Of a stretch of 64,000 nt of DNA, positions 1 to 64,000 are shown piece after piece. The position numbers were made by a program, and so were the translations under genes. This DNA is from a virus. The stretch's first letter is position 1, and each line of letters begins with the position of its first letter. The DNA is taken from the IMG/VR virus record IMGVR_UViG_3300015189_000002, positions 2,452 to 66,451 of that record; one strand, 5' to 3'. The notes beneath the pieces are model-generated. The model had not been told where the DNA came from and did no database searches. It saw only the letters and a list, made by a program, of their open reading frames with translations.

Positions 1-231
1 TCCCTCGATACGGACCACCTGCCCATTCATGCTGGGCTGGACCGTTCCCATGTTCACTGGAACAGCGGTGGAATCCCCCGAGTACTGCACCCAACACTTA
101 TGACCCTGTCGGTCAATAGACTGTACAATTCCATACTGAATACGAGGTCGCAGAATGTCTATCCGGTCAGTAACTATCCGCTGGATAACATCTCTGAACT
201 GCATTGCAAAAGCGTACTCATTAAAACTCAT
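1..231 (-). CDS. Minor tail protein, 5' part (runs off the window)
   Basis: Not in the ORF track. The ATG overlaps the TGA of the upstream tail gene (ATGA), and the frame stays open to base 1: MSFNEYAFAMQFRDVIQRIVTDRIDILRPRIQYGIVQSIDRQGHKCWVQYSGD... Confidence 0.7.
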   Translation of the reverse strand, partial: MSFNEYAFAMQFRDVIQRIVTDRIDILRPRIQYGIVQSIDRQGHKCWVQYSGDSTAVPVNMGTVQPSMNGQVVRIEG

Positions 232-1922
232 ACTACGATCGCCACCCTCTTTGCGTTGCCAGACATAGGACTCAAACCACCACCGAAAGAGAGAGATGAA
301 AGAAGAAATCTGATTGGATCAGTTGGTCCACCATCTGGATCAATGAACTCAATAATCTGCCCAACCTCAAGCCAAGGAAAAGAGATGCTTGAAAAGTTAA
401 TGTCATACTCTTCGAGAGCACCTATCTGCAGAAATGTATTTGCAAGTGATTGCGCCTGTGCTACAGTTGTTATGAAACTGTTTGTTGTTATACTTACTCG
501 ATCACCTATGCGAGCAATTCTTGAAGGTGAAGACGCAAGTGTGTTCTTTGCTTCAGCCATTACTGGAACAACCGTAGAATCAGATGATTCTCCAGTTACA
601 ATGATGTGATTAAACAGTCTTGTATCATTAGTACTCTTGTCGTAAGAAACAAGGTTACCAGAATCTGCTCCGATTCTAAGCGAGTACACTATCGGAGCTA
701 GTATTGGATCATTGTACTTTGCCATGACAAGGAATCCTTGTGCACTAAAGTACAAATCATAAGAAAACGCAGTAGCAATAGCTTTCATCGCAGCCCAACG
801 ATCACTGCCCTGCTCGAAAAGATAAACTTTTCCAGTCAAACTTCCAGTAGCAGGCAAAAGAAACTTAACAATTCCAGCGTTGGTTGCGATTGCTCTGATA
901 ACATCTTCGATCTTTTGTGTCGCAGTAAACGAAGTAGAGTTTACAAACTTTGACAAAAGGCATCGCTTGGTGTAGTCGCGTCCTGACACCTTAATGATCG
1001 GAGGAAAGTTTGACTCATCCAAACGATCAATGCAGAACTCACCTAACTGTGTTTCCCATGTCCGCACAACAAGTGAAGATGCAAGACCTGTAACCGTCTG
1101 TACACTTGATGAAGCATTTGCAGCACCGGACCATGTGAAGATGATATTAGGAGTGTTTGTAAGATTTGCATCAAAGAACGCGCCGGGCAGAATTGCGACA
1201 TCAGAAACATTCTCGTAAAGAACCTTTGTAACACTCAGTACTTCCCCAGCCAACCAGCCGGCCTGTGCGCCAACGTAGATACGAACTACTGTAGCAGTCG
1301 CTGCAAGTGTAGCACGCATTGTTACCTGCTGAGGCGATCCAGTAAGTAAAACAGTTTGGTCATCAGTTAAACGACCGACACCAGTGTCCATCACTACAGT
1401 AACTAATCGACCTGCTGGGCCCTTAACAATCACGCGTCCGGAGTAAAACTTTCCGACGACACCAACACCCTGCGGTGCAATCAGGTTACCCATCGTCAGA
1501 CCAACACCCGAAGCAGCCCATTCTCCGCTCTGTGCTATACGAGATACTCCTGTTCCATTCCATCCAGAAAGGTTGATGGCTACTGAAGCATTGGGACACA
1601 GGTTTGTTCTGACAGTAGTTGTTTTGACTGGAGTTGTATCTTCGTACTCAACTCCCTGATATACCTTCAGTACCTTGTCGTACCAAAAGCCATCAGGATT
1701 ATGACGTAAAGCACCGTCAGAGTTATCTAAAGTCAACTCAAGACTTCTGCGTTCTTCTCTAGCATAGTCAGCCGTAACTGCCATGCTTATTAACCGAGGC
1801 GTGCTAGAACCAGAATCCCAAAGAGTTACTCCGTCTGCTTCATAAATATCACAACGACGCTTGATCCTTGACGTGGCAGCGAGAATAGCTTTCTCTGCCT
1901 GCAGCGGCGGGGCCAGTCCCAT
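228..1922 (-). CDS. Tail tip/hub (Tal-like) minor tail protein with an internal carbohydrate-binding-like insert
   Basis: 564 aa, second gene after the tape measure. Has hub-like segments (RRSLELTLDNSDG; LIKVSGRDYTKRC-like; FNHIIVTGE) and an insert beginning RTNLCPNASVAINLSGW. Confidence 0.7.
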   Translation of the reverse strand: MGLAPPLQAEKAILAATSRIKRRCDIYEADGVTLWDSGSSTPRLISMAVTADYAREERRSLELTLDNSDGALRHNPDGFWYDKVLKVYQGVEYEDTTPVKTTTVRTNLCPNASVAINLSGWNGTGVSRIAQSGEWAASGVGLTMGNLIAPQGVGVVGKFYSGRVIVKGPAGRLVTVVMDTGVGRLTDDQTVLLTGSPQQVTMRATLAATATVVRIYVGAQAGWLAGEVLSVTKVLYENVSDVAILPGAFFDANLTNTPNIIFTWSGAANASSSVQTVTGLASSLVVRTWETQLGEFCIDRLDESNFPPIIKVSGRDYTKRCLLSKFVNSTSFTATQKIEDVIRAIATNAGIVKFLLPATGSLTGKVYLFEQGSDRWAAMKAIATAFSYDLYFSAQGFLVMAKYNDPILAPIVYSLRIGADSGNLVSYDKSTNDTRLFNHIIVTGESSDSTVVPVMAEAKNTLASSPSRIARIGDRVSITTNSFITTVAQAQSLANTFLQIGALEEYDINFSSISFPWLEVGQIIEFIDPDGGPTDPIRFLLSSLSFGGGLSPMSGNAKRVAIVV

Positions 1923-1944
1923 TACTTACTCTTCCTTAAGGCTA

Positions 1945-4900
1945 TCACAACAGTACGTCCGCCCTGGTTGCTCCGCGCTTGGTTCCGGTGTAGTAGATGG
2001 TCTGTGGGCGAGCACTTACTCCTCGATAGATACCCTGCTTCAGGTATGCTGACTGGCCAGTGAACAGATTTTGACAGGCAAGGTTGTTAACAATGTTTAC
2101 GCCATTCATCTCCACTGTAAGTCGACCAACACCTGCCGTAAGTCCCCAGGTTATCCCGACGTACATGTCAACCCAAGTATCGAGTGGAATAGGGTTGGCA
2201 CTCATGTTGAAGGTTGACGATGTATCTCCCAGAGTTTCTACAACAAAGTAGGGATTGGCAGTACCCTTGGTCATACCAAAGTCAATATTTGGACCGTTGG
2301 GACCAGCGACAACATCATCTCCGTGCCACTGTGTAAAGACTATCCAGCCGTTACCGCCAATACTATCTGGGTCATCATCAACAGCCCATCCCCAACCGTA
2401 CAGCGTCTGATAGGAAGCCAGATAGAATGAGTACCCCCACCACATCGTCTGACCATTAACAGGGTTTCCGGTGTCTGCAATACTGGCACGCAACTCAGCG
2501 CGCTCTGCGCTAGTGCCACCGTTCGTGTAATCACCATTAGCAACTATGTATCTTGCAGTACTTGGGTATCCCGCACGAGCTGGAGTGGTAACGATTGCCA
2601 GCTGAGATGGACGTGAGTACTGTCCATTGTCGACTACCCAGCCTGTATTAAAGCCTGACTGATAGTTACCAGTCCAGAGTGCCGTTCCGCCTGTACCAGC
2701 AGCCACTGCGATTGCAATAGTAAACTGCTTAATTGAGCTTGGAGAGGTAGCGTTGCTGGCGGTGATAGAAATAGTTGAACTGCCTGCGACGGTTGGAGTG
2801 CCGGACAGTAAGCCCGTAGAACTCATTGTAAGGCCGGGAATTGATCCAGAAGAGATCGTGTATGTGACAGGTGCTGTTCCAGCCGAGACTGCCAGTTGAG
2901 TGCTATACGCAACCTGACAAGTTCCACCTGGTAGAGACACTGTTGAGATTACTGGTGCGACTCCTGCGGCTACAACTGTCATCGTGCGTGCTACTGTTGC
3001 GTCAGGTGCTGTAGTGTTATGCGCCGCTACTGTGTAAGTAAAAGACCCTACCGTCGTTAGAGTGCCAGACAGTAAACCAGTCGCAGCATTCAAAGTAAGT
3101 CCGGTTGGAAGCGCTCCTGCTGTGATTGAATACGTTGGAGCAGGAGTACCTATTGAGGTAGTAAAGTTGTAAGAAATTACCGTACCGACTACGCCAGTCG
3201 AGGGTGGAGTAGAAGCGTTCAATACAGGTGCAACATTTACAGGACCAGTTCCAGAAGGTATGCTAACTGGAATAAGCTCAAGTTGTGAAGGAATGTTCCC
3301 ACAGACCTCAGTGTATGGAATAGTCACATTACAGAACTCTGAACTTCCTACTCCAGAAAGTCGCTCTACTCCGATATTCCCGACACCTACAAGTGACAAG
3401 TTGCCGAAGGGATCACGCATCTGGTAGGTACTTTTTGACTGCTGTAGTGCTATGAGGTTTATTCTCTGTTGGCGAGCAGAGATGTCAACCCTGTCACGCA
3501 GATGCACAGTAAGACTTCCACTCATTCCAAGTGAAGTGCCGTAGTTCTTTTTACGGCCTCGGTCAATAAGAATGAAAGACTCTTCTTCAATCTCTTCAGA
3601 GTAACTATCCGATACTACGGAGTACAGTAAGAGATTTTTCGTCTCGTCATTCAGATTCAACAACCAGTAATCTGAACTAATAAGCGTCTGCTGGACGGCA
3701 AAAGGATTACCGTCAGACTCAAGTAGAATGCCAGAACGATATGCCTGTTGAACTACAGAGTATCCATACGTCTGTCCACTCGCTGCAGTCCAGTCATGGT
3801 AATTTGTTCTGTTGATGTCAGTTGTTTCAAAGATCTTTTCCCACTGGTAACTTCCAGCGATAGCGCGATACACTCTCCATGTCAAGAAAGACGAGTCAGC
3901 AGGAGACTGACTCCAGTCTATGTTGACATAACCAAGAGTATCGTAAAGATTTTCAGTAGTGTACAGGACTGGGTCAGGAGCAACATACGCTGTTCCAAAA
4001 GTATGGGTATCAGAACCCCAGAATCCATCAGAATCCTGAATCAGTACTACTACCTGATAGGTATTAGAGTTTGACAAGATTGTAACTGGAGGCGCGTAAG
4101 ACAGGTTAGTACCTTTAATCGTTCCGCTATTAAAAAGTACTTGTGACTTATCTGCATTGTAAAAAACGACCATGTAGGCAACCGCTGGATTGATCGCGTC
4201 AACAGTCCAAGTAATCATAGGAGCGCCCGAGTCAACATTGCCACCTGCTGTTGGATAAGTAATCCCAACAACTGGAGGATCAGTAACTCTGAAAAGTCGA
4301 TAGTTAGTAAAGTCTCCAGCGACATTCTCACTGTCCCAAACCTTTAGAGACCAGCGTAAAACAATATCTTTCTCTACTGAAGGGATGGTAATAGAAACAG
4401 CATTACTTGTTGATACTACCTTTCCAGTGTCATAAATCAAGACACCGGAATCATTCTCTTCAACAATTACCTGATATGCAGTCTGAGTATCTCCCGTCCA
4501 AGGATCAGTGAAGACCCACGAAAAGGGAATAGTTGGCGCGAAAAGAATGCCAATGTTTGCGCTAGGTGCCTGATTGTAAGCTGTTGGAGGATGTGTAACA
4601 GTAAAAAGATTTCCAGCACTGTAAGGACCAGCAACCCCGAAGAGGTCTATGCCCCTGGCGCGCACATACCAAGTTCCACTCGACAACTTAAGTTGAGTAA
4701 TGGTCGGAGAGTATGCAGTAACTCCCGATACCCTTCGGCCATCATTGGGTCCTCTCGACCCTGGAGGCTCGGTAACAACTTTTAATCCAGTTGTAAAACC
4801 AGCATCAGTAGCAAACTGCCATTCTGCTCGCTGAAGTTGCCCATCAGGTGAAACAAGAGTAGCAGTCAGAATTGGATTCGGAATATTCGTACTGCTAACT

Positions 4901-5598
4901 GGACCGACTGATGTAGGAGCAGCAACAGGTTTGTATGAAGTAATCTGCACTACGCCATGACTGTTATACATATTCGACCCATAAGTCGGATACAAAGCCG
5001 TTGCGTCTGCGTGAGCTGATCCACCACCTGCTCCAGATGCATTAGCACCCGCAAAGCCGCCATACCAACCGCCACCGCCGCCTGGAGCACCGTAGCCGTA
5101 AGGTCCAACTACTGCAGAACCACCTATGCCACCAGCATACCCAGTCGTCTGTGTAGCACCAGTTCCTCCACCACCACTAGGTAGTCCACTCCCTCCCGCC
5201 TGGCCTACAAGCCCTCCGCCGCCGCCGCCCTTACCGCCACCAGTTGAACCGCCACCGCCACCGCCGCCGATAACCTTTCGATTAACAAGTGCAGTTCCAC
5301 CAATCCTGATATCTGACGCGCCGCCGCCGCCGCCTACTGCATGAGTTCCAGCAGCTGCTGCGCCTCCTCCGTTCCAGCCTCCAGCGGTACCTGTTGAGTA
5401 TCCACCAGAGTTTACATAGATAACTGTGCCGGGAGTAACTGGAAGATATGTTAGACAGTATCCACCATAACCTCGGTTGGCTGTAGCGGTTCCACCTGCT
5501 GCGCCTTGCGCTCTGACCATGATATTATACACACCAGCAGGCACAGTGTAAGTCTGCTGACCGCCACTGTATAGGAAGGTGGTAAGTACGCTTGTCAT
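1945..5598 (-). CDS. Large minor tail protein: Gly-rich N-domain, Ig/Fn3-like repeats, Dit-like segment, two He_PIG-like Ig repeats, C-terminal polysaccharide-lyase-like beta-sandwich
   Basis: 1217 aa, directly after the tape measure. Has GGGGG-rich motifs, the repeats YSITAGALPTGLTLNAATGLLSGT and YTISSGSIPGLTMSSTGLLSGTPT, and a C-terminus with ERAELR, FTQWH and YLKQGIYR. Confidence 0.7.
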   Translation of the reverse strand: MTSVLTTFLYSGGQQTYTVPAGVYNIMVRAQGAAGGTATANRGYGGYCLTYLPVTPGTVIYVNSGGYSTGTAGGWNGGGAAAAGTHAVGGGGGASDIRIGGTALVNRKVIGGGGGGGSTGGGKGGGGGGLVGQAGGSGLPSGGGGTGATQTTGYAGGIGGSAVVGPYGYGAPGGGGGWYGGFAGANASGAGGGSAHADATALYPTYGSNMYNSHGVVQITSYKPVAAPTSVGPVSSTNIPNPILTATLVSPDGQLQRAEWQFATDAGFTTGLKVVTEPPGSRGPNDGRRVSGVTAYSPTITQLKLSSGTWYVRARGIDLFGVAGPYSAGNLFTVTHPPTAYNQAPSANIGILFAPTIPFSWVFTDPWTGDTQTAYQVIVEENDSGVLIYDTGKVVSTSNAVSITIPSVEKDIVLRWSLKVWDSENVAGDFTNYRLFRVTDPPVVGITYPTAGGNVDSGAPMITWTVDAINPAVAYMVVFYNADKSQVLFNSGTIKGTNLSYAPPVTILSNSNTYQVVVLIQDSDGFWGSDTHTFGTAYVAPDPVLYTTENLYDTLGYVNIDWSQSPADSSFLTWRVYRAIAGSYQWEKIFETTDINRTNYHDWTAASGQTYGYSVVQQAYRSGILLESDGNPFAVQQTLISSDYWLLNLNDETKNLLLYSVVSDSYSEEIEEESFILIDRGRKKNYGTSLGMSGSLTVHLRDRVDISARQQRINLIALQQSKSTYQMRDPFGNLSLVGVGNIGVERLSGVGSSEFCNVTIPYTEVCGNIPSQLELIPVSIPSGTGPVNVAPVLNASTPPSTGVVGTVISYNFTTSIGTPAPTYSITAGALPTGLTLNAATGLLSGTLTTVGSFTYTVAAHNTTAPDATVARTMTVVAAGVAPVISTVSLPGGTCQVAYSTQLAVSAGTAPVTYTISSGSIPGLTMSSTGLLSGTPTVAGSSTISITASNATSPSSIKQFTIAIAVAAGTGGTALWTGNYQSGFNTGWVVDNGQYSRPSQLAIVTTPARAGYPSTARYIVANGDYTNGGTSAERAELRASIADTGNPVNGQTMWWGYSFYLASYQTLYGWGWAVDDDPDSIGGNGWIVFTQWHGDDVVAGPNGPNIDFGMTKGTANPYFVVETLGDTSSTFNMSANPIPLDTWVDMYVGITWGLTAGVGRLTVEMNGVNIVNNLACQNLFTGQSAYLKQGIYRGVSARPQTIYYTGTKRGATRADVLL

Positions 5599-8500
5599 CA
5601 GCCTGCCAGACTCTCGAGGTTACGAATGAAGCTCTTGGCGTCGTCGCCGTTCTTAATGTTCGGGAAGGACAGATCACCGTGGAAGTGAATACTGCTTCTA
5701 TTCGGCTTTACGGTCGTAGTAGACGAGTCGCTACTTCCGTTACCCATGCGGGTCTGTACGTTGACCAATGCCGCCCCACGGAGCCCTATTCCTAGGGCAC
5801 CGTCGCCGGTTGTGAGGCTCTTTAGGACGTTTGTTGATACCGCGACTAGGGACGATAGAGTGACCCACTGTGACGCCGTGAATACCGGCTCAGGCTTGGT
5901 CGAGCCATTCATTCCGCTATCGCCGGGCTTCATCCAGCCACCCTCGTCATACCAGTGTGGACTACGTGCAGACCACGCGCGGTACGCCGCAGCAGGACTG
6001 CCGTAGTCAGGGCGATTCTTGATGTACTTCAAACCCCAGTCCATCTGTGTGATGGGGTTGGTGCGCCAGTCAGCACCAGACGATGCCATTTTACTTCCAG
6101 GTAGAGACTGTGGAATACCGTAGGCACTTCCAGAATCAGGGCCACTGTTGCCGTTTGAAGCAAACTGATTCCAGCCAGACTCACCATTCCATAGTGGAAT
6201 CAGCGAGTTCATCTGGCCTGGACCCCAGCCGTAAGCTCCAATCATCACTGCAGCAGCTCGCTGGTTGGCTGCGGCATTCGCAGTACCTGCACCCATGTTG
6301 CCACCAGTCGGAACAGGAGGCTCTTGTTTTGTGCCCCATGATCCAAACTTGTTACCAAGGTTATGCAGCATTCCCACCATAAATGACTCAATAAATGGCT
6401 TGCCTGGAATAACCGCCGCTACTCCAGTTGCAAGAGAATCCATTGTGAACTTAAGTGCTTTACCTAGACCCTGCTTAATAAGGTCAAGTGGGTTGCCAGT
6501 TCCAAGCCATCCGCCAGTCGTACCAGCTCGTATTCCACCAGCCTTGCCACCGACAGAAAGTGGGTTGCCATATATGTCAGTCGCACCACCAAGTATCGTT
6601 CCCCCACCGGCATATCCGCGCATTCCGGAAGCCTTGATGTAATCCGAAATACCCTTGCCGTGAAGAGCAGCCGCATTCAATGCTGCGATACCTCGTGCGC
6701 CACCAAGCGCTCGCACAGCCTCGGGGACGACAATACCCTCGCCCCCTCGTACTGCAACAATCTGGTTGTCAGTCTTGGATGCCGGACCACCGACTACGCC
6801 ACCCTTAGCAAACCTTGGAATCGTACCAAGACTGAAGTGGAATGGCTTGAGTAGTCCATTGATTCTGGCGATGCCATTCTTGTTCAACCAGTCAGCAACA
6901 CCATTCCAGGCACTCTTCAGTGCTCCTGCGACAGTTCCACCGATAGCACCAAGACCCTTAGCAACCTTACCAGGGATTCCAGTGATCCACGACATGAAGC
7001 CACCCTTACCCTCGACCATCGAAACGGCCTTATCCTTGAGGGCTTGAAAAGCTGAACCGGCAGCACTACTGAGCTTGCCGGCCAGACCACTAATCGCTGT
7101 CCATGCTTTCTGTGGCAGGCCAGTAACCCAGGTTGCAAAGGTGGTCCATCCTGCGCTGGCCTTTGTTCCGAGTGCGGCAAACGCAGTCGTAGCAGCCGAT
7201 CCAAGTTTTGCGGCGAGTCCACTGATTGCCGTCCAGGCTTTCTGAGGCAAGCCAGTAACCCAGGTTGCAAAGGTTGTCCAACCTGCGCTGGCCTTGGATG
7301 CCAGTGCAGCAAAAGCAGTTGTAGCAGATTCACCAAGTTTTGTAGCCAGTTTAGTAAGTGCAGTCCACGCCTTCTGTGGCAGGGAAGCAAACCAACTCAC
7401 CACACTGGTTACCAAGGTTGTAACATGCGTGACTACCCAAGGGATCAGGTTCTTAAACCAGTTAACAATCCCATTAATCAGGTCAGGAATGATCGAGTGT
7501 CCAATAATTGTGTCATAGAGCCACTTAAAGAATCCTACGACTCCAACTACAAGCCCGCTAACAAAGCCCCAAATAACCTTGACGGCACCTTCGAGGACAC
7601 CAAATATTGCTTCCCATACGCCAGCGAAGATGTCCTGAACGCCCTGCCACGCCTGTCGCCAGTCACCCGCGAAGACTCCGACGACTATCTCGATGACGCC
7701 CCGGATGACCTGAATGACGCCCTTAAATACATCAATGATGGTGTCAAGTATGGGCTTCAGTACATTGGCAACCACGGACACGATGACTTTGATCGCGCCC
7801 AGCAACAGGCCGCCGATCAGGGCAACGAGTGGAGAGATTGCAGTCCACAGGTGCGTGATGATCGTCCAGATGTTCGTGAATGCCTGCTTCAGATTACCGA
7901 AGACTGGCCCGAACTTTTGGAGCTCAGGACCAATCTCGTTCCAGATCTTTTTGCCGGCTTCGACAATGACTGCAAAGATCTTGGTAATGTCTGGCTGGAA
8001 CAACTTAAAGATTGCGACGACGCCATCCCACCAGCCCTTCAGTGTATCGCCGAGTCCACTAAACATCCCAAGGAAACCGTTTATCAGACTCGAGGGATCA
8101 AAGAAGCTCGCTCCGGCGACGATGCCACTCCATGCAGACTTGAGTAGGTTCCCAATAGGAGCCAGGACTGGACCGACGTTCGTCTCCATCCATTTCCAGC
8201 CCTTATTCCAAGCGTTCTTGATCGGCGCGAACATATCAATGTTGCCGAACGCCTTACTCATGTCCTTGGTGTTCTGCTTTACCCACTCATCAATCGCTTT
8301 AGACTGATCCTTACCTAAGTCAGAAGGCTTCTGGCCTGGTAGGAGTTCTCGACCAATCTTTTTACCAGTACCACCGACGTCAGGGAAATTACCCAAAGCC
8401 GAATCAACAAAGTTCTGACCACCGGGAGTCAGAACGAGCTTTTTGGCCTTTTTGGCTTTCTTGGCTGTGTCCGCTGCGCTGGCTGCGCTTCCCATGTCAT

Positions 8501-11500
8501 GCAGTGATGAGGTAATCTCATCTACCAAGTTTTTTGTCTGCTGATAGGTGTCATTGAGCGTCTTGAGCTTTGCGTTCTCTGTGTCGTAAGATGCACTAAC
8601 TGCATCGCGGGCTGCGGTAAGCCTGTCAACAACAGTCTTTTGTGCATCGACCGCAGCGGTCGCCGCGTCAATCGAAGGCTGCATGGCGTTCATAGCGCCC
8701 TGCTCCTTCTGTACTCCGGCGATAATCTCACTGAAGGGCAGTTCTTTCATCGACCCAGTGAGATCCGTAACCTGCTTTTGCAGCGGGCCGAACTTCAATG
8801 CATTCTCGAGATCCAGCTTTTGAGCAGCGACTCCAAGCGCATCGAGCTGATTCTGCAGTGCTTGCAATGGTGCAGCATTGTTATCAACCGCAACCTGCTG
8901 TGCCTGTAGTGCCTTAATCTGTGCGTCGATAGGTCCAGTGATGTCTGACCCGGCACCAGCCATACGAAGATCAGTAGACTTTGCCGAGAGCATCTCGATA
9001 TCACCTTGTAGAGCGGCATACTTAGCGCGCAGTTTATCAAGGTTCTGTGTTGATCCCATGTCAAGCATTCGCAGCTGCAGTGCTTTCTGTGCCTGGTCAT
9101 TGGCCCAGATTGCGTCATTCATAGCCTTCATGCCTTGAATAGGAGCGTTCGCGTAACCCTCCATAGCAGCCTTGTGTGCATCATAGGCAGTAGTCAGAGA
9201 GTCAAGATGCTTCTGCAGTCCATCAAGTGTTTTGCTCTGTGTATCTAGGGCTTTGTTCGCCGCGTCGAGCTTAAGCTGCCAAGCGTCAACTACTCTTTGC
9301 TGACCATCGACAGCAGCCTTCTGTACGTTCAGCAGGCTGTTCATACGACCAAGGTCACCAATAAGCGTGTTGAACATTGGCAACATGCTTGGCAAACTCT
9401 TGGTGACGTTAGCCAACTCGTCAGCAAATCCACCGCTTCCACCAGATGATACAAGACCACCAGAGGCCGCCTTGTATGCGTCGAGGTGCTGCGTTGCCTT
9501 AGCAAGTGGATTAGTCTTACCTACAGCTTTGTGCTCAGCCTTAACAACCCTCATGCCACCCTTGACATTGTCAACCAGTGACGGACTGTGTCGCTGGAAG
9601 GGATTAAGATATGACATGAACTCGCGAACCTTCAGAGCTGCTGTCCGAACAATATTGACAACTGACATAAAGGCGCTTGTAATACCCTGCGGCAATCTCC
9701 AGAAAGCCTTTTCAATGTTGTCAACAATGCTGTTAAAAAAGTCTACCAGTGGTCTGAAGGCTCCAGCGATGGCGACGACGTTACTGTTGAACCAATCAAC
9801 AATACTGAACCAGACATCCTTGATCTGAGTGCGGAACGAGTACATCAGTCCAAGGATTATGCTGATTATCAATCCCCACAAGCCTAACGCCTTAAGACCA
9901 ATCGCTCTGATCGCGGTCAGTATCCCCTCACCCATAAGCCTCCAGATACCGAGGATCGTTCCACCCATCCACTGAAATGCCCTTGCGATTGCTGGTCCAA
10001 TACCTCTTACGAAGGCGAGAATCTTTGGACCAATTCCAGCAAAGCCGGTAACAACTGCTGGGCCGACTGTTGCAATCTCTGCGCCTGCGAGTGCAACCGC
10101 GCCCGCCATCTCCTGTGTTGCTGCAGTTACTATAACTGCCATCTCGATCGCGCCGGCCTCTATGGCAGTTGTGGTGACCCACCACTCCCCCTCAAGTATA
10201 ACCTCAGCGGCACCTGAAATAGCAGTCATCTCAGCCCACATTGCAGTCCATGTGGTAACAAGTGCAGTACTGAGTCCAGTCTCTATCGCAAGCATCTGGC
10301 CGGAGAGTGTTGCCCAGAAAGTCATCAGGTATTCGTTTATCACCACAAGAGATGCAGCAGTAGCACCTTCGATGGCTGCCCACATAGCAACCCAAGATGT
10401 GAACAGTGCTACGCCTGCCGCATCCCATATCACCACCAGTTCAGTACTGTAACCTGTAGTAATTCCGAGAAGATTCGTATAAAGAACCGTCCAACCGGTC
10501 AGCCAGTATTCATGCAAAGCAATCAAAAAGGCTTCCAGCGTCGTTCCAGTGCCTGCCCATATCCTGACAAGATCAGTACTGAATACAGTCGTAACACCTA
10601 GAAGGTCAGTGTAAACTACACTCCAACCTGTTATCAGGTACTCGTGAAGTGCTGTCACGACTGTCTCGATACCGACTGTAACTTCTTCCCACGAACCGAT
10701 CACTGCAGTCGTAGTAGCCTGTGTAGAGAGTACCAACTCTTTGCCGGTAGCATCTACTGTTGCAACCTCAACGGCAGACCCACTGAATAGGCTTGTGAAA
10801 AGAGCGCCAATACCTGCAATAGCAGCCTTGACTCCACTCCAAACCATACTCGCCATTGACTTAACAGCATTGCCGATACCAGAAAGACCAATCCAAATCA
10901 ACCTAAATGGAGCAGATGCGAGCTTCCAAAGTCCAGTCATCAGCCAGCCGATGACCTTAGTTGCATTACCTGCCCACTTAAAGATGAATCCAAGCATGGT
11001 CTTAAAAGATCCGAGGTAACGAAGCAGTGGACCAAGTACTGCAAGACCAAGTAATGAGACGCCGATAAACTTCTGAAGCGAAGGGTTGAGATTCTGGAAC
11101 CACTTGAACAGATTGACCAGCTCTCCAGCCAGTCCTACGATGATCGGCAGTAGCGGCTGGATGACATCAGTCATCATGTTCTGCAGGTTTGTCTTGATGA
11201 TTTCAAGTTTACGAGGGTTCGAGTCAAGAACCATATTAAGCTCTGCAGTTCTCTGCTTCAGGTTCAAAGAAGATTTGGCAGTGCTATCAAGTGACTTGTG
11301 GTAGTAGCCAGTCTTGTTATTCACGTCAGTCAAAAGAACAATCAACTTGTTCATCTGGAACCGGCTGCCAAGCGTCGTCGACACGACGATTTTTTGCTTG
11401 TCTGACAAGTTCTTGTACTTACCAGCAAGGAACTCGATCTGCTGAGAACCATTCATAGCCTGCCAAGAGGCTGCCTTGACGTTGATTCCAAACAGACCCA

Positions 11501-12332
11501 TGACCTGTGCAGCCTCCTTAGTGGGAGACATGAGGCGCGAGATGATCGTCTTGATTGCGTTACCTGCCATCGCAGCCCCGCCTGCTGCGGGAACGAGTGC
11601 CGCCATCATGGCAGCCAAGTGACGCACATCAATACCAGCAGCTCGGGCTACGCCTGCAGCACGCTGAAAACCTTGCACCAGCCCCTGCATAGTGATACCA
11701 GTCTGGTTCTCTACCATATTCAAGACGTCGATAGTCTGCGACAACTCTTCGATCGACTGACCATACTGCGCCTGAATAGAAATCAGTGCGGTAGTAGCCT
11801 CAGCCTGACTCATCTCACCAAGGATCATCGTCTCCATAGTGAGTTTTGTAGCCTTGGCTAACGCAATACCTGATGATCCAGCGGCTGCCCAGTCTGCCGC
11901 GATGTTGGTTGTATCTGCCCTTGAGATACCAAACTGGTTTGACAGAGCTTCGAACGCCTTGCCGAGACTGACAATTTCTTTTTTGTAGAACGTTGCTCCG
12001 TTGGTTGAGTCACCGTAAACCTTTTTGACACGAACCATCGCGGCCTCGTTGTCAAGCGCCCACTTCGCTGCTAATCCACCTGCCAAGACAAGTGGGTAGG
12101 TAAAGTTCATCATCAGCATACGACCTGCATACTGAGTTGACATGCCCCACTTGGTCATCGCAGAGCCCATAGTAGACAAGCGAGTCGACATCGCCTGACC
12201 TGCTTTATTGGCTGCGACAGAACCTGCTATTGAACCAGACGATACAGCTGCTTCAGCGGCCCTGAGTTTTGCGAGCTCCCCCATAGCCTGAGCAGTCATC
12301 ACACGGACCTGAATGTTCAAGTAGGCGTTAAT
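5598..12332 (-). CDS. Tape measure protein with C-terminal lytic-transglycosylase (lysozyme-like) domain; start codon uncertain
   Basis: Over 2200 aa. Has a TP901-type TMP core (ALDNEAAMVRVKKVY...), 44-aa Trp repeats near 7120-7390, and a C-terminal LWNGESGWN...AYGIPQSLPGSKM...QMDWGLKYIKNR motif. The ORF-track start (12434) lies inside a hairpin/promoter and looks too far upstream. Confidence 0.92.
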   Translation of the reverse strand: MNAYLNIQVRVMTAQAMGELAKLRAAEAAVSSGSIAGSVAANKAGQAMSTRLSTMGSAMTKWGMSTQYAGRMLMMNFTYPLVLAGGLAAKWALDNEAAMVRVKKVYGDSTNGATFYKKEIVSLGKAFEALSNQFGISRADTTNIAADWAAAGSSGIALAKATKLTMETMILGEMSQAEATTALISIQAQYGQSIEELSQTIDVLNMVENQTGITMQGLVQGFQRAAGVARAAGIDVRHLAAMMAALVPAAGGAAMAGNAIKTIISRLMSPTKEAAQVMGLFGINVKAASWQAMNGSQQIEFLAGKYKNLSDKQKIVVSTTLGSRFQMNKLIVLLTDVNNKTGYYHKSLDSTAKSSLNLKQRTAELNMVLDSNPRKLEIIKTNLQNMMTDVIQPLLPIIVGLAGELVNLFKWFQNLNPSLQKFIGVSLLGLAVLGPLLRYLGSFKTMLGFIFKWAGNATKVIGWLMTGLWKLASAPFRLIWIGLSGIGNAVKSMASMVWSGVKAAIAGIGALFTSLFSGSAVEVATVDATGKELVLSTQATTTAVIGSWEEVTVGIETVVTALHEYLITGWSVVYTDLLGVTTVFSTDLVRIWAGTGTTLEAFLIALHEYWLTGWTVLYTNLLGITTGYSTELVVIWDAAGVALFTSWVAMWAAIEGATAASLVVINEYLMTFWATLSGQMLAIETGLSTALVTTWTAMWAEMTAISGAAEVILEGEWWVTTTAIEAGAIEMAVIVTAATQEMAGAVALAGAEIATVGPAVVTGFAGIGPKILAFVRGIGPAIARAFQWMGGTILGIWRLMGEGILTAIRAIGLKALGLWGLIISIILGLMYSFRTQIKDVWFSIVDWFNSNVVAIAGAFRPLVDFFNSIVDNIEKAFWRLPQGITSAFMSVVNIVRTAALKVREFMSYLNPFQRHSPSLVDNVKGGMRVVKAEHKAVGKTNPLAKATQHLDAYKAASGGLVSSGGSGGFADELANVTKSLPSMLPMFNTLIGDLGRMNSLLNVQKAAVDGQQRVVDAWQLKLDAANKALDTQSKTLDGLQKHLDSLTTAYDAHKAAMEGYANAPIQGMKAMNDAIWANDQAQKALQLRMLDMGSTQNLDKLRAKYAALQGDIEMLSAKSTDLRMAGAGSDITGPIDAQIKALQAQQVAVDNNAAPLQALQNQLDALGVAAQKLDLENALKFGPLQKQVTDLTGSMKELPFSEIIAGVQKEQGAMNAMQPSIDAATAAVDAQKTVVDRLTAARDAVSASYDTENAKLKTLNDTYQQTKNLVDEITSSLHDMGSAASAADTAKKAKKAKKLVLTPGGQNFVDSALGNFPDVGGTGKKIGRELLPGQKPSDLGKDQSKAIDEWVKQNTKDMSKAFGNIDMFAPIKNAWNKGWKWMETNVGPVLAPIGNLLKSAWSGIVAGASFFDPSSLINGFLGMFSGLGDTLKGWWDGVVAIFKLFQPDITKIFAVIVEAGKKIWNEIGPELQKFGPVFGNLKQAFTNIWTIITHLWTAISPLVALIGGLLLGAIKVIVSVVANVLKPILDTIIDVFKGVIQVIRGVIEIVVGVFAGDWRQAWQGVQDIFAGVWEAIFGVLEGAVKVIWGFVSGLVVGVVGFFKWLYDTIIGHSIIPDLINGIVNWFKNLIPWVVTHVTTLVTSVVSWFASLPQKAWTALTKLATKLGESATTAFAALASKASAGWTTFATWVTGLPQKAWTAISGLAAKLGSAATTAFAALGTKASAGWTTFATWVTGLPQKAWTAISGLAGKLSSAAGSAFQALKDKAVSMVEGKGGFMSWITGIPGKVAKGLGAIGGTVAGALKSAWNGVADWLNKNGIARINGLLKPFHFSLGTIPRFAKGGVVGGPASKTDNQIVAVRGGEGIVVPEAVRALGGARGIAALNAAALHGKGISDYIKASGMRGYAGGGTILGGATDIYGNPLSVGGKAGGIRAGTTGGWLGTGNPLDLIKQGLGKALKFTMDSLATGVAAVIPGKPFIESFMVGMLHNLGNKFGSWGTKQEPPVPTGGNMGAGTANAAANQRAAAVMIGAYGWGPGQMNSLIPLWNGESGWNQFASNGNSGPDSGSAYGIPQSLPGSKMASSGADWRTNPITQMDWGLKYIKNRPDYGSPAAAYRAWSARSPHWYDEGGWMKPGDSGMNGSTKPEPVFTASQWVTLSSLVAVSTNVLKSLTTGDGALGIGLRGAALVNVQTRMGNGSSDSSTTTVKPNRSSIHFHGDLSFPNIKNGDDAKSFIRNLESLAG

Positions 12333-12393
12333 AACGATACCCCAGACTTTGTAGTCTAAACTGGGCCTCGCATGTGCCCGACACGTAAGACTG

Positions 12394-12421
12394 ATTATAC
12401 AGGAGTGCCCCCCATACGCAA
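12394..12421 (-). promoter_or_regulatory. Sigma70/sigA-like promoter upstream of the tape measure gene
   Basis: TTGCGT-16 nt-TATAAT on the minus strand, overlapping a 16-bp hairpin (12402-12437) that contains G-T wobble pairs. Confidence 0.45.
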
Positions 12422-12439
12422 GCATGAGAGGCACTCCGG

Positions 12440-13209
12440 TTACCGATTGCGCGCTTGGTTCTTTGCTTTTCGAGCTTCTCGGTCCCTATCGGCTTCATCT
12501 TTCTCTTGCTTCGCGGCCTCATAAGAGTTTCGCGCTGAGAAAATCATCTGAAACCCGTCCAGCAAACGAGGGTCTTGGGCGTATATCCCACCCGGTTCTG
12601 GAAGGTGCGCCCACTTCATACTTTCACACAGGACGAACATTCTCAGGATCGGATGGGCGTTCGTGACTGATCCGCCGCTAACGAACTCCTCTACTTGCTG
12701 GACGAACTCGCTTCCCCCGACTCACGCGCCTCTGCAGCCTTTCGCAACTCACCGAGGTTCTCGAGCTCACGGTCGATGTCCTCGACGCTCATGTCTGTCA
12801 TCAGCCAAGGATTGGCCTTGCGGATTGCCACCTCGAGCTCTTCAATGAGCTTCGGGTTCGCGAGCTCCAGAAAGTCGGAAAGCGCCTTGTTGCCGAACGG
12901 GATTGGGTCGCCATTGCCGCCGCGAACGAGGTTCCAACCGCTTACACTCTGATTGATCAGAATGTGACGCTCGAGACTCGGGTCCACCTTCATTCGGGCG
13001 TTACCCGACTGACGCTCAAGAATGAGATCGCGCTGGGTGAGCTTCTGGAACTTGGCTTTTTTGCCCTCATTCATCACCTCGAACTGAATGTAGGTGATGC
13101 CGTCGGGGAAGGTGAAGCGCTCACTGCTCGCGAAGCCGAAGTAGTCCATCTGCATCGGTGCGACTGGAGTGTCAGATGCTGGTTTCATGGGGACGTCAAG
13201 TGATACCAT
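12440..13209 (-). CDS. Tail assembly chaperone, frameshifted long form (gpGT-like)
   Basis: The -1 frame from the slippery site reads openly GSEFVQQVEEFVSGGSVTNAHPILR into MFVLCESMKWAHLPEPGGIYAQDP (ORF 12440-12640). Confidence 0.85.
12691..13209 (-). CDS. Tail assembly chaperone (gpG-like)
   Basis: 172 aa between the major tail and tape measure genes; ends just past a slippery heptamer. Confidence 0.85.
   Translation of the reverse strand: MVSLDVPMKPASDTPVAPMQMDYFGFASSERFTFPDGITYIQFEVMNEGKKAKFQKLTQRDLILERQSGNARMKVDPSLERHILINQSVSGWNLVRGGNGDPIPFGNKALSDFLELANPKLIEELEVAIRKANPWLMTDMSVEDIDRELENLGELRKAAEARESGEASSSSK
12712..12718 (-). other. Programmed -1 ribosomal frameshift site GGGGGAA
   Basis: Minus strand reads TCG GGG GAA GCG, the same heptamer class as actinophage tail-chaperone frameshifts, and a -1 shift joins the two ORFs. 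Confidence 0.85.
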
Positions 13210-13265
13210 TGTTGTAACCTGTGACCCTTTCTTAGGTCTATGGGTTCTCTCTGTGGGGGTGTTGC

Positions 13266-13305
13266 CGGTGGCCCATACCCACTAGAGAGTGGATACGGGC
13301 CACCG
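13266..13305 (-). terminator. Long stem-loop after the major tail gene
   Basis: CGGTGGCCC...CCACT AGAG AGTGG...GGGCCACCG inverted repeat just 3' of the stop; no clear U-tract. Confidence 0.4.
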
Positions 13306-13316
13306 TGGAACGAGTG

Positions 13317-14342
13317 CTACATGATAGTTGCGCCGGTGACTCCCGTCTTGAGAACCGCCGTGATGATCGAAGTTCCGACTACTGGACGAACCGCTGTGCC
13401 AGCGACATCATCTTCGATGATGTCATCACCCGAGGGGCCGAAGCTGTACGGCTTCAGGACGAAGTTCGGAATGGTGATCGTGAGGGTGTACTTGGTGCCA
13501 GTCGGAGTCGCACCGACCACATCCTCGTAGGTGGTCATGGTGATGACCAGTGGAGCGTGAGTCACGATTCCGCCGGGGGAGGTGGACGCCGCCAAGCCGT
13601 AGGTCGCCTGACGCCACAGGGCGCTGGAGATCTCACGAATGTTGAAGGTTGCGCCGATCTCACGGCGCTTAGCAGTCAGGTCACCGAGGTAGAACGATCC
13701 GAGTCGGAAGTCCTTGTCGTCGAAGTTGTTGTTGATGTCCAACGTGAACTTTTTGGCAGGCAGTGCTACCGAGTTGTACGTCAGTGCAACGTTGGTGCCG
13801 ACGAACATCGGAGTCTGATCCATCTTGACTGAAGCAACTGTCTTGGTTGCACCAGCGACCTGCTTGTCGGAGATGAGGCCGACCTTGCAAGTCAGGTAAC
13901 CGTTCGCGTCCGACTCAAGGTGGAACGTATTGACAACTGCGTCGGTGTAGTTGTACGTCTCCAGCGTGCCACCGATGTTCTCCTCAATGGAGAGGTATGG
14001 CAGAACACCTGAGTCAAGCGGCGTGATGGTATGGGTCGTCAAACCAGTGAGAGTGACTGGCGCTGCAGCGACTCCGAGACATGCCTTCAGGAAGGTCGCC
14101 ATCGCATCCGTGCGTGCGTAGAAGTCATAGTCCCCTGCCCAAGAGACGGCCCCGAGGTAGCCATCGACTACGTCTCGACCACCACCGATCTCGGGGTCTG
14201 CGATGAGCAGATCGCGGTTGCTCCCCATCGAACCAGACTTGATCTTGACGCCAACACCAGCGGTTCCTGTGTCAGCATTGTACGTGCCTTGAATGGCCTG
14301 GCTGCGAACAATGATCTGGCCAGACTGCGAAGAAAATCCCAT
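13317..14342 (-). CDS. Major tail (tube) protein
   Basis: 341 aa upstream of the chaperone. Tail-tube-like motifs DLLIADPEIGGGRD, LPYLSIEENIG and INNNFDDKDFRLG; strong GC3 codon bias. Confidence 0.85.
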   Translation of the reverse strand: MGFSSQSGQIIVRSQAIQGTYNADTGTAGVGVKIKSGSMGSNRDLLIADPEIGGGRDVVDGYLGAVSWAGDYDFYARTDAMATFLKACLGVAAAPVTLTGLTTHTITPLDSGVLPYLSIEENIGGTLETYNYTDAVVNTFHLESDANGYLTCKVGLISDKQVAGATKTVASVKMDQTPMFVGTNVALTYNSVALPAKKFTLDINNNFDDKDFRLGSFYLGDLTAKRREIGATFNIREISSALWRQATYGLAASTSPGGIVTHAPLVITMTTYEDVVGATPTGTKYTLTITIPNFVLKPYSFGPSGDDIIEDDVAGTAVRPVVGTSIITAVLKTGVTGATIM

Positions 14343-14356
14343 GTCTCAGTTCCTCC

Positions 14357-14677
14357 TTACTTCGTCGAGTCGGAGCTGGCAGCCGTGGCTGCTTTCTCTG
14401 CAGCCTTCTGCTGCGCGACAGCAACCGCCATGTCGTCCTTTGCGGCCTGCAGGGGAGCATCTACTCCACCCTTGACTGCACTGACCTTGCTGTCGGCGAG
14501 GGCTGCAGCAAGCTGCATCTCCAGCCGAACTCGCTCCACGTCCAGCTGGGAGGCGACGATGTCGTTCTCCAGGGCCTTCTCGTGAATCTCTCGCTTCGTG
14601 TTGGCGTCAGCAACCTGCTGACGAAGCTCCACGACCTTGTCTTTCTTCTGCTGCAACTCTTCGTCAGTGGTGGGCAC
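14357..14677 (-). CDS. Hypothetical coiled-coil protein
   Basis: 106 aa, helical and Ala/Gln-rich; start overlaps the upstream stop; in the structural operon. Confidence 0.7.
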   Translation of the reverse strand: MPTTDEELQQKKDKVVELRQQVADANTKREIHEKALENDIVASQLDVERVRLEMQLAAALADSKVSAVKGGVDAPLQAAKDDMAVAVAQQKAAEKAATAASSDSTK

Positions 14678-15168
14678 TAGACAGTCTCCGTTTCAAGCCA
14701 GAACTCGAGTGTGGACAAATACAGAAAATCTCCAGCGATCTCGTTACTGAAGTAACGCTGGTTCGTGATTCCGAACCTCTGTGTCCGCTCAGTGCTGCCA
14801 CTCAAAGTGACCGACAGCGCCTGTAATCCTACACGCAAGGGCGTGTCGCGGTACAGCGTAGCCCGAATCAGCTTGGAGAGGACCGAATGGATAGCCAGCC
14901 CTCTTTCTTCATCGGTATCCTTCACGAACGCTTGCACGCCGATAAGATACTTTCCTACTGTTGGCTCGCTAGAACCAGAACCATTACCCATCTCTAACGA
15001 GTGCTCATCAGGCAACCAGTGTTGCGCGATTATGCCAAACGACTGTTGCGGGTCACTGGCACGAAGTGGGCGCTTGTAACCTCGCAGGTCTGAATCAATA
15101 AGACCAATGCGAGTAAACAACAAGTCGACCACATTATTTGGAAAGACCGCCGTGCTGGTGGTAATCAC
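14677..15168 (-). CDS. Putative tail terminator / head-tail joining protein
   Basis: 163 aa; position before the major tail gene; coupled start/stop. Confidence 0.55.
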   Translation of the reverse strand: MITTSTAVFPNNVVDLLFTRIGLIDSDLRGYKRPLRASDPQQSFGIIAQHWLPDEHSLEMGNGSGSSEPTVGKYLIGVQAFVKDTDEERGLAIHSVLSKLIRATLYRDTPLRVGLQALSVTLSGSTERTQRFGITNQRYFSNEIAGDFLYLSTLEFWLETETV

Positions 15169-15668
15169 AGCATCATCGACTTAACAAAGAAGCCGGAGAG
15201 GGTCGCAAGAATATAAGTCAAGTCCTTTTCGTTCATGCCGAGGACTGGACGTGGTAAAGTCTCAGGGTAATCCTTACCCTGCTGGGCTGTGGTAACCTTG
15301 GTCAACAGTGATCCAGTTGGCTCGTTACCCGGCAAAGTAAGGGTCGCACCATTCGCTGGATCAACGAACATTGAGTTCGGAGAGTCTACAATGTACCTTT
15401 CAAGCGCGCCCGAGCGCACGTTAATTGGATGCGCTGGACTGTAACCCATGTTCTGTCGAATGTCCTCGGTGTCTGGAGACAGGGGGAGCCACTGTCCAAC
15501 GACATCGTCACCCTCGTTATCAAAGCGGGCTTTTGCTCTTCCACGAAGATAAGGGTCAGTTGATTCAGTCAAAAAGCCTGCTATCGCACCGGGATTCAGT
15601 GCGGTATCGAGACGCATCATCATCGTCTGAACGTTTTGATCCTCGGCGATGAACTGAAAGACTGCCAT
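15165..15668 (-). CDS. Virion morphogenesis / tail completion protein (Mu gpG-like)
   Basis: 167 aa with RFDNEGDDVVGQWLPLS, INVRSGAL and LPRPVLGM motifs. Confidence 0.65.
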   Translation of the reverse strand: MAVFQFIAEDQNVQTMMMRLDTALNPGAIAGFLTESTDPYLRGRAKARFDNEGDDVVGQWLPLSPDTEDIRQNMGYSPAHPINVRSGALERYIVDSPNSMFVDPANGATLTLPGNEPTGSLLTKVTTAQQGKDYPETLPRPVLGMNEKDLTYILATLSGFFVKSMML

Positions 15669-16201
15669 CAGCCCTCGTTACCCTGCGGGTTGTAATACGG
15701 GCCGATATACACGCTCTGACCTTGAGCTGGGTACTTATACATGGGGTTGACGATGCGGTCGTAGAAAGCATCGACTGCAGACTCACTATCCTTGTTTGCT
15801 ATAATTCCCAGTTTTACTGCGTCTGGACCAGGGCCGAGAGTATTTGTTGTCACACCAGCCAGAATGATGTTACCTTTGACGATTTCGGTTATCGCGTGCT
15901 GAGCGCCCTCTTCAAGCGATTGACCATAAGCATGAAGATTCTTACTTTCAACCGATAGGGTCGCGGCCATGATGAGCCGACCCGAGGCAAGATGAGAACA
16001 GATACGCTTGAGGAGGAGGGCGACAGGGCGCGGCGTTGGGAGATTGATACTGACTGGCGTGTCATAGACAAAGCCAATCTTAGAGTCGATCTCATCGGAT
16101 GCGTCATTCACGTACTTCAACGGATCAAGCAGCGCCGAAGTCGATATGTCGCCAAGTAGAAGGTCGGCTACTTCACAATACGTGTTCCCTACGCGAGCCA
16201 C
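15668..16201 (-). CDS. Head-tail adaptor (Mu gp36/DUF1320-like)
   Basis: YCEVADLL...ASDEIDSKIGFVYDTP...LLKRICSHLA motif pattern; located after the capsid gene. Confidence 0.65.
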   Translation of the reverse strand: MARVGNTYCEVADLLLGDISTSALLDPLKYVNDASDEIDSKIGFVYDTPVSINLPTPRPVALLLKRICSHLASGRLIMAATLSVESKNLHAYGQSLEEGAQHAITEIVKGNIILAGVTTNTLGPGPDAVKLGIIANKDSESAVDAFYDRIVNPMYKYPAQGQSVYIGPYYNPQGNEG

Positions 16202-16239
16202 TGTCGCCCTCCTCTCTCAGTTGAACTGGTAATACAGAG

Positions 16240-16482
16240 CTACGGACGCTCGTTGTCGCCCGACCTGCCGGGAACGGGATCAACTCCCTGGTAGCCATCC
16301 TTGTCAGCCGAGTGATCCGGCTGCAGTACAACGGTACCTCGAAAGGCACCGTAGCCTTCAGTCGACTCTTCCTGACTGATCTCTTCGACCTTGGCCTGCT
16401 TGCGACCGGCATCAGGAACTGCCAGCTTCGGCTCTTCGGTCTTCGACTCTTCCTTCTTCGGCTCTGCTGGTTTGTCGGTCAT
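16240..16482 (-). CDS. Small acidic hypothetical protein
   Basis: 80 aa with an AGGAG Shine-Dalgarno; lies between the capsid and adaptor genes. Confidence 0.6.
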   Translation of the reverse strand: MTDKPAEPKKEESKTEEPKLAVPDAGRKQAKVEEISQEESTEGYGAFRGTVVLQPDHSADKDGYQGVDPVPGRSGDNERP

Positions 16483-16516
16483 GCCTACTCCTTCTCGTTG
16501 TTTTAGTACTTCCAGC

Positions 16517-16558
16517 CCCCGGTCGCTGAGGCGAGTTTCTGGACCTCAGCGACCGGGG
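16517..16558 (-). terminator. Perfect 15-bp stem-loop after the major capsid gene
   Basis: CCCCGGTCGCTGAGG-12 nt-CCTCAGCGACCGGGG, about 10 nt after the stop codon. Confidence 0.55.
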
Positions 16559-16568
16559 AGTGCAGGGA

Positions 16569-17759
16569 CTACATCGGGTAGAAGCCGCCGACTGTCGTGC
16601 CAGACGTGGCCAGAACGTCCATGACGTAGGAGTACTCCATGTACGGAAAGACCGGGAACGCCTTGATGCCTGAACCGCGAACAGTCATCCAGGGATCGCG
16701 CGTCTCGTTCTCCCACTCGTACCAGCCACTGGACCAGTTGCCCTCGGGGTGAGGTGCCGTGAGCACCTTACCGAAGCCGATCTGCGTGTCGTCCACGATG
16801 CCGAGGTCGTTCTCGTCCGGCAGGAAGATGACCTTGTCGTCGGCGGTGAATCGAGTGTTTGCCCAGGTCGTTGCGCCGATGGCACGAGTACGGTAGTACC
16901 CGTCGTAGACGGTGAACTTGACGCCAGTCGCCCGCTCCACGATGGCCAGTGCGCCCTCGGGAGTGTAGCCCGACAGGCCCAGGTACATCGGGTCCAGCGG
17001 GATCGAGGTGGTTGCTCCAGCGAGGACCGGCATACCGACGGCTGCCAGGAACTTGTCCGACTTCCACAGGTTGTGAACCGCACGAAGCGAGATGATGGCA
17101 CGCTTCGGCTTCACGCCGTAGCGGTCATACATCAAGAGCTGCATGGCGATGATGTCACCGATGGGGTCTGACGCTGCAGTTCCCCACAAGCCGCCGGGAG
17201 GCGCAACGTCCTGCTGATCAACAGGACGACCGTAGTCGACGGCGAACTTGATCTTGCCGTCGTTGTAGGTGATCTTGCCGGTCTGGAGGGCGGACGTGAT
17301 GAGCCATTCAATACGGTTGTCGAGCTTGCGCTTGCGAAGCGCATCGTGCCGAGCCAGACGACTCTGGAAGTCATCCACGGTGCGACCGACGAAGTTCAGC
17401 GGCAGGTTGCCACCGGAGATCGCGCCAGCAGTTGCCTGCTGAAGGAACAGACCCTCACGGTAGCGAGTGACATCAGAAGCGGTGTACTTGTCCTTGAGGG
17501 ACCAGTCGATGACTGCGGCGCGACCCGTACCGAACAGCAGCTCGTCCTTCTGAGCAAGCTCAGCCTCTGCGTCCTCGGCGCGTGCCGGGGCCAGACCTTC
17601 CTGCAGGCCACCCTTGATGTACTCGAAGATCACATCGTCGGTGGCAACGTCGAGGAACGGCACCAGCTGCAGGCCGATGTGCGAGTTGGGCGGCAGCATC
17701 TCGCGGATTGCGCCGAGAGCCACCTCTTTGCGAACAAGGCGATCAAGTGAAACAGCCAT
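16569..17759 (-). CDS. Major capsid protein (lambda gpE-like family)
   Basis: 396 aa after the protease and decoration genes. Motifs RIEWLITSALQTGKITY, VDYGRP, DPIGDI and FPVFP; very strong codon bias. Confidence 0.9.
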   Translation of the reverse strand: MAVSLDRLVRKEVALGAIREMLPPNSHIGLQLVPFLDVATDDVIFEYIKGGLQEGLAPARAEDAEAELAQKDELLFGTGRAAVIDWSLKDKYTASDVTRYREGLFLQQATAGAISGGNLPLNFVGRTVDDFQSRLARHDALRKRKLDNRIEWLITSALQTGKITYNDGKIKFAVDYGRPVDQQDVAPPGGLWGTAASDPIGDIIAMQLLMYDRYGVKPKRAIISLRAVHNLWKSDKFLAAVGMPVLAGATTSIPLDPMYLGLSGYTPEGALAIVERATGVKFTVYDGYYRTRAIGATTWANTRFTADDKVIFLPDENDLGIVDDTQIGFGKVLTAPHPEGNWSSGWYEWENETRDPWMTVRGSGIKAFPVFPYMEYSYVMDVLATSGTTVGGFYPM

Positions 17760-17777
17760 TTGAGTGTTCGCTCCTTT

Positions 17778-18239
17778 CTACTTGAAGAGGATCTGCAGGG
17801 ACTTGGTGCCGCGCATCGCGTCTGCGGTGGCGTTGGACAGTGGGACGACTGCGCCGGCTGCGTTCGTCTCGAAACACCACGCCTGGACTGCAACGCAGCC
17901 ATAGACAGCGGCGATCTCAACGTCGCGCTCAATGAGCTGCCACGGGAGGAAGGTGTCATTGATGCCGACGATATTGGCCGCGAGCTGGCGACCGTCGACG
18001 AGGCCAGTCAGAACCGAGTATGGGCCGACCTTGCCGATGTCGGCACCGGAGGTGATCTTGGCGAGAACAGTGCCAGGCTGCAAGATCTTTTGGTTTGCGA
18101 AGCCGTCGATGGTGACGCCAGGAACAGACGATGCGGCGAGCGTGTATGAGTCAGTGAGAGGCTTCGGGTTTGTGCTCCGAAGGTACTCGTTTCGACCAAA
18201 CGGGGTACGGATGCCGCCGCCCTTGACGAAGGTGCTCAT
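17778..18239 (-). CDS. Capsid decoration protein (gpD-like)
   Basis: 153 aa immediately upstream of the capsid gene; ILQPGTVLAKITSG...GKVGPY motif. Confidence 0.75.
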   Translation of the reverse strand: MSTFVKGGGIRTPFGRNEYLRSTNPKPLTDSYTLAASSVPGVTIDGFANQKILQPGTVLAKITSGADIGKVGPYSVLTGLVDGRQLAANIVGINDTFLPWQLIERDVEIAAVYGCVAVQAWCFETNAAGAVVPLSNATADAMRGTKSLQILFK

Positions 18240-18257
18240 GCTTGTGTTCTCCTTGTC

Positions 18258-19634
18258 TTAGAGCTGGAAGGTTGTGTCGAGCTTCATGAGCTCGTTGTAC
18301 GAGTCGGTCGCCTTGATCTGCTCGACCGGCATCCCGGAGCGCTTGTGCTGCCCCACGATGGCTCGAACGATGTCAAGTCGCTCGTCCTGCTGCCCGGCAT
18401 CACCATTGAGGTTGGTGTTGCCGCCGGTGTGGTTGCCAAGCAGGGGAAGAGTGACTGCAACGTCCCACGTCGCCGTCCAGCCTTCGTACTGAGCGTCGGA
18501 CAGGCTTGCGACGAACGTCTCAAGACCACCGATCTGTGCGGCACCGATCGTGTTACTGCTCGCCAGAGAAGCAACGAAGTTTTTGCGCGCTGCCGACTTG
18601 GTTTCCGTCTGGAAACCCTCCAGCGTTGCGATGTAGGTCTTGATGGCAGTTGCATCAGTCACCTGGACTCCGGCGATGTTCACAACAAGCTCACCAGCCT
18701 TGTTGCTGGGGGTGATGCCGAGCTTCGCAGCGGCAGACTCAGCTGCCTTGGCAGCCTCAATCGCCTCGCGCTCTGCCTTGTCGTCTGCGAGGGCCTTGGC
18801 GACTGCGTCGTCAACGACCTTTTTCGCGGCAGCTTCGGTCGCCAACTGCTCGGCGGCCAGCTCTTCGGGGGTCTTCGGCATGTGAGCCTCCTTGACTCTA
18901 TTGGAAAGCACACGCTCACGGACTGATTCCGGAGATGGCGCGTCGCTTCTTCCAGCATGGTTGAAAATGGACAGGTCCCACTTGTTCTTCGCCTTGGTGC
19001 CTTCGCCGGAAACTGTGTCAGCCAGACCAGCGTCGACAGCCTCTTGTGCGGTGTACCAAGTTTCTTCTTGCATGAAGGCACGCCAGTCTTCGATCGTACC
19101 CCCAGCTCTTTGGGCGTAGATGTCAGCGATGTTGTTTGACAACTTGCCAAGCAGGTTTGCGGTGTCCAGCATGTCCTGCTGGTTCCCCATACAGATAGCA
19201 CCTGCATCGTGGATCATCATGGTCGCATTACGAGACATGGCAACAGTGTCACCAGCCTGCGCAATGAAGGATGCAGCAGACGCCGCTAAAGAGTCGACAA
19301 ACACATTGACTGTAGAGGGATGGGCCTTGAGCGCGTTGTAGATCGCTACTGCATCAAAAACCTCACCACCGGGACTGTTCAAATGAAGGTCAATGTTGGC
19401 AGTATCAATCGCCATCATCTGCTTCACGAAGTCTTGCGCATTGGTTCCCCACATGCCGATCTCATCATAGATGAGAACTTCAGTGGTCGAGGTATCTTTG
19501 GCTTTATTACTGATCTTGAACCAGCTCTTGTCTTCTTCAACATGAGTCATGAGGTCAGTCACAGCGCGCTGGTCGGGGAAAGCCTTGCGGTAGTCCTCCA
19601 GGGGGATACTGCCGCGTGCCTTTGGTCTTGTCAT
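18258..19634 (-). CDS. ClpP-type capsid maturation protease fused to scaffold domain
   Basis: IYDEIG, LHLNSPGGEVF, LAASAAS (Ser), MMIHDA (His) and ETWYTAQEAVDAGLAD; helical Ala/Lys-rich C-terminal half. Confidence 0.9.
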   Translation of the reverse strand: MTRPKARGSIPLEDYRKAFPDQRAVTDLMTHVEEDKSWFKISNKAKDTSTTEVLIYDEIGMWGTNAQDFVKQMMAIDTANIDLHLNSPGGEVFDAVAIYNALKAHPSTVNVFVDSLAASAASFIAQAGDTVAMSRNATMMIHDAGAICMGNQQDMLDTANLLGKLSNNIADIYAQRAGGTIEDWRAFMQEETWYTAQEAVDAGLADTVSGEGTKAKNKWDLSIFNHAGRSDAPSPESVRERVLSNRVKEAHMPKTPEELAAEQLATEAAAKKVVDDAVAKALADDKAEREAIEAAKAAESAAAKLGITPSNKAGELVVNIAGVQVTDATAIKTYIATLEGFQTETKSAARKNFVASLASSNTIGAAQIGGLETFVASLSDAQYEGWTATWDVAVTLPLLGNHTGGNTNLNGDAGQQDERLDIVRAIVGQHKRSGMPVEQIKATDSYNELMKLDTTFQL

Positions 19635-19685
19635 GTTGAGTGCACTTTACCCTCTTTGTTGGGTACGAATCAAGCGTGAGCGATG

Positions 19686-19952
19686 CTATGCTTCTAACGT
19701 CAACGGAAGTGGGGACTCGTCTTCTTTCAATGTGGCTTTTCCCGGTGATCTAATGATAACCGTATGCCAGCGCAGACATTCTCTACAATGCAGTTGCACG
19801 GTGCCATCCGTTACGAGCACCTCACCATATATTCTGCGCTGCTTAAAGATGCGTACATGGACATACAGTTTTCCATCAGTAATACCGTAGATCGCAAGAA
19901 GTGGACCTCGACTACAGAAGCATCGAAGCTCATTCTTAGTCATTGGCGACAA
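19686..19952 (-). CDS. Small zinc-binding hypothetical protein
   Basis: CxC and CxxC motifs (ELRCFCS, HCRECLRWH); between the portal and protease genes. Confidence 0.6.
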   Translation of the reverse strand: MSPMTKNELRCFCSRGPLLAIYGITDGKLYVHVRIFKQRRIYGEVLVTDGTVQLHCRECLRWHTVIIRSPGKATLKEDESPLPLTLEA

Positions 19953-19956
19953 GGAC

Positions 19957-21732
19957 TTAAACTTTTACTTCGAGATCAGAAACCTCATTATCAAGAACTC
20001 GCTCAAAAAGTCCCATGAATGAATCAACTGAACTGAACTCAGTTCTACCGAGCGCAACAACATCTTGCACCCAGTTGTCCATGCGCTCGTAGATCATGGT
20101 GGACACGTCAATAGGAGAATCGACTCCTTCTGCCGCTAAAGCTCTCTCGAACTTACGCTTGTAGCCCATATTCACCTTCAGATCACCGTCGAAACGGTTA
20201 TCTCTGAACGCAGCCTCTATCTGGCCACGCACCCGGCTAGCGATTTCTTCAACCGTGGCATTGACCGTGGACATAGAGGCACGAGCGTTCCCCTTACCGG
20301 GCGACGCTGGGGCCTTGCCGGGGTCGGTTTTGGGCTTGCCCGGCGCTTTCTTCGCAGGGGCAGGAGCTGGCGCGTTCGGGTCTGCCGGAGGCGCGTTCGG
20401 GTCAGCCGGAGCCGCTGGCGGTGCCAGCGTCTGCTTGACTTCAGTCAGTGTCATTCCAACCATCTGACCAAGTTCGGTTGTGTCAACCTTGACCGTACCC
20501 TTATTGACCATCGCTGTCAGCATCGAGGAAAGCATCTCACCCGAGGTGTTCCCCATCTTGCGGAAGACAATTTTCGCACGAGGCGCGTTTGGTCCGAAGT
20601 TATAGTCAACCATCTTGGACAATACATACTTGTCAAGATATGTCTTGCGGTCATCGTTCATTGCGTTCAGCATCCACAGGTACATCTGCATGTGACCCTG
20701 GCCGAGGCTATATGAACCAACATCGGCAGTACGCAACAGAAGGATCGGCGTGAACAGACCAATCGAGATCTCTTCATCCAGCCGCGTCATGTACCTCTCG
20801 AAGTCAGCACCACGCATCTGAGACTCAAGATACTCGATACTGTAGTCGAAGCTCGGCTTGCCCGATCCATCGGACTGCTGACGATCGTTCGGCAGAACTA
20901 CTGCTGACCTCGACCGCAACTGCTGAAGGAGATTGAGCATGAAGGTTGATCCGTTGACTTGCTTGCCGTTGACTGCAACCTCTTCGTCGTAAGGAGCACG
21001 CCCAATAGGAGTGGGCTCACCGAAACGCTCGTAATACCTGTTTGCGAACAGGTGAAGAAGAATGGAAAAGAACCAGCTCTGGAAAGCGGGACGAAGGAGC
21101 TTTCGTCCATAATGGTCTCCATTCTCCATAAGCATTGGATACCACAAGCTATTCTCTGGAGGTATCGGCCATCCGGCAAACCACTGCTTGATGCCGTCAT
21201 ATACCTTGAACTTGGGAGGCGTGCGACCTGGAGGTGCCCAGCCCGGAACTTCTTTCCAATGGACTCGGCAATCCTCGGGAATTAGATCTTTGACCTTGCC
21301 AAGGATGATCTTCTGGTCGTGAATGTCATTGTCCCACTCAAGCGCACTTGGCGAGTACCCAGCCCAGTTTGCCGTACTCAAGGCACGATTGAGTCCAGTC
21401 CAGTTATTTTTGATCTGCTCTCCACAAAAATCTGCGATGGACTTGTTATCGCACTCGATGTGAAAATCAGACTGGTGTTGCATGAAGCTCAGCACAGCCA
21501 ATGATGCGTTCACCTGATAGTGGTCACGCATTCCACGAAAGTCAGCAAGGGTCAACTTACTGAGGTCAAACTGAACTACTCCCCCACCGGGTAGTGTTGC
21601 ATACTGAATATCAGGTCCAGACCACTGACCGAACGACTCACCCAGCTTTGGAGGAGAAGCCTTCTTGTTGAAGTAAAAGTCTTGAATCGGCTGACCATCC
21701 GGTCCCAAAAGTCCACCTGCAAGAGCGCTCAC
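19957..21732 (-). CDS. Portal protein (DUF935 / Mu gp29-like)
   Basis: 591 aa after terminase. Motifs YGRKLLRPAF, YYERFGEPTPIGR and GSYSLGQGH; Pro/Ala-rich linker near the C-terminus. Confidence 0.85.
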   Translation of the reverse strand: MSALAGGLLGPDGQPIQDFYFNKKASPPKLGESFGQWSGPDIQYATLPGGGVVQFDLSKLTLADFRGMRDHYQVNASLAVLSFMQHQSDFHIECDNKSIADFCGEQIKNNWTGLNRALSTANWAGYSPSALEWDNDIHDQKIILGKVKDLIPEDCRVHWKEVPGWAPPGRTPPKFKVYDGIKQWFAGWPIPPENSLWYPMLMENGDHYGRKLLRPAFQSWFFSILLHLFANRYYERFGEPTPIGRAPYDEEVAVNGKQVNGSTFMLNLLQQLRSRSAVVLPNDRQQSDGSGKPSFDYSIEYLESQMRGADFERYMTRLDEEISIGLFTPILLLRTADVGSYSLGQGHMQMYLWMLNAMNDDRKTYLDKYVLSKMVDYNFGPNAPRAKIVFRKMGNTSGEMLSSMLTAMVNKGTVKVDTTELGQMVGMTLTEVKQTLAPPAAPADPNAPPADPNAPAPAPAKKAPGKPKTDPGKAPASPGKGNARASMSTVNATVEEIASRVRGQIEAAFRDNRFDGDLKVNMGYKRKFERALAAEGVDSPIDVSTMIYERMDNWVQDVVALGRTEFSSVDSFMGLFERVLDNEVSDLEVKV

Positions 21733-21734
21733 TA

Positions 21735-23633
21735 CTACCTCTGTTTCTTCGGTCGGAGGTGATTAGGAATAGCAAGTCCCATACTCCCACCGACGACAGG
21801 TGGCATCGGAGCCTGTAGTCCGAAACCTGTGCCAGGGAAAGGAATTACTGTGCCTTCTGTTCCGGTCGATTGAAATGACTCGCTGATATCAAAGTCTTCA
21901 CTGACTGACGTTGCTCTGATAGATGTTACACCTCTGCGGTATGTCCTGTCACCCATGAGGGTCGAGCACACTCCGGCCATAGCGTCCGCTAAGTCTTTCG
22001 AGCCGCCTACTGGGTGGTCAATCTTCTTGCCGGTGTCAGTCAACTCCATGAGCTCTTGAACGGCAACCTCAACTAGTTTGTCGTCACCCGACTTAATGTA
22101 CGTCTTGTATGGAGGAAAATCTATCCGACGCTCATAGATCGCTTCGCGGAGGTCTTCGTAGGGAAGAGTACTCTTATCAACAGATAGATAGTCAACGCGA
22201 TACTTTTTCTTACGAAGTTGCTGCATAGTATCTGTAGACTGAAATCCGTCCATCGTAACCGAGTAGATTCTAAAACCACGATCTTCTTTGAGCTCATAGA
22301 GTATGCGCCGCACATCGGAGAGGAGTATCTCAGTTCCAGGCCGTGCGCGAATTCGGACAAGACAGTCGATGACAATATGAGGCTTCTTCTCGCCATCAAT
22401 CTCAATGACTGCATCAACATACCCCATCGCAAGTCCGAGTGCATCGCCATCCCCAGAAGTCGCTATGTCAATATGACAGTGACGCTTGCGTGGATCGCCA
22501 GTTCCTTGAAACCAAGGTTGAAACTGTACTCGAGTTGGCGATTCCATACATGGTGACTGATCGCCATGTGTTTCTATCCAGCGCTCACGACACTCCTCAA
22601 TGCGATCCACAAGGCTAATGAAAGGATCAGATACAGCAGGAGGAATACCAGCAAGGTCACGCAAAGCCTTTTCAGGAGCGTTCTGAAACTGAAGTTTATA
22701 AGCATTAGGAACCTCGATGAGGTTTTTATTGACCACCATGTCTGCAACCAGTGATGGTATAATCGACTTGCGTTTCGTGTCATACCAGAACGAATCACGA
22801 ACACCTTTTCGAGTATAGCGATGCCAGCCTAAAGACTCCCAAATCGTCATTCGCACAACGTAAGCCTTGGGGTCTTCTAAAAACTCTTTGTACTTGCGAG
22901 CCGCGAACCCGGTTCCCTTCTTCATCTGACCGATGCAGATAATGAGACCCTTATGTCCAGCCTCACTTCCGTCCTCTGCGAAGTCAGTAAATCGAGATGC
23001 GATACGAGAGTTGATCGTGTCGTAGCCGACGTCTGCATAGTCCTTATTATCAGTGACTTGATGCGAGTCCATCTCATCAAGAATGCCGGCGAGGATATTG
23101 TAACCCTCAAAGGTTGTTTCAGAACTGTCGCCAGGAAGAATCCAAATGTCCTTGTTGAATCTGATCTGCTTTGTGTACTTCGGATCATGAGGGTAGTTAT
23201 TGATGAACCAATCACTGTACTTAATGCGAGCAAAGATGTCACCGAATACAACTTCGGATGCCTGCTTCGCGCTGGTCGACATCTGCATAAAAGCAATACG
23301 AGAGCCAGGAAGCAGATCAAAAAAGTCTTGGGGGTCGCGCAGGCACAATACCCAGTGCGCCATGTACGGCAATGCAATACTGGCAAAGGTGGTCTTGCCG
23401 ATGCCGATACCACCAGTAACTAGCGCTCGCTCATAATTCCCGATGCGAGATCCGTTTACCTCTTTACCGAAGATATCGACAAGCGCCTTTAGTAGACCCG
23501 GTCGTATCTTACTCTCGATGTCGAGATAACCCTCTCCAAGAAACTCTTTGATGGACGCGGGCTTCTCTTCAAAAGCTGGATGTGCAATCAGCCAGACTGC
23601 TTCTTCGGCAACCTTCTTTGCATCAAAACTCAT
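21735..23633 (-). CDS. terL: Terminase large subunit
   Basis: Walker A GGIGIGKT, Walker B GILDE, nuclease motifs HIDIATSGD, VTMDGFQS and SKDLADA. Probable start MSFDAKK at 23633 (ATGA overlap). Confidence 0.92.
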   Translation of the reverse strand: MSFDAKKVAEEAVWLIAHPAFEEKPASIKEFLGEGYLDIESKIRPGLLKALVDIFGKEVNGSRIGNYERALVTGGIGIGKTTFASIALPYMAHWVLCLRDPQDFFDLLPGSRIAFMQMSTSAKQASEVVFGDIFARIKYSDWFINNYPHDPKYTKQIRFNKDIWILPGDSSETTFEGYNILAGILDEMDSHQVTDNKDYADVGYDTINSRIASRFTDFAEDGSEAGHKGLIICIGQMKKGTGFAARKYKEFLEDPKAYVVRMTIWESLGWHRYTRKGVRDSFWYDTKRKSIIPSLVADMVVNKNLIEVPNAYKLQFQNAPEKALRDLAGIPPAVSDPFISLVDRIEECRERWIETHGDQSPCMESPTRVQFQPWFQGTGDPRKRHCHIDIATSGDGDALGLAMGYVDAVIEIDGEKKPHIVIDCLVRIRARPGTEILLSDVRRILYELKEDRGFRIYSVTMDGFQSTDTMQQLRKKKYRVDYLSVDKSTLPYEDLREAIYERRIDFPPYKTYIKSGDDKLVEVAVQELMELTDTGKKIDHPVGGSKDLADAMAGVCSTLMGDRTYRRGVTSIRATSVSEDFDISESFQSTGTEGTVIPFPGTGFGLQAPMPPVVGGSMGLAIPNHLRPKKQR

Positions 23634-23875
23634 GCCGGAATCCACTGACCCTGTCGAATGAATCCATGCGTCTTGCAACTATGACAGAGGATTGAAGGAG
23701 TGACAGTCAGAGGATCTGTCTGAGTAACTGCCCAGCCTATCGACGCATTGATAGGCAGTAACGTCTCAGTTCTATCTGGAATCAGTGCGCCATCTTCGCC
23801 AAGGTAACTGAAGCAGTCATGTATCCACCAGAAGTGAACTCCGTCTTCATCCATACGAAACGTCGGAGCAGTCAT
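23630..23875 (-). CDS. Small Zn-binding protein (DUF6527-like pattern)
   Basis: LTVTPSILCHSCKTHGFIRQGQW; start MTAPTF overlaps the upstream stop. Confidence 0.55.
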   Translation of the reverse strand: MTAPTFRMDEDGVHFWWIHDCFSYLGEDGALIPDRTETLLPINASIGWAVTQTDPLTVTPSILCHSCKTHGFIRQGQWIPA

Positions 23876-24054
23876 TTCTTTTCCTTGATGCGTAGACACC
23901 TGTGAGTTACACCGCCGACACCCACCTGCGCAGTAAGGAATCCCTCACCATTAGCATGAGTGTGAGTAAGTCTCGGAACACAAGTGAACTGAACTGTGTA
24001 GGCCGTTCCGCACAGTGGACACTTAATGTCTATTCGTGCCGGAGGAGCAGTCAT
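23872..24054 (-). CDS. Small CxxC hypothetical protein
   Basis: 60 aa with KCPLCG; coupled by ATGA overlaps on both sides. Confidence 0.55.
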   Translation of the reverse strand: MTAPPARIDIKCPLCGTAYTVQFTCVPRLTHTHANGEGFLTAQVGVGGVTHRCLRIKEKK

Positions 24055-25437
24055 TCGTTCACGACGGAACTTTGCACCGGGGGCTCAAGAGCCTTACGCT
24101 GCATCTCTGGACTGGCCATACCTTCCATGACGCCTTGAATCATCTCCGGTGTGATATTCTCACGCTTGATGCCCTGCATCTCCAGAGCACGAACAGCCTC
24201 CGCGACAAACTGACGCGGATTACCCGCTGAGATCTGTGCCGCACCATTGCCTCCGATCTGTACATTCAACTTCGGACTTGCGAACCGCATGGGGTCAATC
24301 ATCTTTGCGAGCTTTACTGCCTGTTCGAAGACCTGATTCATCATCTTCGTAACCTCAGGATTCAGCTCGTCGAAGGTTTCCTCGTCCGACAATCCCCGCT
24401 CAAGTCGCTTGGTGTTCGCGGCCATGAGGACACCCATACCGTCGATGATCGTATCCGCGTTACGGCTGCGGAAAAACTTAGACAACTCTACTGGCTCGGC
24501 TCCAGGCACAGAACACACCGCCCCGTCTCTGTAGTACTTGCATTGATTGGCGAGAGAACAGGTATTGCAGAGAAACTTGTCGCCCTCTTTTTTACCCTGA
24601 ACTGCCTTAGTAAAAGGTGACACCGTTGTTGACGGTTTGTGATCTGTGTCACTCGAAGTGATGTCAGGCTTACTTCCGTCTGCTCGGGTTCGGAACTTAT
24701 ACAGCTCCATGTAATGCTCGCCAGCCCACACAGCAGACTTGATATTGAACAAGCATCTGTTACGAGGTATCTCAAGTTCGACAGGCTTGAATCCCATCGA
24801 GCTTGCCCACTGAGGATGCTGGGCTACCTTGAGGTAGGTCTCTTCATTTCCAGACGGTAGATGAACTCTGCCACCTTTTGCAGCAGCGCGTGGCTCAACA
24901 TCAGCAGACCTAAACCCCAGGCCGAAAGCAAACTTGTACGAATAGAGCCCGTGTACGTGGATGATGGCATCTGGATAGTCCTCCTGAAGTTCTTTGATCT
25001 TCTTGATGAAAGAACGTCCCGGTCCAGTGTTGCCATTTGGGAGCTCGGTAATGACGACTCGATGTTCTTGTCCAAAGACTGGACGCTCGTCGGTTGGTAC
25101 TCTTTTATCAAGACATGCTTCATGCGACTCCCCCGCAGGATTCTGGAGCATGTCTTCAAGAAGTTCTAAGTCTTCCCCGTACATCCATGTCGGGTAAACC
25201 GCTTTGGGACGGTCAATTCCGTGATCTGCATCAAGCTCTGCCGTGCCTTGATCCCCAACAAGAAGGAGACGCCAAGGATAAGTTCGTCCGAAGTATAGAG
25301 AGGCGTGCTTCTCGGGGTCGATATGCTTCTTAATAAGAAGCCCTCGATCCCAAGCAATTTTGTACTCACCACACTCAACCAGCTCGCGAATGTAATTGTT
25401 TGGATTTCTATAATCGGAACCATGTTTCAGTTGACAT
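24051..25437 (-). CDS. Pre-terminase protein (possible small-terminase fusion); probable true start at 25437 across a 7-nt coding gap
   Basis: The tracked ORF 24051-25184 stays open upstream to the HNH stop (25443), with no ATG/GTG/TTG. ATG TCA ACT GAA ACA TGG TTC CGA at 25437 is one base out of frame. The protein has a Cys4 cluster (CNTCSLANQC...C) and a helical C-terminus. Confidence 0.65.
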
Positions 25438-25442
25438 GGCTC

Positions 25443-26027
25443 CTAGATCACCACCTTGAGTGGAAAGATTGGTGAAACACTAAACGGCCATTTTGCTGCT
25501 TTGCTGCAATTACAGTGAGTACAGGCCGGGCGTAAATTAGACAACATCTCTGGTCCACCCTTTGATATAGGTTTTACGTGATCCACTGCTTCAAAAGGTC
25601 GAACTTTACAGATCCAGCATAATCCACTCCACATGGACATGCGATCAGCAAATTGTTCCGCAGTGTAGAGAACTACCACTACAGCCTTTTCTGCAGCTCT
25701 TCTTTTTCGACGACGCTCGCCTGCTGTGACAGGACTACAAGGATATTCAGATGCAACTACTAAGTATTGAGCGTAATTCCACAGTCGCCATTCCGCACTA
25801 CGAGCTTTTATTTCTTCCTTGTTTCTGATGTAATACTCAGCATCACGTTTCTTCATCGCCGCAGCGTTTTTAAGTTTGTATTCAGCATTGTAAACCTTTA
25901 CACAATGCTTACATTTCGAGCTCAGGTTGTATCTTCTCGAACCATCAAAATAAAAGTCAGAGTAAGGTTTAGACTCTTTACACCTGCTACATTTCTGCAA
26001 CGCAGGAATCAACAGCTCAGTACTCAT
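25443..26027 (-). CDS. HNH endonuclease with N-terminal zinc ribbon
   Basis: CSRC...CKHC, then CWIC...VDHVKPISKGG...NLRPACTHCNCSK. GGAGG Shine-Dalgarno before the ATG at 26027; visibly AT-richer than its neighbours. Confidence 0.9.
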   Translation of the reverse strand: MSTELLIPALQKCSRCKESKPYSDFYFDGSRRYNLSSKCKHCVKVYNAEYKLKNAAAMKKRDAEYYIRNKEEIKARSAEWRLWNYAQYLVVASEYPCSPVTAGERRRKRRAAEKAVVVVLYTAEQFADRMSMWSGLCWICKVRPFEAVDHVKPISKGGPEMLSNLRPACTHCNCSKAAKWPFSVSPIFPLKVVI

Positions 26028-26207
26028 TACACCTCCTCTATGCAAGATACGTTACTAGGGTATGGAACGCAAGCAAGGACCATGTCTTCAAAATGACACA
26101 GGATTCATTCTACTGGTGCTGTCTTCTGCTTTTGCAAACTAGGCTAAAGAACAAATTACCTCACCGCGCCGATAACGTTTTGGGCGCTATCGGCATGGAG
26201 GCCATGC

Positions 26208-26236
26208 TTGACACCCCTACAGGGATGGGATAAAGT
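26208..26236 (+). promoter_or_regulatory. Sigma70/sigA promoter for the primase-helicase operon
   Basis: TTGACA-17 nt-TAAAGT, 64 nt upstream of the TTG start at 26300. Confidence 0.7.
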
Positions 26237-26299
26237 TACCACTAGCGTCTTCAGGCCGCCGACTACGGCCACACACTCCCGAGTACAACTGGAGCCTTC

Positions 26300-27160
26300 T
26301 TGTCCGACAACGCTCTCGCTGATCAAATTGCCAAACGCTATATAGCGCGGCGAGACGTGAAAGCTGTACAACACAAAGACGGATCTTGGAGCCCGCACAC
26401 CAAGTCGGGCAAGCATGATGGGGAACGGATACCCTGGGGAAGAGCTGACCTCAACGCTCACCTTGCTGGATCAAGTACGTTCGGTCATTACCTGCTGGAT
26501 ACAGACTCAACGACCAAACTGTTCGCCTTTGATATCGACCTCGAACAGTGGAAGCCAACTGAACCTGACCGCAAGTTCTACTACCCCGAAGGCTGGGGGA
26601 AAGACCCTCTAGAAGAAAAGGATAGTCCAGACTATCCTTCTTATGCCCCGCTTTTGTTCGATCCAAGATTAGCCTGGCAAGATAGACGCCACCCGAGCCG
26701 CTCATGGCTGAAGTATCAGATGAAGATGATTGCCCATGAGCTTACGGTAGTCATCGAGCGTGACCTTGAGTTGCCCTGTGCGGTCGCATATAGCGGCGGC
26801 AAGGGCGTGCATGTGTATGGCTTTTGCGGCAAGGTCCCAGCTGCCGAAGCAATCGAAGGTGCTCACATTGTCCTCGACACTCTCGGTCACTGGCGAGCAT
26901 CGCGGGGAACAAACTTCTATAAGGACACCAACGAGGACGTTCTGCGTGGTTTCCAAAACTTCTGCATTGAGGTATTCCCGAAGCAAACGACAATGACCGA
27001 TGATTCACTAGGGAACTTGATGCGCTTACCTCTAGGACGCAATATGAAAAGCACCGACCCGACCTTCTTTATCGACATGACCTCGCCGATGGGAGTTATG
27101 GCCCCCGTTGACCCCATGCACGCGCTTGCTGGTAACCCTTGGAAGCGTTACGGAGAATGA
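26300..27160 (+). CDS. Archaeo-eukaryotic primase / primase-polymerase
   Basis: AEP motifs FAFDIDL (DxD), YSGGKGVHVY, IEVFPKQ and GNLMRLPLG. Confidence 0.85.
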   Translation: MSDNALADQIAKRYIARRDVKAVQHKDGSWSPHTKSGKHDGERIPWGRADLNAHLAGSSTFGHYLLDTDSTTKLFAFDIDLEQWKPTEPDRKFYYPEGWGKDPLEEKDSPDYPSYAPLLFDPRLAWQDRRHPSRSWLKYQMKMIAHELTVVIERDLELPCAVAYSGGKGVHVYGFCGKVPAAEAIEGAHIVLDTLGHWRASRGTNFYKDTNEDVLRGFQNFCIEVFPKQTTMTDDSLGNLMRLPLGRNMKSTDPTFFIDMTSPMGVMAPVDPMHALAGNPWKRYGE

Positions 27161-29124
27161 GTGCCGAGGGGGGCACTAATACAACCTTCAAGCGCAAGTT
27201 GGCCGAGCGAAAGGCCGCTGCGCAGGCAGAACTTGCCCGAATACTGAAAGAAAGAGGCGCAGACCCCGCCGTAGTACTCGAAAAGCATGACGACGACCTA
27301 GTCCCTGATGAACCTTTCTCTCTTACGGATACAGACCGTGAGATGGATAGAATTGTCGGGGGCATTGACATTCTCGACGCTTATTCGCGCTGGTGCGGAA
27401 AGATGACACCGAAAGTCAAGAATGGCCAGCGCGAATCCATTATGATCAGTTGCCCCAAGCCCTCGCATCCAGACAAGAAGCCGAGCGCTTGGATCAACCT
27501 TGACGATCAAGTATGGTTCTGTGGAGGCTGCCAGGAAGGCGGCGACGCCCACGACATCGCTGCATACCACTTCGGATTCTCAGCACCGGAGTACAAATCA
27601 GGAGCAAAGTTCCATGAACTCAGACGCGAAATGGCAAAAGACTTTGGATTCACCTTCACAACACTCCCTGGAGGTGTTATCGTTGTTGAGCCTCCTTCAA
27701 CAGAGTCAGAAGAGGAGGGAGAAGAAGATGCGGAGGCAAGTACTGGTGTTTCGACTGCAGGTAGCACTGTTCCTGCTGGTACTGTTTCTACTCCCGAGCC
27801 TGGGACTGATGCTGACGTAATCAAGATGTTCGAGAGTGACATGGATAGCAATATCCTCATTCCAACTCTCGATTGGCAGTCGATCGTCCCAAAGGATACC
27901 TTCCTCGACACCTATATGAGGGTAACTTCACTCGATGATGTCGCAGAAGAGTATCACTTCTTCAATGGACTTCTCGCCTTGGGCTTCGCCCTGGGGCGAG
28001 ATGTTCGTCTTGATGACACTCTTCCGGTCTATGCTAACCTGTTCGTCTGTACATTGGGCCATTCGGGATCAGGTAAGTCAAAAGCGCGTTACCATCTCGA
28101 CTCATTGCTTACCGACGCGCTTCCTCACGTCTGGAGTGACGAGAACAGTAAGGGTGTTCGGAAAATCTCGTCACCCGGCTCAGCAGAAGTACTGATCCAC
28201 AACTTCCAGAAGCCAGTTACTGACCCAGCGAACCCGAAGGTGGTTCTGTACAATGCACCTGTTCGTGGAATCGTTGACTTCAGTGAGCTCAGTGCGCTAA
28301 CTGGTCGATCAGGACGTATTGGAAACGTCATCGTTCCAACCTTAATGCAGTTCTATGACATGGAGAACCTTATCTCCACCAGTTCAATGTCAACCGGCAT
28401 TAAAGAAGCTGCACTGCCGTTTGCCAGCGCACTTACGACGACCCAGCCGCGTGCATTGAAAGATCTACTTAGCAAGTCCGACGTGGCTAACGGCTTCTTG
28501 AACAGATGGATCTTCGTATCTGGAAACGACAAGCGCAAAGTCGCTGTCGGGGCCGCGAGGATCGACATTACACCGGCGATTGCTCCACTTCAGAAAGTCT
28601 TTGCGTGGGCTGGTGCGTTTGGCCCGGACGAGTTTATGACATGGAGCCAAGAAGCAGTAATGCGCTTCACGGAGTTCTTCCATTCAACTATCTGGCCGGC
28701 ACAGCGCGAAGACACAAGCACTGACCTACTGACACGTACCGACCTGCTGATGAAAAAGCTGATCCTACTCTTCACTGCGAACCTCAAACTCAAAGAGGTT
28801 CCAATCGAGTGTGTTGAGCAGGCGATTGCCTGTTGGGATTACATCATCGGCTCGTATGCAATACCTGCTGACGAGATTGGCAACACACTTGGCAGTGAGA
28901 TCAGCGAGGCAGTTATGAACGTTGCCCGCAAGCAGTACAAGCTCAACAAAAAGGGCGTGACACTTAATCAGGTGGCGCGATCTCTGGCGAAGCGAAAGTA
29001 TCCCCACGAGATGCTACTCAAAACCTGCGAAAGTCTTGTTAAACTTGACTACCTTGTGGTTGTCAAGTCGCCAGCTGGCATGAGGGGTCGTCCGACAGTC
29101 CGATACAAGATAGTGGGGGCATGA
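27157..29124 (+). CDS. Zn-finger plus P-loop helicase-like replication protein (DUF3987-like)
   Basis: CPKPSHPDKKPSAWIN...CGGC zinc domain, Walker A GHSGSGKS, GFLNRWIF, C-terminal wHTH-like end (GRPTVRY); ATGA-coupled to the primase. Confidence 0.8.
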   Translation: MSAEGGTNTTFKRKLAERKAAAQAELARILKERGADPAVVLEKHDDDLVPDEPFSLTDTDREMDRIVGGIDILDAYSRWCGKMTPKVKNGQRESIMISCPKPSHPDKKPSAWINLDDQVWFCGGCQEGGDAHDIAAYHFGFSAPEYKSGAKFHELRREMAKDFGFTFTTLPGGVIVVEPPSTESEEEGEEDAEASTGVSTAGSTVPAGTVSTPEPGTDADVIKMFESDMDSNILIPTLDWQSIVPKDTFLDTYMRVTSLDDVAEEYHFFNGLLALGFALGRDVRLDDTLPVYANLFVCTLGHSGSGKSKARYHLDSLLTDALPHVWSDENSKGVRKISSPGSAEVLIHNFQKPVTDPANPKVVLYNAPVRGIVDFSELSALTGRSGRIGNVIVPTLMQFYDMENLISTSSMSTGIKEAALPFASALTTTQPRALKDLLSKSDVANGFLNRWIFVSGNDKRKVAVGAARIDITPAIAPLQKVFAWAGAFGPDEFMTWSQEAVMRFTEFFHSTIWPAQREDTSTDLLTRTDLLMKKLILLFTANLKLKEVPIECVEQAIACWDYIIGSYAIPADEIGNTLGSEISEAVMNVARKQYKLNKKGVTLNQVARSLAKRKYPHEMLLKTCESLVKLDYLVVVKSPAGMRGRPTVRYKIVGA

Positions 29125-29127
29125 CAG

Positions 29128-29445
29128 ATGAAGTTCTCAGACCTACCGAAGGATGTACAGGATGAACTCCTCAGTCCCAAGTACTGGCAAAGAAAACACT
29201 ACTCCCGTGGGACTTACGCATTTGGTTGCCACGGGCCGCTCTGTCGTAAGGCTGAAAGGGACCGTTCTCACGGACGCTACGAAGACAGAGTTCGAGCAAA
29301 TGGCAAAGGATACACAGCCGTCCTCAATGCCCGCATCTCGGCGGAAGAAGAGCAAGCCCTCCAAGAAATCATCGACTGGTACCAAGGAGAGCGAGTAGAT
29401 AGGACAGCCTGGCTGCGAAAACTGATCACAATGGCGGTCACATAA
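29128..29445 (+). CDS. Hypothetical protein
   Basis: 105 aa with YAFGCHGPLCRKAE; follows the helicase. Confidence 0.65.
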   Translation: MKFSDLPKDVQDELLSPKYWQRKHYSRGTYAFGCHGPLCRKAERDRSHGRYEDRVRANGKGYTAVLNARISAEEEQALQEIIDWYQGERVDRTAWLRKLITMAVT

Positions 29446-29562
29446 CCCTCTCTCTAATCCGTTTGCGGTGGTTGTGTCTAGTGAATCAAGAGCAACGCTA
29501 GCGCCGGGCGCATGGGTCGCCAAGGGGGCGTCTAGCCACCCGATCCCCCAGCGATTGCTTGA

Positions 29563-29904
29563 CTATCCGGTGTAAGTGGAAAGATGAGACAAAAGACCCC
29601 ATTGTGCAGACATCGCGGCCAAGAGTATGGGCTGAAAGGTATCGCTGGTAGTGTTCGCAGGAAGAACGTACACTGTCGGATCAGACGCCATCAGCCATGC
29701 CGCTGAATCTTGCCACGCAACTGCGTTGCGAATAATACCCTTAGCGAAAGCAACCTGCATGACGAGGTCGGGAGTTCCAGGGGTTAGATTGGCGGTAATT
29801 ACTCCACGCGCCTGATAAACCAGTGCAGCTAGACACTGATCCCTAAACCCTCCAGGCAAATGATCGTTGGCGAAGCCACTTGCAGTTACGAGAACACTTG
29901 CCAT
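29563..29904 (-). CDS. Hypothetical protein, last gene of the second structural block
   Basis: 113 aa with a GAGAGAAG purine-rich leader. Confidence 0.6.
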   Translation of the reverse strand: MASVLVTASGFANDHLPGGFRDQCLAALVYQARGVITANLTPGTPDLVMQVAFAKGIIRNAVAWQDSAAWLMASDPTVYVLPANTTSDTFQPILLAAMSAQWGLLSHLSTYTG

Positions 29905-29933
29905 TTACTTCTTCTCTCTCTTTAGATAGATCA

Positions 29934-30626
29934 TTAGGCCGCTTGACCCCAGCCTGTAAACCCAGCAGGTGCTGCCACGCCTGGAAGAACCTCTACAAAA
30001 CAGTAACCATCAGAGTCGGATGGCATTGCACAGACAAAGGATTGAGTTGTCAGTGCAGCTGCTGGTGTTGTCTGATGTGACTGACGTAACTGAACAGTGG
30101 CACTGAATGAGTTATCAGAGGTTGTATTGGCACCAAATGAAATCAAAGGAGACGCTCCTCCGTCACTCGAGCCAAAGAACCCAATCGACCCAATAGCAGT
30201 TGCAACGTAAGTCAAAGTCTGTGTTGTCTGTCCACTGAACCACTGACCACCAGTAGGAAGACCTGGCGTGATTTGACCAATCGGAGCGGCATTGTTAGCG
30301 CCAGTAAGAACATATACTTTCAGACCACAGGGACCAGTAGATGACCAAGTTGATCTAATAGTGGTACTGATGCTACTTGTTACAGTAGCCCAAAAGAATC
30401 CACTTTCACATGTGCTTCCGTAACTCTGTTCTGCTGCCTTTGTCCAAGCTGACGTAGAACCTGTAACGGTAGTAATAGCAGCAGTTTTTGCAGAACTGTC
30501 ATATCCACTGTTCACGCTCACCAAAAGCAGTGAACCTACTGGCGGAGTAAAAGCCACAGTTGTAAGAGTAGCAACAGCAGCAGTAGAAGTTACGCCTGCT
30601 GGCGAGGTGGCTATTGCAAGTACCAT
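29934..30626 (-). CDS. Thr/Ser-rich beta-rich putative virion protein
   Basis: 230 aa; FTPPVGSLLLVSV motif typical of appendage proteins; coupled start. Confidence 0.55.
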   Translation of the reverse strand: MVLAIATSPAGVTSTAAVATLTTVAFTPPVGSLLLVSVNSGYDSSAKTAAITTVTGSTSAWTKAAEQSYGSTCESGFFWATVTSSISTTIRSTWSSTGPCGLKVYVLTGANNAAPIGQITPGLPTGGQWFSGQTTQTLTYVATAIGSIGFFGSSDGGASPLISFGANTTSDNSFSATVQLRQSHQTTPAAALTTQSFVCAMPSDSDGYCFVEVLPGVAAPAGFTGWGQAA

Positions 30627-31051
30627 TATGCAAACACAACTGTAGCAGTCATCTCAGCACCTGCAACAACAGATCCAACCTGATCAATATTGATCGTCAC
30701 ATAGTGACCAGGAGCAACTGCTGTCACGTTTGGTGCAACAGACAAAATAGTTGTCGTACTGACTGCAACTGTTGGACGGTTCGCCTGTGTCGTAAAAGCT
30801 GTAGTGCCGTCAATATTGCAGTCCACGATCAGTGGAAGACCTGTCGGTGCAGTAATGACAGAGATTCTAACTTTGGCGATATTGACAGTTACGTTACTGT
30901 CGTTGTACCACTTGTTTGCAACCGCGTCAGTCGTAACGGCAAGAGTACCAGACTTCGTAAAGGTCTGTGCTGGAGCCTGTAAAATAACCGGGTCAGCACC
31001 ACCGGGAGCATGTCTGCTGGCGTGAGTACTTAAAGCAACAGTTATAGCCAT
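30626..31051 (-). CDS. Putative virion appendage protein
   Basis: 141 aa; HASRHAPGGADP motif and ITINIDQVGS-like end. Confidence 0.6.
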   Translation of the reverse strand: MAITVALSTHASRHAPGGADPVILQAPAQTFTKSGTLAVTTDAVANKWYNDSNVTVNIAKVRISVITAPTGLPLIVDCNIDGTTAFTTQANRPTVAVSTTTILSVAPNVTAVAPGHYVTINIDQVGSVVAGAEMTATVVFA

Positions 31052-31059
31052 CTCTACTC

Positions 31060-31248
31060 CTAACTGACGGTAATAGTTCCGGTGCCGTCGAGGTTGTCAA
31101 CAGTTGTAACTGCAGAACTGCCGGTGATTGTAGCCGTGCCGTTTCCGTTATCAGTTAGAATGACGCCAGCTCCAGCACTAAGACGTGAGTCAGTAGTAAG
31201 TACAACAGGAACAGTATTGACTGTTAAAGTATTCTTAAAATCCGTCAT
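31060..31248 (-). CDS. Small putative fibre-associated protein
   Basis: MTDFKNTLTVNTVPVVLTTDSRL...; the ATG overlaps the upstream TGA (TGATG). Confidence 0.55.
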   Translation of the reverse strand: MTDFKNTLTVNTVPVVLTTDSRLSAGAGVILTDNGNGTATITGSSAVTTVDNLDGTGTITVS

Positions 31249-32777
31249 CAGCCAATCACCACCACACGAAGCGCATTCAGAGCAGGTGCAACAGAGAACA
31301 CAAAGGTCATGGTATTGACTGTCGCATGAGCAGGATTGGCTCCCATGACCACGGCACCGCCAGTGTTCTCCCACATCTCGTGAGTCACGTCGAGCGTGGC
31401 AAGGTTGTGAGTGACTGTGATCGAAGTAGCGGCACCATTACCGATATCGACTGAATATTTCTTTAGTCCAGAGCCGGCTGATGCAGTCAAGTCTGCCTTG
31501 GTGGCAGCGTCCTGCGGATTGACACTGTTCGCTAGTCCAGTGATCTTCTTGGCGTTCATTGCAACATCGGCAGTCGGAACTGCCATTGCACTCAACGAGT
31601 TGGCAGTAACGCCTGCATCGAAGTCCGAGATTGTGGTGCGAAACTGCGTACCGGTGTGATTGGCTCGAGCCTTGTCGGCAGTGTTCGCTGCTGCCTGCGC
31701 TATCGAGACAGGCTTGTTAGCATCGCTCGTGTCGTCAGCGCTAGTCAAGCCAATGTTGCTCTTGCCGAGAACAACTGTCCCTGTCTGTCCGTTGACACTG
31801 ACGACTGCATCAGTTGGACTATTCAACAGGGTCCAGTTGCCAAGAATTGAAGGATCAGTCGCTGTAAGCATGAAGGTACCAGCGCCATCACTACGAGTAG
31901 CGAGGTCGCCAGGCTGTACCTGGCCAGTTGTCAGCGCAAGCATTGCTGCCTGAGATGCGACAACCACTGTTGTTGATAGCGACAGTGCGGGAATCTGTGA
32001 CGACGGAACGAATCCGCCAACAAGGTCTGCTTTCAGTGCTAAGGCACTAGCTTCTGCTGTTGAGATTGGCTTAGCGGCGTCACTGGTATTGTTGACTGAC
32101 CCAAGTCCAACCATCGTCGGCGTAATACCTCCGACAGTGCCAGTGAAGGTCGGAGAGGCGATATTGGCTTTTGCTACAATCCCGGCCACGACGCGCAGGT
32201 CGGCAGCCGCTGCAAAGTCTGATACAGTTGCTGCGAGCTGGGTTCCAGTGTGGTTACCGCGAGCCTTGGCTGCAGTGTCTGCAGTGGCCTGTGCAGTCGA
32301 TACTGGCTTTGCAACGTCACTGGTGTTGTCAACACTTCCAAGTCCGACGGTTGCCGACGTCAAACCAGTAACGGTGCCACTGAAAGTCTTATTTCCGGTG
32401 AACGTCTCGTTGCCAGCAAGATGCGCCAAGGGGGTATCGTTGGCCGACGTCCAGGCTAGCGCCAGCTTGCTGAAGTCAGCCGCGCTCATTGTGCCGGGTA
32501 CTGCGCCAGTCGCTGCAGCAATGCTGATAGCCTGACTCAGGCCCACAACTCCAGCAACATTGATCGCACCGACTCCTGTGACAGATTCGATGATGTTCGT
32601 CAGACAAGCAGGTATTGCCGTACCATTACCGTGAAAGACCTTGTGGCTTGCTGTGTTGATCCAAACAAGTCCTTCGTCGCCAGCTGCAACTGTTGGGTTT
32701 ACTGCTAGGTTCTGCAGTCTGATATTCAGCAGCTCGTTCTTGTTAAGGTCCCAACTGTTCAGAAACTTCATAGCCAT
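31248..32777 (-). CDS. Fibre protein with internal repeats
   Basis: 509 aa; three GL(G/T)S(V/A)D(N/D)TSDxxKP(V/I)S-type repeats and two ARxNHTGTQ repeats. Confidence 0.7.
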   Translation of the reverse strand: MAMKFLNSWDLNKNELLNIRLQNLAVNPTVAAGDEGLVWINTASHKVFHGNGTAIPACLTNIIESVTGVGAINVAGVVGLSQAISIAAATGAVPGTMSAADFSKLALAWTSANDTPLAHLAGNETFTGNKTFSGTVTGLTSATVGLGSVDNTSDVAKPVSTAQATADTAAKARGNHTGTQLAATVSDFAAAADLRVVAGIVAKANIASPTFTGTVGGITPTMVGLGSVNNTSDAAKPISTAEASALALKADLVGGFVPSSQIPALSLSTTVVVASQAAMLALTTGQVQPGDLATRSDGAGTFMLTATDPSILGNWTLLNSPTDAVVSVNGQTGTVVLGKSNIGLTSADDTSDANKPVSIAQAAANTADKARANHTGTQFRTTISDFDAGVTANSLSAMAVPTADVAMNAKKITGLANSVNPQDAATKADLTASAGSGLKKYSVDIGNGAATSITVTHNLATLDVTHEMWENTGGAVVMGANPAHATVNTMTFVFSVAPALNALRVVVIG

Positions 32778-32783
32778 TCTCCT

Positions 32784-33059
32784 CTAAGAAAGGTACGCGG
32801 AACCGGAGAACGGAGCCGTGAAATGCAGTTGATAATGCCCTGGTCCAACAATAAGTATATCTCCACCGACGACACTTCCAGCTGAATCAACAATCGTAAC
32901 GCTCGGCATGTAAGGAAGATCAAAGATTACATCCCAAACACTCGCCGGAACAGTCTGAATGTGAGTGTAATAGGTAACATGAGTATGCTCACCCAGAGCT
33001 GTATCACCTAAGAGATCAACCCACCCAGTTCCATCCCACTGACGAAGTACCCCAGACAT
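32784..33059 (-). CDS. Small virion-associated protein
   Basis: YTHIQTVPASVWDV...PSVTIVDSAG motif. Confidence 0.6.
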   Translation of the reverse strand: MSGVLRQWDGTGWVDLLGDTALGEHTHVTYYTHIQTVPASVWDVIFDLPYMPSVTIVDSAGSVVGGDILIVGPGHYQLHFTAPFSGSAYLS

Positions 33060-33062
33060 TTC

Positions 33063-34523
33063 TTACATCCACTCAATCGGAACGCGATAGAACTCCTGGC
33101 CACCAGCTCGCAAAAGGTAGATCCACTCGACACCATCAGGCGTCCTAACAAACCTTGCACGCTTGCCGTCGTAGGCTCCAGGGCTGGCGTATGGCATGAC
33201 ACCTGCCGGCTCAAGCATTCCAGTCAGAAGGTCGAACACGTAGCAACGACTCTGGCCTTCTTTCTGAACAAACATCTTACGCTTGCCGTGCATCATGCAA
33301 GCATTATTGCCAGTAGTAAATGTTTCAGCGCCAGCGAACGTCGGCACTGTCGTCCATACTTTCGTGCCGATATTGTACAGATAAATTGTTGCAGTTATTG
33401 CACCACGGAGGCACATGATATATCCTGGCGAGTATGATCCAGGAAAGAACGTGTTACTGCCTGGCCCAATCGCCGCAGGTGCAGTAGCAAGACTGGCAGA
33501 CCAAGCTGCACCAGTCGTCTGTGCGACATCAATCCTATACAGCGCAGTATTGCCATTGCCTGGCTGGTAGTACAGGAAGTCAGCCGAGGGCACTATCTTG
33601 TAAACTGTGGTCGCATCCGGTGCAATAACAAATGGGCCGGTACGAGTGTTTCCAACAGTAGCCACAGCCAGAGTAAGCACAGTCGCAGTATTAGAGGCTA
33701 TTCTCTTTCGATCTCCAATGCCAGTGCCAGCAGTAATCAAAAGGTCATGGTCAGCGTACTGATTCACAATCCAACTTGACGTACTGTCGGTCAGTGCAAG
33801 AGTCGTGCCAGAAGTACCGATGTCGGCAACAGGCTCAATCACGAACGTATCAGTACTAGCCAGTGCGCCCACTAGGACCGGAGAGACTGTAACAGTGTTC
33901 TTATCAGCCACTGCGCTGATAGTACGTTTGGAGCCTATCTGCGTTCCCGAGGTAACTCGCAGTTGCAATCCGATCATCCCAGCACCAAAGGTGCCTGTGG
34001 CGTTGATTGCTTTCACGATCGAAACTGTATTGCCAGTTACATCAGCAATACCACTGTCAATCTGAACTGGAAGGTCCAGATCATTCGGCATCGTCAAGCT
34101 GGCACCATAACTGGCCAAGATTGGAAGAATGGCAGTTATTGTCGTTACTCCCCACGCCGCACACGACTGGTTGGCAATTGTGACTGCAGTCGTGTTCAGG
34201 TTGAATACCTGCCAAGAAGTCAACGCTGCACCGTGTATCATATACAGCACATTACGCTGCGCATCATACTCGATATCGCAGCCATAGCCACCAGCGGTTG
34301 TGGTAGCGAGGTACTGCCAGCCGTTGTTCCAAGTATCAAACCTGTACAACTGGGTAGTGCTCGCCACTGCTGACACTGTTCCGAACTGAATAATCCAGTA
34401 CATGTAACGCTTGCCGTCGTAGGCGCACGACGTGCCCGAGTACGAAACGCCTCCCGGAAAGAACGACAGCCACTGCCACGAGGGAAGGTCGACACCTACG
34501 CGATACTTGTAGTCAACTGGCAT
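33063..34523 (-). CDS. Beta-propeller-like putative virion protein
   Basis: About 486 aa from MPVDYKY (TGATG overlap); Kelch-like YDGKRYMY and YLYNIGTKVW segments. Confidence 0.6.
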   Translation of the reverse strand: MPVDYKYRVGVDLPSWQWLSFFPGGVSYSGTSCAYDGKRYMYWIIQFGTVSAVASTTQLYRFDTWNNGWQYLATTTAGGYGCDIEYDAQRNVLYMIHGAALTSWQVFNLNTTAVTIANQSCAAWGVTTITAILPILASYGASLTMPNDLDLPVQIDSGIADVTGNTVSIVKAINATGTFGAGMIGLQLRVTSGTQIGSKRTISAVADKNTVTVSPVLVGALASTDTFVIEPVADIGTSGTTLALTDSTSSWIVNQYADHDLLITAGTGIGDRKRIASNTATVLTLAVATVGNTRTGPFVIAPDATTVYKIVPSADFLYYQPGNGNTALYRIDVAQTTGAAWSASLATAPAAIGPGSNTFFPGSYSPGYIMCLRGAITATIYLYNIGTKVWTTVPTFAGAETFTTGNNACMMHGKRKMFVQKEGQSRCYVFDLLTGMLEPAGVMPYASPGAYDGKRARFVRTPDGVEWIYLLRAGGQEFYRVPIEWM

Positions 34524-34873
34524 CAGGAGAACACCCACCTATTCACTCGAACTTGATTAAAGGTTTGCATTGACTGTTCGCTCTGTTGCCACCGTTCATC
34601 CACTGTGAAAACTCCTTGCGGCGAACCCCAGATAGAAGAGTATGCGCCACCGTTTGTGCTTCCTGCTGTGGCGTGAGCATAAACATACACCTGCTGAACA
34701 TTCTCAACATTGACCCGCAACTGGTCACTGACCGTTCGTGCATACTGTAGACTGCGCGGCTGCTCCATGATGGCTTGTCGCGCTTGCCGAGCGTCGATCC
34801 GAACGATAGCAGCTTCGACAGCTCCGGCAATCGTCTCGGTAATCAGTTTCTCAAAAGCATTCCTAAGAGCCAT
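34523..34873 (-). CDS. Hypothetical protein
   Basis: 116 aa, coupled in the operon. Confidence 0.6.
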   Translation of the reverse strand: MALRNAFEKLITETIAGAVEAAIVRIDARQARQAIMEQPRSLQYARTVSDQLRVNVENVQQVYVYAHATAGSTNGGAYSSIWGSPQGVFTVDERWQQSEQSMQTFNQVRVNRWVFS

Positions 34874-35391
34874 TACCGTCCGTCCTCAATCCAGAATGTA
34901 AAGTCAGTCGCAGTATCTCCGAGTCCAGTCTGAATCCACATTCCAGTACCGATCATACTGACTGGTTGATCTGACACTGTGAAACTACTGCTAATCATAA
35001 TCGGCTTAACACTCTTTGCGAACCACAGATCACCGATGATAGGATTCAGAGGAGGTGTTACATCGGCGCGCAGCGGAGGACCAGACACTCCACGCTGGGC
35101 AGTCTCGATCTCAACTATCTCAATCTCAGGCAGATCAGCAGTTGAGTACACGCCAGAAACTTCGACCTGAATATCAAGACTACCACTCGCAGTAAGAAGG
35201 TTCCCGACCTCTCCAAGTGTGACTTCGATACTGGGACTGTCCAGCGTCAGCTCGATCTCCATATCGGGACCGTCAGTAGCACTTGTAATTACAGCAACAT
35301 CATCGGTAATCAGCTCAACAGTACTGTTTCCAGAACTGGAGGTAACGCTGACCGTATCCCCGGCCAGTACTTCAAGGGCTAGATCAGCCAC
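34873..35391 (-). CDS. Acidic beta-rich hypothetical protein
   Basis: 172 aa; collagen-remnant-like QRGVSGPP and PLNPIIGDLWF motifs. Confidence 0.55.
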   Translation of the reverse strand: MADLALEVLAGDTVSVTSSSGNSTVELITDDVAVITSATDGPDMEIELTLDSPSIEVTLGEVGNLLTASGSLDIQVEVSGVYSTADLPEIEIVEIETAQRGVSGPPLRADVTPPLNPIIGDLWFAKSVKPIMISSSFTVSDQPVSMIGTGMWIQTGLGDTATDFTFWIEDGR

Positions 35392-35395
35392 ATGC

Positions 35396-35755
35396 TCACC
35401 TCGTTACACCAGGCTGCATGGTGACCGGCCCAGCGAGCACAGTCTTCTTCTCTCCGTTGGGATACAGTATTTCACAGTCCCAAACGCCGGTCACCAGTGT
35501 CATCGCCTCGGTAACACTAGCGGCGAGCGTAAGCAGTACCCCACCCTTGATGGTGACTTGATCAGTAATCGTTGCGACGAACTCAGCAACTACAGTAGCA
35601 CTGATGACCGTTGCGCGTATCTGACTCTTCGGCGTGCAGCCAGTCAGATCCGAGTAGTCCATGCCACCGACGTTGTTTCGAGCTTTGACTCTGATCAGCA
35701 TACTGAACGAGTCACCCTGATACAGCGCGATCGACTGAGGTGCTGGTATGGTCAT
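35396..35755 (-). CDS. Putative baseplate/virion adaptor (BppU-N-like)
   Basis: IALYQGDSFSM...YSDLTGCTPKSQIR...GVWDCEI...TVLAGPV pattern; first gene of the block. Confidence 0.6.
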   Translation of the reverse strand: MTIPAPQSIALYQGDSFSMLIRVKARNNVGGMDYSDLTGCTPKSQIRATVISATVVAEFVATITDQVTIKGGVLLTLAASVTEAMTLVTGVWDCEILYPNGEKKTVLAGPVTMQPGVTR

Positions 35756-35787
35756 ACTGTCACACTCATACTGTCACACTCATACTG
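35753..35787 (-). repeat. 14-bp tandem repeat (2.5 copies) ending in the start codon
   Basis: CAGTATGAGTGTGA CAGTATGAGTGTGA CAGTATG(ACC). Confidence 0.9.
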
Positions 35788-35789
35788 AA

Positions 35790-37835
35790 ACACTCCAGTC
35801 AGGTACAGGGCATATAGGCACGCGGCGAGTTCTCACAATACCAGTCACACACTCCACAACGCAAGCATGACCGCTCCGCGTACCCCACATCAACCCACAT
35901 AACGAGTCTAAAAACCAGTACTAGTTTATCCCTCTTTAAAGCAAACCCTATCCCTCCGTATAACAAATCTTTTATACGAAAATCGGCTTGTTTACGCGGC
36001 CAAAACACAAGGGATTGCCCATTATCGCTACCCATAAAGTCTCTTTTGTGGGTCACTTGCAAACGTGTGGGTTGATGTGGGTTTGTGTTAAGCTGTGTGG
36101 GTTTGTATTGGAATCACTAAAGCACTATTGTTTATCCCATTTGATGCGTTATATACGACTCGTTTCTGTATGTGTGCGTGTGGGTGGGTGTGTGTTTGTA
36201 TTAAGTTGAGGGTATTTGAGCATTTTTATTATCGGCAACCGCTTAAGCAAACAAAAACACGCAAAAATAGGAAGACTGTAAAACACAAAGGAAGGGATAA
36301 TGTCCTGAATCCCCAAAGCCAGAACGGGATGCACATAATGTCAGTACCACACAAAACCACATACCAAACCCCACACAAACACACATACACACACATACTT
36401 ACTACTATATATATATGACATCTATATAAGCATCTAATAGGCATCTAATGTGTGAACTATGAGCATCTGCGGTCAGAGCTGGTCGTTTGTCATTCTTTCG
36501 TCATGGATGGGGGATACTATATGAGCTAGACTCTTTAAAATATACTGCTGTCAACCTAAAGATACTGCTTCTTCAGGTGAAGCAGAGTGCTTTCTTGATA
36601 ATTGGACGCGTTCCTAGACCAGTCTTGACCGTTCTTATAGGGTGATTTAGCATCTTAAAAAAGTTCATCTGTGCAACGAGTGCCAAGAGCGGGCGCGGCG
36701 CGGCGGGGGTTCGGATTTTTTTACCGGGGGCGTACTTGGGTTGAGGTCAAAGTCGTCGACTTGCCTACGCCAAATTGGGAAAGGTCAGACCAAAGTATGG
36801 TCCGATAGTGCGCGCTATCGGGCCACCTGCCACGACAGGTCTATGGTCTGACCATACCAAGGTGCCACCTTGCTAGGCGATCCGATGGCGACCTGCTACA
36901 AGCCTTAATACAAACCGCGTATAAGACTGTATAAGCAGTATCGTTATACAGTCTTAACGAGTCCGATTCCCCTCTGTTGTACCCTGTCATGTAGCAATAC
37001 AAGCCTCAATACAGTCACCATCCCGGCTTTCCCCGTTTGTATCAGCCATCGTATCAGACGATGCGATCACGAGCGATTAGGGTTATTAGATCACACTCGT
37101 ATGAGGTAATAGAACAGATGTACCTGTGGATAACCCAATTATCTCATATATGCTATATGGCCGTAAAGGCACCTAGGAGCCCGCCTAACGCTACAGACCC
37201 CCATACTGGCACTATCACCCAGCCTCGTTGCGTTCGTTCGTTAGGCGACATACCTGCAGGTCATACGCTTGCGTAACCAGCCGTTTGGCCTGTGGAAAAC
37301 CCGATCTCTAGACCTCTAGTAGAGGTCTAGGACTGCATACCCCTAGGGGTACAGGTCATACCCCTTAGGGGTATCGTTAGATCGTTAGCTCTGCTAACAA
37401 GAGCGATACGGGTATGGGTATGCAGATACCCATACGGGTAAGGGTATCTGGCTGGGAGCCATCCTAAGCGGCCTCGTGCCTGCTACAATACTTGGTACAA
37501 TCACCTATTTGACCTGCAAAGCAGTTTGTGAAACAAACTCGCAGCTGTGGAATATGTTGTTTCAGCTCACATAACAATCATGTAACGCTACGTGATTACC
37601 TGTTGACAGTTAGGTCAGCCTTGGTGTATCACGCGCAGGCGCGCCTGCACACGGGCACAGTGTTATGGCAAAACAATACTTGCTACAAACAGCGCGTCGC
37701 GTTGGCTGTGGGATGTGATCTACGTCACACTATGGCCTCCTAGGTTGACATGGCCTAGCGCTAGCCCCCATTCTGATCAAACGGCCAGCCGCTCGGCTAG
37801 CCGTTACAGCGCAACCGTTCTAGGAGACGATCATC
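35790..37835. other. About 2-kb non-coding divergent control region (candidate origin, genome end or promoter hub)
   Basis: No credible ORF. The left half is AT-rich with simple repeats; the right half has multiple palindromes. Genes diverge on both sides. Confidence 0.7.
37745..37774 (+). promoter_or_regulatory. Candidate early promoter
   Basis: TTGACA-18 nt-CATTCT upstream of the first rightward gene; another TTGACA lies near 37604. Confidence 0.4.
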
Positions 37836-38591
37836 ATGGCCTCATCCGTTACCTCCACCAGTACCTCCTTCGCCACCGTTACCCCTGCCACCGTCCCGGC
37901 GGGATGCGTCAACGTCGACGCAGTCAACCTGTACCGGGCGGCCGATGCCAAGGGCAAGGCCAACCTTCGGAGCGCGTTCACCAGCCAGATCAAGGCAACC
38001 ATCATGCAGGCCATGACTGGCGACGCGAGCGCCAACCAGCGGGGTCTCGACCTGATCGCCACCGAGGCTGCCTGCCTGACCAAGGCCCCGAAGGCCCCGA
38101 AGACGGTCAACGCTGGCCTCGTGATCGCCAATCGGATCGCAGCCCTTCGCATGGCTGCGGACCTGTTGGAGCGTGGCGAGTTCGCGCCGAAAGACCTGAC
38201 CCTGCCCGTCGGCTTCATCGGGCCAAACGCGTTCGACTTCGCCGAGGTCGACGCCACCGAGGTCTGGGAAGCCGCCTCGGCGATCGCCGGATCGAAGATC
38301 ACGAAGTCCAGCGAGCGTCGCGTCGTTCAGTCCGTCGTCGATCGTGCCTTCGCGGACCTGCCCGAGGGTGCCTTCCTGACCAGCGCCGAGATCGCGGAGG
38401 CCGGAAAGATCGAAGGCTACAAGTGCAGCGGTGGTGCCATCTCGGCGCGACTGGTCCCGATGACCTACACCGATGGCAAGGGGACCGTGTCCGGCAAGTC
38501 GTGCACCTTTACCGGGGTCAGGGTCCAGTCCGCCGGTACGGCTGGCCTCGGTGCGATCAAGGACAGCACCGTGACCGGCGACGAGGAGTAG
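37836..38591 (+). CDS. Hypothetical protein, paralog of 47140-48192
   Basis: 251 aa; CTAGGAG Shine-Dalgarno; strong GC3 bias. Confidence 0.8.
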   Translation: MASSVTSTSTSFATVTPATVPAGCVNVDAVNLYRAADAKGKANLRSAFTSQIKATIMQAMTGDASANQRGLDLIATEAACLTKAPKAPKTVNAGLVIANRIAALRMAADLLERGEFAPKDLTLPVGFIGPNAFDFAEVDATEVWEAASAIAGSKITKSSERRVVQSVVDRAFADLPEGAFLTSAEIAEAGKIEGYKCSGGAISARLVPMTYTDGKGTVSGKSCTFTGVRVQSAGTAGLGAIKDSTVTGDEE

Positions 38592-38599
38592 CCAACCCA

Positions 38600-38631
38600 G
38601 ACCCTAGCCAGCGATCACGCTGGCTAGGGTC
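38600..38631 (+). terminator. 14-bp perfect stem-loop after the gene
   Basis: GACCCTAGCCAGCG ATCA CGCTGGCTAGGGTC. Confidence 0.5.
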
Positions 38632-38755
38632 AGTTGGCCTTCCGGCCTCACCTCCGGCAGGCCAGTTGACCCTAGCCTTTGTCAAGTCGACGCCTCGCCT
38701 CGTTTGGTTGAGGTCGAAAAGTCCCCAAAAAGTCCGAAGCCCTAGGAGGCTCAAG

Positions 38756-39400
38756 ATGTCCACTTCCACCCTCCCCGTCGCGGCACCAGTCGCGCCTTAC
38801 GACATGATGGCTGGCCTGCTCGCTGCTATGACCAGCGCCGAGGCGGCTGAGGTCACCAAGCCGCGCATTAGGAAGCCATCCAGAAAAGCCGGGAAAGTTG
38901 CGCGCAAGGTCACCGAGCCCCGCGTGCTCGTGTTTGAGCCAGTGTTGCTGTCCGAGGACCTGCCCGAGCTACTGTTAAACGTAGCTCGCCTCGACCGAGC
39001 GCCTCGACCTCGTGGGGTCCGGTCACACTCGCTGACCCGCGAGATCAGCCCGCTAACCCTGCCGGAGATCAAGGTCCAGTCGGAGGTCCGGTGCCACGAG
39101 GCGCACGAAGTCCGGCACGTCTGCCTGACCGTCCTGGACGAGGACGGCACCTGCCCCGCCATCAAGCAGCACGATGCCTGCTGGAAGCACCTCCGGCCCA
39201 CCTTGCGCCAGATGGAGTCGGTGGTCCGGGTTCCAGTCGTTCACTCCCCCATTCGGTTCAACGTGGAAAAGCCCGAAACTTTTGCCCCGACCGCTCGCCT
39301 GATGACCGGCCTAACGACGACCAGCAAGTTGGATGACGAGTATGACCCCTGCAAGTCGCACCGATTCGCCGGGCAGTTCTGGTGCGAGTTGTGCATCTGA
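38756..39400 (+). CDS. Cys/His-containing hypothetical protein
   Basis: Start MSTSTLP behind CTAGGAGG. The tracked ORF's extension back to 37715 only shadows the previous gene. Confidence 0.65.
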   Translation: MSTSTLPVAAPVAPYDMMAGLLAAMTSAEAAEVTKPRIRKPSRKAGKVARKVTEPRVLVFEPVLLSEDLPELLLNVARLDRAPRPRGVRSHSLTREISPLTLPEIKVQSEVRCHEAHEVRHVCLTVLDEDGTCPAIKQHDACWKHLRPTLRQMESVVRVPVVHSPIRFNVEKPETFAPTARLMTGLTTTSKLDDEYDPCKSHRFAGQFWCELCI

Positions 39401-39514
39401 TCGCAGTGTGCATCTGATCGCATGAGGATGAGGCTGGGTAAGTGGGGACCTTCCCCAGCCGCGTCTGCACGCTATCAGGTTTCATCCGAGTTACACCGAT
39501 CCTAGGAGATCAAG

Positions 39515-39835
39515 ATGTTGAACAAGACCCAGCGCGATTCACTGGCAGCGTTTGTTGCAGATCGTGCGGAAAGTCGGAAAGAGTCGTTCCGGTACGGCAG
39601 CGGCGAAGTTCGCTTCCAGATGCTGGACGACGCCGAGCGTCAGATGCGGAACTACCTGCGGGCCGGGGACCTCGGCTCCAGTCAGATGGCCCGCATTGAG
39701 CTCGCCTTCATCGACTGGACAGTCGACTACCTGAAAGGCGTCACCTGCATTCACCCTGACTGCTTCACACAGGGAGTCGGAGTCGACGTGTGGTGCCAGT
39801 CCTGCAAGACCCTCGTGTCATGGCGGGAACTGTAA
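39515..39835 (+). CDS. Hypothetical protein
   Basis: 106 aa; GATCCTAGGAGATCAAG-ATG leader; C-terminal CxHxxC...CxxC. Confidence 0.75.
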   Translation: MLNKTQRDSLAAFVADRAESRKESFRYGSGEVRFQMLDDAERQMRNYLRAGDLGSSQMARIELAFIDWTVDYLKGVTCIHPDCFTQGVGVDVWCQSCKTLVSWREL

Positions 39836-39996
39836 TGGCTCCCCGCGACCACGACGAGTTCGACTGCGAGTGCCACGAGACGTGTGGCTGGTGTTGCGCC
39901 CCTTGGCCGATCGGCCAGTTATGGTCCATCACCGTAGCTGGCGAGCAGTCAGACGGTATCTGCCCACCGTGCCGGAAAGAGGCACGCAAGTCCTGA
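39835..39996 (+). CDS. Small Cys-rich protein
   Basis: MAPRDHDEFDCECHETCGWCC...CPPC; TAATG coupling. Confidence 0.6.
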   Translation: MAPRDHDEFDCECHETCGWCCAPWPIGQLWSITVAGEQSDGICPPCRKEARKS

Positions 39997-40091
39997 TCGG
40001 TTGACGGTCCTAACCAGTCCACAGTCCAGACTGGTTAGGTCCACCGGCGATCAGACCGGAAATCAGATGTAAACGATCCTAGGAGATCAAG

Positions 40092-40379
40092 ATGTCTGTT
40101 CAACTGCGCGTCACCCGCAACATGGCGAACAAGACCCTGGCTGCCATCCAGACCGCATTCAAGCCCTTCATCCAGGAGGGGTACGGCCCGAAGCTCATGG
40201 AGGACTGGGACGGTCACGACTTCTGCATCCTCTGGGAGGAGGGTTCCCCGTTCGAGTGGGTCCACATGATGTACGGTGGCCAGGACGAGTGGGGCAACAA
40301 GGTCCCACCGGCGAACATCCCAGCTACTGTCTGGACCGAGCCGGTCAACAGCTGTGTGTTGGCTCTCTACCGCAACTGA
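40092..40379 (+). CDS. Hypothetical protein
   Basis: 95 aa; conserved leader motif. Confidence 0.75.
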   Translation: MSVQLRVTRNMANKTLAAIQTAFKPFIQEGYGPKLMEDWDGHDFCILWEEGSPFEWVHMMYGGQDEWGNKVPPANIPATVWTEPVNSCVLALYRN

Positions 40380-40392
40380 CTAGGAGATCAAA

Positions 40393-40671
40393 GTGTGCAA
40401 CTCAGATCCGTCCATCCCCTGCTCGCAGGCTCATCACGTTCCGGTCATGCTGGAAGTGTGGTCAAACCGGCTCACCGAGGACGGTGGCAAGCCGTGGGGC
40501 CTCGGCAACGACCTGTTGATCGCAACGCGCACCGACCTCGACAGCGCGCTCGCCACGGTCGAGGAGACGTATGTCGAGGGTGGAGTCACCGCCATTGTCC
40601 GCGACTGGTTCACCGGCGAGGAGACATGGCTGACCGGCGCACACAAGCGCCGCCAGTCACGCAAGTCTTGA
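40393..40671 (+). CDS. Hypothetical protein
   Basis: 92 aa; CTAGGAGATCAAA-GTG leader. Confidence 0.7.
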   Translation: MCNSDPSIPCSQAHHVPVMLEVWSNRLTEDGGKPWGLGNDLLIATRTDLDSALATVEETYVEGGVTAIVRDWFTGEETWLTGAHKRRQSRKS

Positions 40672-40773
40672 CCTGATCGGATGAGTGGGTGGCTAGTCAG
40701 TAATCCAACACTGACTAGCCAGCCATCCGGCAATCAGTTCCAATCCAGTGTTACCGATCCTAGGAGATCTGCT

Positions 40774-41067
40774 ATGCCTCTTCACCACATTGTCACTTGG
40801 ACCGACGATGACATCAGAAAGACTCACGTCCGCGTCTTCCATAACGAGGTCGTGGCCGAGAACTACTACAGGGCTCAGATCAGGGATGACGAGCAGGCGA
40901 CACTCGTTAGCGTCGAGGTCGACTGCTTGGACGCGACCGAGTCGCTCGTCGGCATCTTCGAGAAGTCGTGGACTGTCTACGGCATCCCGGTCGAGAGCTG
41001 CGCCTATGAGGAGTTGGACGGCGGCGACCGTCTTCACCCCAACTGGTTCGCGCCGATCCGACACTGA
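40774..41067 (+). CDS. Hypothetical protein
   Basis: MPLHHIVTW...; conserved leader motif. Confidence 0.7.
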   Translation: MPLHHIVTWTDDDIRKTHVRVFHNEVVAENYYRAQIRDDEQATLVSVEVDCLDATESLVGIFEKSWTVYGIPVESCAYEELDGGDRLHPNWFAPIRH

Positions 41068-41108
41068 ACTTTCGACTTTTCCCCCACGTAGCGCCACGAT
41101 CTAAGTCG

Positions 41109-41120
41109 TGCTATAGTGGG
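41109..41120 (+). promoter_or_regulatory. Extended -10 promoter candidate TGnTATAGTGGG (second copy at 46903-46914)
   Basis: The same 12-nt pattern occurs in two intergenic regions, each upstream of a gene with strong codon bias. Confidence 0.45.
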
Positions 41121-41196
41121 ACTTCGGCCACACCGCTGGCCGAAACCAGTTGCCACCTTGTTATCCGCATCTCAACCGAGTAGAAAGAAGTCCATC

Positions 41197-41874
41197 ATGC
41201 TGAACTGCGTTCAGTGCAACAAGTCGTTCGACGCCCAGTACGCCCTCGACAATCACGTCGCGCAGACTCACACCACCGTTAAGTCCGCCGACGGTCACAA
41301 CCTGCATAACGGCTTGGCTGTGTGGGACTACGACCTGAAGCTCGGCACTGTCAACCTGAACAACGCGCACTTCGACGGAACCAGTCACGACCCCGAGCGC
41401 GTCTGGTTCGACGTTGAGCACCCGAAGATGCCGGGTGATCTCAGCAGCCACCCTCACTCGAGCCTGATGAACGGCGAGCGGGTCGTCCTTCGTCACCCGA
41501 CCACCCGCCAGTTGGCAGACGAGGCACTGAACGAGTTGAAGGCCAAGATGGACACCCGGCCCAATCAGCGCGACGAGCCCTACGCCTGCCCCGACTGCGG
41601 CGAGATGGTTTCTGAACGCATCGTCGAGATCGACATGGACCACTTCTGCGGCTGTATCGCCGAGATCTTCAGTGGTAGCCGAGAGGAGCAGGCCAGCTTC
41701 TGTGAGGCACCTGTCGTGCCCGGCACGAAGTATTGCGAGAACCACGTCGAGCCGGTCGAGGACGAGTTCGAGGAGCCGGCTGACGAGGATGAGGTGTCCG
41801 AGGTTCCCAAGTCGACCAAGCAGACCTTCACCAAGGTCGGTGCCGAGAACGCACTCAAAGGCCTGTTCAGCTGA
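41197..41874 (+). CDS. Multi-zinc-finger hypothetical protein
   Basis: N-terminal C2H2 (CVQC...HVAQTH), CPDC, CEAP...YCENH; acidic tail. Confidence 0.75.
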   Translation: MLNCVQCNKSFDAQYALDNHVAQTHTTVKSADGHNLHNGLAVWDYDLKLGTVNLNNAHFDGTSHDPERVWFDVEHPKMPGDLSSHPHSSLMNGERVVLRHPTTRQLADEALNELKAKMDTRPNQRDEPYACPDCGEMVSERIVEIDMDHFCGCIAEIFSGSREEQASFCEAPVVPGTKYCENHVEPVEDEFEEPADEDEVSEVPKSTKQTFTKVGAENALKGLFS

Positions 41875-42023
41875 TGTGGGTTCAGGTATGGGTCAACGGA
41901 TCGACGCGAGGCACTCGTAAGGTGTCGGGCATCGACTTCATCAGGCGGATCAACAACTACGCCATCAAGCACAAACTGGACATAGTCGTGACCGACTCAC
42001 ACACCGGCCAGATCATCTACTGA
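41874..42023 (+). CDS. Small hypothetical protein (49 aa)
   Basis: Not in the track: MWVQVWVNGSTRGTRKVSGIDFIRRINNYAIKHKLDIVVTDSHTGQIIY. TGATG-coupled, and its stop begins a repeat element. Confidence 0.6.
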   Translation: MWVQVWVNGSTRGTRKVSGIDFIRRINNYAIKHKLDIVVTDSHTGQIIY

Positions 42024-42118
42024 TCGCGAGATGGTGCCCACCAGTCAGTCCAGCACTGACTGGTGGGTAGCCACCGGCAATCAGTTCTAACCAGTGTTAC
42101 CGATCCTAGGAGATCAAG

Positions 42119-42661
42119 ATGACAAGCAAGATGGAACGTGTGCTCGACAGCCTCAACTGCTTCCAGATTCACTCGGTTGAGGTCTACCTGCACGGCGGTA
42201 CGCTGGTTGGTGGAACTGCCATCAATCCTGCCAACCAGCGACACTACTCACACACCTGGGTCAGGCGGTTCGGCAAGGTAATCGACCTCATGGGGTGGAC
42301 TGGCCACGAGCCGGGGGACGACATCTTCGGGCCGATGTATCAGCGCGACATTGCCATTGAGGTCATCGAGTGGCTCGAGTCCGAGAACCTGCTGAACGGC
42401 TGGCCCGAGCCTGTTCCTGCCCTCTGCGAGGGTGTCGACTACGACGAGGGTCCGCACTCAGGCTGTTCCGAGTTCGCACCGGCAGTCGAGATTCGCTGCC
42501 ACGACAAGGCGACCTTCGTCACCACGTTCCACGAGGTCGACTGGAGTCCCGACAGCGAAACGACCGAGAATACCTGCGACGCGCACCACGACTTGCTGAT
42601 CGAGTGGCTCAACGACGTGGGCCTCAAAGGGGTCGATGAGGTCATTCCCGCCACAGACTGA
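42119..42661 (+). CDS. Hypothetical protein
   Basis: 180 aa; conserved leader motif; Cys-containing C-terminal part. Confidence 0.75.
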   Translation: MTSKMERVLDSLNCFQIHSVEVYLHGGTLVGGTAINPANQRHYSHTWVRRFGKVIDLMGWTGHEPGDDIFGPMYQRDIAIEVIEWLESENLLNGWPEPVPALCEGVDYDEGPHSGCSEFAPAVEIRCHDKATFVTTFHEVDWSPDSETTENTCDAHHDLLIEWLNDVGLKGVDEVIPATD

Positions 42662-42856
42662 TTCATCAGTCGCACCGATAGAGATTTGGCCGGTCATAGG
42701 CTATCGTTAGGTTGGCACCTGTGATAGTCTATGACTCGGCCTGATCCCCGCTACGCCCCCTCAGTTAGTCCGGCGATTAAGTTGCTAACTGAAGGGGTCT
42801 ACCGGCGATCAGACCGGAAACAGAACACCTGACCCGACAGTCACTAGGAGAATGAT

Positions 42857-43039
42857 ATGTCTGAACGCGCACTGAATCTCGTTCCACCAGTTGCGATCAA
42901 GTTTGACACTCGCGCCGCCCATCTGAAGGCCCTTGCGAGGGCCAAGGTGTTCGCTCGCCGTCGCATGTTCGTGCTGACCATCTTCGCGGGGATCGTGGCA
43001 GGCTTCATCTTGCCCCTGCATCCGTTCATCAACATCTGA
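42857..43039 (+). CDS. Small membrane protein
   Basis: 60 aa with a C-terminal hydrophobic helix; CTAGGAG Shine-Dalgarno. Confidence 0.65.
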   Translation: MSERALNLVPPVAIKFDTRAAHLKALARAKVFARRRMFVLTIFAGIVAGFILPLHPFINI

Positions 43040-43440
43040 TGGGCACCGACGGACCTGCGGCTCGCCGCGCACAGGAGCGGTTCGGTCAGATACAGGCGAC
43101 ACTGATCGAAGTGTCCCATATTCTGGCAGCGCAGTCAGCACTGTCCCCACAGGAAGCCTTCATTCAGGTTACCAAGGGGCGTGACTGGTCAGACGAAGAG
43201 TTCAGGGCCGTCTCGATGACGGACTGGACGCCTGAACTGACGAAGGCTCGCAACGACATGGTCATGTGCCAGCGTTGTCGCGAGGTGTTCGCCAACGAAT
43301 ACGACTGTCTCTGGCACAAGTGCCAGATCGCCGAAGAACAGCGACAGGACGCCGAACGTCAAGAGCGTGTCTTGCGACAGGTCGAGCGTCGTCAGAGCAA
43401 CTTCGATGACTATGGCGGCATTGACGAAGACGACCACTGA
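43039..43440 (+). CDS. Hypothetical protein with C2H2-like motif
   Basis: CQRCREVF...HKC; coupled start. Confidence 0.65.
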   Translation: MGTDGPAARRAQERFGQIQATLIEVSHILAAQSALSPQEAFIQVTKGRDWSDEEFRAVSMTDWTPELTKARNDMVMCQRCREVFANEYDCLWHKCQIAEEQRQDAERQERVLRQVERRQSNFDDYGGIDEDDH

Positions 43441-43530
43441 TCGTGTGATGGTGCTAGCCAGTTGAATACTGACTGGCTAGTGCCACCGGCGATCAGACCG
43501 GACACAACTCCTATCTAGGAAGGTTTCACT

Positions 43531-43794
43531 ATGGCTGACCAGATCAACACCCAGACCGTCACCGTGCAGGTTATGCCTGCTGTGCCAGTCGTCAGGCCTC
43601 GAGTTCATCACGGCTTCTGGTACTGGACCTTGTTTGGCTGGTGGTGGACACTGCTGAAGATCGTGTGGTGGCTGCTCATGCTCGCCTTTCGGGTCACCCT
43701 GTGGCTGGTCTTTTTCCCGGCTGGCATGTGGGCGTCTTATGTTCACTTCCAGAACCAGCGCGACAAGCGCGCTCGTCGTCAGGCAGGTCTGTGA
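43531..43794 (+). CDS. Small Trp-rich membrane protein
   Basis: 87 aa; FWYWTLFGWWWTLLKIVWWLLM hydrophobic segment. Confidence 0.7.
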   Translation: MADQINTQTVTVQVMPAVPVVRPRVHHGFWYWTLFGWWWTLLKIVWWLLMLAFRVTLWLVFFPAGMWASYVHFQNQRDKRARRQAGL

Positions 43795-44225
43795 CTGATC
43801 CGACGATTCGCCTGCTTGCCGAGTTCAAGCGTCTGACTGGCATGGTCTATCAGATGCGTGAGTTCGAGTCCATCCAAAAGGTTAGCGTCGAAGGCAACAC
43901 TGCTAACCTCCTACTGACCACATACTCGCTCGAGACGGCCGCATCCAGAACGATTAAGAAGCGTCGTGGATTGCGGCTGATCACTTGGCAGCGTAACACC
44001 GCTCATGGTAACTGGTACGAGACTGGTCGTCTGACGATGTGGGACGAGGATTTCGCCGCTGAGACGATCCTGAAGTTCGGGGCTGTCAAGACGGCGACTG
44101 AGATCATCGACAAGCGCGAGTTCGAGAAGCAGTGCTACCGTCCCGGCACCTCTAAACAACCGCTTGACAACTACGAGCGCACGCTCGAGAGTTACACGAC
44201 AGCTGACATGGAAAGGTACTGGTAA
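43791..44225 (+). CDS. Hypothetical protein
   Basis: GTG start overlapping the upstream TGA. Confidence 0.6.
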   Translation: MTDPTIRLLAEFKRLTGMVYQMREFESIQKVSVEGNTANLLLTTYSLETAASRTIKKRRGLRLITWQRNTAHGNWYETGRLTMWDEDFAAETILKFGAVKTATEIIDKREFEKQCYRPGTSKQPLDNYERTLESYTTADMERYW

Positions 44226-44542
44226 TGCCAATCAACCGCGCAGAAGAACTGGCGCTCAATCTGATTCGGGAGCACTCGCCCATTGTTCATCACGAAGAGG
44301 ATGACGAGACTGTCGCCCTCAATGAGTTCGAAGAGCTGATGAGCTCATACGAGATGGCGGCTGACCTGCTCATCGAGATGGCCGGGTTCGACGGCGACGA
44401 CAGCGACAGTCTTGGTGTTGCGATGGGCGAGACTGTCAAGGATCTGATGGTCGTCCTATTCATGCGCTGCCCGCAACTTGCCGAGCGGATCAGTGGCACG
44501 GCAGATGACGATGTCGTGATCGAGGCTCTCACTCACTACTGA
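44225..44542 (+). CDS. Acidic hypothetical protein
   Basis: 105 aa; TAATG coupling. Confidence 0.65.
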   Translation: MPINRAEELALNLIREHSPIVHHEEDDETVALNEFEELMSSYEMAADLLIEMAGFDGDDSDSLGVAMGETVKDLMVVLFMRCPQLAERISGTADDDVVIEALTHY

Positions 44543-44628
44543 CCGAACAACGGCAGCGCCTGATGTGTCCTAGCACAACAGGCGCTGTCGTGGTTTTATC
44601 AGTCACACTCCACACAGGAAGGTTCCAC

Positions 44629-44910
44629 ATGAAAGATCTCGTCGTCAAGGGTCGCACTTTGAAGGAGGGTGACATCATCCTCGAGTCGTTCAAGCAGTCG
44701 CCACCGATCTCGTCACACATCGCACTCGGGCGCAAGTTCGTCTCGTTCGTCGCTGGTGACACAGACTATCGTGTCCCCCTCGACCATGAGCTCTGGGTGC
44801 GTCGCAAGAATCCCGGCGTCTGTGGCGTCTGTGGTCAGACATTCGAGGATCGCAACCAAGAGGACGTCTGCCCCAAGTGTTGGGTCGAACTCGAAGACGC
44901 GCCTGAATGA
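44629..44910 (+). CDS. Hypothetical protein with C-terminal zinc ribbon
   Basis: CGVC...CPKC; AGGAAGG Shine-Dalgarno. Confidence 0.65.
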   Translation: MKDLVVKGRTLKEGDIILESFKQSPPISSHIALGRKFVSFVAGDTDYRVPLDHELWVRRKNPGVCGVCGQTFEDRNQEDVCPKCWVELEDAPE

Positions 44911-45009
44911 ACGCCGGTATCTGCTTCAGGTGCAACTGCCCAGCAACACGTCGCACTGTTCACAACATCTGCCTGTCCTGTATCAACGAAGAAAGAATGA
45001 GGTCCAATC

Positions 45010-45627
45010 ATGCGTAAAAAGATTGCCATCAGCGAGTTGAGGCGAGACATGATTCTCGTGCTCGCCAATGACAAGACTTCCAAGGTTCTGAACATCTATG
45101 TCCACGGCGGCGACCGCGTACAGATTCAGACCGAAGAGTCGTCGTCGACCACCACTGAGCCTGAGGTCTGGATCGAGGTGCCTGACGCGCCTGTTCCCGA
45201 CGAAAACACGGTCAACAGGTATCGCCAGTCGGATCATCAACTTCGAGTCGAGATGGTGCAGGAGTTGAAGATCAACCTGCGTCAGACGATGAAGGACAGT
45301 GATATCAATGGAGCCTATCAGGTCATGGTGACGATGGATGCCTGCCTTGCCATCGAAGATGTCGATGGCGTTGTCGAAGAGATCAAGGTCTACGAGAGGA
45401 CTGACTACATCATTCGGGCGGGTGACGAGTCAATGGTCATCTCAGTGCCCGAGGGAGATCACACGATGATTCAGATCTTCGACAGCAGCATGAAGGCACT
45501 CGTCGGCATTGACCTCATCGACACCGAGGATCAGCCCGACACTCTCGAGATGGGCTACTGGCCTGACGGCGAAGAGTGGAAGGTCGTTCTGTCGGTCGTT
45601 CCTGCTGACCTGCCCGACGCACCCTGA
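45010..45627 (+). CDS. Acidic hypothetical protein
   Basis: 205 aa; GAGG Shine-Dalgarno. Confidence 0.65.
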   Translation: MRKKIAISELRRDMILVLANDKTSKVLNIYVHGGDRVQIQTEESSSTTTEPEVWIEVPDAPVPDENTVNRYRQSDHQLRVEMVQELKINLRQTMKDSDINGAYQVMVTMDACLAIEDVDGVVEEIKVYERTDYIIRAGDESMVISVPEGDHTMIQIFDSSMKALVGIDLIDTEDQPDTLEMGYWPDGEEWKVVLSVVPADLPDAP

Positions 45628-45827
45628 TGGCTACGGTAGTGTTCTGCTTTGTCAGTGATGATCTGGATATCTACATCAGTCCAGAAGATCTACGCAAGGC
45701 AGCCGACACCCTTGAGAAGGGCGAGATGTTCCGCGCCGATGCAGATGATGTCGAGGGCAGCTGTGCAGCCACGATCTCGTTCACCAACCGATCTCAGTGG
45801 AACGATGAAGAGGAGAATGAAGAGTAA
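45627..45827 (+). CDS. Small acidic hypothetical protein
   Basis: 66 aa, coupled; followed by the hairpin GGCTCCCCG...CGGGGAGCC. Confidence 0.55.
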   Translation: MATVVFCFVSDDLDIYISPEDLRKAADTLEKGEMFRADADDVEGSCAATISFTNRSQWNDEEENEE

Positions 45828-45909
45828 CAAGCAGTAAGGGCTCCCCGCCGACTGTGAATCGACGGGGAGCCTGTCAAACCTTCAGTCCATTACAGCGAAA
45901 GGTTTAACA

Positions 45910-46218
45910 ATGGCGATCATATCATCACCTGTCAACCGTTTCAATGGGTCGGTCAGTTCTCCGTCTGATTCCAAGAAAAGTCACCTCGGCCTTAAGCTGA
46001 AGGTCGGAAGCTACTTCGTCACCCTGTTGTTCGGAGTTGGCATCTCAAACGTGACTCTGGCGAACCACCCCGAGTGGCAGCCTTGCTGTGCCACTGCAAC
46101 CAAGGCTGAGATTGCCAAGAACCTCAGTGACGCAGCAGTCGCCACCAAGCTCGAAGGTGCAGCAGCGGCAGCCCGCCTCATTGAGCTGAAGACCGAAGCA
46201 GCGAAGGTCAACAAGTGA
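45910..46218 (+). CDS. Small membrane-anchored protein
   Basis: 102 aa with one hydrophobic segment. Confidence 0.55.
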   Translation: MAIISSPVNRFNGSVSSPSDSKKSHLGLKLKVGSYFVTLLFGVGISNVTLANHPEWQPCCATATKAEIAKNLSDAAVATKLEGAAAAARLIELKTEAAKVNK

Positions 46219-46838
46219 AGCTCAATGGTCCCATGATTATCGGGACTGTCATCGGAGTTGGCCTAGCAATACCTTACTCGAAAGGTGTTCTAGAGGGCAT
46301 CCAGTGTGGCGTGCCCAGCAACAACAAGCCTGCCATGTGTGACTCTTCGAGCGCCGCCAGTGCGCTCACCAAGGCTGCTGATCGAGTTTCCAACAGTGGC
46401 AACAACTCTGCTATCCCGAGACTGAAGACTGGTCCTAACAAGTGGCCTGTTGGGACGCTCAAGTATTACATGGTCAAAACTGGCTTCAAGGGACAAAAGC
46501 TCAACGACATGGCTGCCATCCTTGTCGGCGAGAGTGGTATCGGCAAAGGCAAGATCAACGCTATGGCTCACAACTGCAACACCAAGACCTTGGATGACAG
46601 TTACGGGCTTGGTCAGATCAATCTGCTGGGTGACCTGATTGTCCGACTCAACACGTACAATCTCAAGAACGCCGAGGCTTTGTACGAGCCGGTTCGGAAC
46701 TTGCAGATCACCTACGAGTTGGCCCAGTCGTCCACTGGCTACAAGCACTGGGGGTCTTTCAACCAGAAGACCTACCTCAGGTTCTATGGACTCAATCCGG
46801 TGGTGGTGAGGGTTCGCAACACTCACTGTCCAAACTGA
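46215..46838 (+). CDS. Secreted/anchored lytic transglycosylase (lysozyme-like, SLT)
   Basis: N-terminal signal/TM segment; AILVGESG (catalytic Glu), SYGLGQIN, LYEPVRNL and GYKHW. Confidence 0.8.
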   Translation: MKLNGPMIIGTVIGVGLAIPYSKGVLEGIQCGVPSNNKPAMCDSSSAASALTKAADRVSNSGNNSAIPRLKTGPNKWPVGTLKYYMVKTGFKGQKLNDMAAILVGESGIGKGKINAMAHNCNTKTLDDSYGLGQINLLGDLIVRLNTYNLKNAEALYEPVRNLQITYELAQSSTGYKHWGSFNQKTYLRFYGLNPVVVRVRNTHCPN

Positions 46839-47139
46839 TCTGGTGATAACTTACACCTGACATTTTGACTGGCGTTTCGATTAGGTAGCGAGGTACCAGT
46901 CATGTTATAGTGGGGTTATCGCCACCGCTTTAGTCTTTCCGTCGTATCTCGTGGCGTGCGCGTTGCCAGCCAGCTCACATCGAGCTGGCTGGCAACCGCG
47001 CCGATAGTGCTCGTTAGGGAACTAAGCAATCAAGGGCTTGACACCGTGCAATCCAGATGGGTACGTTGTACTCGTATGGATCGCAGGATGGCAATTCCGT
47101 CATCTAGCAAGAGCCGACCCGACACCGGAGGTTTTTATC

Positions 47140-48192
47140 ATGGCTCGCAGGAACCGTAACACCGAGTCCAGTCCCACCACCGAGAACGACATCAACACCG
47201 AAGAGGAGTCCACCGTGAGCACTTACACCGAGACGGACGAGCCCACCGAGGCTCCCGCCTACGAGTCCACCGAAGAGGCCGCACCCGAGTCCGAGTCCAG
47301 CGACGAGGCTGCGTCCGAGTCCGGCGACGAGGCTGCCGTCACCGTCGAGCCCACCGAGTCGGAGCCTGTCGCCCCGAAGCCGGAGGCTGACCTGACCGAG
47401 TTCAAGGCCCGCGTCGCAGAGGCCGTCGAGGGCAAGGACTCCTCCACCGGCGAGGTCGCCCCTGGCCTGTTTGAGCCTGTCTCGGCTGCCTACCGCGCCA
47501 TCGACGGGGTGAAGGGCAAGAACGCCGCCAAGGCGTTCGTCTCCGATCAGATGCGCGACGCCATGAACTCGACCGATATCCAGTCGGCTCGGGCCTACAT
47601 GAACCTCGGCGATCACCTGACCGCTGCGACGCCGCACGCTGGTTCGGCGCGAGTCCCCACCGACCCGACCGAGGCGTTCATCCACCTCATCGTCGGCCTC
47701 CGTCTGGCACAGGCGCTCGCCGCCGAGAACGTGCCCGAAGGTGTGGCCGAGGACTGGTCCGGCAAGGCCGACGCCCTGCTCACCTCGTCCGAGGGCCCGG
47801 CCCGCGAGTACCTCGCGTGGACCAAGTCCGAAGACGAGAACAAGGGTGACGAGCCCATCGTCGAGTCGGTCGTGAAGGCGGCTGTCAAGCTGTCGGTCGG
47901 CAAGTCGGCCAAGGTCGGTTCCGCCGCTCGCTCCACCTCGACGCCCTTCACCGGGACGCGTCGAGACATCGGCAAGCACATCGCCGCCGCCTTCGAGGGT
48001 ATCGAGTCCGGCACCTTCCTGACCGTCGCTCAGATTCGCAAGCACCACAGCGACGAGTACGGCGACGAGCTGCCGAGCGCCGGTGCCGTCAGTGCCCGTC
48101 TGTTCCCGCGGAACAACGGAAAGTGCACGATCGAGGGCATCACCCCCGGCCAGCTCGACGGCAAGGGCAACAAAGGGGCCTACAAGGACTAG
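47140..48192 (+). CDS. Hypothetical protein with acidic disordered N-terminus, paralog of 37836-38591
   Basis: GGAGG Shine-Dalgarno; extreme GC3 bias suggests high expression. Confidence 0.8.
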   Translation: MARRNRNTESSPTTENDINTEEESTVSTYTETDEPTEAPAYESTEEAAPESESSDEAASESGDEAAVTVEPTESEPVAPKPEADLTEFKARVAEAVEGKDSSTGEVAPGLFEPVSAAYRAIDGVKGKNAAKAFVSDQMRDAMNSTDIQSARAYMNLGDHLTAATPHAGSARVPTDPTEAFIHLIVGLRLAQALAAENVPEGVAEDWSGKADALLTSSEGPAREYLAWTKSEDENKGDEPIVESVVKAAVKLSVGKSAKVGSAARSTSTPFTGTRRDIGKHIAAAFEGIESGTFLTVAQIRKHHSDEYGDELPSAGAVSARLFPRNNGKCTIEGITPGQLDGKGNKGAYKD

Positions 48193-48356
48193 GCGCCCCC
48201 TGAATCACCGGCTGGACCGGGCTGGCTAGGGAGTCCTAGCGAACTAATCAGTCCGGTCCAGTCGGACACCGAACTGCCTGTCACTTAGGTCATGAGTGAC
48301 AGGCAGTTCTGCGTCCGACTGGGCGAATACCCTGATTCACAACAGGAGGTAACGTA

Positions 48357-48737
48357 ATGGACCAGCAACAGTTAATCGACTCGAAGTATGACAATCTGTT
48401 TAAGCTGATTGTCATAGCAGAGTGGTGTGTCAAGTCCGACGGCAACGTCGAGTCTGATCCCGGCTACTTCAGTCTGACCGAGATTCCATCCTTGCCCGCA
48501 GAGCGCGACCAGATGTGGGATGCTGTCATCGAAGAGCCCAACGAGTTTGACGAGGATGACCTCGACAAGTTGCCGGCTGGCTGGTACATCACGATCCAGC
48601 TGAATAGCGGCCTGATCTTCGTTTACAGCGTCGCCAGCAAAGTCATCGCGGAGCGTGAGTACGCTGAGCTCGAGCAGGTCTACACGAACTGGTGCGGGAC
48701 CGATGACGACGAGGGACAGGACGAGTCGAATCATTGA
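48357..48737 (+). CDS. Acidic hypothetical protein
   Basis: 126 aa; AGGAGG Shine-Dalgarno. Confidence 0.7.
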   Translation: MDQQQLIDSKYDNLFKLIVIAEWCVKSDGNVESDPGYFSLTEIPSLPAERDQMWDAVIEEPNEFDEDDLDKLPAGWYITIQLNSGLIFVYSVASKVIAEREYAELEQVYTNWCGTDDDEGQDESNH

Positions 48738-48809
48738 CACGCCTGTACAGGCTAGGGTAGAATATGTCCTAGCGCCACCCTCGCCCGAGCTCGTTCGGAG
48801 GTTTTCAGA

Positions 48810-49241
48810 ATGGTCACAGATACGCGAGTGGCTATGGTTCTCGGTCTGCTTGACGGCGTGCCTGATGGGTACTATGCCACGCAGCTTGATGCGGAGTCGA
48901 AGATTGACTTCATACGAATCAGCCGCCCCAAGAATGGCAGGTATGCTGGGACTGTCAAGATTCAGTCTCAGCACGCAGAACGACTCGATACAGATGCCGT
49001 CGTTTGGTCAGATGGCACCTGTTCGATTTACAGCACAACAATCATCGACATCTTGATGTTGCTGGTCGCGGACTACAGAACATGCACCTTGCGCTACGCC
49101 AAAGAGATCGGACACTGCTGTCGTTGCAATACCGAGCTGACAGACATGACTTCGATTCATTACGGTATCGGTCCTGAGTGCGTTAAGTATTGGCCTTGGG
49201 TGATTGAGGTCGTTGACGAACAGGCTGAGCAAGATGCTTGA
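48810..49241 (+). CDS. DUF6011-like zinc-finger protein
   Basis: C-terminal CCRCNTELTD..SI..GIGPEC motif. Confidence 0.7.
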   Translation: MVTDTRVAMVLGLLDGVPDGYYATQLDAESKIDFIRISRPKNGRYAGTVKIQSQHAERLDTDAVVWSDGTCSIYSTTIIDILMLLVADYRTCTLRYAKEIGHCCRCNTELTDMTSIHYGIGPECVKYWPWVIEVVDEQAEQDA

Positions 49242-49692
49242 CAGGTGGGTCAACTGGAAATACGTCGGAGTAGGAGCAGTCTTGCTTGCGACGTTCGCTG
49301 CTGGTTCAGCAGCACAGGGTCAACAACCTGACCCTGTTGTTCAGTACAAGTACCTGAGTATTCCAACTGTTAAGTATCAAGACAGACCGCAGCCTGTCAA
49401 GACGATCACTGTCTACGCCGGCCTGCCGGACTCGTGTATTGAGGCGAAAAAAGTCTTAACAGAGATGCACGCGCAAGACAAGAACATTTCTGATCAGGCG
49501 GGAATGCTGGTCGAGAAGCTGAATGAGGGTGGTGGTATGATCTTTGCCAAAGACCAGCCAGCACTAAACGGCTTAATCGGCTATGCACGACTTACGTCAC
49601 AGGCAATCAACACCGCTCACCTTGCGAACGAGCAGCAAGTCCCATACCTCAACACGGTTATGGCAAAGTGTGCCGCTACACCGGCCCATTGA
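49234..49692 (+). CDS. Signal-peptide/membrane protein
   Basis: Hydrophobic N-terminus VGVGAVLLATFAAG; two Cys residues. Confidence 0.6.
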   Translation: MLDRWVNWKYVGVGAVLLATFAAGSAAQGQQPDPVVQYKYLSIPTVKYQDRPQPVKTITVYAGLPDSCIEAKKVLTEMHAQDKNISDQAGMLVEKLNEGGGMIFAKDQPALNGLIGYARLTSQAINTAHLANEQQVPYLNTVMAKCAATPAH

Positions 49693-49862
49693 GCCATCCT
49701 CTACACGTCGGGGTCCACCGCGACCTAATGGCATAAAGAGGACCGTGGTACCCCGCGCACGGTCGGCCACAGCCCCGCTAGCGCACCGTCCCTTGGAATC
49801 CATCAAGGGTTAGGATGGTCCAGTACGACTCGTGATTCACAACCCGCAAGGAGGTTTTACCA

Positions 49863-50084
49863 ATGAGTGACATGAGTGTCATTCCAGTGACAAACGACGC
49901 GACAAAGCTGCCACCGTGCAAGTGGTATGTCTCTGTCGATCAGCCCGAGTGTGGCAAGCCAGCACCCTTCAAGTTGAAGGTGAAAGGCAAGGTCACGCAA
50001 GCCGTGGTCGATGTCTGCGAAGACCACAAGGCGCTCCATGACAGAGAATTTGCGAGGCTTCGTACCTCTGGCCGCGCATCCTGA
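49863..50084 (+). CDS. Small Cys/His protein
   Basis: 73 aa; AGGAGG Shine-Dalgarno. Confidence 0.6.
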   Translation: MSDMSVIPVTNDATKLPPCKWYVSVDQPECGKPAPFKLKVKGKVTQAVVDVCEDHKALHDREFARLRTSGRAS

Positions 50085-50135
50085 TGCAGCTTGACCCGAC
50101 AATCCCTCTACCACCTTGAAAGGTGAGGTTTTACT

Positions 50136-51701
50136 ATGGCTGAAATGAAGTCGGCGTCGTCGACTGATCTTAACAAGTCTTGCAACAACTGTCCATCGTT
50201 TTGCCCTCCCTCGGAAAACGTCACCAAGTTCAAAAAGTCGCTTGGTACAAGTCTGTGTGGAAGGTATGGCATCGTTCTCGGCAAGCCCGGCCTGCCATCC
50301 AAGCAACTGGATCGACTGGCTCGGTACAACGCAAACAGGTGCCCCTCTTACGGCGACCCGATGCCGCCAGTTCCTGTCGAGAAGCGCTTTCTCGTCACGA
50401 TGCCTGACATGGAAGCTCGTGTCAGTACCGAGGGTTCTGATGGTGCGGCAGCGTGCAGCAGTTGTGCGATGTGCAAGAACTTCGTCAACGAGCAGACGGT
50501 GGCACAAGAGCTCGGCTGGACAGCCGGCCTGTGCGCGGCCAAAGGCAAGTTGATCCTGTCCACCGAACAGGTCTACGAAGCTCGCGACTGCGAGTACCGT
50601 TTCTACGGGCGAGTTCGCAACAGCACGATGGGGATGCCTCTTCTGCCCGAGTACGAAGACGCGTTCAACCTTAACGTCGACCCGATCAGAGCGTACTTCA
50701 AAAACAAGGGTCACTTGATCGAGCCGGGAGACTACCCGACTGATCGTGAAGTCCAGCCCGACGAGGCGAAGGGTGGTATCAAGGCTTGGAGGCGCGTTCT
50801 CGATCCTGACGGTTCGGGCAACGAGGTTCACCTTCCGATCTACGATGACATGTTCTTCGACGAAGACGAGCGTTCCAAGATTCCTCGAACAGGGGACGAC
50901 GAGCACCCCGAGTCTTACATCGACCACTTCGGCGGTACCTACTTGGCCGCGGTTGCTTGGACTGAACTGGACGAGACTCCTGCGGTTTGGGGCGAGGCCG
51001 GCTGTGGAAAGACCGAACTGTTCCGCTACCTTGCGTGGCTCATGCAGATTCCGTTTGAGCGCATCAGTATCACGGCTCAGACCGAGCTGGATGACCTCGC
51101 TGGGAAGACGCACTACAGTCAGGACGTTGGGACGTACTTCACTGAAGGTCGCCTGCCGAAGGCTTGGCAGAAGCCTTGCGTCATCGTCATCGACGAACCG
51201 AACGTGGGCTCGCCTGAGGTCTGGCAGTTTCTTCGGCCCCTGACTGACAACAGCAAGCAGTTGGTGCTGGACATGGATCGAGGTCAGCGCATCCCTCGTC
51301 ATGCCGACTGTTACATGGGTATGGCGATGAACCCAGCTTGGGACCCAAAGAACGTCGGAGCAGCTGTGATAGCAGATGCAGACGCTAGTCGTCTGTTCCA
51401 CGTCTACATCGAGCAGCCCCCGGCAACACTGGAGCGTGAGATCATCACGAACAGAGTTCACCTAGATGGGTGGGACATGACCAGCGATCAGCTGGACATG
51501 CTCATGCACGTCGCGGAGGAAGTGCGCGCCTTGTGCAAGGACGGCAGTCTCGGTATCACCTGGGGTATCCGTCCACAGATCAAGGTGGCGCGTGCCCTTC
51601 GATGGTTCGACACAGTCACCTCGTACAGACGTGCGGTTGGCGACTACCTTGAGCCAGAGCAGTCCGAAGCACTACTCGCAGTTGTCCGAGCACACGCCTA
51701 G
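50136..51701 (+). CDS. MoxR/CbbQ-type AAA+ ATPase with Cys-rich N-terminal domain
   Basis: Walker A GEAGCGKT, Walker B VIDEPN, AMNPAW, DADASRL; multiple CxxC motifs at the N-terminus. Confidence 0.88.
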   Translation: MAEMKSASSTDLNKSCNNCPSFCPPSENVTKFKKSLGTSLCGRYGIVLGKPGLPSKQLDRLARYNANRCPSYGDPMPPVPVEKRFLVTMPDMEARVSTEGSDGAAACSSCAMCKNFVNEQTVAQELGWTAGLCAAKGKLILSTEQVYEARDCEYRFYGRVRNSTMGMPLLPEYEDAFNLNVDPIRAYFKNKGHLIEPGDYPTDREVQPDEAKGGIKAWRRVLDPDGSGNEVHLPIYDDMFFDEDERSKIPRTGDDEHPESYIDHFGGTYLAAVAWTELDETPAVWGEAGCGKTELFRYLAWLMQIPFERISITAQTELDDLAGKTHYSQDVGTYFTEGRLPKAWQKPCVIVIDEPNVGSPEVWQFLRPLTDNSKQLVLDMDRGQRIPRHADCYMGMAMNPAWDPKNVGAAVIADADASRLFHVYIEQPPATLEREIITNRVHLDGWDMTSDQLDMLMHVAEEVRALCKDGSLGITWGIRPQIKVARALRWFDTVTSYRRAVGDYLEPEQSEALLAVVRAHA

Positions 51702-51719
51702 AAAGGGCAGGTACAAAAA

Positions 51720-52250
51720 ATGGGTATTATCGCACCACGGTCAGATCAAGAGGCACTCAGTTGGCTGGTGGTCCGGTTCTTCCGGCCTTCTGGCCCGCTG
51801 ATGTCCGGCACGAAGAAGGCTGGCGAGCTGGCAGCAGCCGAACTGAACGGCCTGCGTGATGGCCTCAGTGAGGCCATCGCGGCCTTTCTGTCAGTGAGGC
51901 GGGTCGACCTGTATCCGCACATCAAAGACACCAATCGCTTTATCGAGGCGATTGGAGGCTATGAGGTCAAGAAGCTCTTGATGGACCTTAAAGCCGGATG
52001 GGAGCTTGCCGGTACCACTCCCGAGCGCGACATCGCCATCAGCGAAGCCGTCGACTGGCTGTGGTCCCTCATGGGGGACAAGAATCTCGCCGAGTGGAAC
52101 GAGGACGTTCGCCGCGACAAGGTGCGCGCTGGTCGCCTCAAGCCGGTCGAGTCTGATCGCGAGTGGCTGGAGGCTGAGGTTTCCGAAGCTCGCTCAAGCC
52201 TCGATGCTATCGCAGACATCTTGAATGGCACCGAGGCCCTGCCGAAGTAG
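51720..52250 (+). CDS. Hypothetical protein
   Basis: 176 aa between the ATPase and vWA genes. Confidence 0.65.
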   Translation: MGIIAPRSDQEALSWLVVRFFRPSGPLMSGTKKAGELAAAELNGLRDGLSEAIAAFLSVRRVDLYPHIKDTNRFIEAIGGYEVKKLLMDLKAGWELAGTTPERDIAISEAVDWLWSLMGDKNLAEWNEDVRRDKVRAGRLKPVESDREWLEAEVSEARSSLDAIADILNGTEALPK

Positions 52251-52273
52251 AAGTAGTATTCCCAAGTTCGCCG

Positions 52274-52311
52274 TCCAGTCACGATACACGCTCCGTGACT
52301 GGACGGCCCCC
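52274..52311 (+). terminator. 14-bp perfect stem-loop
   Basis: GCCGTCCAGTCACG-10 nt-CGTGACTGGACGGC. Confidence 0.45.
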
Positions 52312-52337
52312 ACCCAATCCTATTGGAGGTTTCACAG

Positions 52338-55148
52338 ATGTCCATTGACACTGCAATGTTCGCCAAGGCTGGCGTCGACAATCAGAAGGACGAGCAGGCG
52401 CGTCGCGCCGTTGCCGTCTTCCGTCAGCTGCAACCCCTACTGACTTCCTACGCCCGCATCCTGACCAAGAGGTCTGATGTCCGTGTAGAGATGGCCGCGC
52501 TGGACAACGGCTCGACCGACGGCAAGCGTATCTTCTTTCGCCCGCCTATCTCGCTGGGTGACACGACGCCTCACGAGCGCAGGCTGTGCGACAAACGAGA
52601 CGCTGACAAGCAGTTGCTGTGTCGTGCGTGCCAGATTCGTGAAAGTGTGCTGGTCACGATTTACCACGAGGTCGCTCACATCTGCTACAACTCGTTCGAC
52701 AATCCGACCGACGAAGAGCGCGCTGAACTGATCGCCAAGGCTGTTCGTGAAGCTGACGGTAAGTTCGCAGAAGAGATCGCGTCCAAGATCGAGTCTGCCC
52801 CATACTTTACCAAGAACACTTACATGGGCATGGCGAGTCTTGTTAGCCCATTCTTGCCGCTGATTATCAATGGGCTGGAGGATGCCCGAGTCAACGCCGA
52901 GATGCACAAGTCCCGCAAGGGAACTAAGGTCATGTTCGAGGCAGATGCACACAAGATCTTCACCTTGGGTGTTGAGCAGAAAGACCCGGCTGGCAACATC
53001 ATCGTCAAGCCGTGGAACGAGTACCCGCAGAATATGCAGATGATTGTCGGCCTGTACGTCAAGGCGTCCGGCTACGACTACAGGGGCTGGTTCATTCCGC
53101 CAGTCGAAGAAGCACTCAATGACGCCATGCTGCAGCGCTACTGCAACATGGTTAAGACGGCACGTTCGGTATCTGGCATCTACAACTTGTCATTCCCCGT
53201 TCTCGAGCAGCTTCGTGAGTTGGGATTCTGCAAGCCGCCGGAGCCGAAGCCTGAACCTGAGCCCGAGCCCGAACCGGAGCCCGAGCCCGACAAAAAAGAT
53301 GGGGAAGAAGAAGATGACAACGATTCAGCCGCTCCTTCCGATGGGGAAGACGGAGAGTCTGAAGACACAGCCGGAGAGTCCGAAGGCGATGAGCCTGAAG
53401 ACAGTTCTGACGGTGAAGGTGCTACCGGAGGTGAGCCATGCGACAACGGCGAGCCCGACGACTCGAATTCTAGTGGTGGGGATGATGAGTCGGACTCCGA
53501 AGGGGGAGACGGTGACGATCCAGTGGACGGACAAGGAGACGACGATGACTCTTCACAGTCCGAGGGGGGTTCTGATGAGGGCCTTTCAGGTGAGGAGGAT
53601 TCCGATAGTGAGTCCGGCGAGGCCAATCAGTCAGGCAATGACGCTGATGCTGAGAATTCTGGCAGCTCCGACGGATCTGGTGGATCAGACGGCGAACCAT
53701 CTGACGAGTCTTCTTCAGATGGCTCAGAATCAGGTGACACAGAGGGGGATGGTGTAGATGAAGAGGGTACAGATGAGTCTAGCCAGACTGGTGAAGGCGA
53801 CATTGACTCTTCTGACGAGGGTGATGGAACAGGTGCTGGAGAGTCCGATTCCAGTGGTCTTGGTTTCGGTGAGTCCGACGGAAGTCTTGAGTCAGGTCGT
53901 TCCGACGACACTGAAAAAGGCGACGAAGAAGGCGACGCCGACGACGACCACGCCGGAGATGCTGGAGAAGCAGCGACTTCGACTGGAGATGACAGAGTAC
54001 TGAAGCCACCGACAGCCGATCCAGTACTGTCTGACGAGCCGATAGACACTGGCGCTGATGATGGCACAGGCGGAATCGAGCTCATCGAAGACGAGAAGTA
54101 CGATCATGTCCCAATGGGCGAGGCCAAGGACTGCGAAGAGGGCGTTCACGTCTGGACGCACCACGAGGGCGACGAGAAGCCGAAGACGCTCAACGAAACT
54201 GACTGTGAGAACGCAGTCGACCGTGCGGTTGTCCAAGGCATCTACTTCGAGACGCCATCCAAGAACATCTTTGGAGTCCGTGAGCACCACTACGGCCAGC
54301 CGGTCATTGTGGACGGGTACGACGTGTCAGGTGCCTGGAGCGACACTCGCTACACAAGGAGTGGCTTCACTCGGTACGACTTGGGAGTCGAGGGTGACTT
54401 CACGACGCCGCCGAAGGTTATCGGTGACGCACTTGTTCAGATGAGGGTTACCTTCTCTGACAACAAACGCGGCCATGACCAAAACAACCTCAAGTCAGGC
54501 AAGGTCAACGCTCGGGTTCTCGGCAAGCGTGCGTGGCGTGGAGATGATCGTATCTTCAAGCGTCGCATCCTGCCGGGCAAGCGTGACTACTTTGTCATCC
54601 TTGCTGTGGATCTGTCTGGTTCACAGGTCGGACGGAACATCGTCCTTACAAAGCGAGCTGTGTTCGCTCAGGCGACTCTGTTGAGTCGTATGGGTATCCC
54701 GTTCGCTATCTACGGCCACTCGGGCAACTACCACACGCCTAGCAAGGGTCGTTCTGAAGGTCTTGATCTCGACATCTACCTCATCAAAGAGGGTGGCGAG
54801 ATGTGGGACAAGAATACACAGGAGCGGCTGCAGCAGGCTGGTCCTGACAGTGCGAACCTCGATGGTCACTCGGTAGAGTACTACCGCAAGCTGATGCAAA
54901 AGTCCACTGCGACTGATCGCATCATCATGTACTACACCGATGGCAAAATGCCAGCAGAAAATCACGACGAAGAGCTGGAGATCCTGCAGCGTGAGATCAA
55001 GCGGTGTAAGCAGCTCGGCATCACACTGATGGGCGTCGGTATCCGAACCGACTCGCCTGTCAGACACGGCCTGGACACCGTTCAGGTCGACACCGAGGAA
55101 GACATTGTCAAGGTGGTGAGACACCTAGAAAAGAGGTTGCTCAAGTAG
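52338..55148 (+). CDS. CobT-like vWA-domain protein with HExxH motif and long acidic linker
   Basis: YHEVAH...LEDARVN; (PE)n run followed by an Asp/Glu/Ser/Gly low-complexity region; MIDAS VDLSGS and YTDG. Confidence 0.88.
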   Translation: MSIDTAMFAKAGVDNQKDEQARRAVAVFRQLQPLLTSYARILTKRSDVRVEMAALDNGSTDGKRIFFRPPISLGDTTPHERRLCDKRDADKQLLCRACQIRESVLVTIYHEVAHICYNSFDNPTDEERAELIAKAVREADGKFAEEIASKIESAPYFTKNTYMGMASLVSPFLPLIINGLEDARVNAEMHKSRKGTKVMFEADAHKIFTLGVEQKDPAGNIIVKPWNEYPQNMQMIVGLYVKASGYDYRGWFIPPVEEALNDAMLQRYCNMVKTARSVSGIYNLSFPVLEQLRELGFCKPPEPKPEPEPEPEPEPEPDKKDGEEEDDNDSAAPSDGEDGESEDTAGESEGDEPEDSSDGEGATGGEPCDNGEPDDSNSSGGDDESDSEGGDGDDPVDGQGDDDDSSQSEGGSDEGLSGEEDSDSESGEANQSGNDADAENSGSSDGSGGSDGEPSDESSSDGSESGDTEGDGVDEEGTDESSQTGEGDIDSSDEGDGTGAGESDSSGLGFGESDGSLESGRSDDTEKGDEEGDADDDHAGDAGEAATSTGDDRVLKPPTADPVLSDEPIDTGADDGTGGIELIEDEKYDHVPMGEAKDCEEGVHVWTHHEGDEKPKTLNETDCENAVDRAVVQGIYFETPSKNIFGVREHHYGQPVIVDGYDVSGAWSDTRYTRSGFTRYDLGVEGDFTTPPKVIGDALVQMRVTFSDNKRGHDQNNLKSGKVNARVLGKRAWRGDDRIFKRRILPGKRDYFVILAVDLSGSQVGRNIVLTKRAVFAQATLLSRMGIPFAIYGHSGNYHTPSKGRSEGLDLDIYLIKEGGEMWDKNTQERLQQAGPDSANLDGHSVEYYRKLMQKSTATDRIIMYYTDGKMPAENHDEELEILQREIKRCKQLGITLMGVGIRTDSPVRHGLDTVQVDTEEDIVKVVRHLEKRLLK

Positions 55149-55166
55149 AACCTGAACAGTTAGATT

Positions 55167-55195
55167 GACTCAGGGATTCGTCCCTGGGTCTTTCT
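55167..55195 (+). terminator. Intrinsic terminator candidate
   Basis: GACTCAGGGA TTCG TCCCTGGGTC TTTCT: UUCG tetraloop and a short U-tract. Confidence 0.55.
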
Positions 55196-55355
55196 AACCA
55201 GTCAGATTAGGAAACGACTGGCTTGTGTAATTGAGTCCCCATCGTAAACCGATAGCAATATCCTTGGGTCGGGGCTTGCAACGGTCCAAGCGACCGTGTA
55301 ACGTCGCCTACTACAGCACTTCACCGCACGACCCGACATGAAAGGGAGGCGCATC

Positions 55356-55787
55356 ATGGCCGCCGATTACAGCCAGTTCCAGGGAAAGAAAGTCGTCATC
55401 GTCCGCAACGAGCCGGGCAAAGCCGAGGCCGAAGAGATCGAGGGCACTGTCGAAGCGAGCAACGAGATGGGCGTGCTGATCAAGCCCAAGGGCAAGAGCC
55501 AGCTTCTGCTCATCGAGGTCGCAGAGATCGACCACATCGACTTCGTGGAATCCAAACTGAAAGAGCTCACCCGGAAGGTCCTCAAGCCGGTCGAGTTCGG
55601 TCAGGCACGAAACCACCTGCTCGAGCGCCATGCCTACTCGCTGGCCTCGGTCAACAAGCTGACCGAGAAGGAGGCGTTCGAGTTCCACGCGACCATCGAC
55701 CACGAGGGCGATGACCTCGGTCACACTCACGAGGACAAGGATGCCACCGAGCGCGCACAGGCCGTCGCCGCCGCTGAGGTTGCCTGA
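55356..55787 (+). CDS. Hypothetical protein (SH3/Sm-like N-terminus plus His-containing C-terminus)
   Basis: GGGAGG Shine-Dalgarno; strong codon bias. Confidence 0.7.
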   Translation: MAADYSQFQGKKVVIVRNEPGKAEAEEIEGTVEASNEMGVLIKPKGKSQLLLIEVAEIDHIDFVESKLKELTRKVLKPVEFGQARNHLLERHAYSLASVNKLTEKEAFEFHATIDHEGDDLGHTHEDKDATERAQAVAAAEVA

Positions 55788-56005
55788 TCCATCCTGAGGC
55801 CGGTGCTACGGTAAACCCTCCTGTCGGCTCCGCTACCGACACCGCGAGGTAAGGCTCGTACAGCGCTGCGCGGTCCACATGGAACCGATCAGTCAGCCCT
55901 CCGGAGATCAACCCCTTCGTCTCCCCGAATGGACGAGGGGGTTGATCTTAACGCTAGCCTATCGTTAGGCTCGCTAGCACTAGGCGAAAACAAAAGGAGA
56001 GTAAT

Positions 56006-56737
56006 ATGGCAGTAGGTTGGAAAGGAGTCAGCTTACGTGATCCAAACGAGCCCGGCTACGAGGCTAAGCATCCGTGGTCTTTTGGATGCGAAGTTGAGCT
56101 GTGCTACTACCGAGTGTGTGCGGACTCAGAAGCCGCCGCACTTGAGATTCAGAATAACCACGGATGCCCTCACTCGGGCACCACAAAGATTGGATGGACC
56201 GTGACTAGGACACTGGTAGAACAGATGTGGGACAAGCTCGATGAAGCGATGGTTGAGATTCAGAACGGAGTTGCCGCTCTTCATGTCTTAGATGTTAGTG
56301 AACATAGCAGTACAAGCAAGGCTTTACATGACGCAAAGGTGCGCGCTAGAGCGTTTGCTGAGTGCATAGCGATCTTCATGCCTCCACATTTCACTACTGC
56401 CGACGATGTAGCTCGTGAGGCGAAGATGCGTTACAACGCAAAGCAAGCTGGCGACGAGCATCAGACAGCCGGCCTCGGTCAGCGCCGCTACGAGGGTGCT
56501 GAAGAGTGGACCAAGGCTCAGGGCGGCTGGACTAGTGACCCAGCACAGGGTATGCGTGGAACTGGCACGTCGAAGCGCTCCACTCCCAAGACGACTCAGA
56601 TTCCTCCTAGCCTTGGCGAGAAGGAGCAGGCGGCAATCAAGTTCGCTTTTGAGTCAGGAATGTTCACGGAGGCAGTACTGTCCACGACCTACAAGGTTCC
56701 TGTGCAGGTGATTCGACAAATCGTCTCACCCGTTTGA
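56006..56737 (+). CDS. Hypothetical protein
   Basis: 243 aa; AGGAG Shine-Dalgarno. Confidence 0.7.
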   Translation: MAVGWKGVSLRDPNEPGYEAKHPWSFGCEVELCYYRVCADSEAAALEIQNNHGCPHSGTTKIGWTVTRTLVEQMWDKLDEAMVEIQNGVAALHVLDVSEHSSTSKALHDAKVRARAFAECIAIFMPPHFTTADDVAREAKMRYNAKQAGDEHQTAGLGQRRYEGAEEWTKAQGGWTSDPAQGMRGTGTSKRSTPKTTQIPPSLGEKEQAAIKFAFESGMFTEAVLSTTYKVPVQVIRQIVSPV

Positions 56738-56836
56738 CAAACCTATGAGGGGGGAGTAGGCTATCGCTAGATGCATGTATGACCCGACGATCCAGTGGTC
56801 TAGAAACTGCCACTGTACGCGAAAGCAGCTTATTCA

Positions 56837-57277
56837 ATGATAACGTTCTTGCCATACCCCGATTTTGCAAAGACCGCACACGTTCTCGACAGTTACCGTT
56901 TGAACAAGCAGATGGCTGATGTGGCTGCAATAATCGACCTCCTTCACGGAGAGGTTACAGACAGTACTGAGTACCGCCACTCGGTCGTGCAGAGCTGGAA
57001 TGGTTTTGAAGTTCAGCTCATTCAGTATGGCATCACTTTGTGTGAAGAATGGGCGAGCCGTGGTTTTGACTCGCTCAGAATAATGGAGAAGTTTCTCTGG
57101 CAGATGGGTTGCGCCTCCAGCACTACTTACACAATGGACTTACCACCGTGGTTCGGTAAGAAAGAGTTTCACCTGTTCCACCGATCGCTGCTGATCAGTA
57201 TGGACTACAATCACTACAGTCTGTTCTTCGACGCCGACACACCTCCTGTTCTGCCATTTCTTTGGCCGGTTGAGTAG
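56837..57277 (+). CDS. Pyrimidine-dimer DNA glycosylase-like protein (denV / MSMEG_6728-like)
   Basis: MITFLPYPDF...LDSYRLNKQ...W.G.E..L..YG...C.EW..RG...PPWFG....H..HRS.L pattern. Confidence 0.8.
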   Translation: MITFLPYPDFAKTAHVLDSYRLNKQMADVAAIIDLLHGEVTDSTEYRHSVVQSWNGFEVQLIQYGITLCEEWASRGFDSLRIMEKFLWQMGCASSTTYTMDLPPWFGKKEFHLFHRSLLISMDYNHYSLFFDADTPPVLPFLWPVE

Positions 57278-57279
57278 TC

Positions 57280-57672
57280 ATGGCCCGCGTATCGAAAGTT
57301 GAAGCCTGCATGATCTGTGGGGCTGTGCCTTGCGAATGCGGGAAGCGATCGAAGTCAGTTGTTACCAAGAAGGTTAGGCCGGAGCCTCGACCTGTAGTGA
57401 ATGTCGAGGCTCCGGCTCTTCAGAGCAAGTCTATGCGAGACGCTATGAAGGCTCATGCGATTGCAAAGCCTGTTATTAAGTCGTCTCCACCAAAGAAGCC
57501 AATGTTTCACAAGCCAGAGACTCCGATCAACGAGTTACTGTTTGCTGATGCAGTCCGTAATCTGGCTTCGATCTTGCATCCAGATGAGATAGTAAGGTAC
57601 AAGATCTTGATTACATCTACACCGACCGTCAGTGAACGATCTGCTATATGGAGGGCGCGAAGATCAAGATGA
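57280..57672 (+). CDS. Basic hypothetical protein with CxxC...CxC
   Basis: 130 aa. Confidence 0.6.
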   Translation: MARVSKVEACMICGAVPCECGKRSKSVVTKKVRPEPRPVVNVEAPALQSKSMRDAMKAHAIAKPVIKSSPPKKPMFHKPETPINELLFADAVRNLASILHPDEIVRYKILITSTPTVSERSAIWRARRSR

Positions 57673-58313
57673 AAAAGTTTGAGCAGATTGCTACGGTTAC
57701 TGGCTCGGTGCTCACTTGGCAGCCAAACGGCCACATTAAGTGCGAGACAGATCAAAAGTACTGGTGCAAGCACATCAGTATAGCCCTCAAAGAAAACCTC
57801 GACGCAGAAAGTCTGTGGAATGAGTTTATATCCGATCAAGATGGATTGCCATTCCAGATCGAGATTCCAGTCAATCCAGATAAGAACTTGTGGGCGACCG
57901 TAATTCTCAACAACGCAAAGCTGGCTTACCCCGGAATGACAGTCATCTACTATGAGACAGGTAGAGAAAGAAAGTCACCGATACTTCATACCAGTCTTGT
58001 TGGCTCAGAGAGTGAGCACTTCGTCGGGTACATACACCCAGGCGATGGAAGAATGATTGTCCGCACAATGCTGATCAACTGGTTCAAGGGCAACGTGCCG
58101 GTTAAGAACTTGCACTGCACTTCAGGAAGCCACAAGTACTCACAAGAGATGATATGGGAGGCAGATGTAGCAGACGAGAGCAAAAAGTGGTTCCAGTACT
58201 GGTGCTGCTATACGACCGGCCACTGCATTAGCTGTGCGAGTGGTCAATCAAGTAAGACAGATTGGCCCGAGGATCTCATTCCCGGCGACGACAAGAAAGT
58301 GAGTGTGTGGTAA
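57669..58313 (+). CDS. Hypothetical protein with SWIM-like motif
   Basis: IKC...YWCKHI; ATGA coupling. Confidence 0.6.
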   Translation: MKKFEQIATVTGSVLTWQPNGHIKCETDQKYWCKHISIALKENLDAESLWNEFISDQDGLPFQIEIPVNPDKNLWATVILNNAKLAYPGMTVIYYETGRERKSPILHTSLVGSESEHFVGYIHPGDGRMIVRTMLINWFKGNVPVKNLHCTSGSHKYSQEMIWEADVADESKKWFQYWCCYTTGHCISCASGQSSKTDWPEDLIPGDDKKVSVW

Positions 58314-58315
58314 AG

Positions 58316-58558
58316 ATGGCAAACGCATCTACAGTATTGTACAGGTGCCAAAACTCAAAGTGCCTGAATCCTGATGTCGGACGTGCTCTTCTGACAGTCA
58401 AGAAGGTCGTCTTCTTGGAGATGGGTCCAGGCGGTCGAACCGTTCGGAGTAGGGTAACCGCCTGGCTGTGCCCGGTGTGTACTGCGGAAGATAACGACTG
58501 GAATCGTGAGAAGTTCGCTCCTCTAGTCGGCGCTGGTTCTGAGCCTGTTCGTGGCTAA
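58316..58558 (+). CDS. Small zinc-finger protein
   Basis: CQNSKC...CPVC. Confidence 0.6.
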   Translation: MANASTVLYRCQNSKCLNPDVGRALLTVKKVVFLEMGPGGRTVRSRVTAWLCPVCTAEDNDWNREKFAPLVGAGSEPVRG

Positions 58559-59144
58559 GGGCCAATACCGTCCCGGTTCTCGCAATCCAAAGTTTCGATC
58601 CGATGGCAAGATGTCAGAGAATCGGATCGCCTGGATGCGTACTGTACTTGGTACGTCAGTCATCATGTTCTATCCTCCTGGAGTGAATGACGAAGATGAT
58701 GATGAGTATGAGATCGCAAACAACAAAGAGCTTGGCCCGACAGTCAGACTCGTATTGCCTCGACCCAATGGTCGAGCTGTAACCATGAACCTTACTGCGA
58801 TGACAGGTCCAGAGTTACAGATGATGCGAGAGTTCTACGACCTGCTATTTGATCTAGCAGAGCCCGTTGTACGGGAGAGAGACAAGGTGGCGCAAGATGC
58901 CTTCAACTCAGGTGATGACGCTTTCGCAAGAATCTATCGACAGGTTCCGCAACTGGTTATCCGTTCGGGGCAAGTCCCCGAAGACTACCAAAGCATACGG
59001 GACCGACTTGGGGATCTTGCTAACCGAGTTGGAAGAGACGGAGATCTCGAAGGAAGACTTCGCGGAGACGGCCATGAACTGGCTCCAAGCGAACCGGAAG
59101 AGAATCGCTCCAAAGACGACGACACGCCGGTTGACAAGCCTTAA
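58551..59144 (+). CDS. Hypothetical protein whose 3' part overlaps the recombinase gene
   Basis: 197 aa, GTG start, open through about 230 nt of the recombinase N-terminus. Confidence 0.6.
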   Translation: MAKGQYRPGSRNPKFRSDGKMSENRIAWMRTVLGTSVIMFYPPGVNDEDDDEYEIANNKELGPTVRLVLPRPNGRAVTMNLTAMTGPELQMMREFYDLLFDLAEPVVRERDKVAQDAFNSGDDAFARIYRQVPQLVIRSGQVPEDYQSIRDRLGDLANRVGRDGDLEGRLRGDGHELAPSEPEENRSKDDDTPVDKP

Positions 59145-59727
59145 AGCGTTCTCAAAGTGGGCCGGATGGGGCGACTCGTTGGCTGACTACAGTGCTCCTT
59201 TCGTAGCCAAGGGAATACCTCATCCGATGCCGGAAGGTGTCGATGGAGTGTATCGCCTGATCGCGGCCACCGAGTACGAGAACCGCAAGGCGTTAGTTGC
59301 CTTGTGTGGGCTGTGCGGTTGCAGGATCGGCGAAGCTCTGGCCATCAAGCCGTGTGATTTCGATCTTCAGAACATGATGCTGACCATCCGCGGTAAGGCT
59401 GACAAAACTCGAGTCGTCCCGGTCGGCACCAGGGCTTGGAAGATTCTTCAGATGCCTGTCACGCGAGCGTTCGTCAGTGGCGGAGGAGAGGTGGTGGGTC
59501 TGAAGGATCGGTTTGCCCGGCGGATCATCAGTGACCTTGGACTCAAAGCCGGCCTGATTCGACCGATCAGAAGTCACGATCTTCGTGCCACCTTCGCCAC
59601 GGCGATCTATGACTCGACCTTGGATATCAGGGTCGTACAGGAGTTGCTCGGCCACGCCTCGGTTGAGACGACTCAGCTCTACACTGGCATCACCCTCGAC
59701 ACCATGCGAAAGGCGGTTGAACTGTGA
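58915..59727 (+). CDS. Tyrosine recombinase (XerC/D-like); start at 58897 or 58915
   Basis: Core-binding N-domain (SPKTTKAYGTDL; APKTTTRRLTSLKAF) and a complete catalytic set: CRIGE, GKADK, HDLR, LLGH, TQLY. Confidence 0.93.
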   Translation: MTLSQESIDRFRNWLSVRGKSPKTTKAYGTDLGILLTELEETEISKEDFAETAMNWLQANRKRIAPKTTTRRLTSLKAFSKWAGWGDSLADYSAPFVAKGIPHPMPEGVDGVYRLIAATEYENRKALVALCGLCGCRIGEALAIKPCDFDLQNMMLTIRGKADKTRVVPVGTRAWKILQMPVTRAFVSGGGEVVGLKDRFARRIISDLGLKAGLIRPIRSHDLRATFATAIYDSTLDIRVVQELLGHASVETTQLYTGITLDTMRKAVEL

Positions 59728-60710
59728 CTGACATTGAGATCATCAAAACGAGGGAGCCTGACCGTCTCGGTGATCAAGCCTTTCTGCTCGACAAGGCGAG
59801 AAAGGTGAAAGCAGCAGCGACTCGTGCGAAGTCGCTGTACGTCAAAGAAAGTCCCGACCCGACAGAGGAGAGTACCGTGGGAATCACCATGAAACTTGAA
59901 GAGGTCACCCCCGAGAAAGCTGGTCGGTGGCTTGAGAAGAATGAGGGCAACCGCAACTTCAATCAGGGCACCGCCAACGCTCTGGCCCGCCAGATGCTGG
60001 AAGGCTTCTGGACCAACAACGGCGAGACGATCAAGTTCTACGAAGATGGCAACTTGATGGACGGCCAACACCGCCTCGATGCTGTACGAACCTCTGGCGT
60101 AACGATCAAGATGTACGTGGTGCGCGGCCTGCCAGTCAAGGCCCGAGCGACCATCGACCAGCAGCGCAAGCGGACTGCCGGTGATATTCTCAAGATGGAG
60201 GGCATTCCCAACGGCAACCGACTTGCAGCGATTGTCCGCATGGTGAACCTGTGGGACACAGGTGTTCGCAACGTCAAGGGCTTCAGGAGTTCCGCGAACT
60301 TCAGTCCTTCCGAGATTGTTGAAGCACTCGGTACCAAGGACGGTGCGCTGTGCATCCAGGCTATCAAGATGACACAGACCAAAGAGATTCTCACGATGGC
60401 CCCCCCGCGTGCTGCTGGGCTCTTGGCTGTGCTCGCTTTGCGGTCGAACAAGAAACTCGCCATCACATTCTTCGAGCAGCTCGAGTCGGGAATCGACATG
60501 CACGAAGGCGATCCAGTCTTGACACTGCGACGCTACTGGTCCAACCTCAAAGCTCGTGGTAAGGGACAAGCAATCGGCAACTACCTGATGGCAGGAGTTC
60601 GCGCTTGGAACGCCTACGTCGAAGGTCGCAAGATCACTCAGATCTACTACAAGTCGCAAGAGATTCCCGAGGTGTCACGACCGGGTCACCCTGCAGAGCA
60701 GGACGACTGA
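59724..60710 (+). CDS. ParB/Srx-like N-terminal domain protein
   Basis: VTPEKA..WLEKNEGNR...NGETIKF...GNLMDGQHRL; GTGA overlap with the recombinase stop. Confidence 0.75.
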   Translation: MTDIEIIKTREPDRLGDQAFLLDKARKVKAAATRAKSLYVKESPDPTEESTVGITMKLEEVTPEKAGRWLEKNEGNRNFNQGTANALARQMLEGFWTNNGETIKFYEDGNLMDGQHRLDAVRTSGVTIKMYVVRGLPVKARATIDQQRKRTAGDILKMEGIPNGNRLAAIVRMVNLWDTGVRNVKGFRSSANFSPSEIVEALGTKDGALCIQAIKMTQTKEILTMAPPRAAGLLAVLALRSNKKLAITFFEQLESGIDMHEGDPVLTLRRYWSNLKARGKGQAIGNYLMAGVRAWNAYVEGRKITQIYYKSQEIPEVSRPGHPAEQDD

Positions 60711-60853
60711 TGGCAACTTCAGTACGAATCTTCTACCGGGGTAGCGAGGGGCCTGTTGCGTATGAGGTAACACTTGACGAGCAGGCGCTCGCTGAACTGA
60801 TCGAGAAGGCTGATCGCCTTCAAGAAGAAACCGAAGACAGGATGAGTGAGTAA
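60710..60853 (+). CDS. Small hypothetical protein
   Basis: TGATG coupling. Confidence 0.5.
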   Translation: MATSVRIFYRGSEGPVAYEVTLDEQALAELIEKADRLQEETEDRMSE

Positions 60854-61035
60854 TGAACGTTGACGCGCTGGGCACAAAGAATGGTGAGGTCAAGATTCAG
60901 ATGACCCTGACCAAAGAGACGAAGGGAACTTATGTCTACGGCAATCCTGAGAGTGTTGTGCCGACTCTATACATCAAGAAGGAAGCCTTCGACAGCTCGG
61001 CACCGAAGGTCATCACCCTCATCGTAACCTCCTGA
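60853..61035 (+). CDS. Small hypothetical protein
   Basis: 60 aa; TKETKGTYVY motif. Confidence 0.6.
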   Translation: MNVDALGTKNGEVKIQMTLTKETKGTYVYGNPESVVPTLYIKKEAFDSSAPKVITLIVTS

Positions 61036-61415
61036 TGAGACTTCTCGTGTGTGGATCGCGGACATACTCTGATCGAGAGTTTATGTTCGGAGTCCTTGAC
61101 GGCTTTCTCGATGCTCACCACATTGAGGTTGTCATCGAAGGCGAGGCTCCCGGTGCAGATACGCTCGGCAGGATATGGGCTGAGTTGCATGGGATTCCAG
61201 TCGAACAGTTCCCCGCAGACTGGACGCGATATGGACGAGAGGCTGGCCCGAAGCGTAACAAGCAGATGCTTGACGAGGGTAAGCCAGATTTCGTGGTCGG
61301 CTTCATTGACAAGCCAAAAGCAGAGTCGAGAGGTACAAACAACATGATCTCGCAAGCGGGTAAGCGCGATGTGCCATACGAGTGGTACAGTCGTAACAAA
61401 GAGTTCCTGTTGTGA
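61035..61415 (+). CDS. SLOG/YspA-like (DUF2493) protein
   Basis: RLLVCGSR...IEGEAPGAD...FPADW..YG..AGPKRN.QML...SRGT.NMI. Confidence 0.85.
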   Translation: MRLLVCGSRTYSDREFMFGVLDGFLDAHHIEVVIEGEAPGADTLGRIWAELHGIPVEQFPADWTRYGREAGPKRNKQMLDEGKPDFVVGFIDKPKAESRGTNNMISQAGKRDVPYEWYSRNKEFLL

Positions 61416-61621
61416 CGAACCAGCAGCGCGCAGCTTATCTGAAGCGTAAGACGCACCGTGTCAGGAAGAGCAGTCTTGATCGTACTGAAATACTGATTGC
61501 AAAAGAAATCTTGACCTTGCAGATGTACTTAACTGCAGAGCGTTCTCAGCTCGATTACAGGTTGAAACTCATACAGGAAGAGCAGCGTCGGCCTCGCCAC
61601 TGGTGGAACAGAGGGTATTGA
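61412..61621 (+). CDS. Small basic hypothetical protein
   Basis: 69 aa, coupled. Confidence 0.45.
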   Translation: MTNQQRAAYLKRKTHRVRKSSLDRTEILIAKEILTLQMYLTAERSQLDYRLKLIQEEQRRPRHWWNRGY

Positions 61622-61803
61622 TGACAGGCAAGATCACTATATGGAAAGTCAAAGAGTCTCTCCAGCCTGATGGTTTGGTAAGAGATAAGAATATGTGGAT
61701 GGCGCGCTGTCCTCAGCATGGACTGGTTGCTCAGTATTGGGCTTTCGGCGCCACGCTTGGTTCTGTACTCGAACACCTCAGACGACAACATCGAAAGGAC
61801 TGA
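61621..61803 (+). CDS. Small hypothetical protein
   Basis: WMARCPQH motif. Confidence 0.5.
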   Translation: MTGKITIWKVKESLQPDGLVRDKNMWMARCPQHGLVAQYWAFGATLGSVLEHLRRQHRKD

Positions 61804-61805
61804 CA

Positions 61806-62618
61806 ATGCCTCCTAAGAATAAACTGCCGCTGTGTACAGCATCAGTTAAGGGAGAGGTTACACTTACCGTCGCACCCTGTGGCACACAGATCACTCTGCG
61901 TGACCAGCGATTCTGGTGCCGGAACAACGCCAACCACCTGATGAAGTACAAGACTGGGTTCTGCGAGAACGGCAACTGTGAGGGGTCTGCAAAAAAGACT
62001 CACGATGGCAGGCCGATGGTCACATGCAAGTGGTGGCTGGTCTGTCCTTGTGACTGTCACACCATGTTTGACATGATGTACAAGCAGTCAGGGATGCCAA
62101 GAGTCCTTGTAGATAACAGCGGATACGAGCCTCCACCCGGCCTGTGGATTCCTTCTGCTGACGATCGTGCCCGTATCGACGCGCTCTCTAGTTCGGGGGT
62201 CACCGATGCCGCCGTGGTAATCGAGAGCCCCGTAGTGGAGGCCGTGCCGGTCACCATACGGCGGGAGTTCGGTCCCACACCGACCGGGATTGCGGCTCGG
62301 GGTGAGCTTGAATCGTGGGTCAAGGATGAGTGCGACGCATGGCTGATCGACGGCGAGGATGATTACTGCACGCCGCCGTACTTGTCTGAAGCGATCGCCA
62401 AGTCTGTCGGCCTTGGCAAGGCTCCCTCGGTAGGTGCGATCAGCTCCGTCTTTGATAGGTGGGTAACGCTGGGCTTTGCGGTCATCGAGCGCAAGCCAAC
62501 GAGGTTCGTGTCATATACTCCCGAGGCCCTTACGTTAGGACTTGAGGGCCTCAAGGCGCGTCGCAAGCGGACCCGCAAGTTCGAGGACTCCGCGGCCAAG
62601 CGAGGGACACTGAGATGA
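61806..62618 (+). CDS. Cys-rich N-terminus plus wHTH-like hypothetical protein
   Basis: FCENGNCEG, CKWWLVCPCDCH; PSVGAISSVFDRW. Confidence 0.65.
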   Translation: MPPKNKLPLCTASVKGEVTLTVAPCGTQITLRDQRFWCRNNANHLMKYKTGFCENGNCEGSAKKTHDGRPMVTCKWWLVCPCDCHTMFDMMYKQSGMPRVLVDNSGYEPPPGLWIPSADDRARIDALSSSGVTDAAVVIESPVVEAVPVTIRREFGPTPTGIAARGELESWVKDECDAWLIDGEDDYCTPPYLSEAIAKSVGLGKAPSVGAISSVFDRWVTLGFAVIERKPTRFVSYTPEALTLGLEGLKARRKRTRKFEDSAAKRGTLR

Positions 62619-62794
62619 GGGTTCGGCATAGGATGCTGACTCGTCTAGCGAAGGAACGTGCAGAGGTGCGCGAGTTCAATCGAAAGTACGAAATCATCTC
62701 GGCTCACTTCGACCAGCTTGAAGCCGAACGAGTTGAGCGCATGACTCGTGAGCGAAAGTACTTTGCTGACTGGAGAGCGAGGATGACGGAATGA
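62615..62794 (+). CDS. Small helical hypothetical protein (59 aa)
   Basis: Not in the track; ATGA overlaps at both ends. Confidence 0.5.
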   Translation: MRVRHRMLTRLAKERAEVREFNRKYEIISAHFDQLEAERVERMTRERKYFADWRARMTE

Positions 62795-63123
62795 GTCCAA
62801 ACAAGCAGCGACGTACTCACGAAGAAGTCAAAGAGGGTATGCGTCAGTTTGCTAACGGTCAGCGGGACATAGCTGACGAGGCTGCAGCCATGTTCGGTGG
62901 ATGCGACGACATGCTGCATCCTTTTGGTCTGGACAACTTCCGCGACTACAATGACTTTATCGAGCGTGTCGCTCGCCCACTCGTCGAGGCTGATGGCGAC
63001 GACGAGATTACGCAGAAAGTTATGGTACTCTATCGCAAAATGAGTCCATTCTCAATCTGCGTCTCAATGGTAATGCTTCAGAATCAAATCGACCGACTCG
63101 AATGGAAAGAGCAGGTAAGATGA
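62791..63123 (+). CDS. Hypothetical protein
   Basis: 110 aa, coupled. Confidence 0.6.
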   Translation: MSPNKQRRTHEEVKEGMRQFANGQRDIADEAAAMFGGCDDMLHPFGLDNFRDYNDFIERVARPLVEADGDDEITQKVMVLYRKMSPFSICVSMVMLQNQIDRLEWKEQVR

Positions 63124-63416
63124 GAACAAGTGATCACATTTTGTATGAAGATCTCATAGAGGCAGGTCTTCCGCACCTTGCGTATCGCGCTGCCCGAGGT
63201 GAGTGGAATGACTTTTTCGGAATCCACACTCTCCCACAGATGGCGCTGATGGGAACCCTGCGCGCCGAGGTCAAGATCGCCAGTGTGGTTCGCAAGCGAC
63301 TGATCGACAACGTCATAGAAGGCAAGTATGACGGCACGAAGGAGGAGTCTGACGAATGGGGAGCCTCCGAAGAGGGTCAAGAGATATTCCGTCAGTTGAT
63401 GAAGCCGCATGACTGA
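63120..63416 (+). CDS. Hypothetical protein
   Basis: RAARGEWNDF...LIDNVIEGKYDGTKEESDEW. Confidence 0.65.
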   Translation: MRTSDHILYEDLIEAGLPHLAYRAARGEWNDFFGIHTLPQMALMGTLRAEVKIASVVRKRLIDNVIEGKYDGTKEESDEWGASEEGQEIFRQLMKPHD

Positions 63417-63639
63417 ACGTTGCGAGCTTTCCGATCTGCCTGTTGACCAGTGCGCTTGTCGAGTACATGCGCCTGTTGTGAGAAATCACACATGGAAGAT
63501 CACCGCAGTATTTCCAGCGCACTTCGATTCTCGGTGCGGTGACTGTGAAGAGAAAGTATTTGAGGGTGACCTTATCGCCCGAACTGACGAAGGCAGTTAT
63601 ATCTGCCTTAAGTGTGCCGACAATTCAGAAGGAGTTTAA
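63409..63639 (+). CDS. Small Cys-rich protein
   Basis: CELSDLPVDQCAC...CGDC...CLKC. Confidence 0.65.
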   Translation: MTERCELSDLPVDQCACRVHAPVVRNHTWKITAVFPAHFDSRCGDCEEKVFEGDLIARTDEGSYICLKCADNSEGV

Positions 63640-63640
63640 C

Positions 63641-64000
63641 ATGCCGTATGGCGAAGAAGACTGCACTCACGAGTGGATCGTCTGGAATGACCAAGGCGTA
63701 GAGAAGGAAGAGATTGACGAGCAAGAGGCTCGTGTCCTTCTCAAAGACAGCGAGGATCGCTATGTCGAGTGTGGTGACTGTGGCGCGTCGATCGAGACTC
63801 AGTTTGGCCCGATCATTCCCGCCAACGACAAGCTGATGGAAGTCTTCGACGAGGCAGGTACGCGCTTTGAGTCATGGGAAGCACTGGTTGCTACTCATGC
63901 GAACGGCTGGGTTGCAACAGCGATCCTGCGAGAGAAGGCTCCTCGGCAGACTTTGTTCACATGGACTATCGGCCCGTTCCCGACTAAGCGTGAAGCTGTC
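63641..64000 (+). CDS. Hypothetical protein, 5' part (runs off the window)
   Basis: AGGAG Shine-Dalgarno; MPYGEEDCTHEWIVW...CGDC; open to the window end. Confidence 0.6.
   Translation, partial: MPYGEEDCTHEWIVWNDQGVEKEEIDEQEARVLLKDSEDRYVECGDCGASIETQFGPIIPANDKLMEVFDEAGTRFESWEALVATHANGWVATAILREKAPRQTLFTWTIGPFPTKREAV

Follow-up and report, generated by a model that had tools for sequence, protein, structure and literature searches.

A short coding gap in a phage small terminase gene, linked to an inserted HNH endonuclease gene, as a candidate site of translational bypass

The question raised by this locus is how a phage can produce its small terminase subunit (TerS) when the first eight codons of the gene are separated from the remainder by seven nucleotides that bring in a stop codon. 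The window analysed here is the whole stretch of 64,000 nucleotides (positions 2,452 to 66,451) of the IMG/VR record IMGVR_UViG_3300015189_000002, a metagenome-assembled viral genome of 71,403 bp with a CheckV completeness of 92%, a GC content of 53.5% and no isolate. A preliminary description of the window had proposed that the terS gap is decoded by ribosomal bypass or +1 recoding, and all the coordinates that it gave hold on the minus strand when the sequence is reread (Table 1). The anatomy of the gap and its recurrence also stand, since homologs are contiguous at this point and a relative carries a gap of the same kind; recoding itself is suggested by these features. The 7 nt are probably part of a mobile HNH homing-endonuclease cassette, as a true coding gap that ribosomes cross by a short bypass or a +1 shift.

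Table 1. Position of the features discussed in the text, in the numbering of the window.
Feature	Position	Strand	Basis
Native terS leader (5' untranslated region) with its Shine-Dalgarno GAGGAGG, which now serves the HNH ORF	26028..26085	-	Alignment with the HNH-less locus L001
HNH endonuclease ORF, 194 aa and TAG, candidate homing endonuclease	25443..26027	-	Pfam HNH PF01844, E 5e-8; phrog_1035, E 8e-30
GGTGATC, Shine-Dalgarno of the rebuilt terS start, within the last HNH codons	25446..25452	-	Read directly
AGGAG, overlapping the HNH stop, ahead of the rebuilt ATG	25440..25444	-	Read directly
Predicted 15-bp hairpin	25411..25450	-	MFE -17.4 kcal/mol, z -4.78, 0/200 shuffles as stable
Rebuilt terS start, 0-frame mini-ORF MSTETWFRL and stop	25408..25437	-	Read directly; first 8 residues are the family consensus M-x-T-E-x-W-F-R
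CGA (Arg8), proposed take-off (P-site) codon	25414..25416	-	CGA in both 7-nt-gapped genomes
7-nt coding gap TTATAGA	25407..25413	-	Missing from L001 and L002 (DNA alignment) and from 118/119 homologs
terS body, 451 codons and stop, +1 frame, resuming at AAT (Asn)	24051..25406	-	phrog_6902 match; 80% identity to full-length P0002 and P0004

The HNH ORF ends with TAG (25445-25443, minus strand), and five nucleotides (GAGCC) lead from this stop to the rebuilt terS start. The mini-ORF that follows reads ATG TCA ACT GAA ACA TGG TTC CGA TTA TAG, with its ATG at 25437-25435 and its stop at 25410-25408. The gap is made of UUA, which would occupy the A site at take-off, the 0-frame UAG (25410-25408) and a terminal AGA (25409-25407), the proposed landing codon. 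GA is present on both flanks, so that the insert can equally be written GATTATA, ATTATAG or TTATAGA. From 25406, the +1 frame reads AAT CCA AAC AAT TAC (NPNNY…) and continues as NPNNYIRELVE…, stop-free, down to 24051. In agreement with the preliminary description, this frame runs for 74 codons without ATG, GTG or TTG before it joins the called ORF 24051-25184, and deletion of the gap yields MSTETWFR-NPNNY; the nearest homolog, P0004, begins MSTETWFRNPDSY.

The startless frame matched the phrog_6902 profile 'terminase small subunit' (E 4.5e-68) with its residues 11-448 on profile positions 14-457 of 469, and by this comparison it is a real coding sequence. The large terminase is a separate ORF (21735-23678). 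The motif M-x-T-E-x-W-F-R-N-P was found unbroken in 118 of 119 homologs, which sets the excess of the window at exactly seven nucleotides, and W-F-R-N-P was likewise contiguous in the DNA of 14/14 HNH-less loci. Against L001, terS displayed a pN of 0.13 vs a pS of ~0.75 (saturated) in a comparison that leaves out L058, with no internal stop in 451 codons and no lesion seen other than the gap. Judged by these values, terS is under strong purifying selection. Gene callers shorten gapped terS genes to 377, 429 or 437 aa instead of ~458 and thereby conceal the cassette; in the window only 24051-25184 (377 aa) was called.

When aligned with L001, the HNH gene is seen to sit inside terS after codon 4. 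It begins at the start that terS originally had, and a second start for terS is rebuilt within the cassette. The alignment with the L001 region directly upstream of terS extends through ATGAGTACTGAG. HNH codons 1-4 (ATG AGT ACT GAG, 26027-26016, MSTE) are the ancestral terS start, and similarity to the L001 terS stops after codon 4. The HNH gene is missing beside the closest terS relatives. It falls in a clade whose members all sit at terS codon 4-5, and the reuse of ancestral terS codons as HNH start was observed in the window (MSTE), in L003 (MTTEV) and in L058 (MTQV). By sequence, the HNH relatives P0149 and P0135 group with this clade. A search of 50,697 phage records with the HNH protein (tblastn, E<=1e-8) matched only Mycobacterium, Gordonia and Streptomyces phages, and no HNH-related loci were found in IMG/VR. 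Relatives among isolated phages suggest that the hosts are probably Actinobacteria. That the HNH protein serves cos phages as a conserved packaging partner (HK97 gp74 type) was rejected: the gene is present in just 6 examined terS loci and splits the terS 5' codons. Three HNH relatives (P0124, P0126, P0132) lie in unrelated contexts (helicase, portal/MuF, antitoxin-like) and were uninformative.

One and the same terS boundary is interrupted in four diverged HNH-bearing lineages, with differing sequences. L003, an independent phage contig seen in 2 samples, carries TTATCGT there (CGA UUA UCG UAA), a 7-nt gap that can be read CGA-UUAU-CGU; the preliminary description had looked to relatives with a UUA-initiated gap, and this is one. 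Because the same 7-nt architecture is found in this independent assembly, an assembly artefact is very unlikely. Four contigs from four samples (L056/L057) contain CGC-UAA-CGC, a 6-nt in-frame interruption, and the JGI contig L058 contains UUU-U-AGG, an interruption of 1 nt. Altogether, interruptions were observed in 4/6 HNH-bearing loci vs 0/14 HNH-less loci (Fisher p ~0.003, hand calculation). L059 and L064 are HNH-in-terS cassettes without a gap, which is therefore not obligatory for the HNH clade. Every gapped terS has a closer ungapped relative; for L003 it is P0008 (94% identity), and the contig of P0008, L055, represents an empty site where the upstream region is homologous. The HNH insertion inside terS and its co-variation with the gap had been overlooked in the preliminary description. 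Together they are the better explanation of why the gap exists.

In every gap a slow codon (UUA, UAA or UAG) occupies the A site. The codon at the gap end allows the P-site tRNA to re-pair from CGC to CGC, from CGA to CGU and from UUU to UUU, and from CGA to AGA by 2/3 bases; for an Arg take-off, perfectly matched landing codons are found only in L003 and L056, AGA of the window being mismatched at the first position. The take-off codon CGA itself was found in 0/14 ungapped relatives, which use CGT, CGC, CGG, AGA or AGG for Arg8. In a sample of only 4 gapped lineages, the grammar of the gap appears to be a take-off codon, a slow codon and a synonymous landing codon, and it matches that of the gaps in the large terminase of phage phiHau3. 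The anatomy, the recurrence at one position, the HNH linkage, the purifying selection and the shared grammar are all shown here by sequence comparison.

Further examples were sought by pattern. A gapped-junction pattern with the gap after an Arg codon, which is blind to the L056 and L058 types, gave 37 matches in IMG/VR, all by chance, and 0 in JGI metagenomes. A generalised pattern (TGGTTY, 4-30 nt, AAYCC…) gave 0 in the IMG/VR, JGI metagenome and GTDB genome collections; it recovers all fetched positives. As L058 is a JGI contig, the collections scanned lack the samples that matter, and these zeros say little about the true frequency. The 'two-ORF' terS of ReqiDocB7 is split near residue 296, not at the N-terminus, and was set aside as unrelated.

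These features suggest the following mechanism. The HNH gene inserted in terS just before the Trp codon and captured the native promoter, the ribosome-binding site and the first four codons, and the cassette brought its own Shine-Dalgarno (SD) and a rebuilt terS 5' end of the form ATG-xxx-ACT-GAA-xxx-TGG-TTC-CGA. Restoring the highly conserved W-F-R-N-P coding sequence would recreate the nuclease target, and the cassette would for this reason carry a micro-insert, placed between Arg8 and Asn9, by which the target is broken up in the DNA. Ribosomes would initiate at ATG 25437, and peptidyl-tRNA-Arg would pause on CGA in the P site while the A site faces the rarest codon, UUA, and then UAG, before the ribosome moves to the +1 frame. 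Most likely, the peptidyl-tRNA would un-pair and re-pair at the Arg codon AGA 7 nt downstream, with decoding restarting at AAU. Such a short bypass would give the wild-type M-S-T-E-T-W-F-R-N-P. Recoding, its type and efficiency and the nuclease immunity are what we infer from this arrangement. Against recoding speaks AGA of the window, which is not cognate to the CGA-reading tRNA-Arg. The take-off lies only 8 codons from the start, and stalled short peptidyl-tRNAs tend to drop off.

The pause on UUA may also be modest, because this codon is decoded elsewhere in the phage. TTA is the rarest sense codon (3.3 per 1000) and occurs 60 times in frame in 53 long ORFs of a crude gene set; one of these codons lies in the terS body, as the preliminary description had cautioned, and three lie in the HNH gene. 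With TTA rare yet used in this way, a bldA-type switch is unsupported. A recoded genetic code with TAG as a sense codon was set aside as well: TAG ends 17/53 long ORFs, and the frames differ on either side of the gap.

A simple +1 frameshift that translates part of the insert, to give W-F-R-Y-R-N-P or W-F-R-L-R-N-P, is considered unlikely. In this case Tyr-tRNA would read UAU out of frame at the hungry UUA, or the ribosome would shift on UUA while UAG occupies the A site; the two extra residues would be tolerated by the protein. The last three bases of the gap are +1-frame Arg codons in the window (AGA) and in L003 (CGT), synonymous although they differ at two bases, which would be expected if this triplet were translated and the context had to be R-N-P. 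The window UUA_UAG_A also resembles UUU_UAG_G of L058, where a slippery codon and a stop form a classic +1 site; a tRNA that reads CGA would land poorly on AGA, and the window gap as read holds no +1-frame stop. Nevertheless, the W-F-R-N-P junction is nearly invariant across 118 homologs and constant in length, and re-pairing at +1 is not open to the tRNAs in the P site (CGA to GAU, UUA to UAU). In L003, UUA is followed by UCG and not by a stop, which does not favour a shift on UUA there, and in the in-frame L056 the frameshift reading would require readthrough of UAA, whereas CGC-UAA-CGC is a textbook hop context. Moreover, the same gap grammar in phiHau3 gave bypass and not +1 by mass spectrometry (PMC10732093).

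That no productive recoding takes place, terS being non-functional (the cassette a parasitic lesion, the genome defective or dependent on a helper) or the gap an assembly artefact, is very unlikely. The genome is a metagenome-assembled contig without an isolate, and homing endonuclease insertions can be deleterious. Against this reading stand the interruption of the same boundary in four diverged lineages from independent samples, each with recoding-competent features and an otherwise intact conserved ORF, and the rebuilt MSTETWFR codons, which stay at the family consensus. Non-repetitive insertions of 7 nt are, in addition, atypical as sequencing errors. The recent inactivating insertion that the preliminary description had listed as an alternative is weakened by this recurrence, by the pN and pS values and by the lack of an internal stop.

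The motif (A)GGUGA(U), expected to be complementary to the 16S 3' end, is kept 5-9 nt upstream of the rebuilt ATG in 4/4 gapped cassettes. The predicted hairpin carries part of the SD, the HNH stop and AUG in its 5' arm, and ACA UGG UUC CGA UUA in its 3' arm, which ends within the gap. Its equivalent in L003 is of similar strength (-17.1, z -3.44), those of L056 and L058 are weak (z -1.1 and -0.8), and a 7-pair core is common to the 4 gapped mRNAs with weak covariation. As a gap-specific stimulator the hairpin was rejected, given its weakness in L056 and L058, its little covariation and a similar pairing in the ungapped L044; it is possibly a translational-coupling or initiation element.

It is barely credible that TerS is instead N-terminally truncated or alternatively initiated, by a non-canonical start or by reinitiation after the 9-codon leader, with W-F-R dispensable. 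Candidate starts would be, for example, the body-frame CUG at 25430-25428 or a later AUU; this CUG lies 9 nt after AGGAG, and the leader ORF ends 1 nt before the body resumes. Yet the stretch of 74 codons without a usual start stands against it, the CUG is dictated by the conserved T-E codons and lies 17 nt from the SD in L003, none of the candidate starts is kept across the four gapped genomes, and M-x-T-E-x-W-F-R is kept in all of them and family-wide. An HNH-TerS fusion through readthrough of the HNH amber codon, another alternative of the preliminary description, is hardly conceivable: the HNH stop and the terS body of the window share a frame with no stop between, but the distance from HNH stop to Asn, a multiple of 3 in the window and L058, leaves a remainder of 1 in L003 and of 2 in L056, the HNH stop is TGA in L003 and L056, where the HNH frame is out of phase with terS, and W-F-R would become G-S-D-Y-R.

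With the preferred reading of a skipped gap in a mobile HNH cassette, a wider proposal can be made, which is tentative, its chances being slightly less than even. The locus would represent a second, evolutionarily independent 'homing endonuclease + translationally skipped micro-insert' system, in which an HNH clade homes into codon 4-5 of terS genes of actinophage type and self-immunity is owed to tiny 'savior' indels (1, 6 or 7 nt) in the target of the nuclease, kept only where ribosomes slip or hop. These indels are possibly scars of the nuclease's own cleavage. If so, UUA gaps of the phiHau3 type may also be nuclease-immunity scars and not sensors of the host state. Programmed bypassing over short distances would in that case be a general and recurrent means to hide DNA-level changes in invariant protein motifs.

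The comparison with phiHau3 drawn in the preliminary description is apt, as the gap anatomy is the same and bypassing has experimental support there (PMC10732093). Large terminase genes with UUA-initiated gaps are known from Streptomyces phage phiHau3 and from prophages of StrepC.1 and S. catenulae (Smith et al. 2013 as cited in PMC5009743; RNA Biol 2023, PMC10732093). For phiHau3 g6/7 with UUA changed to UAA, the junction peptide detected in E. coli by mass spectrometry omits the insert, and a +1-frame stop put in the gap left recoding undiminished (PMC10732093). The phiHau3 gaps were read as GGC[UUA-4 nt-GGU]AAG and UCU[UUA-4 nt-UCC]ACG. As in the window, the gene is a packaging gene of actinophage type, and the short frame-disrupting insert is missing in homologs (10 nt in phiHau3, 7 nt in the prophages and in the window). 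UUA is its first codon with a 0-frame stop soon after (CGA UUA UAG in the window, CGA UUA UCG UAA in L003), Trp stands 1-2 residues ahead of take-off, and the insert ends on a codon synonymous with take-off: GGC…GGU and UCU…UCC in phiHau3, CGA…CGU in L003 and CGA…AGA in the window, the same-tRNA match extending to L003, L056 and phiHau3 and AGA differing from CGA by its first base. Unlike phiHau3, the window has its gap in the small terminase, 8 codons from the start, and its sister cassettes have UAA for UUA or a UUU_UAG shift of 1 nt. Both in position and in phylogeny, the gap goes together with an HNH endonuclease that has inserted 12 nt upstream of it, whereas the phiHau3 paper makes no mention of a homing endonuclease and interprets the gaps as host-state sensors (PMC10732093). 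The 60 in-frame TTA codons make a bldA-style on/off sensor unlikely for the window phage. An HNH gene does lie ~1.4 kb upstream in phiHau3.

In T4, MobA and the gene 60 gap are documented as a single mobile element in which the gap blocks self-nicking, and the gene 60 bypass with its MobA link has been called an isolated phenomenon with a still puzzling biological function (Bonocora et al. 2011, as cited in and extended by Manning & Atkins, bioRxiv 10.1101/2022.08.31.505936). In the same way, an HNH-family homing endonuclease gene lies here immediately 5' of an essential gene, and a non-coding insert interrupts a highly conserved stretch near the 5' end of the target. The host ORF is split, with new translation signals and codons brought in by the cassette. 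Take-off is followed by a stop or hungry codon, take-off and landing codons are synonymous, and endonuclease and gap are gained or lost together among close relatives, with L059 and L064 as exceptions here. The gap is, however, 7, 6 or 1 nt instead of 50 nt. It contains neither a take-off stem-loop nor an internal SD, and a long nascent-peptide signal is lacking, as only 8 residues have been made. The only strong structure at the window gap is the hairpin 5' of and running into it, and CGA and AGA stand where T4 has matched GGA codons. The target is terS and not the topoisomerase II large subunit, the host is probably an actinobacterium, and the HNH protein has no detectable close similarity to T4-like phage sequences. 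Self-immunity is, for this locus, proposed.

Short hops over a slow codon and prfB-type +1 shifts offer a third comparison (Weiss et al. 1987 and related work, reviewed in PMC5009743). CGC UAA CGC of L056 is the context of a codon-stop-same-codon hop, UUU UAG G of L058 is a slippery codon followed by a stop as in prfB and Euplotes-type shifting, and a hungry A-site codon is the common trigger. L058 shares with prfB both re-pairing of the P-site codon at +1 and a stop in the A site. The window site differs from prfB in having no SD 3 nt upstream, no SD-like run being found in ACAUGGUUC, and UUA to UAU and CGA to GAU would re-pair poorly in it. Hops of the classical kind came from laboratory constructs of low efficiency or from isolated cellular genes, whereas a natural allelic series is found here at one codon boundary of an essential phage gene, tied to a mobile nuclease.

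The locus unites two ideas, a gap grammar of phiHau3 style and, 12 nt away, an endonuclease insertion of MobA style, and the T4 mobA/gene 60 case would no longer be alone. With a 7-nt UUA gap, a 6-nt in-frame UAA gap and a 1-nt UUU_UAG shift at one boundary, the rules of +1 slippage, hopping and bypass can be tested against each other, as can the selection of coding gaps for self-immunity to a nuclease.

The small-terminase gene (terS) follows directly behind an HNH endonuclease gene and is interrupted after its eighth codon by a 7-nt coding gap. The positions that the preliminary description had given for the HNH stop, the ATG, the mini-ORF and the +1 frame were all correct on minus-strand reading. 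The long frame is genuine coding sequence: its residues 11-448 align with positions 14-457 of the 469 in the profile phrog_6902 'terminase small subunit' (E 4.5e-68). As the viral genome is a contig assembled from a metagenome, the gap was judged mainly by its recurrence across genomes.

Features of the terS locus in the window (first three rows read from sequence) and terS junctions of HNH-bearing relatives (HNH identity is to the window protein)
Feature or locus	Position	Strand	Description
HNH ORF stop	25445-25443	minus	TAG
Mini-ORF	ATG at 25437	minus	ATG TCA ACT GAA ACA TGG TTC CGA TTA TAG (MSTETWFRL*), 5 bases past HNH stop
terS body	25406 to 24051	minus	+1 offset frame, NPNNYIRELVECGEYKIAWDRG…, open throughout
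Second terS start		minus	SD GGTGATC, then ATG TCA ACT GAA
Hairpin, 15 bp (predicted)	25450-25411	minus	-17.4 kcal/mol, z -4.8
Large terminase (terL)	21735-23678		647 aa, downstream of terS
L003 (contig in 2 samples)			HNH 55%; TGG TTC CGA TTATCGT AAT CCC; 7-nt insert
L056/L057 and two more contigs, same gene geometry (4 samples)			HNH 49-52%; TGG TTT CGC TAA CGC AAC CCG; 6-nt insert
L058			HNH 43%; TGG TTT T AGG AAT CCC; 1-nt insert, giving UUU_UAG_G
L059			HNH about 40%; terS uninterrupted (W-V-R-N-P); no insert
L064			HNH 38%; terS uninterrupted (W-F-R-N-P), codons 4-5 E-A to Q-S; no insert

Among 5.8 billion proteins searched, 828 terS homologs were found, typically 455-462 aa long, with the uninterrupted N-terminus M-[STAP]-T-E-[VTA]-W-F-R-N-P-x-x-Y-I-R-E-L-V-E; the closest, P0004 (80% identity), begins with MSTETWFRNPDSY. 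The motif was contiguous in 118/119 homologs, as the preliminary description had proposed to verify, and the sole exception, P0101, reflects a miscalled start (DNA sequence TTG AGC ACC GAG GCG TGG TTT AGA AAT CCG). When its DNA was aligned with the contigs of P0004 and of another homolog, P0002, the window showed 7 extra nt, cleanly inserted between the codons for Arg and Asn. Elsewhere in the family, the terS homolog of Rhodococcus phage ReqiDocB7 (L061, NC_023706; 152-1548) is annotated as gp001 (152-1039) and gp002 (1093-1548). Possible causes of this split, which lies near residue 296 and not at the position of the N-terminal gap, are a frameshift, a sequencing error or a further site of recoding.

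HNH relatives were traced by two protein searches and their contigs were then inspected. terS was interrupted in four of the six HNH-bearing loci and in 0/14 distinct HNH-less loci (Fisher p about 0.003, hand-calculated). A UUA-initiated gap, the retention of which in relatives had been another suggested check, was found in L003 (CGA TTATCGT AAT); in L056/L057, an in-frame stop has the same Arg codon on either side. In a tree of 40 family representatives, all six HNHs found at terS group in a single clade (support 91/79), the window HNH being sister to that of L003 (99/97) and those of L056 and L058 pairing (86/61) though their gaps differ. Since every gapped terS has a closer ungapped relative (window-P0002 80%, L003-P0008 94%, L056-P0083 57%, L058-P0047 62%), the cassette appears scattered over the terS family, as expected of a mobile element or of repeated loss.

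Ahead of the HNH ATG (26027), the window is homologous to the part of L001, an HNH-less locus, that holds the terS promoter and RBS, and the alignment runs on through ATG AGT ACT GAG (terS codons 1-4), where homology ends. The HNH ORF thus uses the ancestral start of terS, and the cassette provides terS with a second one. In L003, the HNH gene opens GTG ACA ACT GAA GTT (M-T-T-E-V) and the rebuilt terS ATG ACA ACT GAA GTC TGG; in L058, an in-frame ATG ACG CAA GTC (M-T-Q-V) lies ahead of the HNH gene and terS restarts with ATG ACT CAG GTC TGG. The contig of P0008 (L055) is an empty site for L003, with a homologous intergenic region up to the terS start and neither HNH nor gap. In the gapless cassette of L064 (441-1070), the rebuilt terS starts M-T-T-Q-S-W-F-R-N-P and the HNH retains the ancestral M-T-T-E-A, which suggests another escape from self-cleavage, through substitutions in the two non-conserved codons where the cassette inserted.

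Once the last normal codon has been read, UUA (window, L003), UAA (L056) or UAG (L058) moves into the A site; UUA is the rarest sense codon of the window genome (3.3 per 1000), and a slow codon occupies this site in every gapped case. The P-site tRNA has re-pairing options at UUU->UUU (+1), CGC->CGC (+6), CGA->CGU (+7) and, in the window, CGA->AGA (+7, 2 of 3 bases), the matching or near-matching triplet always being positioned so that the Asn codon comes next. CGA precedes the gap in both 7-nt genomes and stands there in 0/14 ungapped relatives. The most economical reading would be that the peptidyl-tRNA re-pairs at the matching triplet, by a slip in L058 and by short hops in the window, L003 and L056, which would restore the wild-type W-F-R-N-P in all four. 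Of the bypass or +1 recoding originally proposed, the coding gap stood, being recurrent and facing contiguous homologs; the recoding itself, like nuclease immunity at this locus, we infer from comparative sequence.

In the window, a plain +1 shift giving W-F-R-Y-R-N-P or W-F-R-L-R-N-P is a serious rival to re-pairing, because AGA is an imperfect landing codon for CGA and UUA_UAG_A resembles the L058 shift site. No conserved alternative start for the terS body was found among the gapped genomes, and in the window its frame lacks ATG, GTG and TTG for 74 codons. Amber readthrough from an in-frame HNH gene, offered earlier as an alternative, is excluded as a general route because the phase from HNH stop to terS body is not constant over the gapped genomes (0, 1, 2 and 0, mod 3) and TGA ends two of their four HNH genes. 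A recent inactivating insertion, also put forward, is unlikely given a pN of 0.13 against a pS of about 0.75 (saturated) relative to L001, 0 stops in 451 codons of the body, 82-85% identity to ungapped homologs over the first 66 residues past the gap, eight preceding codons at family consensus, and interruption in four genomes.

The hairpin predicted at the rebuilt start would sequester the AUG together with the HNH stop and some of the SD, its 3' arm finishing in CGA UUA. The L003 equivalent reached -17.1 (z -3.4); those of L056 and L058 were not significant, and the hairpin was absent from the empty-site relatives L055, L001, L002 and L004. Covariation across the four gapped mRNAs was weak, and similar GGAGCC:GGUUCC pairing occurs in the ungapped L044. 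Rather than a proven stimulator of recoding, the hairpin is more probably an element that couples initiation at terS to translation of the HNH gene.

Invariant, synonymously constrained sites are of the kind targeted by homing endonucleases. The cassette would have to recreate the invariant W-F-R-N-P coding sequence, where synonymous freedom is very small, and an insert ignored by the ribosome would alter the DNA and leave the protein unaltered. Speculatively, that the inserts differ yet share exactly one boundary would be consistent with scars left where the nuclease cut was imprecisely repaired, filtered for recodability. The two gapless cassettes (L059, L064) show that other escape routes exist.

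Directly upstream of the locus, the window carries on the plus strand (26300-29124) a divergent primase-polymerase of AEP type (AEP-TOTE) and, after it, a large DUF3987-like protein, an arrangement also present in L003, L058 and L059; the divergent intergenic region of roughly 250 nt probably holds both promoters. Between terS and terL (23630-24054, minus) lie two small ORFs, of 60 aa with a weak 'translational regulator' PHROG match and of 89 aa (DUF6527/BubE), the position of BubE-like genes being conserved in L001, L002 and L055. In L002, the contig of the closest terS relative P0002, terL (4902-7383) is called at 1601 aa with Intein_splicing, LAGLIDADG and PT-HINT matches, some faint, which points to an intein within terL that encodes a homing endonuclease of its own; the window terL has none of these matches. 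In this phage group, selfish nucleases seem to cluster in the packaging genes.

Full-text literature searches returned no paper in which a coding gap of a terminase is tied to a homing endonuclease, and the HNH-linked terS gap is of high interest for recoding and mobile-element specialists. The phiHau3 gaps, extracted from its record (L063, NC_018836) as GGC[TTA CTCC GGT]AAG and TCT[TTA ACGG TCC]ACG, follow the same grammar of a slow codon and then a landing codon matching the take-off codon. When phiHau3 g6/7 was expressed in E. coli with UUA changed to UAA, the junction peptide seen by mass spectrometry skipped the insert and a +1-frame stop inside the gap gave no drop in recoding; 7-nt gaps were reported in two prophages (PMC10732093). 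phiHau3 also encodes a putative HNH endonuclease, gp1 (591-905); about 1.4 kb downstream of it lies the large terminase with the two gaps (2329-3995), annotated only as misc_feature. In T4, the MobA endonuclease and the gene 60 gap are one mobile element, the gap blocking self-nicking (bioRxiv 10.1101/2022.08.31.505936; PMC5009743), and the same logic, an insert hiding a DNA change from the protein, is proposed for the terS cassette. However, the gapped gene is here terS rather than terL (phiHau3) or a topoisomerase (gene 60), the gap measures 7 nt rather than the 50 of gene 60, UUA is not otherwise avoided in the window phage, and the window HNH, unlike MobA, is related only to actinophage HNHs. 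The terS cassette would thus work like the phiHau3 gaps and the MobA/gene 60 cassette, yet belongs to neither.

Follow-up and report, generated by a model that had tools for sequence, protein, structure and literature searches.

A sequence-defined family of conserved stem-loops coupled to a start motif in the early operon of an uncultured actinophage-like virus

Six ~65-nt stem-loops of an uncultured actinophage-like virus constitute, as judged from sequence and predicted fold, one real and conserved element family, and the module that they form part of belongs to a small clade of actinophage-like siphoviruses, with a host that is presumably actinobacterial. The explanation that we prefer, with slightly better than even confidence, is that the family represents a transcribed intercistronic hairpin for mRNA processing/stability, tied to a start motif and offering short homology for gene shuffling as a secondary effect.

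Identification of the stem-loop family

A sequence-only reading of the window—the whole 64,000-nt stretch of DNA analyzed here—had proposed an array of seven elements. Hairpins are present at all seven positions (z scores of −3.9 to −9.0 against shuffles), but only six, those starting at 39414, 39993, 40673, 42020, 42741, and 43437 (e1–e6), are family members, comprising four core copies (e2, e3, e4, and e6) and two diverged copies (e1 and e5). The seventh, at 44539–44602 (+ strand), was matched by neither covariance model R1 nor R2 and lacks sequence similarity to the other six. Gene 44225–44542 terminates at the TGA of this hairpin, whose GC-rich 13-bp stem is followed by TGGTTTTAT; by sequence it appears to be an unrelated hairpin with a T-run, resembling an intrinsic terminator.

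The family was found in two further metagenomic phage genomes, L316 and L362/L364, and covariance models were built, as the same reading had proposed. Model R2, built from the five L316 copies only, matched e1–e6 with + strand scores of 26–64 bits, plus two copies in L364. From their presence in these two related phages, where base changes compensate one another, we judge the elements to be real and conserved. The motif CCGGCRATCAG occurs exactly five times, always between 40.0 and 43.5 kb, and allowing one mismatch yields 10 sites against 2.5 expected. CTGATC and GATCAG are ~3-fold over-represented across the genome, and these end words are therefore weak evidence by themselves.

Predicted fold and covariation

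The hairpins span 60–72 nt, with predicted helices of 21–28 pairs that contain an internal loop or bulge, and with an arm spacing that ranges from 4 to 16 nt among copies. Their inverted outer ends were correctly recognized from the outset: the basal 5 bp, CTGAT/ATCAG, are invariant in 13/13 copies, and one orthologous copy carries a compensated base, CTGAC...GTCAG. Invariant positions make up 16/17 of the basal part versus 9/22 of the apical part (Fisher p = 0.0007). The apical stem (9–16 bp) is variable in sequence with pairing always kept, which bears out the original description of inner stems that differ yet remain paired; compensatory types occur at 5/13 apical pairs among four copies and at 12/19 among 13 copies. 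In the four core copies, 96% of cells are paired, and 0/500 shuffles equal the pairing and compensation seen, while in 13 copies from three genomes, 95.9% of stem cells are paired versus 70.4 ± 2.0% after shuffling (maximum 78.1%), pairing values that are somewhat inflated by alignments fitted to the model. Palindromes may also be kept paired through DNA-level mechanisms.

The unpaired part is likewise conserved, as an asymmetric internal loop plus a bulge (nnTGAy; GCR), suggesting that a protein of the host or the phage recognizes it in a sequence-specific manner. The 3-nt GCR bulge described earlier is among the possible folds, but is only one of several with near-equal energy; in GCG copies, the minimum free energy structure instead pairs CTGATCG with CGATCAG. 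The argument that G-T wobbles favor folding of the + strand does not hold: energies are similar (three copies are better on +, four on −), and the stems of the 13 copies contain 9 G·T versus 6 A·C cells. Neither folding energies nor G·T/A·C counts can tell whether the folded molecule is + strand RNA or DNA, of one strand or the other.

Module layout and gene neighborhood

The array lies within a rightward early operon (37836–48192, + strand) made up of units of one to three translationally coupled small genes, which are set apart by hairpin modules or promoter-like gaps. Two distant paralogues, 37836–38591 and 47140–48192, bracket this operon, and the supposed 561-aa gene upstream of the array is actually two genes, 37836–38591 and 38756–39400. 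The hairpins occupy gaps of 85–115 nt, genes within groups being otherwise joined by ATGA/GTGA overlaps, and all family copies share one orientation inside operons. Leaving the capsid region aside, GC and GC3 are higher in the array genes than anywhere else in the genome, which fits resident, well-expressed genes.

Each module runs from the hairpin through a 20–45-nt spacer, frequently opening with a yyGGAAA box, to a conserved Shine-Dalgarno/start motif and the ATG. Homology between modules has a sharp onset at CTGATC and ends at, or just past, the start codon. Both right-flank subtypes previously distinguished are found, with ACCGGA or TTCyAA following family hairpins. The start motif, whose fullest form is GATCCTAGGAGATCAAGATG, follows the extended Shine-Dalgarno/start consensus GATyCTAGGAGAyc...ATG; GATCCTAGGAGATC has four exact occurrences against 0.44 expected, and the 71-kb genome has nine CTAGGAG sites, none of which lies outside 37.2–42.8 kb.

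All copies lie on the + strand, and the reported overlap of the left-end TGA with the upstream stop codon was confirmed at 39994, 42021, 43438, and 44540, the last in the non-family hairpin, as was the proximity of e1 and e3 to a stop. The diverged copy e1 (39414–39478; R1 19.6 and R2 28.9 bits; fold z −3.9) begins 14 nt after a stop codon, and its left end is tandemly duplicated as TGTGCATCTGATCGCA at 39390–39405 and 39407–39422, the first of which contains the stop codon of gene 38756–39400. It is followed at 39498–39517 (+) by the start motif GATCCTAGGAGATCAAGATG of gene 39515–39835. Core copy e2 (39993–40054; R1 78.5 and R2 56.2 bits) supplies the TGA (39994–39996) that ends gene 39835–39996, shortening this gene relative to its L316 and L364 homologues. 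Behind it, at 40056–40094 (+), come a second, partial right end, CCGGAAATCAG, the spacer, and the start motif of gene 40092–40379; the yyGGAAA(TCAG) box is conserved also behind the L316 and L364 copies. At 40380–40395 (+), between genes 40092–40379 and 40393–40671, a start motif stands without a hairpin (TGA followed by CTAGGAGATCAAAGTG), and the orthologous junction bears a family hairpin in both L316 and L364. The loss of the hairpin at this junction has no visible consequence, which we count against the preferred explanation.

Core copy e3 (40673–40737; matched by R1 and R2) begins 2 nt past a stop codon; the 10 nt before it (CACGCAAGTC, 40658–40667) are identical to the tail of gene 39835–39996, and the start motif of gene 40774–41067 follows at 40756–40776 (+). 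In core copy e4 (42020–42084; R1 82.7 and R2 58.2 bits), the TGA (42021–42023) is the stop of gene 41874–42023, with the start motif of gene 42119–42661 at 42102–42121 (+). The diverged e5 (42741–42812; R1 25.4 and R2 26.2 bits) is not behind a gene; it lies ~12 nt downstream of a promoter-like TGTGATAGT (42720–42728) and would thus be near the 5′ end of the transcript. Core copy e6 (43437–43496; R1 76.3 and R2 64.4 bits), whose TGA (43438–43440) is the stop of gene 43039–43440, lies before gene 43531–43794, and a family copy also precedes the L316 homologue of that gene.

Between −30 and +45, no TANNNT hexamer was found in e1–e4 or e6, and e5 holds one with a poor −35. Since −10-like hexamers are absent, the elements are not promoters; promoter-like TGnTATAGTGGG sites sit elsewhere than the family copies.

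A putative mRNA processing signal coupled to a translation start

Of the two readings originally offered for the array, that of an mRNA processing/stability element fits the data, with co-oriented, intra-operon copies that start at stop codons, precede a Shine-Dalgarno/start motif, and covary across three genomes. Family membership, conserved structure, placement with respect to genes, the lack of promoter hexamers, and the spread across genomes are seen directly; transcription of the element, and its cleavage or a stabilizing effect on the message, are inferred. The approximately two-turn helix with its internal loop would act as a dsRNA processing and/or 3′-exonuclease-blocking signal, probably comparable to the RNase III sites of T7 early mRNA, so that within polycistronic mRNAs the hairpin would delimit and stabilize the part of the message upstream of it. 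Translation of the next unit would begin uniformly at the conserved start motif and might be jointly regulated. Secondarily, the repeated module offers 15–25-nt identities through which duplication and short-homology recombination may have reshuffled neighboring genes.

RNase III sites of T7/T3 span about two helical turns with an internal loop and lie near the upstream stop, ahead of the next ribosome-binding site. As in the window, the sites of the early mRNA, R1.1 among them, form a set of related hairpins that separate single early cistrons, or pairs of them, on a shared polycistronic message. They have no sequence relation to the window elements, whose processing signal is predicted from sequence and fold. 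The reactivity features given for RNase III substrates in bacteria, where cutting of one strand leaves protective 3′ hairpins, are matched by the window helices, with their 21–28 predicted pairs and an internal loop or bulge (PMC1540722). Counting against the preferred explanation, the phage encodes no RNase III, and a purely structural RNase III signal needs no strict conservation of basal sequence, which the comparison with the T7/T3 sites leaves unexplained.

Gene shuffling and comparison between genomes

An unlikely alternative is that the modules are chiefly portable homology for inserting, deleting, or swapping small genes, with any role in expression secondary. PeSLs of T4-type phages provide the precedent (PMC2839356, PMC4122927), being composite intergenic repeats that combine a stem-loop serving the upstream gene with an expression signal for the downstream one and that flank small ORFan genes in hyperplastic regions whose nearby gene content varies between relatives. 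In the window, unrelated ORFan genes likewise lie between homologous modules, and full comparison with five related genomes found no protein homologues for the array region. Among the three family-carrying genomes, shared genes are ordered 3, 4, 7 in the window versus 4, 7, 3, and the interval between genes 4 and 7 is filled by different element-flanked genes in each. Candidate footprints include the 16-nt tandem duplication at the left end of e1, the tail of gene 3 copied along with e3, and module homology extending 5 codons into gene 4.

Several observations argue against shuffling as the chief role. Exact identities between copies reach only 8–25 nt and whole-module identity only 40–70%, making the modules poor recombination substrates, and basal sequence and pairing are preserved across genomes far past the needs of mere homology. 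In favor of the preferred explanation, elements are kept at orthologous junctions, after gene-4 homologues (L316 and L364) and before gene-12 homologues (window and L316), although their stems are completely rewritten. On the proposed question of whether gene content and order change precisely at the elements, element-flanked genes differ, but the DNA junctions are imprecise, extending either 10–13 nt into the gene upstream or 5 codons into the one downstream, and several order changes and indels fall at element-free junctions (7-3 versus 2-3 and 7-8; three genes inserted between x1 and x2). PeSLs further differ in their strong sigma-70 promoter and proven terminator, where the window has a translation start as its downstream signal, and in their experimentally shown mini-circles, where the window modules are known from sequence; the family hairpins have no T-runs and share short identities between copies.

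Terminators, mobile palindromes, recombination sites, and operators

That the hairpins are terminators or attenuators without a U-tract, or factor-dependent pause sites, grading operon expression, we regard as improbable. Their stable, GC-rich stems do stand directly behind stop codons, and the neighboring non-family hairpins at 38622–38677 and 44539–44602 have T-runs and look like true terminators. None of the family copies is followed by a T-run or detected by a simple terminator scan, e5 lies just past a promoter-like site rather than behind a gene, the conserved unpaired bases would be left unexplained, and, barring antitermination, distal genes would be silenced if a single operon held six terminators in 4 kb.

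Very little probability attaches to selfish REP- or MITE-like mobile palindromes spreading through intergenic regions, despite the multiple copies, conserved ends, intergenic location, and unrelated genes between copies. REP/BIME elements are also intergenic palindromes inside operons and are thought to stabilize the mRNA upstream of them and, near stop codons, to influence both termination and translation (PMC3733652, PMC12306157), but they measure 20–40 bp, occur in hundreds of chromosomal copies, and carry a GTAG/CGTC tag and RAYT link, none of which applies to the family. The phage lacks a RAYT/Y1 transposase, the copies lack the GTAG/CGTC tags of REP superfamilies (PMC3733652), and consistent target-site duplications were not found. 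Across viral, metagenome, and genome collections, pattern scans turned up at most one copy per contig, and the model scored no locus above 26 bits. The copies are old and diverged (40–70% identity), held at orthologous positions, and always linked to the start motif in a single orientation.

The other reading originally offered, of structure-specific recombination sites like attC or folded CTX attP, read as ssDNA by the phage tyrosine recombinase in a cassette system, went unsupported and is highly improbable. The elements resemble integron attC sites (57–140 nt) in their inverted conserved ends, internal loop, extrahelical bases (here a 3-nt bulge), variable paired middle, stop-codon overlap, and co-orientation; a tyrosine recombinase is encoded at 58867–59727, and energies and wobble counts point to neither folding strand. 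Against this, the R''/R' consensus (RYYYAAC/GTTRRRY) is missing, as are IntI, an attI-like site, an adjacent integrase, and a Pc promoter, and across three genomes homologous genes are not tied to, or inherited with, a particular downstream element, with imprecise DNA junctions. With a 131-bit match to XerC and only 69 bits, over its C-terminus, to the integron-integrase model (cut-off 265), the recombinase is Xer-like, and at 286 aa it is too short for an integron integrase. It is also conserved in the ten relatives searched, none of which has the elements, with 40–53% identical homologues in four related genomes, and in the L362 genome the Phage_integrase gene is called at only 170 aa.

Equally remote are double-stranded DNA operators or promoters of the kind that ESAS represents in Cluster K phages, given the absence of a −10-like hexamer from 5/6 copies (the e5 candidate being poor), the variable arm spacing, stems that covary rather than hold a fixed half-site, and left ends overlapping coding stop codons. 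The SAS/ESAS of Cluster K mycobacteriophages and Cluster EF Microbacterium phages are, as here, clade-specific, with an over-conserved motif over the ribosome-binding site of some early/accessory genes and, for about half of those genes, an inverted repeat directly upstream in an unusually long intergenic gap; their authors considered an mRNA hairpin poorly supported, and the current view of ESAS is that of a SigA-like promoter combined with an operator (PMC3203893, PMC7302621, PMC11373665, PMC12699233), also described as a promoter with an inverted repeat (PMC11373665). ESAS arms are 15–17 bp and conserved in sequence, whereas the window has a 21–28-bp covarying hairpin that lacks a −10 hexamer and begins at the upstream stop codon, and SAS GGGATAGGAGCCC shows no sequence similarity to the window GATCCTAGGAGATC. 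In favor of this reading, the more distant relatives G003 and G004 carry repeated modules in their early regions, with an inverted repeat that covers part of a SigA-like promoter and a SAS-like motif behind it.

The virus and its early operon

The array lies in a 71.4-kb IMG/VR virus with a GC content of 53.6%. Its TerL is ~54% identical to those of the Rhodococcus phages Perlina and ReqiDocB7 and of Gordonia phages of the Gmala1/GMA3 type, its portal protein matches the Mu-portal family and its capsid protein the capsid-E family; on the strength of these similarities, we classify it by sequence as a distant, uncultured actinophage-like siphovirus. Structural genes occupy 0–25 kb and run leftward, a palindrome-rich non-coding region spans 36.4–37.8 kb, and a long operon runs rightward from 37.8 kb. 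Re-annotation around the array replaced a spurious 561-aa ORF (37715–39400) with two genes, 37836–38591 and 38756–39400, each with a CTAGGAG-type ribosome-binding site. Between them lie two overlapping, mutually exclusive hairpins (38600–38631 and 38622–38677), the second directly followed by TTTGT, a layout that resembles an attenuator/terminator switch. A double hairpin stands behind both 37836–38591 (38600–38677) and 47140–48192 (48208–48322), and the proteins of these two genes are distant paralogues at their C-termini (36% over 86 aa). The 47140–48192 family is large, comprising 240 proteins in metagenomic phages at E ≤ 1e-10, and Pfam names none.

Downstream of 38756–39400 follow ~19 small genes, nearly all lacking Pfam and PHROG matches, whose joints are of three types: ATGA/GTGA overlaps; 85–115-nt gaps, each with one strong hairpin; and 130–200-nt gaps with promoter-like TGnTATAGTGGG or TGTGATAGT sites within inverted repeats. 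The promoter-like extended −10 sites of the operon's three long gaps are found at 41109–41120 (TGCTATAGTGGG), 42720–42729 (TGTGATAGTC) and 46903–46914 (TGTTATAGTGGG), the first two inside an inverted repeat and the third immediately 3′ of one; the equivalent gap in L364, one of the metagenomic phage genomes described below, carries TATGGTATAATGGGA. GC3 of the array genes is uniformly high (0.70–0.85), which speaks against a heterogeneous set of recently imported genes. The 38000–44000 region is the genome's GC maximum (58–63% versus the 53.6% mean), with only the capsid region comparable, and its high GC and GC3 suggest highly expressed genes and a high-GC host.

A family of hairpin modules spanning stop-to-start intervals

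Seven hairpins had been described from the sequence at gene boundaries of this operon, beginning at 39414, 39993, 40673, 42020, 42741 and 43437, with the last at 44539–44602. All are present, and all fold far better than dinucleotide shuffles (z −3.9 to −9.0). A covariance model built from the four best copies (R1; 39993, 40673, 42020 and 43437) scores those copies at 68–83 bits and the diverged copies at 42741 and 39414 at 25 and 20 bits, respectively. The proposed seven-member family is thereby reduced to six, as the hairpin at 44539–44602 is missed both by R1 and by the independently built model R2 (see below). Given that it shares no sequence similarity with the family and consists of a GC stem followed by TGGTTTTAT, we predict it to be an ordinary terminator-like hairpin.

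Two motifs mark the family. CCGGCRATCAG occurs exactly five times, confined to 40.0–43.5 kb, and the start motif GATCCTAGGAGATC four times against 0.44 expected; trivial coding repeats aside, only these motifs yield 12-mers present at least three times in the genome. The GATCCTAGGAGATC-type motif is exclusive to the early operon, with all nine CTAGGAG sites within 37.2–42.8 kb. In the extended alignment, homology begins abruptly at CTGATC and stops where the next gene starts, at its start codon, so that the repeated unit is the entire stop-to-start interval, comprising hairpin, spacer and Shine-Dalgarno/start motif. Two earlier observations also hold, namely the two subtypes of spacer and right flank and the overlap of left ends with stop codons. 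The hairpins are co-oriented within operons, start at or a few nucleotides from stop codons, and separate units of one to three coupled genes; the copy at 42741 lies close to the 5′ end of a predicted transcript. Each has 21–28 predicted pairs, a conserved asymmetric internal loop and a 3-nt bulge, the GCR bulge of the sequence-only reading, which exists in one fold but competes with several others near-equal in energy. Rfam covariance models gave no match at gathering scores and, below these, chance-level matches only, to miRNA-precursor hairpins and one IRES model.

Recovery of the family in two further genomes

Close relatives were found neither by megablast or tblastn against phage records nor by protein-seeded IMG/VR scans; TerL identity reaches at most 54% to cultured phages and 73% to IMG/VR contigs, and exact-protein look-ups returned no second contig. 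Zero family copies were detected with R1 or R2 in ten related IMG/VR genomes (TerL ~50–73% identical), and the 29–47 kb region has no protein homologues in the five related genomes compared in full. Scans for the DNA pattern in viral, metagenome and genome collections returned single chance matches only, all at ≤26 bits with the model, and thus no evidence for a host REP family.

The successful route led from homologues of the flanking genes 47140–48192 and 50136–51701 (a MoxR ATPase) to their contigs: L316 (ENA ERZ27314309, a 26.6-kb contig) and L362/L364 (ENA ERZ27280939, 79.5 kb). Contig L363, from a different sample, is nearly identical to the latter. The MoxR ATPase is 71% identical in L362, nucleotide identity of the L316 gene is 72%, and both genomes have a window-like GC of 51–53%. 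In the window, the plus-strand MoxR AAA+ gene (50136–51701) is fully shadowed by a minus-strand 534-aa ORF (49857–51461); its homology to L316 and L362 and its Pfam AAA_5 match indicate that the plus-strand frame is the real gene.

The suggested covariance-model scan of relatives, empty in the ten genomes, thus succeeded here: L316 contains five family copies (25–43 bits), and L364 two clear copies and one diverged, all in the equivalent early operon and in one orientation. The left-end TGA is the upstream stop codon in four of these copies, and behind every one come a yyGGAAA box and GATyCTAGGAGA...ATG. The ends CTGATCG and CCGGCRATCAG are present in all copies of the three genomes. R2, built from the five L316 copies only, finds all six window copies on the plus strand at 26–64 bits, an independent confirmation of the family and its membership.

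Covariation and conservation of the hairpin

The four core copies are paired in 96% of cells, with double, compensating changes at 5 of their 13 apical pairs. When the comparison is extended to 13 copies of the three genomes, pairing stands at 95.9% of cells, versus 70.4 ± 2.0% in 1000 shuffles (maximum 78.1%), these pairing figures coming from alignments fitted to the model. Compensatory pair types occur in 12 of 19 pairs, with the basal CTGAT/ATCAG invariant; the diverged L364 copy, located behind the same gene as an ordinary L316 copy, has a compensatory change in the base itself (CTGAC...GTCAG). Invariant positions are concentrated in the base (16/17 basal versus 9/22 apical, p = 0.0007), and the unpaired nnTGAy and GCR bases are likewise more conserved than apical positions. 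Compensation, together with the conserved base and unpaired bases, indicates selection on the hairpin and, probably, sequence-specific recognition of its base.

The proposal that G–T wobbles favour folding of the plus strand was not sustained: plus and minus folding energies are equivalent, and the G·T (9) and A·C (6) cells give no indication of the folding strand. We rejected the idea that the GCR bulge forms a kink-turn, as the post-bulge bases form A-U Watson-Crick pairs, not tandem G·A. A mosaic-structure test on four copies gave p = 0.36, with too few informative sites.

Gene order across the three arrays

Gene families A, 3, 4, 7, 12, 14, 16 and 20 are common to the three arrays, in the order A-3-4-7 in the window versus A-4-7-3 in L316 and L364. 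The suggestion that gene content and order change exactly at the elements describes only some of the differences. The 4–7 interval, bounded by family copies, holds different genes in each genome, and gene 12 has a family copy upstream in both the window and L316, yet its upstream neighbour differs. Other differences fall at element-free junctions: gene 3 forms a translationally coupled pair with gene 2 in the window and with gene 7 in L316 and L364, and L316 has a three-gene insertion between x1 and x2, which are coupled in L364. The adjacencies kept between L316 and L364, too few for a test, are 7-3, x1-x2 (broken by the insertion in L316) and x2-x3-x4, and none carries a family copy.

Genes are also not tied to the element behind them. 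For homologues of genes 3, 4, 7 and 12, the downstream element differs or is absent across the three genomes; gene 4, for instance, is followed by a normal copy in L316, by a rewritten one in L364 and by nothing more than TGA-CTAGGAG in the window. At the junctions themselves, the copy at 39993 removes three to four codons from the end of gene 3 (ARKS* versus AKKGVMR*), whose last 10 nt were copied along with the element at 40673 and now stand behind the unrelated gene 40393–40671. At gene 4, module homology extends five codons in (MSVQL), and these five residues also open a different L316 gene; the copy at 39414 has a tandemly duplicated left end. Such imprecise junctions read as footprints of duplication and short-homology exchange rather than of precise site-specific recombination. 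Modules that travel in this way, and not as site-specific cassettes, bear on the turnover of ORFan-rich early regions.

Comparison with known repeat systems

Phages are already known to carry repeated start-associated motifs specific to a clade, as well as stem-loop cassettes between genes (PMC3203893, PMC7302621, PMC2839356). Like the SAS of Cluster K, an over-conserved motif over the ribosome-binding site 3–9 nt upstream of some start codons, the modules carry GATCCTAGGAGATC in exact copies, with related motifs in L316 and L364. The ESAS, now understood as a SigA-like promoter plus inverted repeat (PMC11373665), combine 15–17-bp imperfect inverted repeats of conserved sequence with that promoter, whereas the present family has covarying stems and no promoter; moreover, the Cluster K/EF consensus motifs differ from those of the family, and megablast against phage records gave no match. 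PeSL modules contain a strong sigma-70-like early promoter (PMC2839356), which the family modules lack, and a stem-loop that serves as transcription terminator; the family hairpins have no T-run on their 3′ side.

Promoter modules do occur in two more distant relatives. In G003 (C1:7600-10300, minus strand), a −35/−10 pair of the TTGCAT-17-TAGGCT type, a spacer hairpin, CCCGCTAGACGGAGGTAA and ATG follow one another three times; in G004 (C1:68100-69250), GTGACA-17-TAGACT promoters lie inside inverted repeats three times, and ACCTGGGACGGT occurs five times. These are, by sequence, true ESAS/SAS-like promoter modules. A generic scan at the window's elements found neither promoters nor terminators, and this lack of a promoter sets the family apart from ESAS, PeSLs and the G003/G004 early-region modules. 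The family is a clear-cut structured element that had not been catalogued before, and its covariation in three genomes is real.

A putative role in early mRNA and its alternatives

T7 early mRNA is organised by RNase III processing. On balance, we lean towards reading the hairpin as an mRNA processing and/or stability determinant coupled to a start motif for the next unit, the second of the two roles offered by the sequence-only reading. RNase III substrates span about two helical turns, an internal loop restricts cleavage to one strand, and a protective 3′ hairpin is left (PMC1540722); the 21–28 predicted pairs, conserved asymmetric loop and 3-nt bulge agree with this geometry. Acting in the mRNA, the hairpin would be cleaved on one strand at the internal loop by an RNase III-type activity, leaving a protective 3′ hairpin, while the start motif would provide a uniform translation start for every released or insulated unit and could serve as a shared target for early-gene shut-off. 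Since the unpaired bases are invariant, an additional sequence-specific reader, host or phage, may recognise the hairpin. Of the steps in this reading, processing by RNase III is the least secure; a phage-encoded RNase III was looked for and is absent.

A mainly recombinational, PeSL-like role is possible but unlikely. Indels and replacements between close relatives occur at PeSL modules, which also form mini-circles; in the three genomes compared here, some breakpoints fall at elements and others do not. We consider it improbable that the hairpins are U-less terminators or attenuators, as the generic scan found no terminators at the elements. Selfish palindromes of the REP type are very improbable, as a Y1 (RAYT) transposase and the GTAG/CGTC tag are both absent and pattern scans turned up no host genome with multiple copies.

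Likewise very improbable are folded single-strand recombination sites, resembling attC or the CTX attP hairpin, for the clade's Xer-like tyrosine recombinase; were they real, the early region would be a phage-borne integron-like cassette array capturing and reordering anti-host genes. attC sites carry the core sites R″ (RYYYAAC) and R′ (GTTRRRY) and are served by an IntI with an extra domain and an adjacent attI; an ORF and its own downstream attC move as a unit with precise boundaries, and recombination acts on the folded bottom strand, which is selected through extrahelical bases. Here, the ends are instead CTGATCG and CCGGCRATCAG, R-boxes are absent, downstream elements differ between homologues, and junctions run into coding sequence. 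The sole tyrosine recombinase (58867–59727; 286 aa), 14 kb away, is Xer-like and scores 69 bits against the integron integrase model TIGR02249 (cut-off 265); its homologues (40–53% identical) occur in four related genomes, and all ten related genomes lack the elements. The attC-like proposal fails on core sites, integrase and cassette boundaries; as to strand choice, the hairpins do have a bulge and an internal loop, but these single out neither strand. Duplex operators or promoters are just as improbable: a TANNNT hexamer between −30 and +45 is missing from five of the six copies, and that of the copy at 42741 has a poor −35.

Actinobacteriophages possess several clade-specific start-associated or intergenic repeat systems (stoperators, SAS/ESAS, and the Cluster O and EG inverted repeats), whose functions are, to our knowledge, largely untested. 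The present family is unusually informative among them: its covariation across three divergent genomes, invariant base and unpaired bases, and fixed register with stops and start motif make it a well-defined candidate cis-regulatory RNA family that could enter Rfam. As a putative mRNA element, it would offer a tractable system in which to ask how polycistronic early mRNAs are subdivided and stabilised by phages of Actinobacteria, hosts whose RNase III and RNase J/E targets are, as far as we know, poorly characterised.

Additional observations on genes and sequence composition

Three array proteins looked up in the Atlas gave weak leads only, Zn-finger/Lar-like and YunG-like, and gene 42119–42661 is an ORFan with no match among 5.8 billion proteins. 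The 225-aa protein of 41197–41874 has an N-terminal C2H2 zinc finger and homologues in both other arrays; its weak matches include the dsRNA-binding zf-C2H2_jaz family and DUF7374, and in the Atlas it leads to small Zn-ribbon or 'Lar-like' proteins of phages. An uncalled 54-aa gene at L362 3345–3509 (L364 12562–12726), absent from the record's gene table, is homologous to the Cys-rich window gene 39835–39996 (CxCHxxCGWCC...CPxC).

The whole viral genome shows a marked word bias, with GATC occurring 427 times versus 276 expected and CTAG 106 versus 276, and CTGATC, GATCAG, CCAGTC and GACTGG are each ~2.5–3.3-fold over-represented across it. The non-family hairpins at 38600, 46962 and 52270 share an AGCCAG/CCAGTC stem motif with the apical stems of the family.
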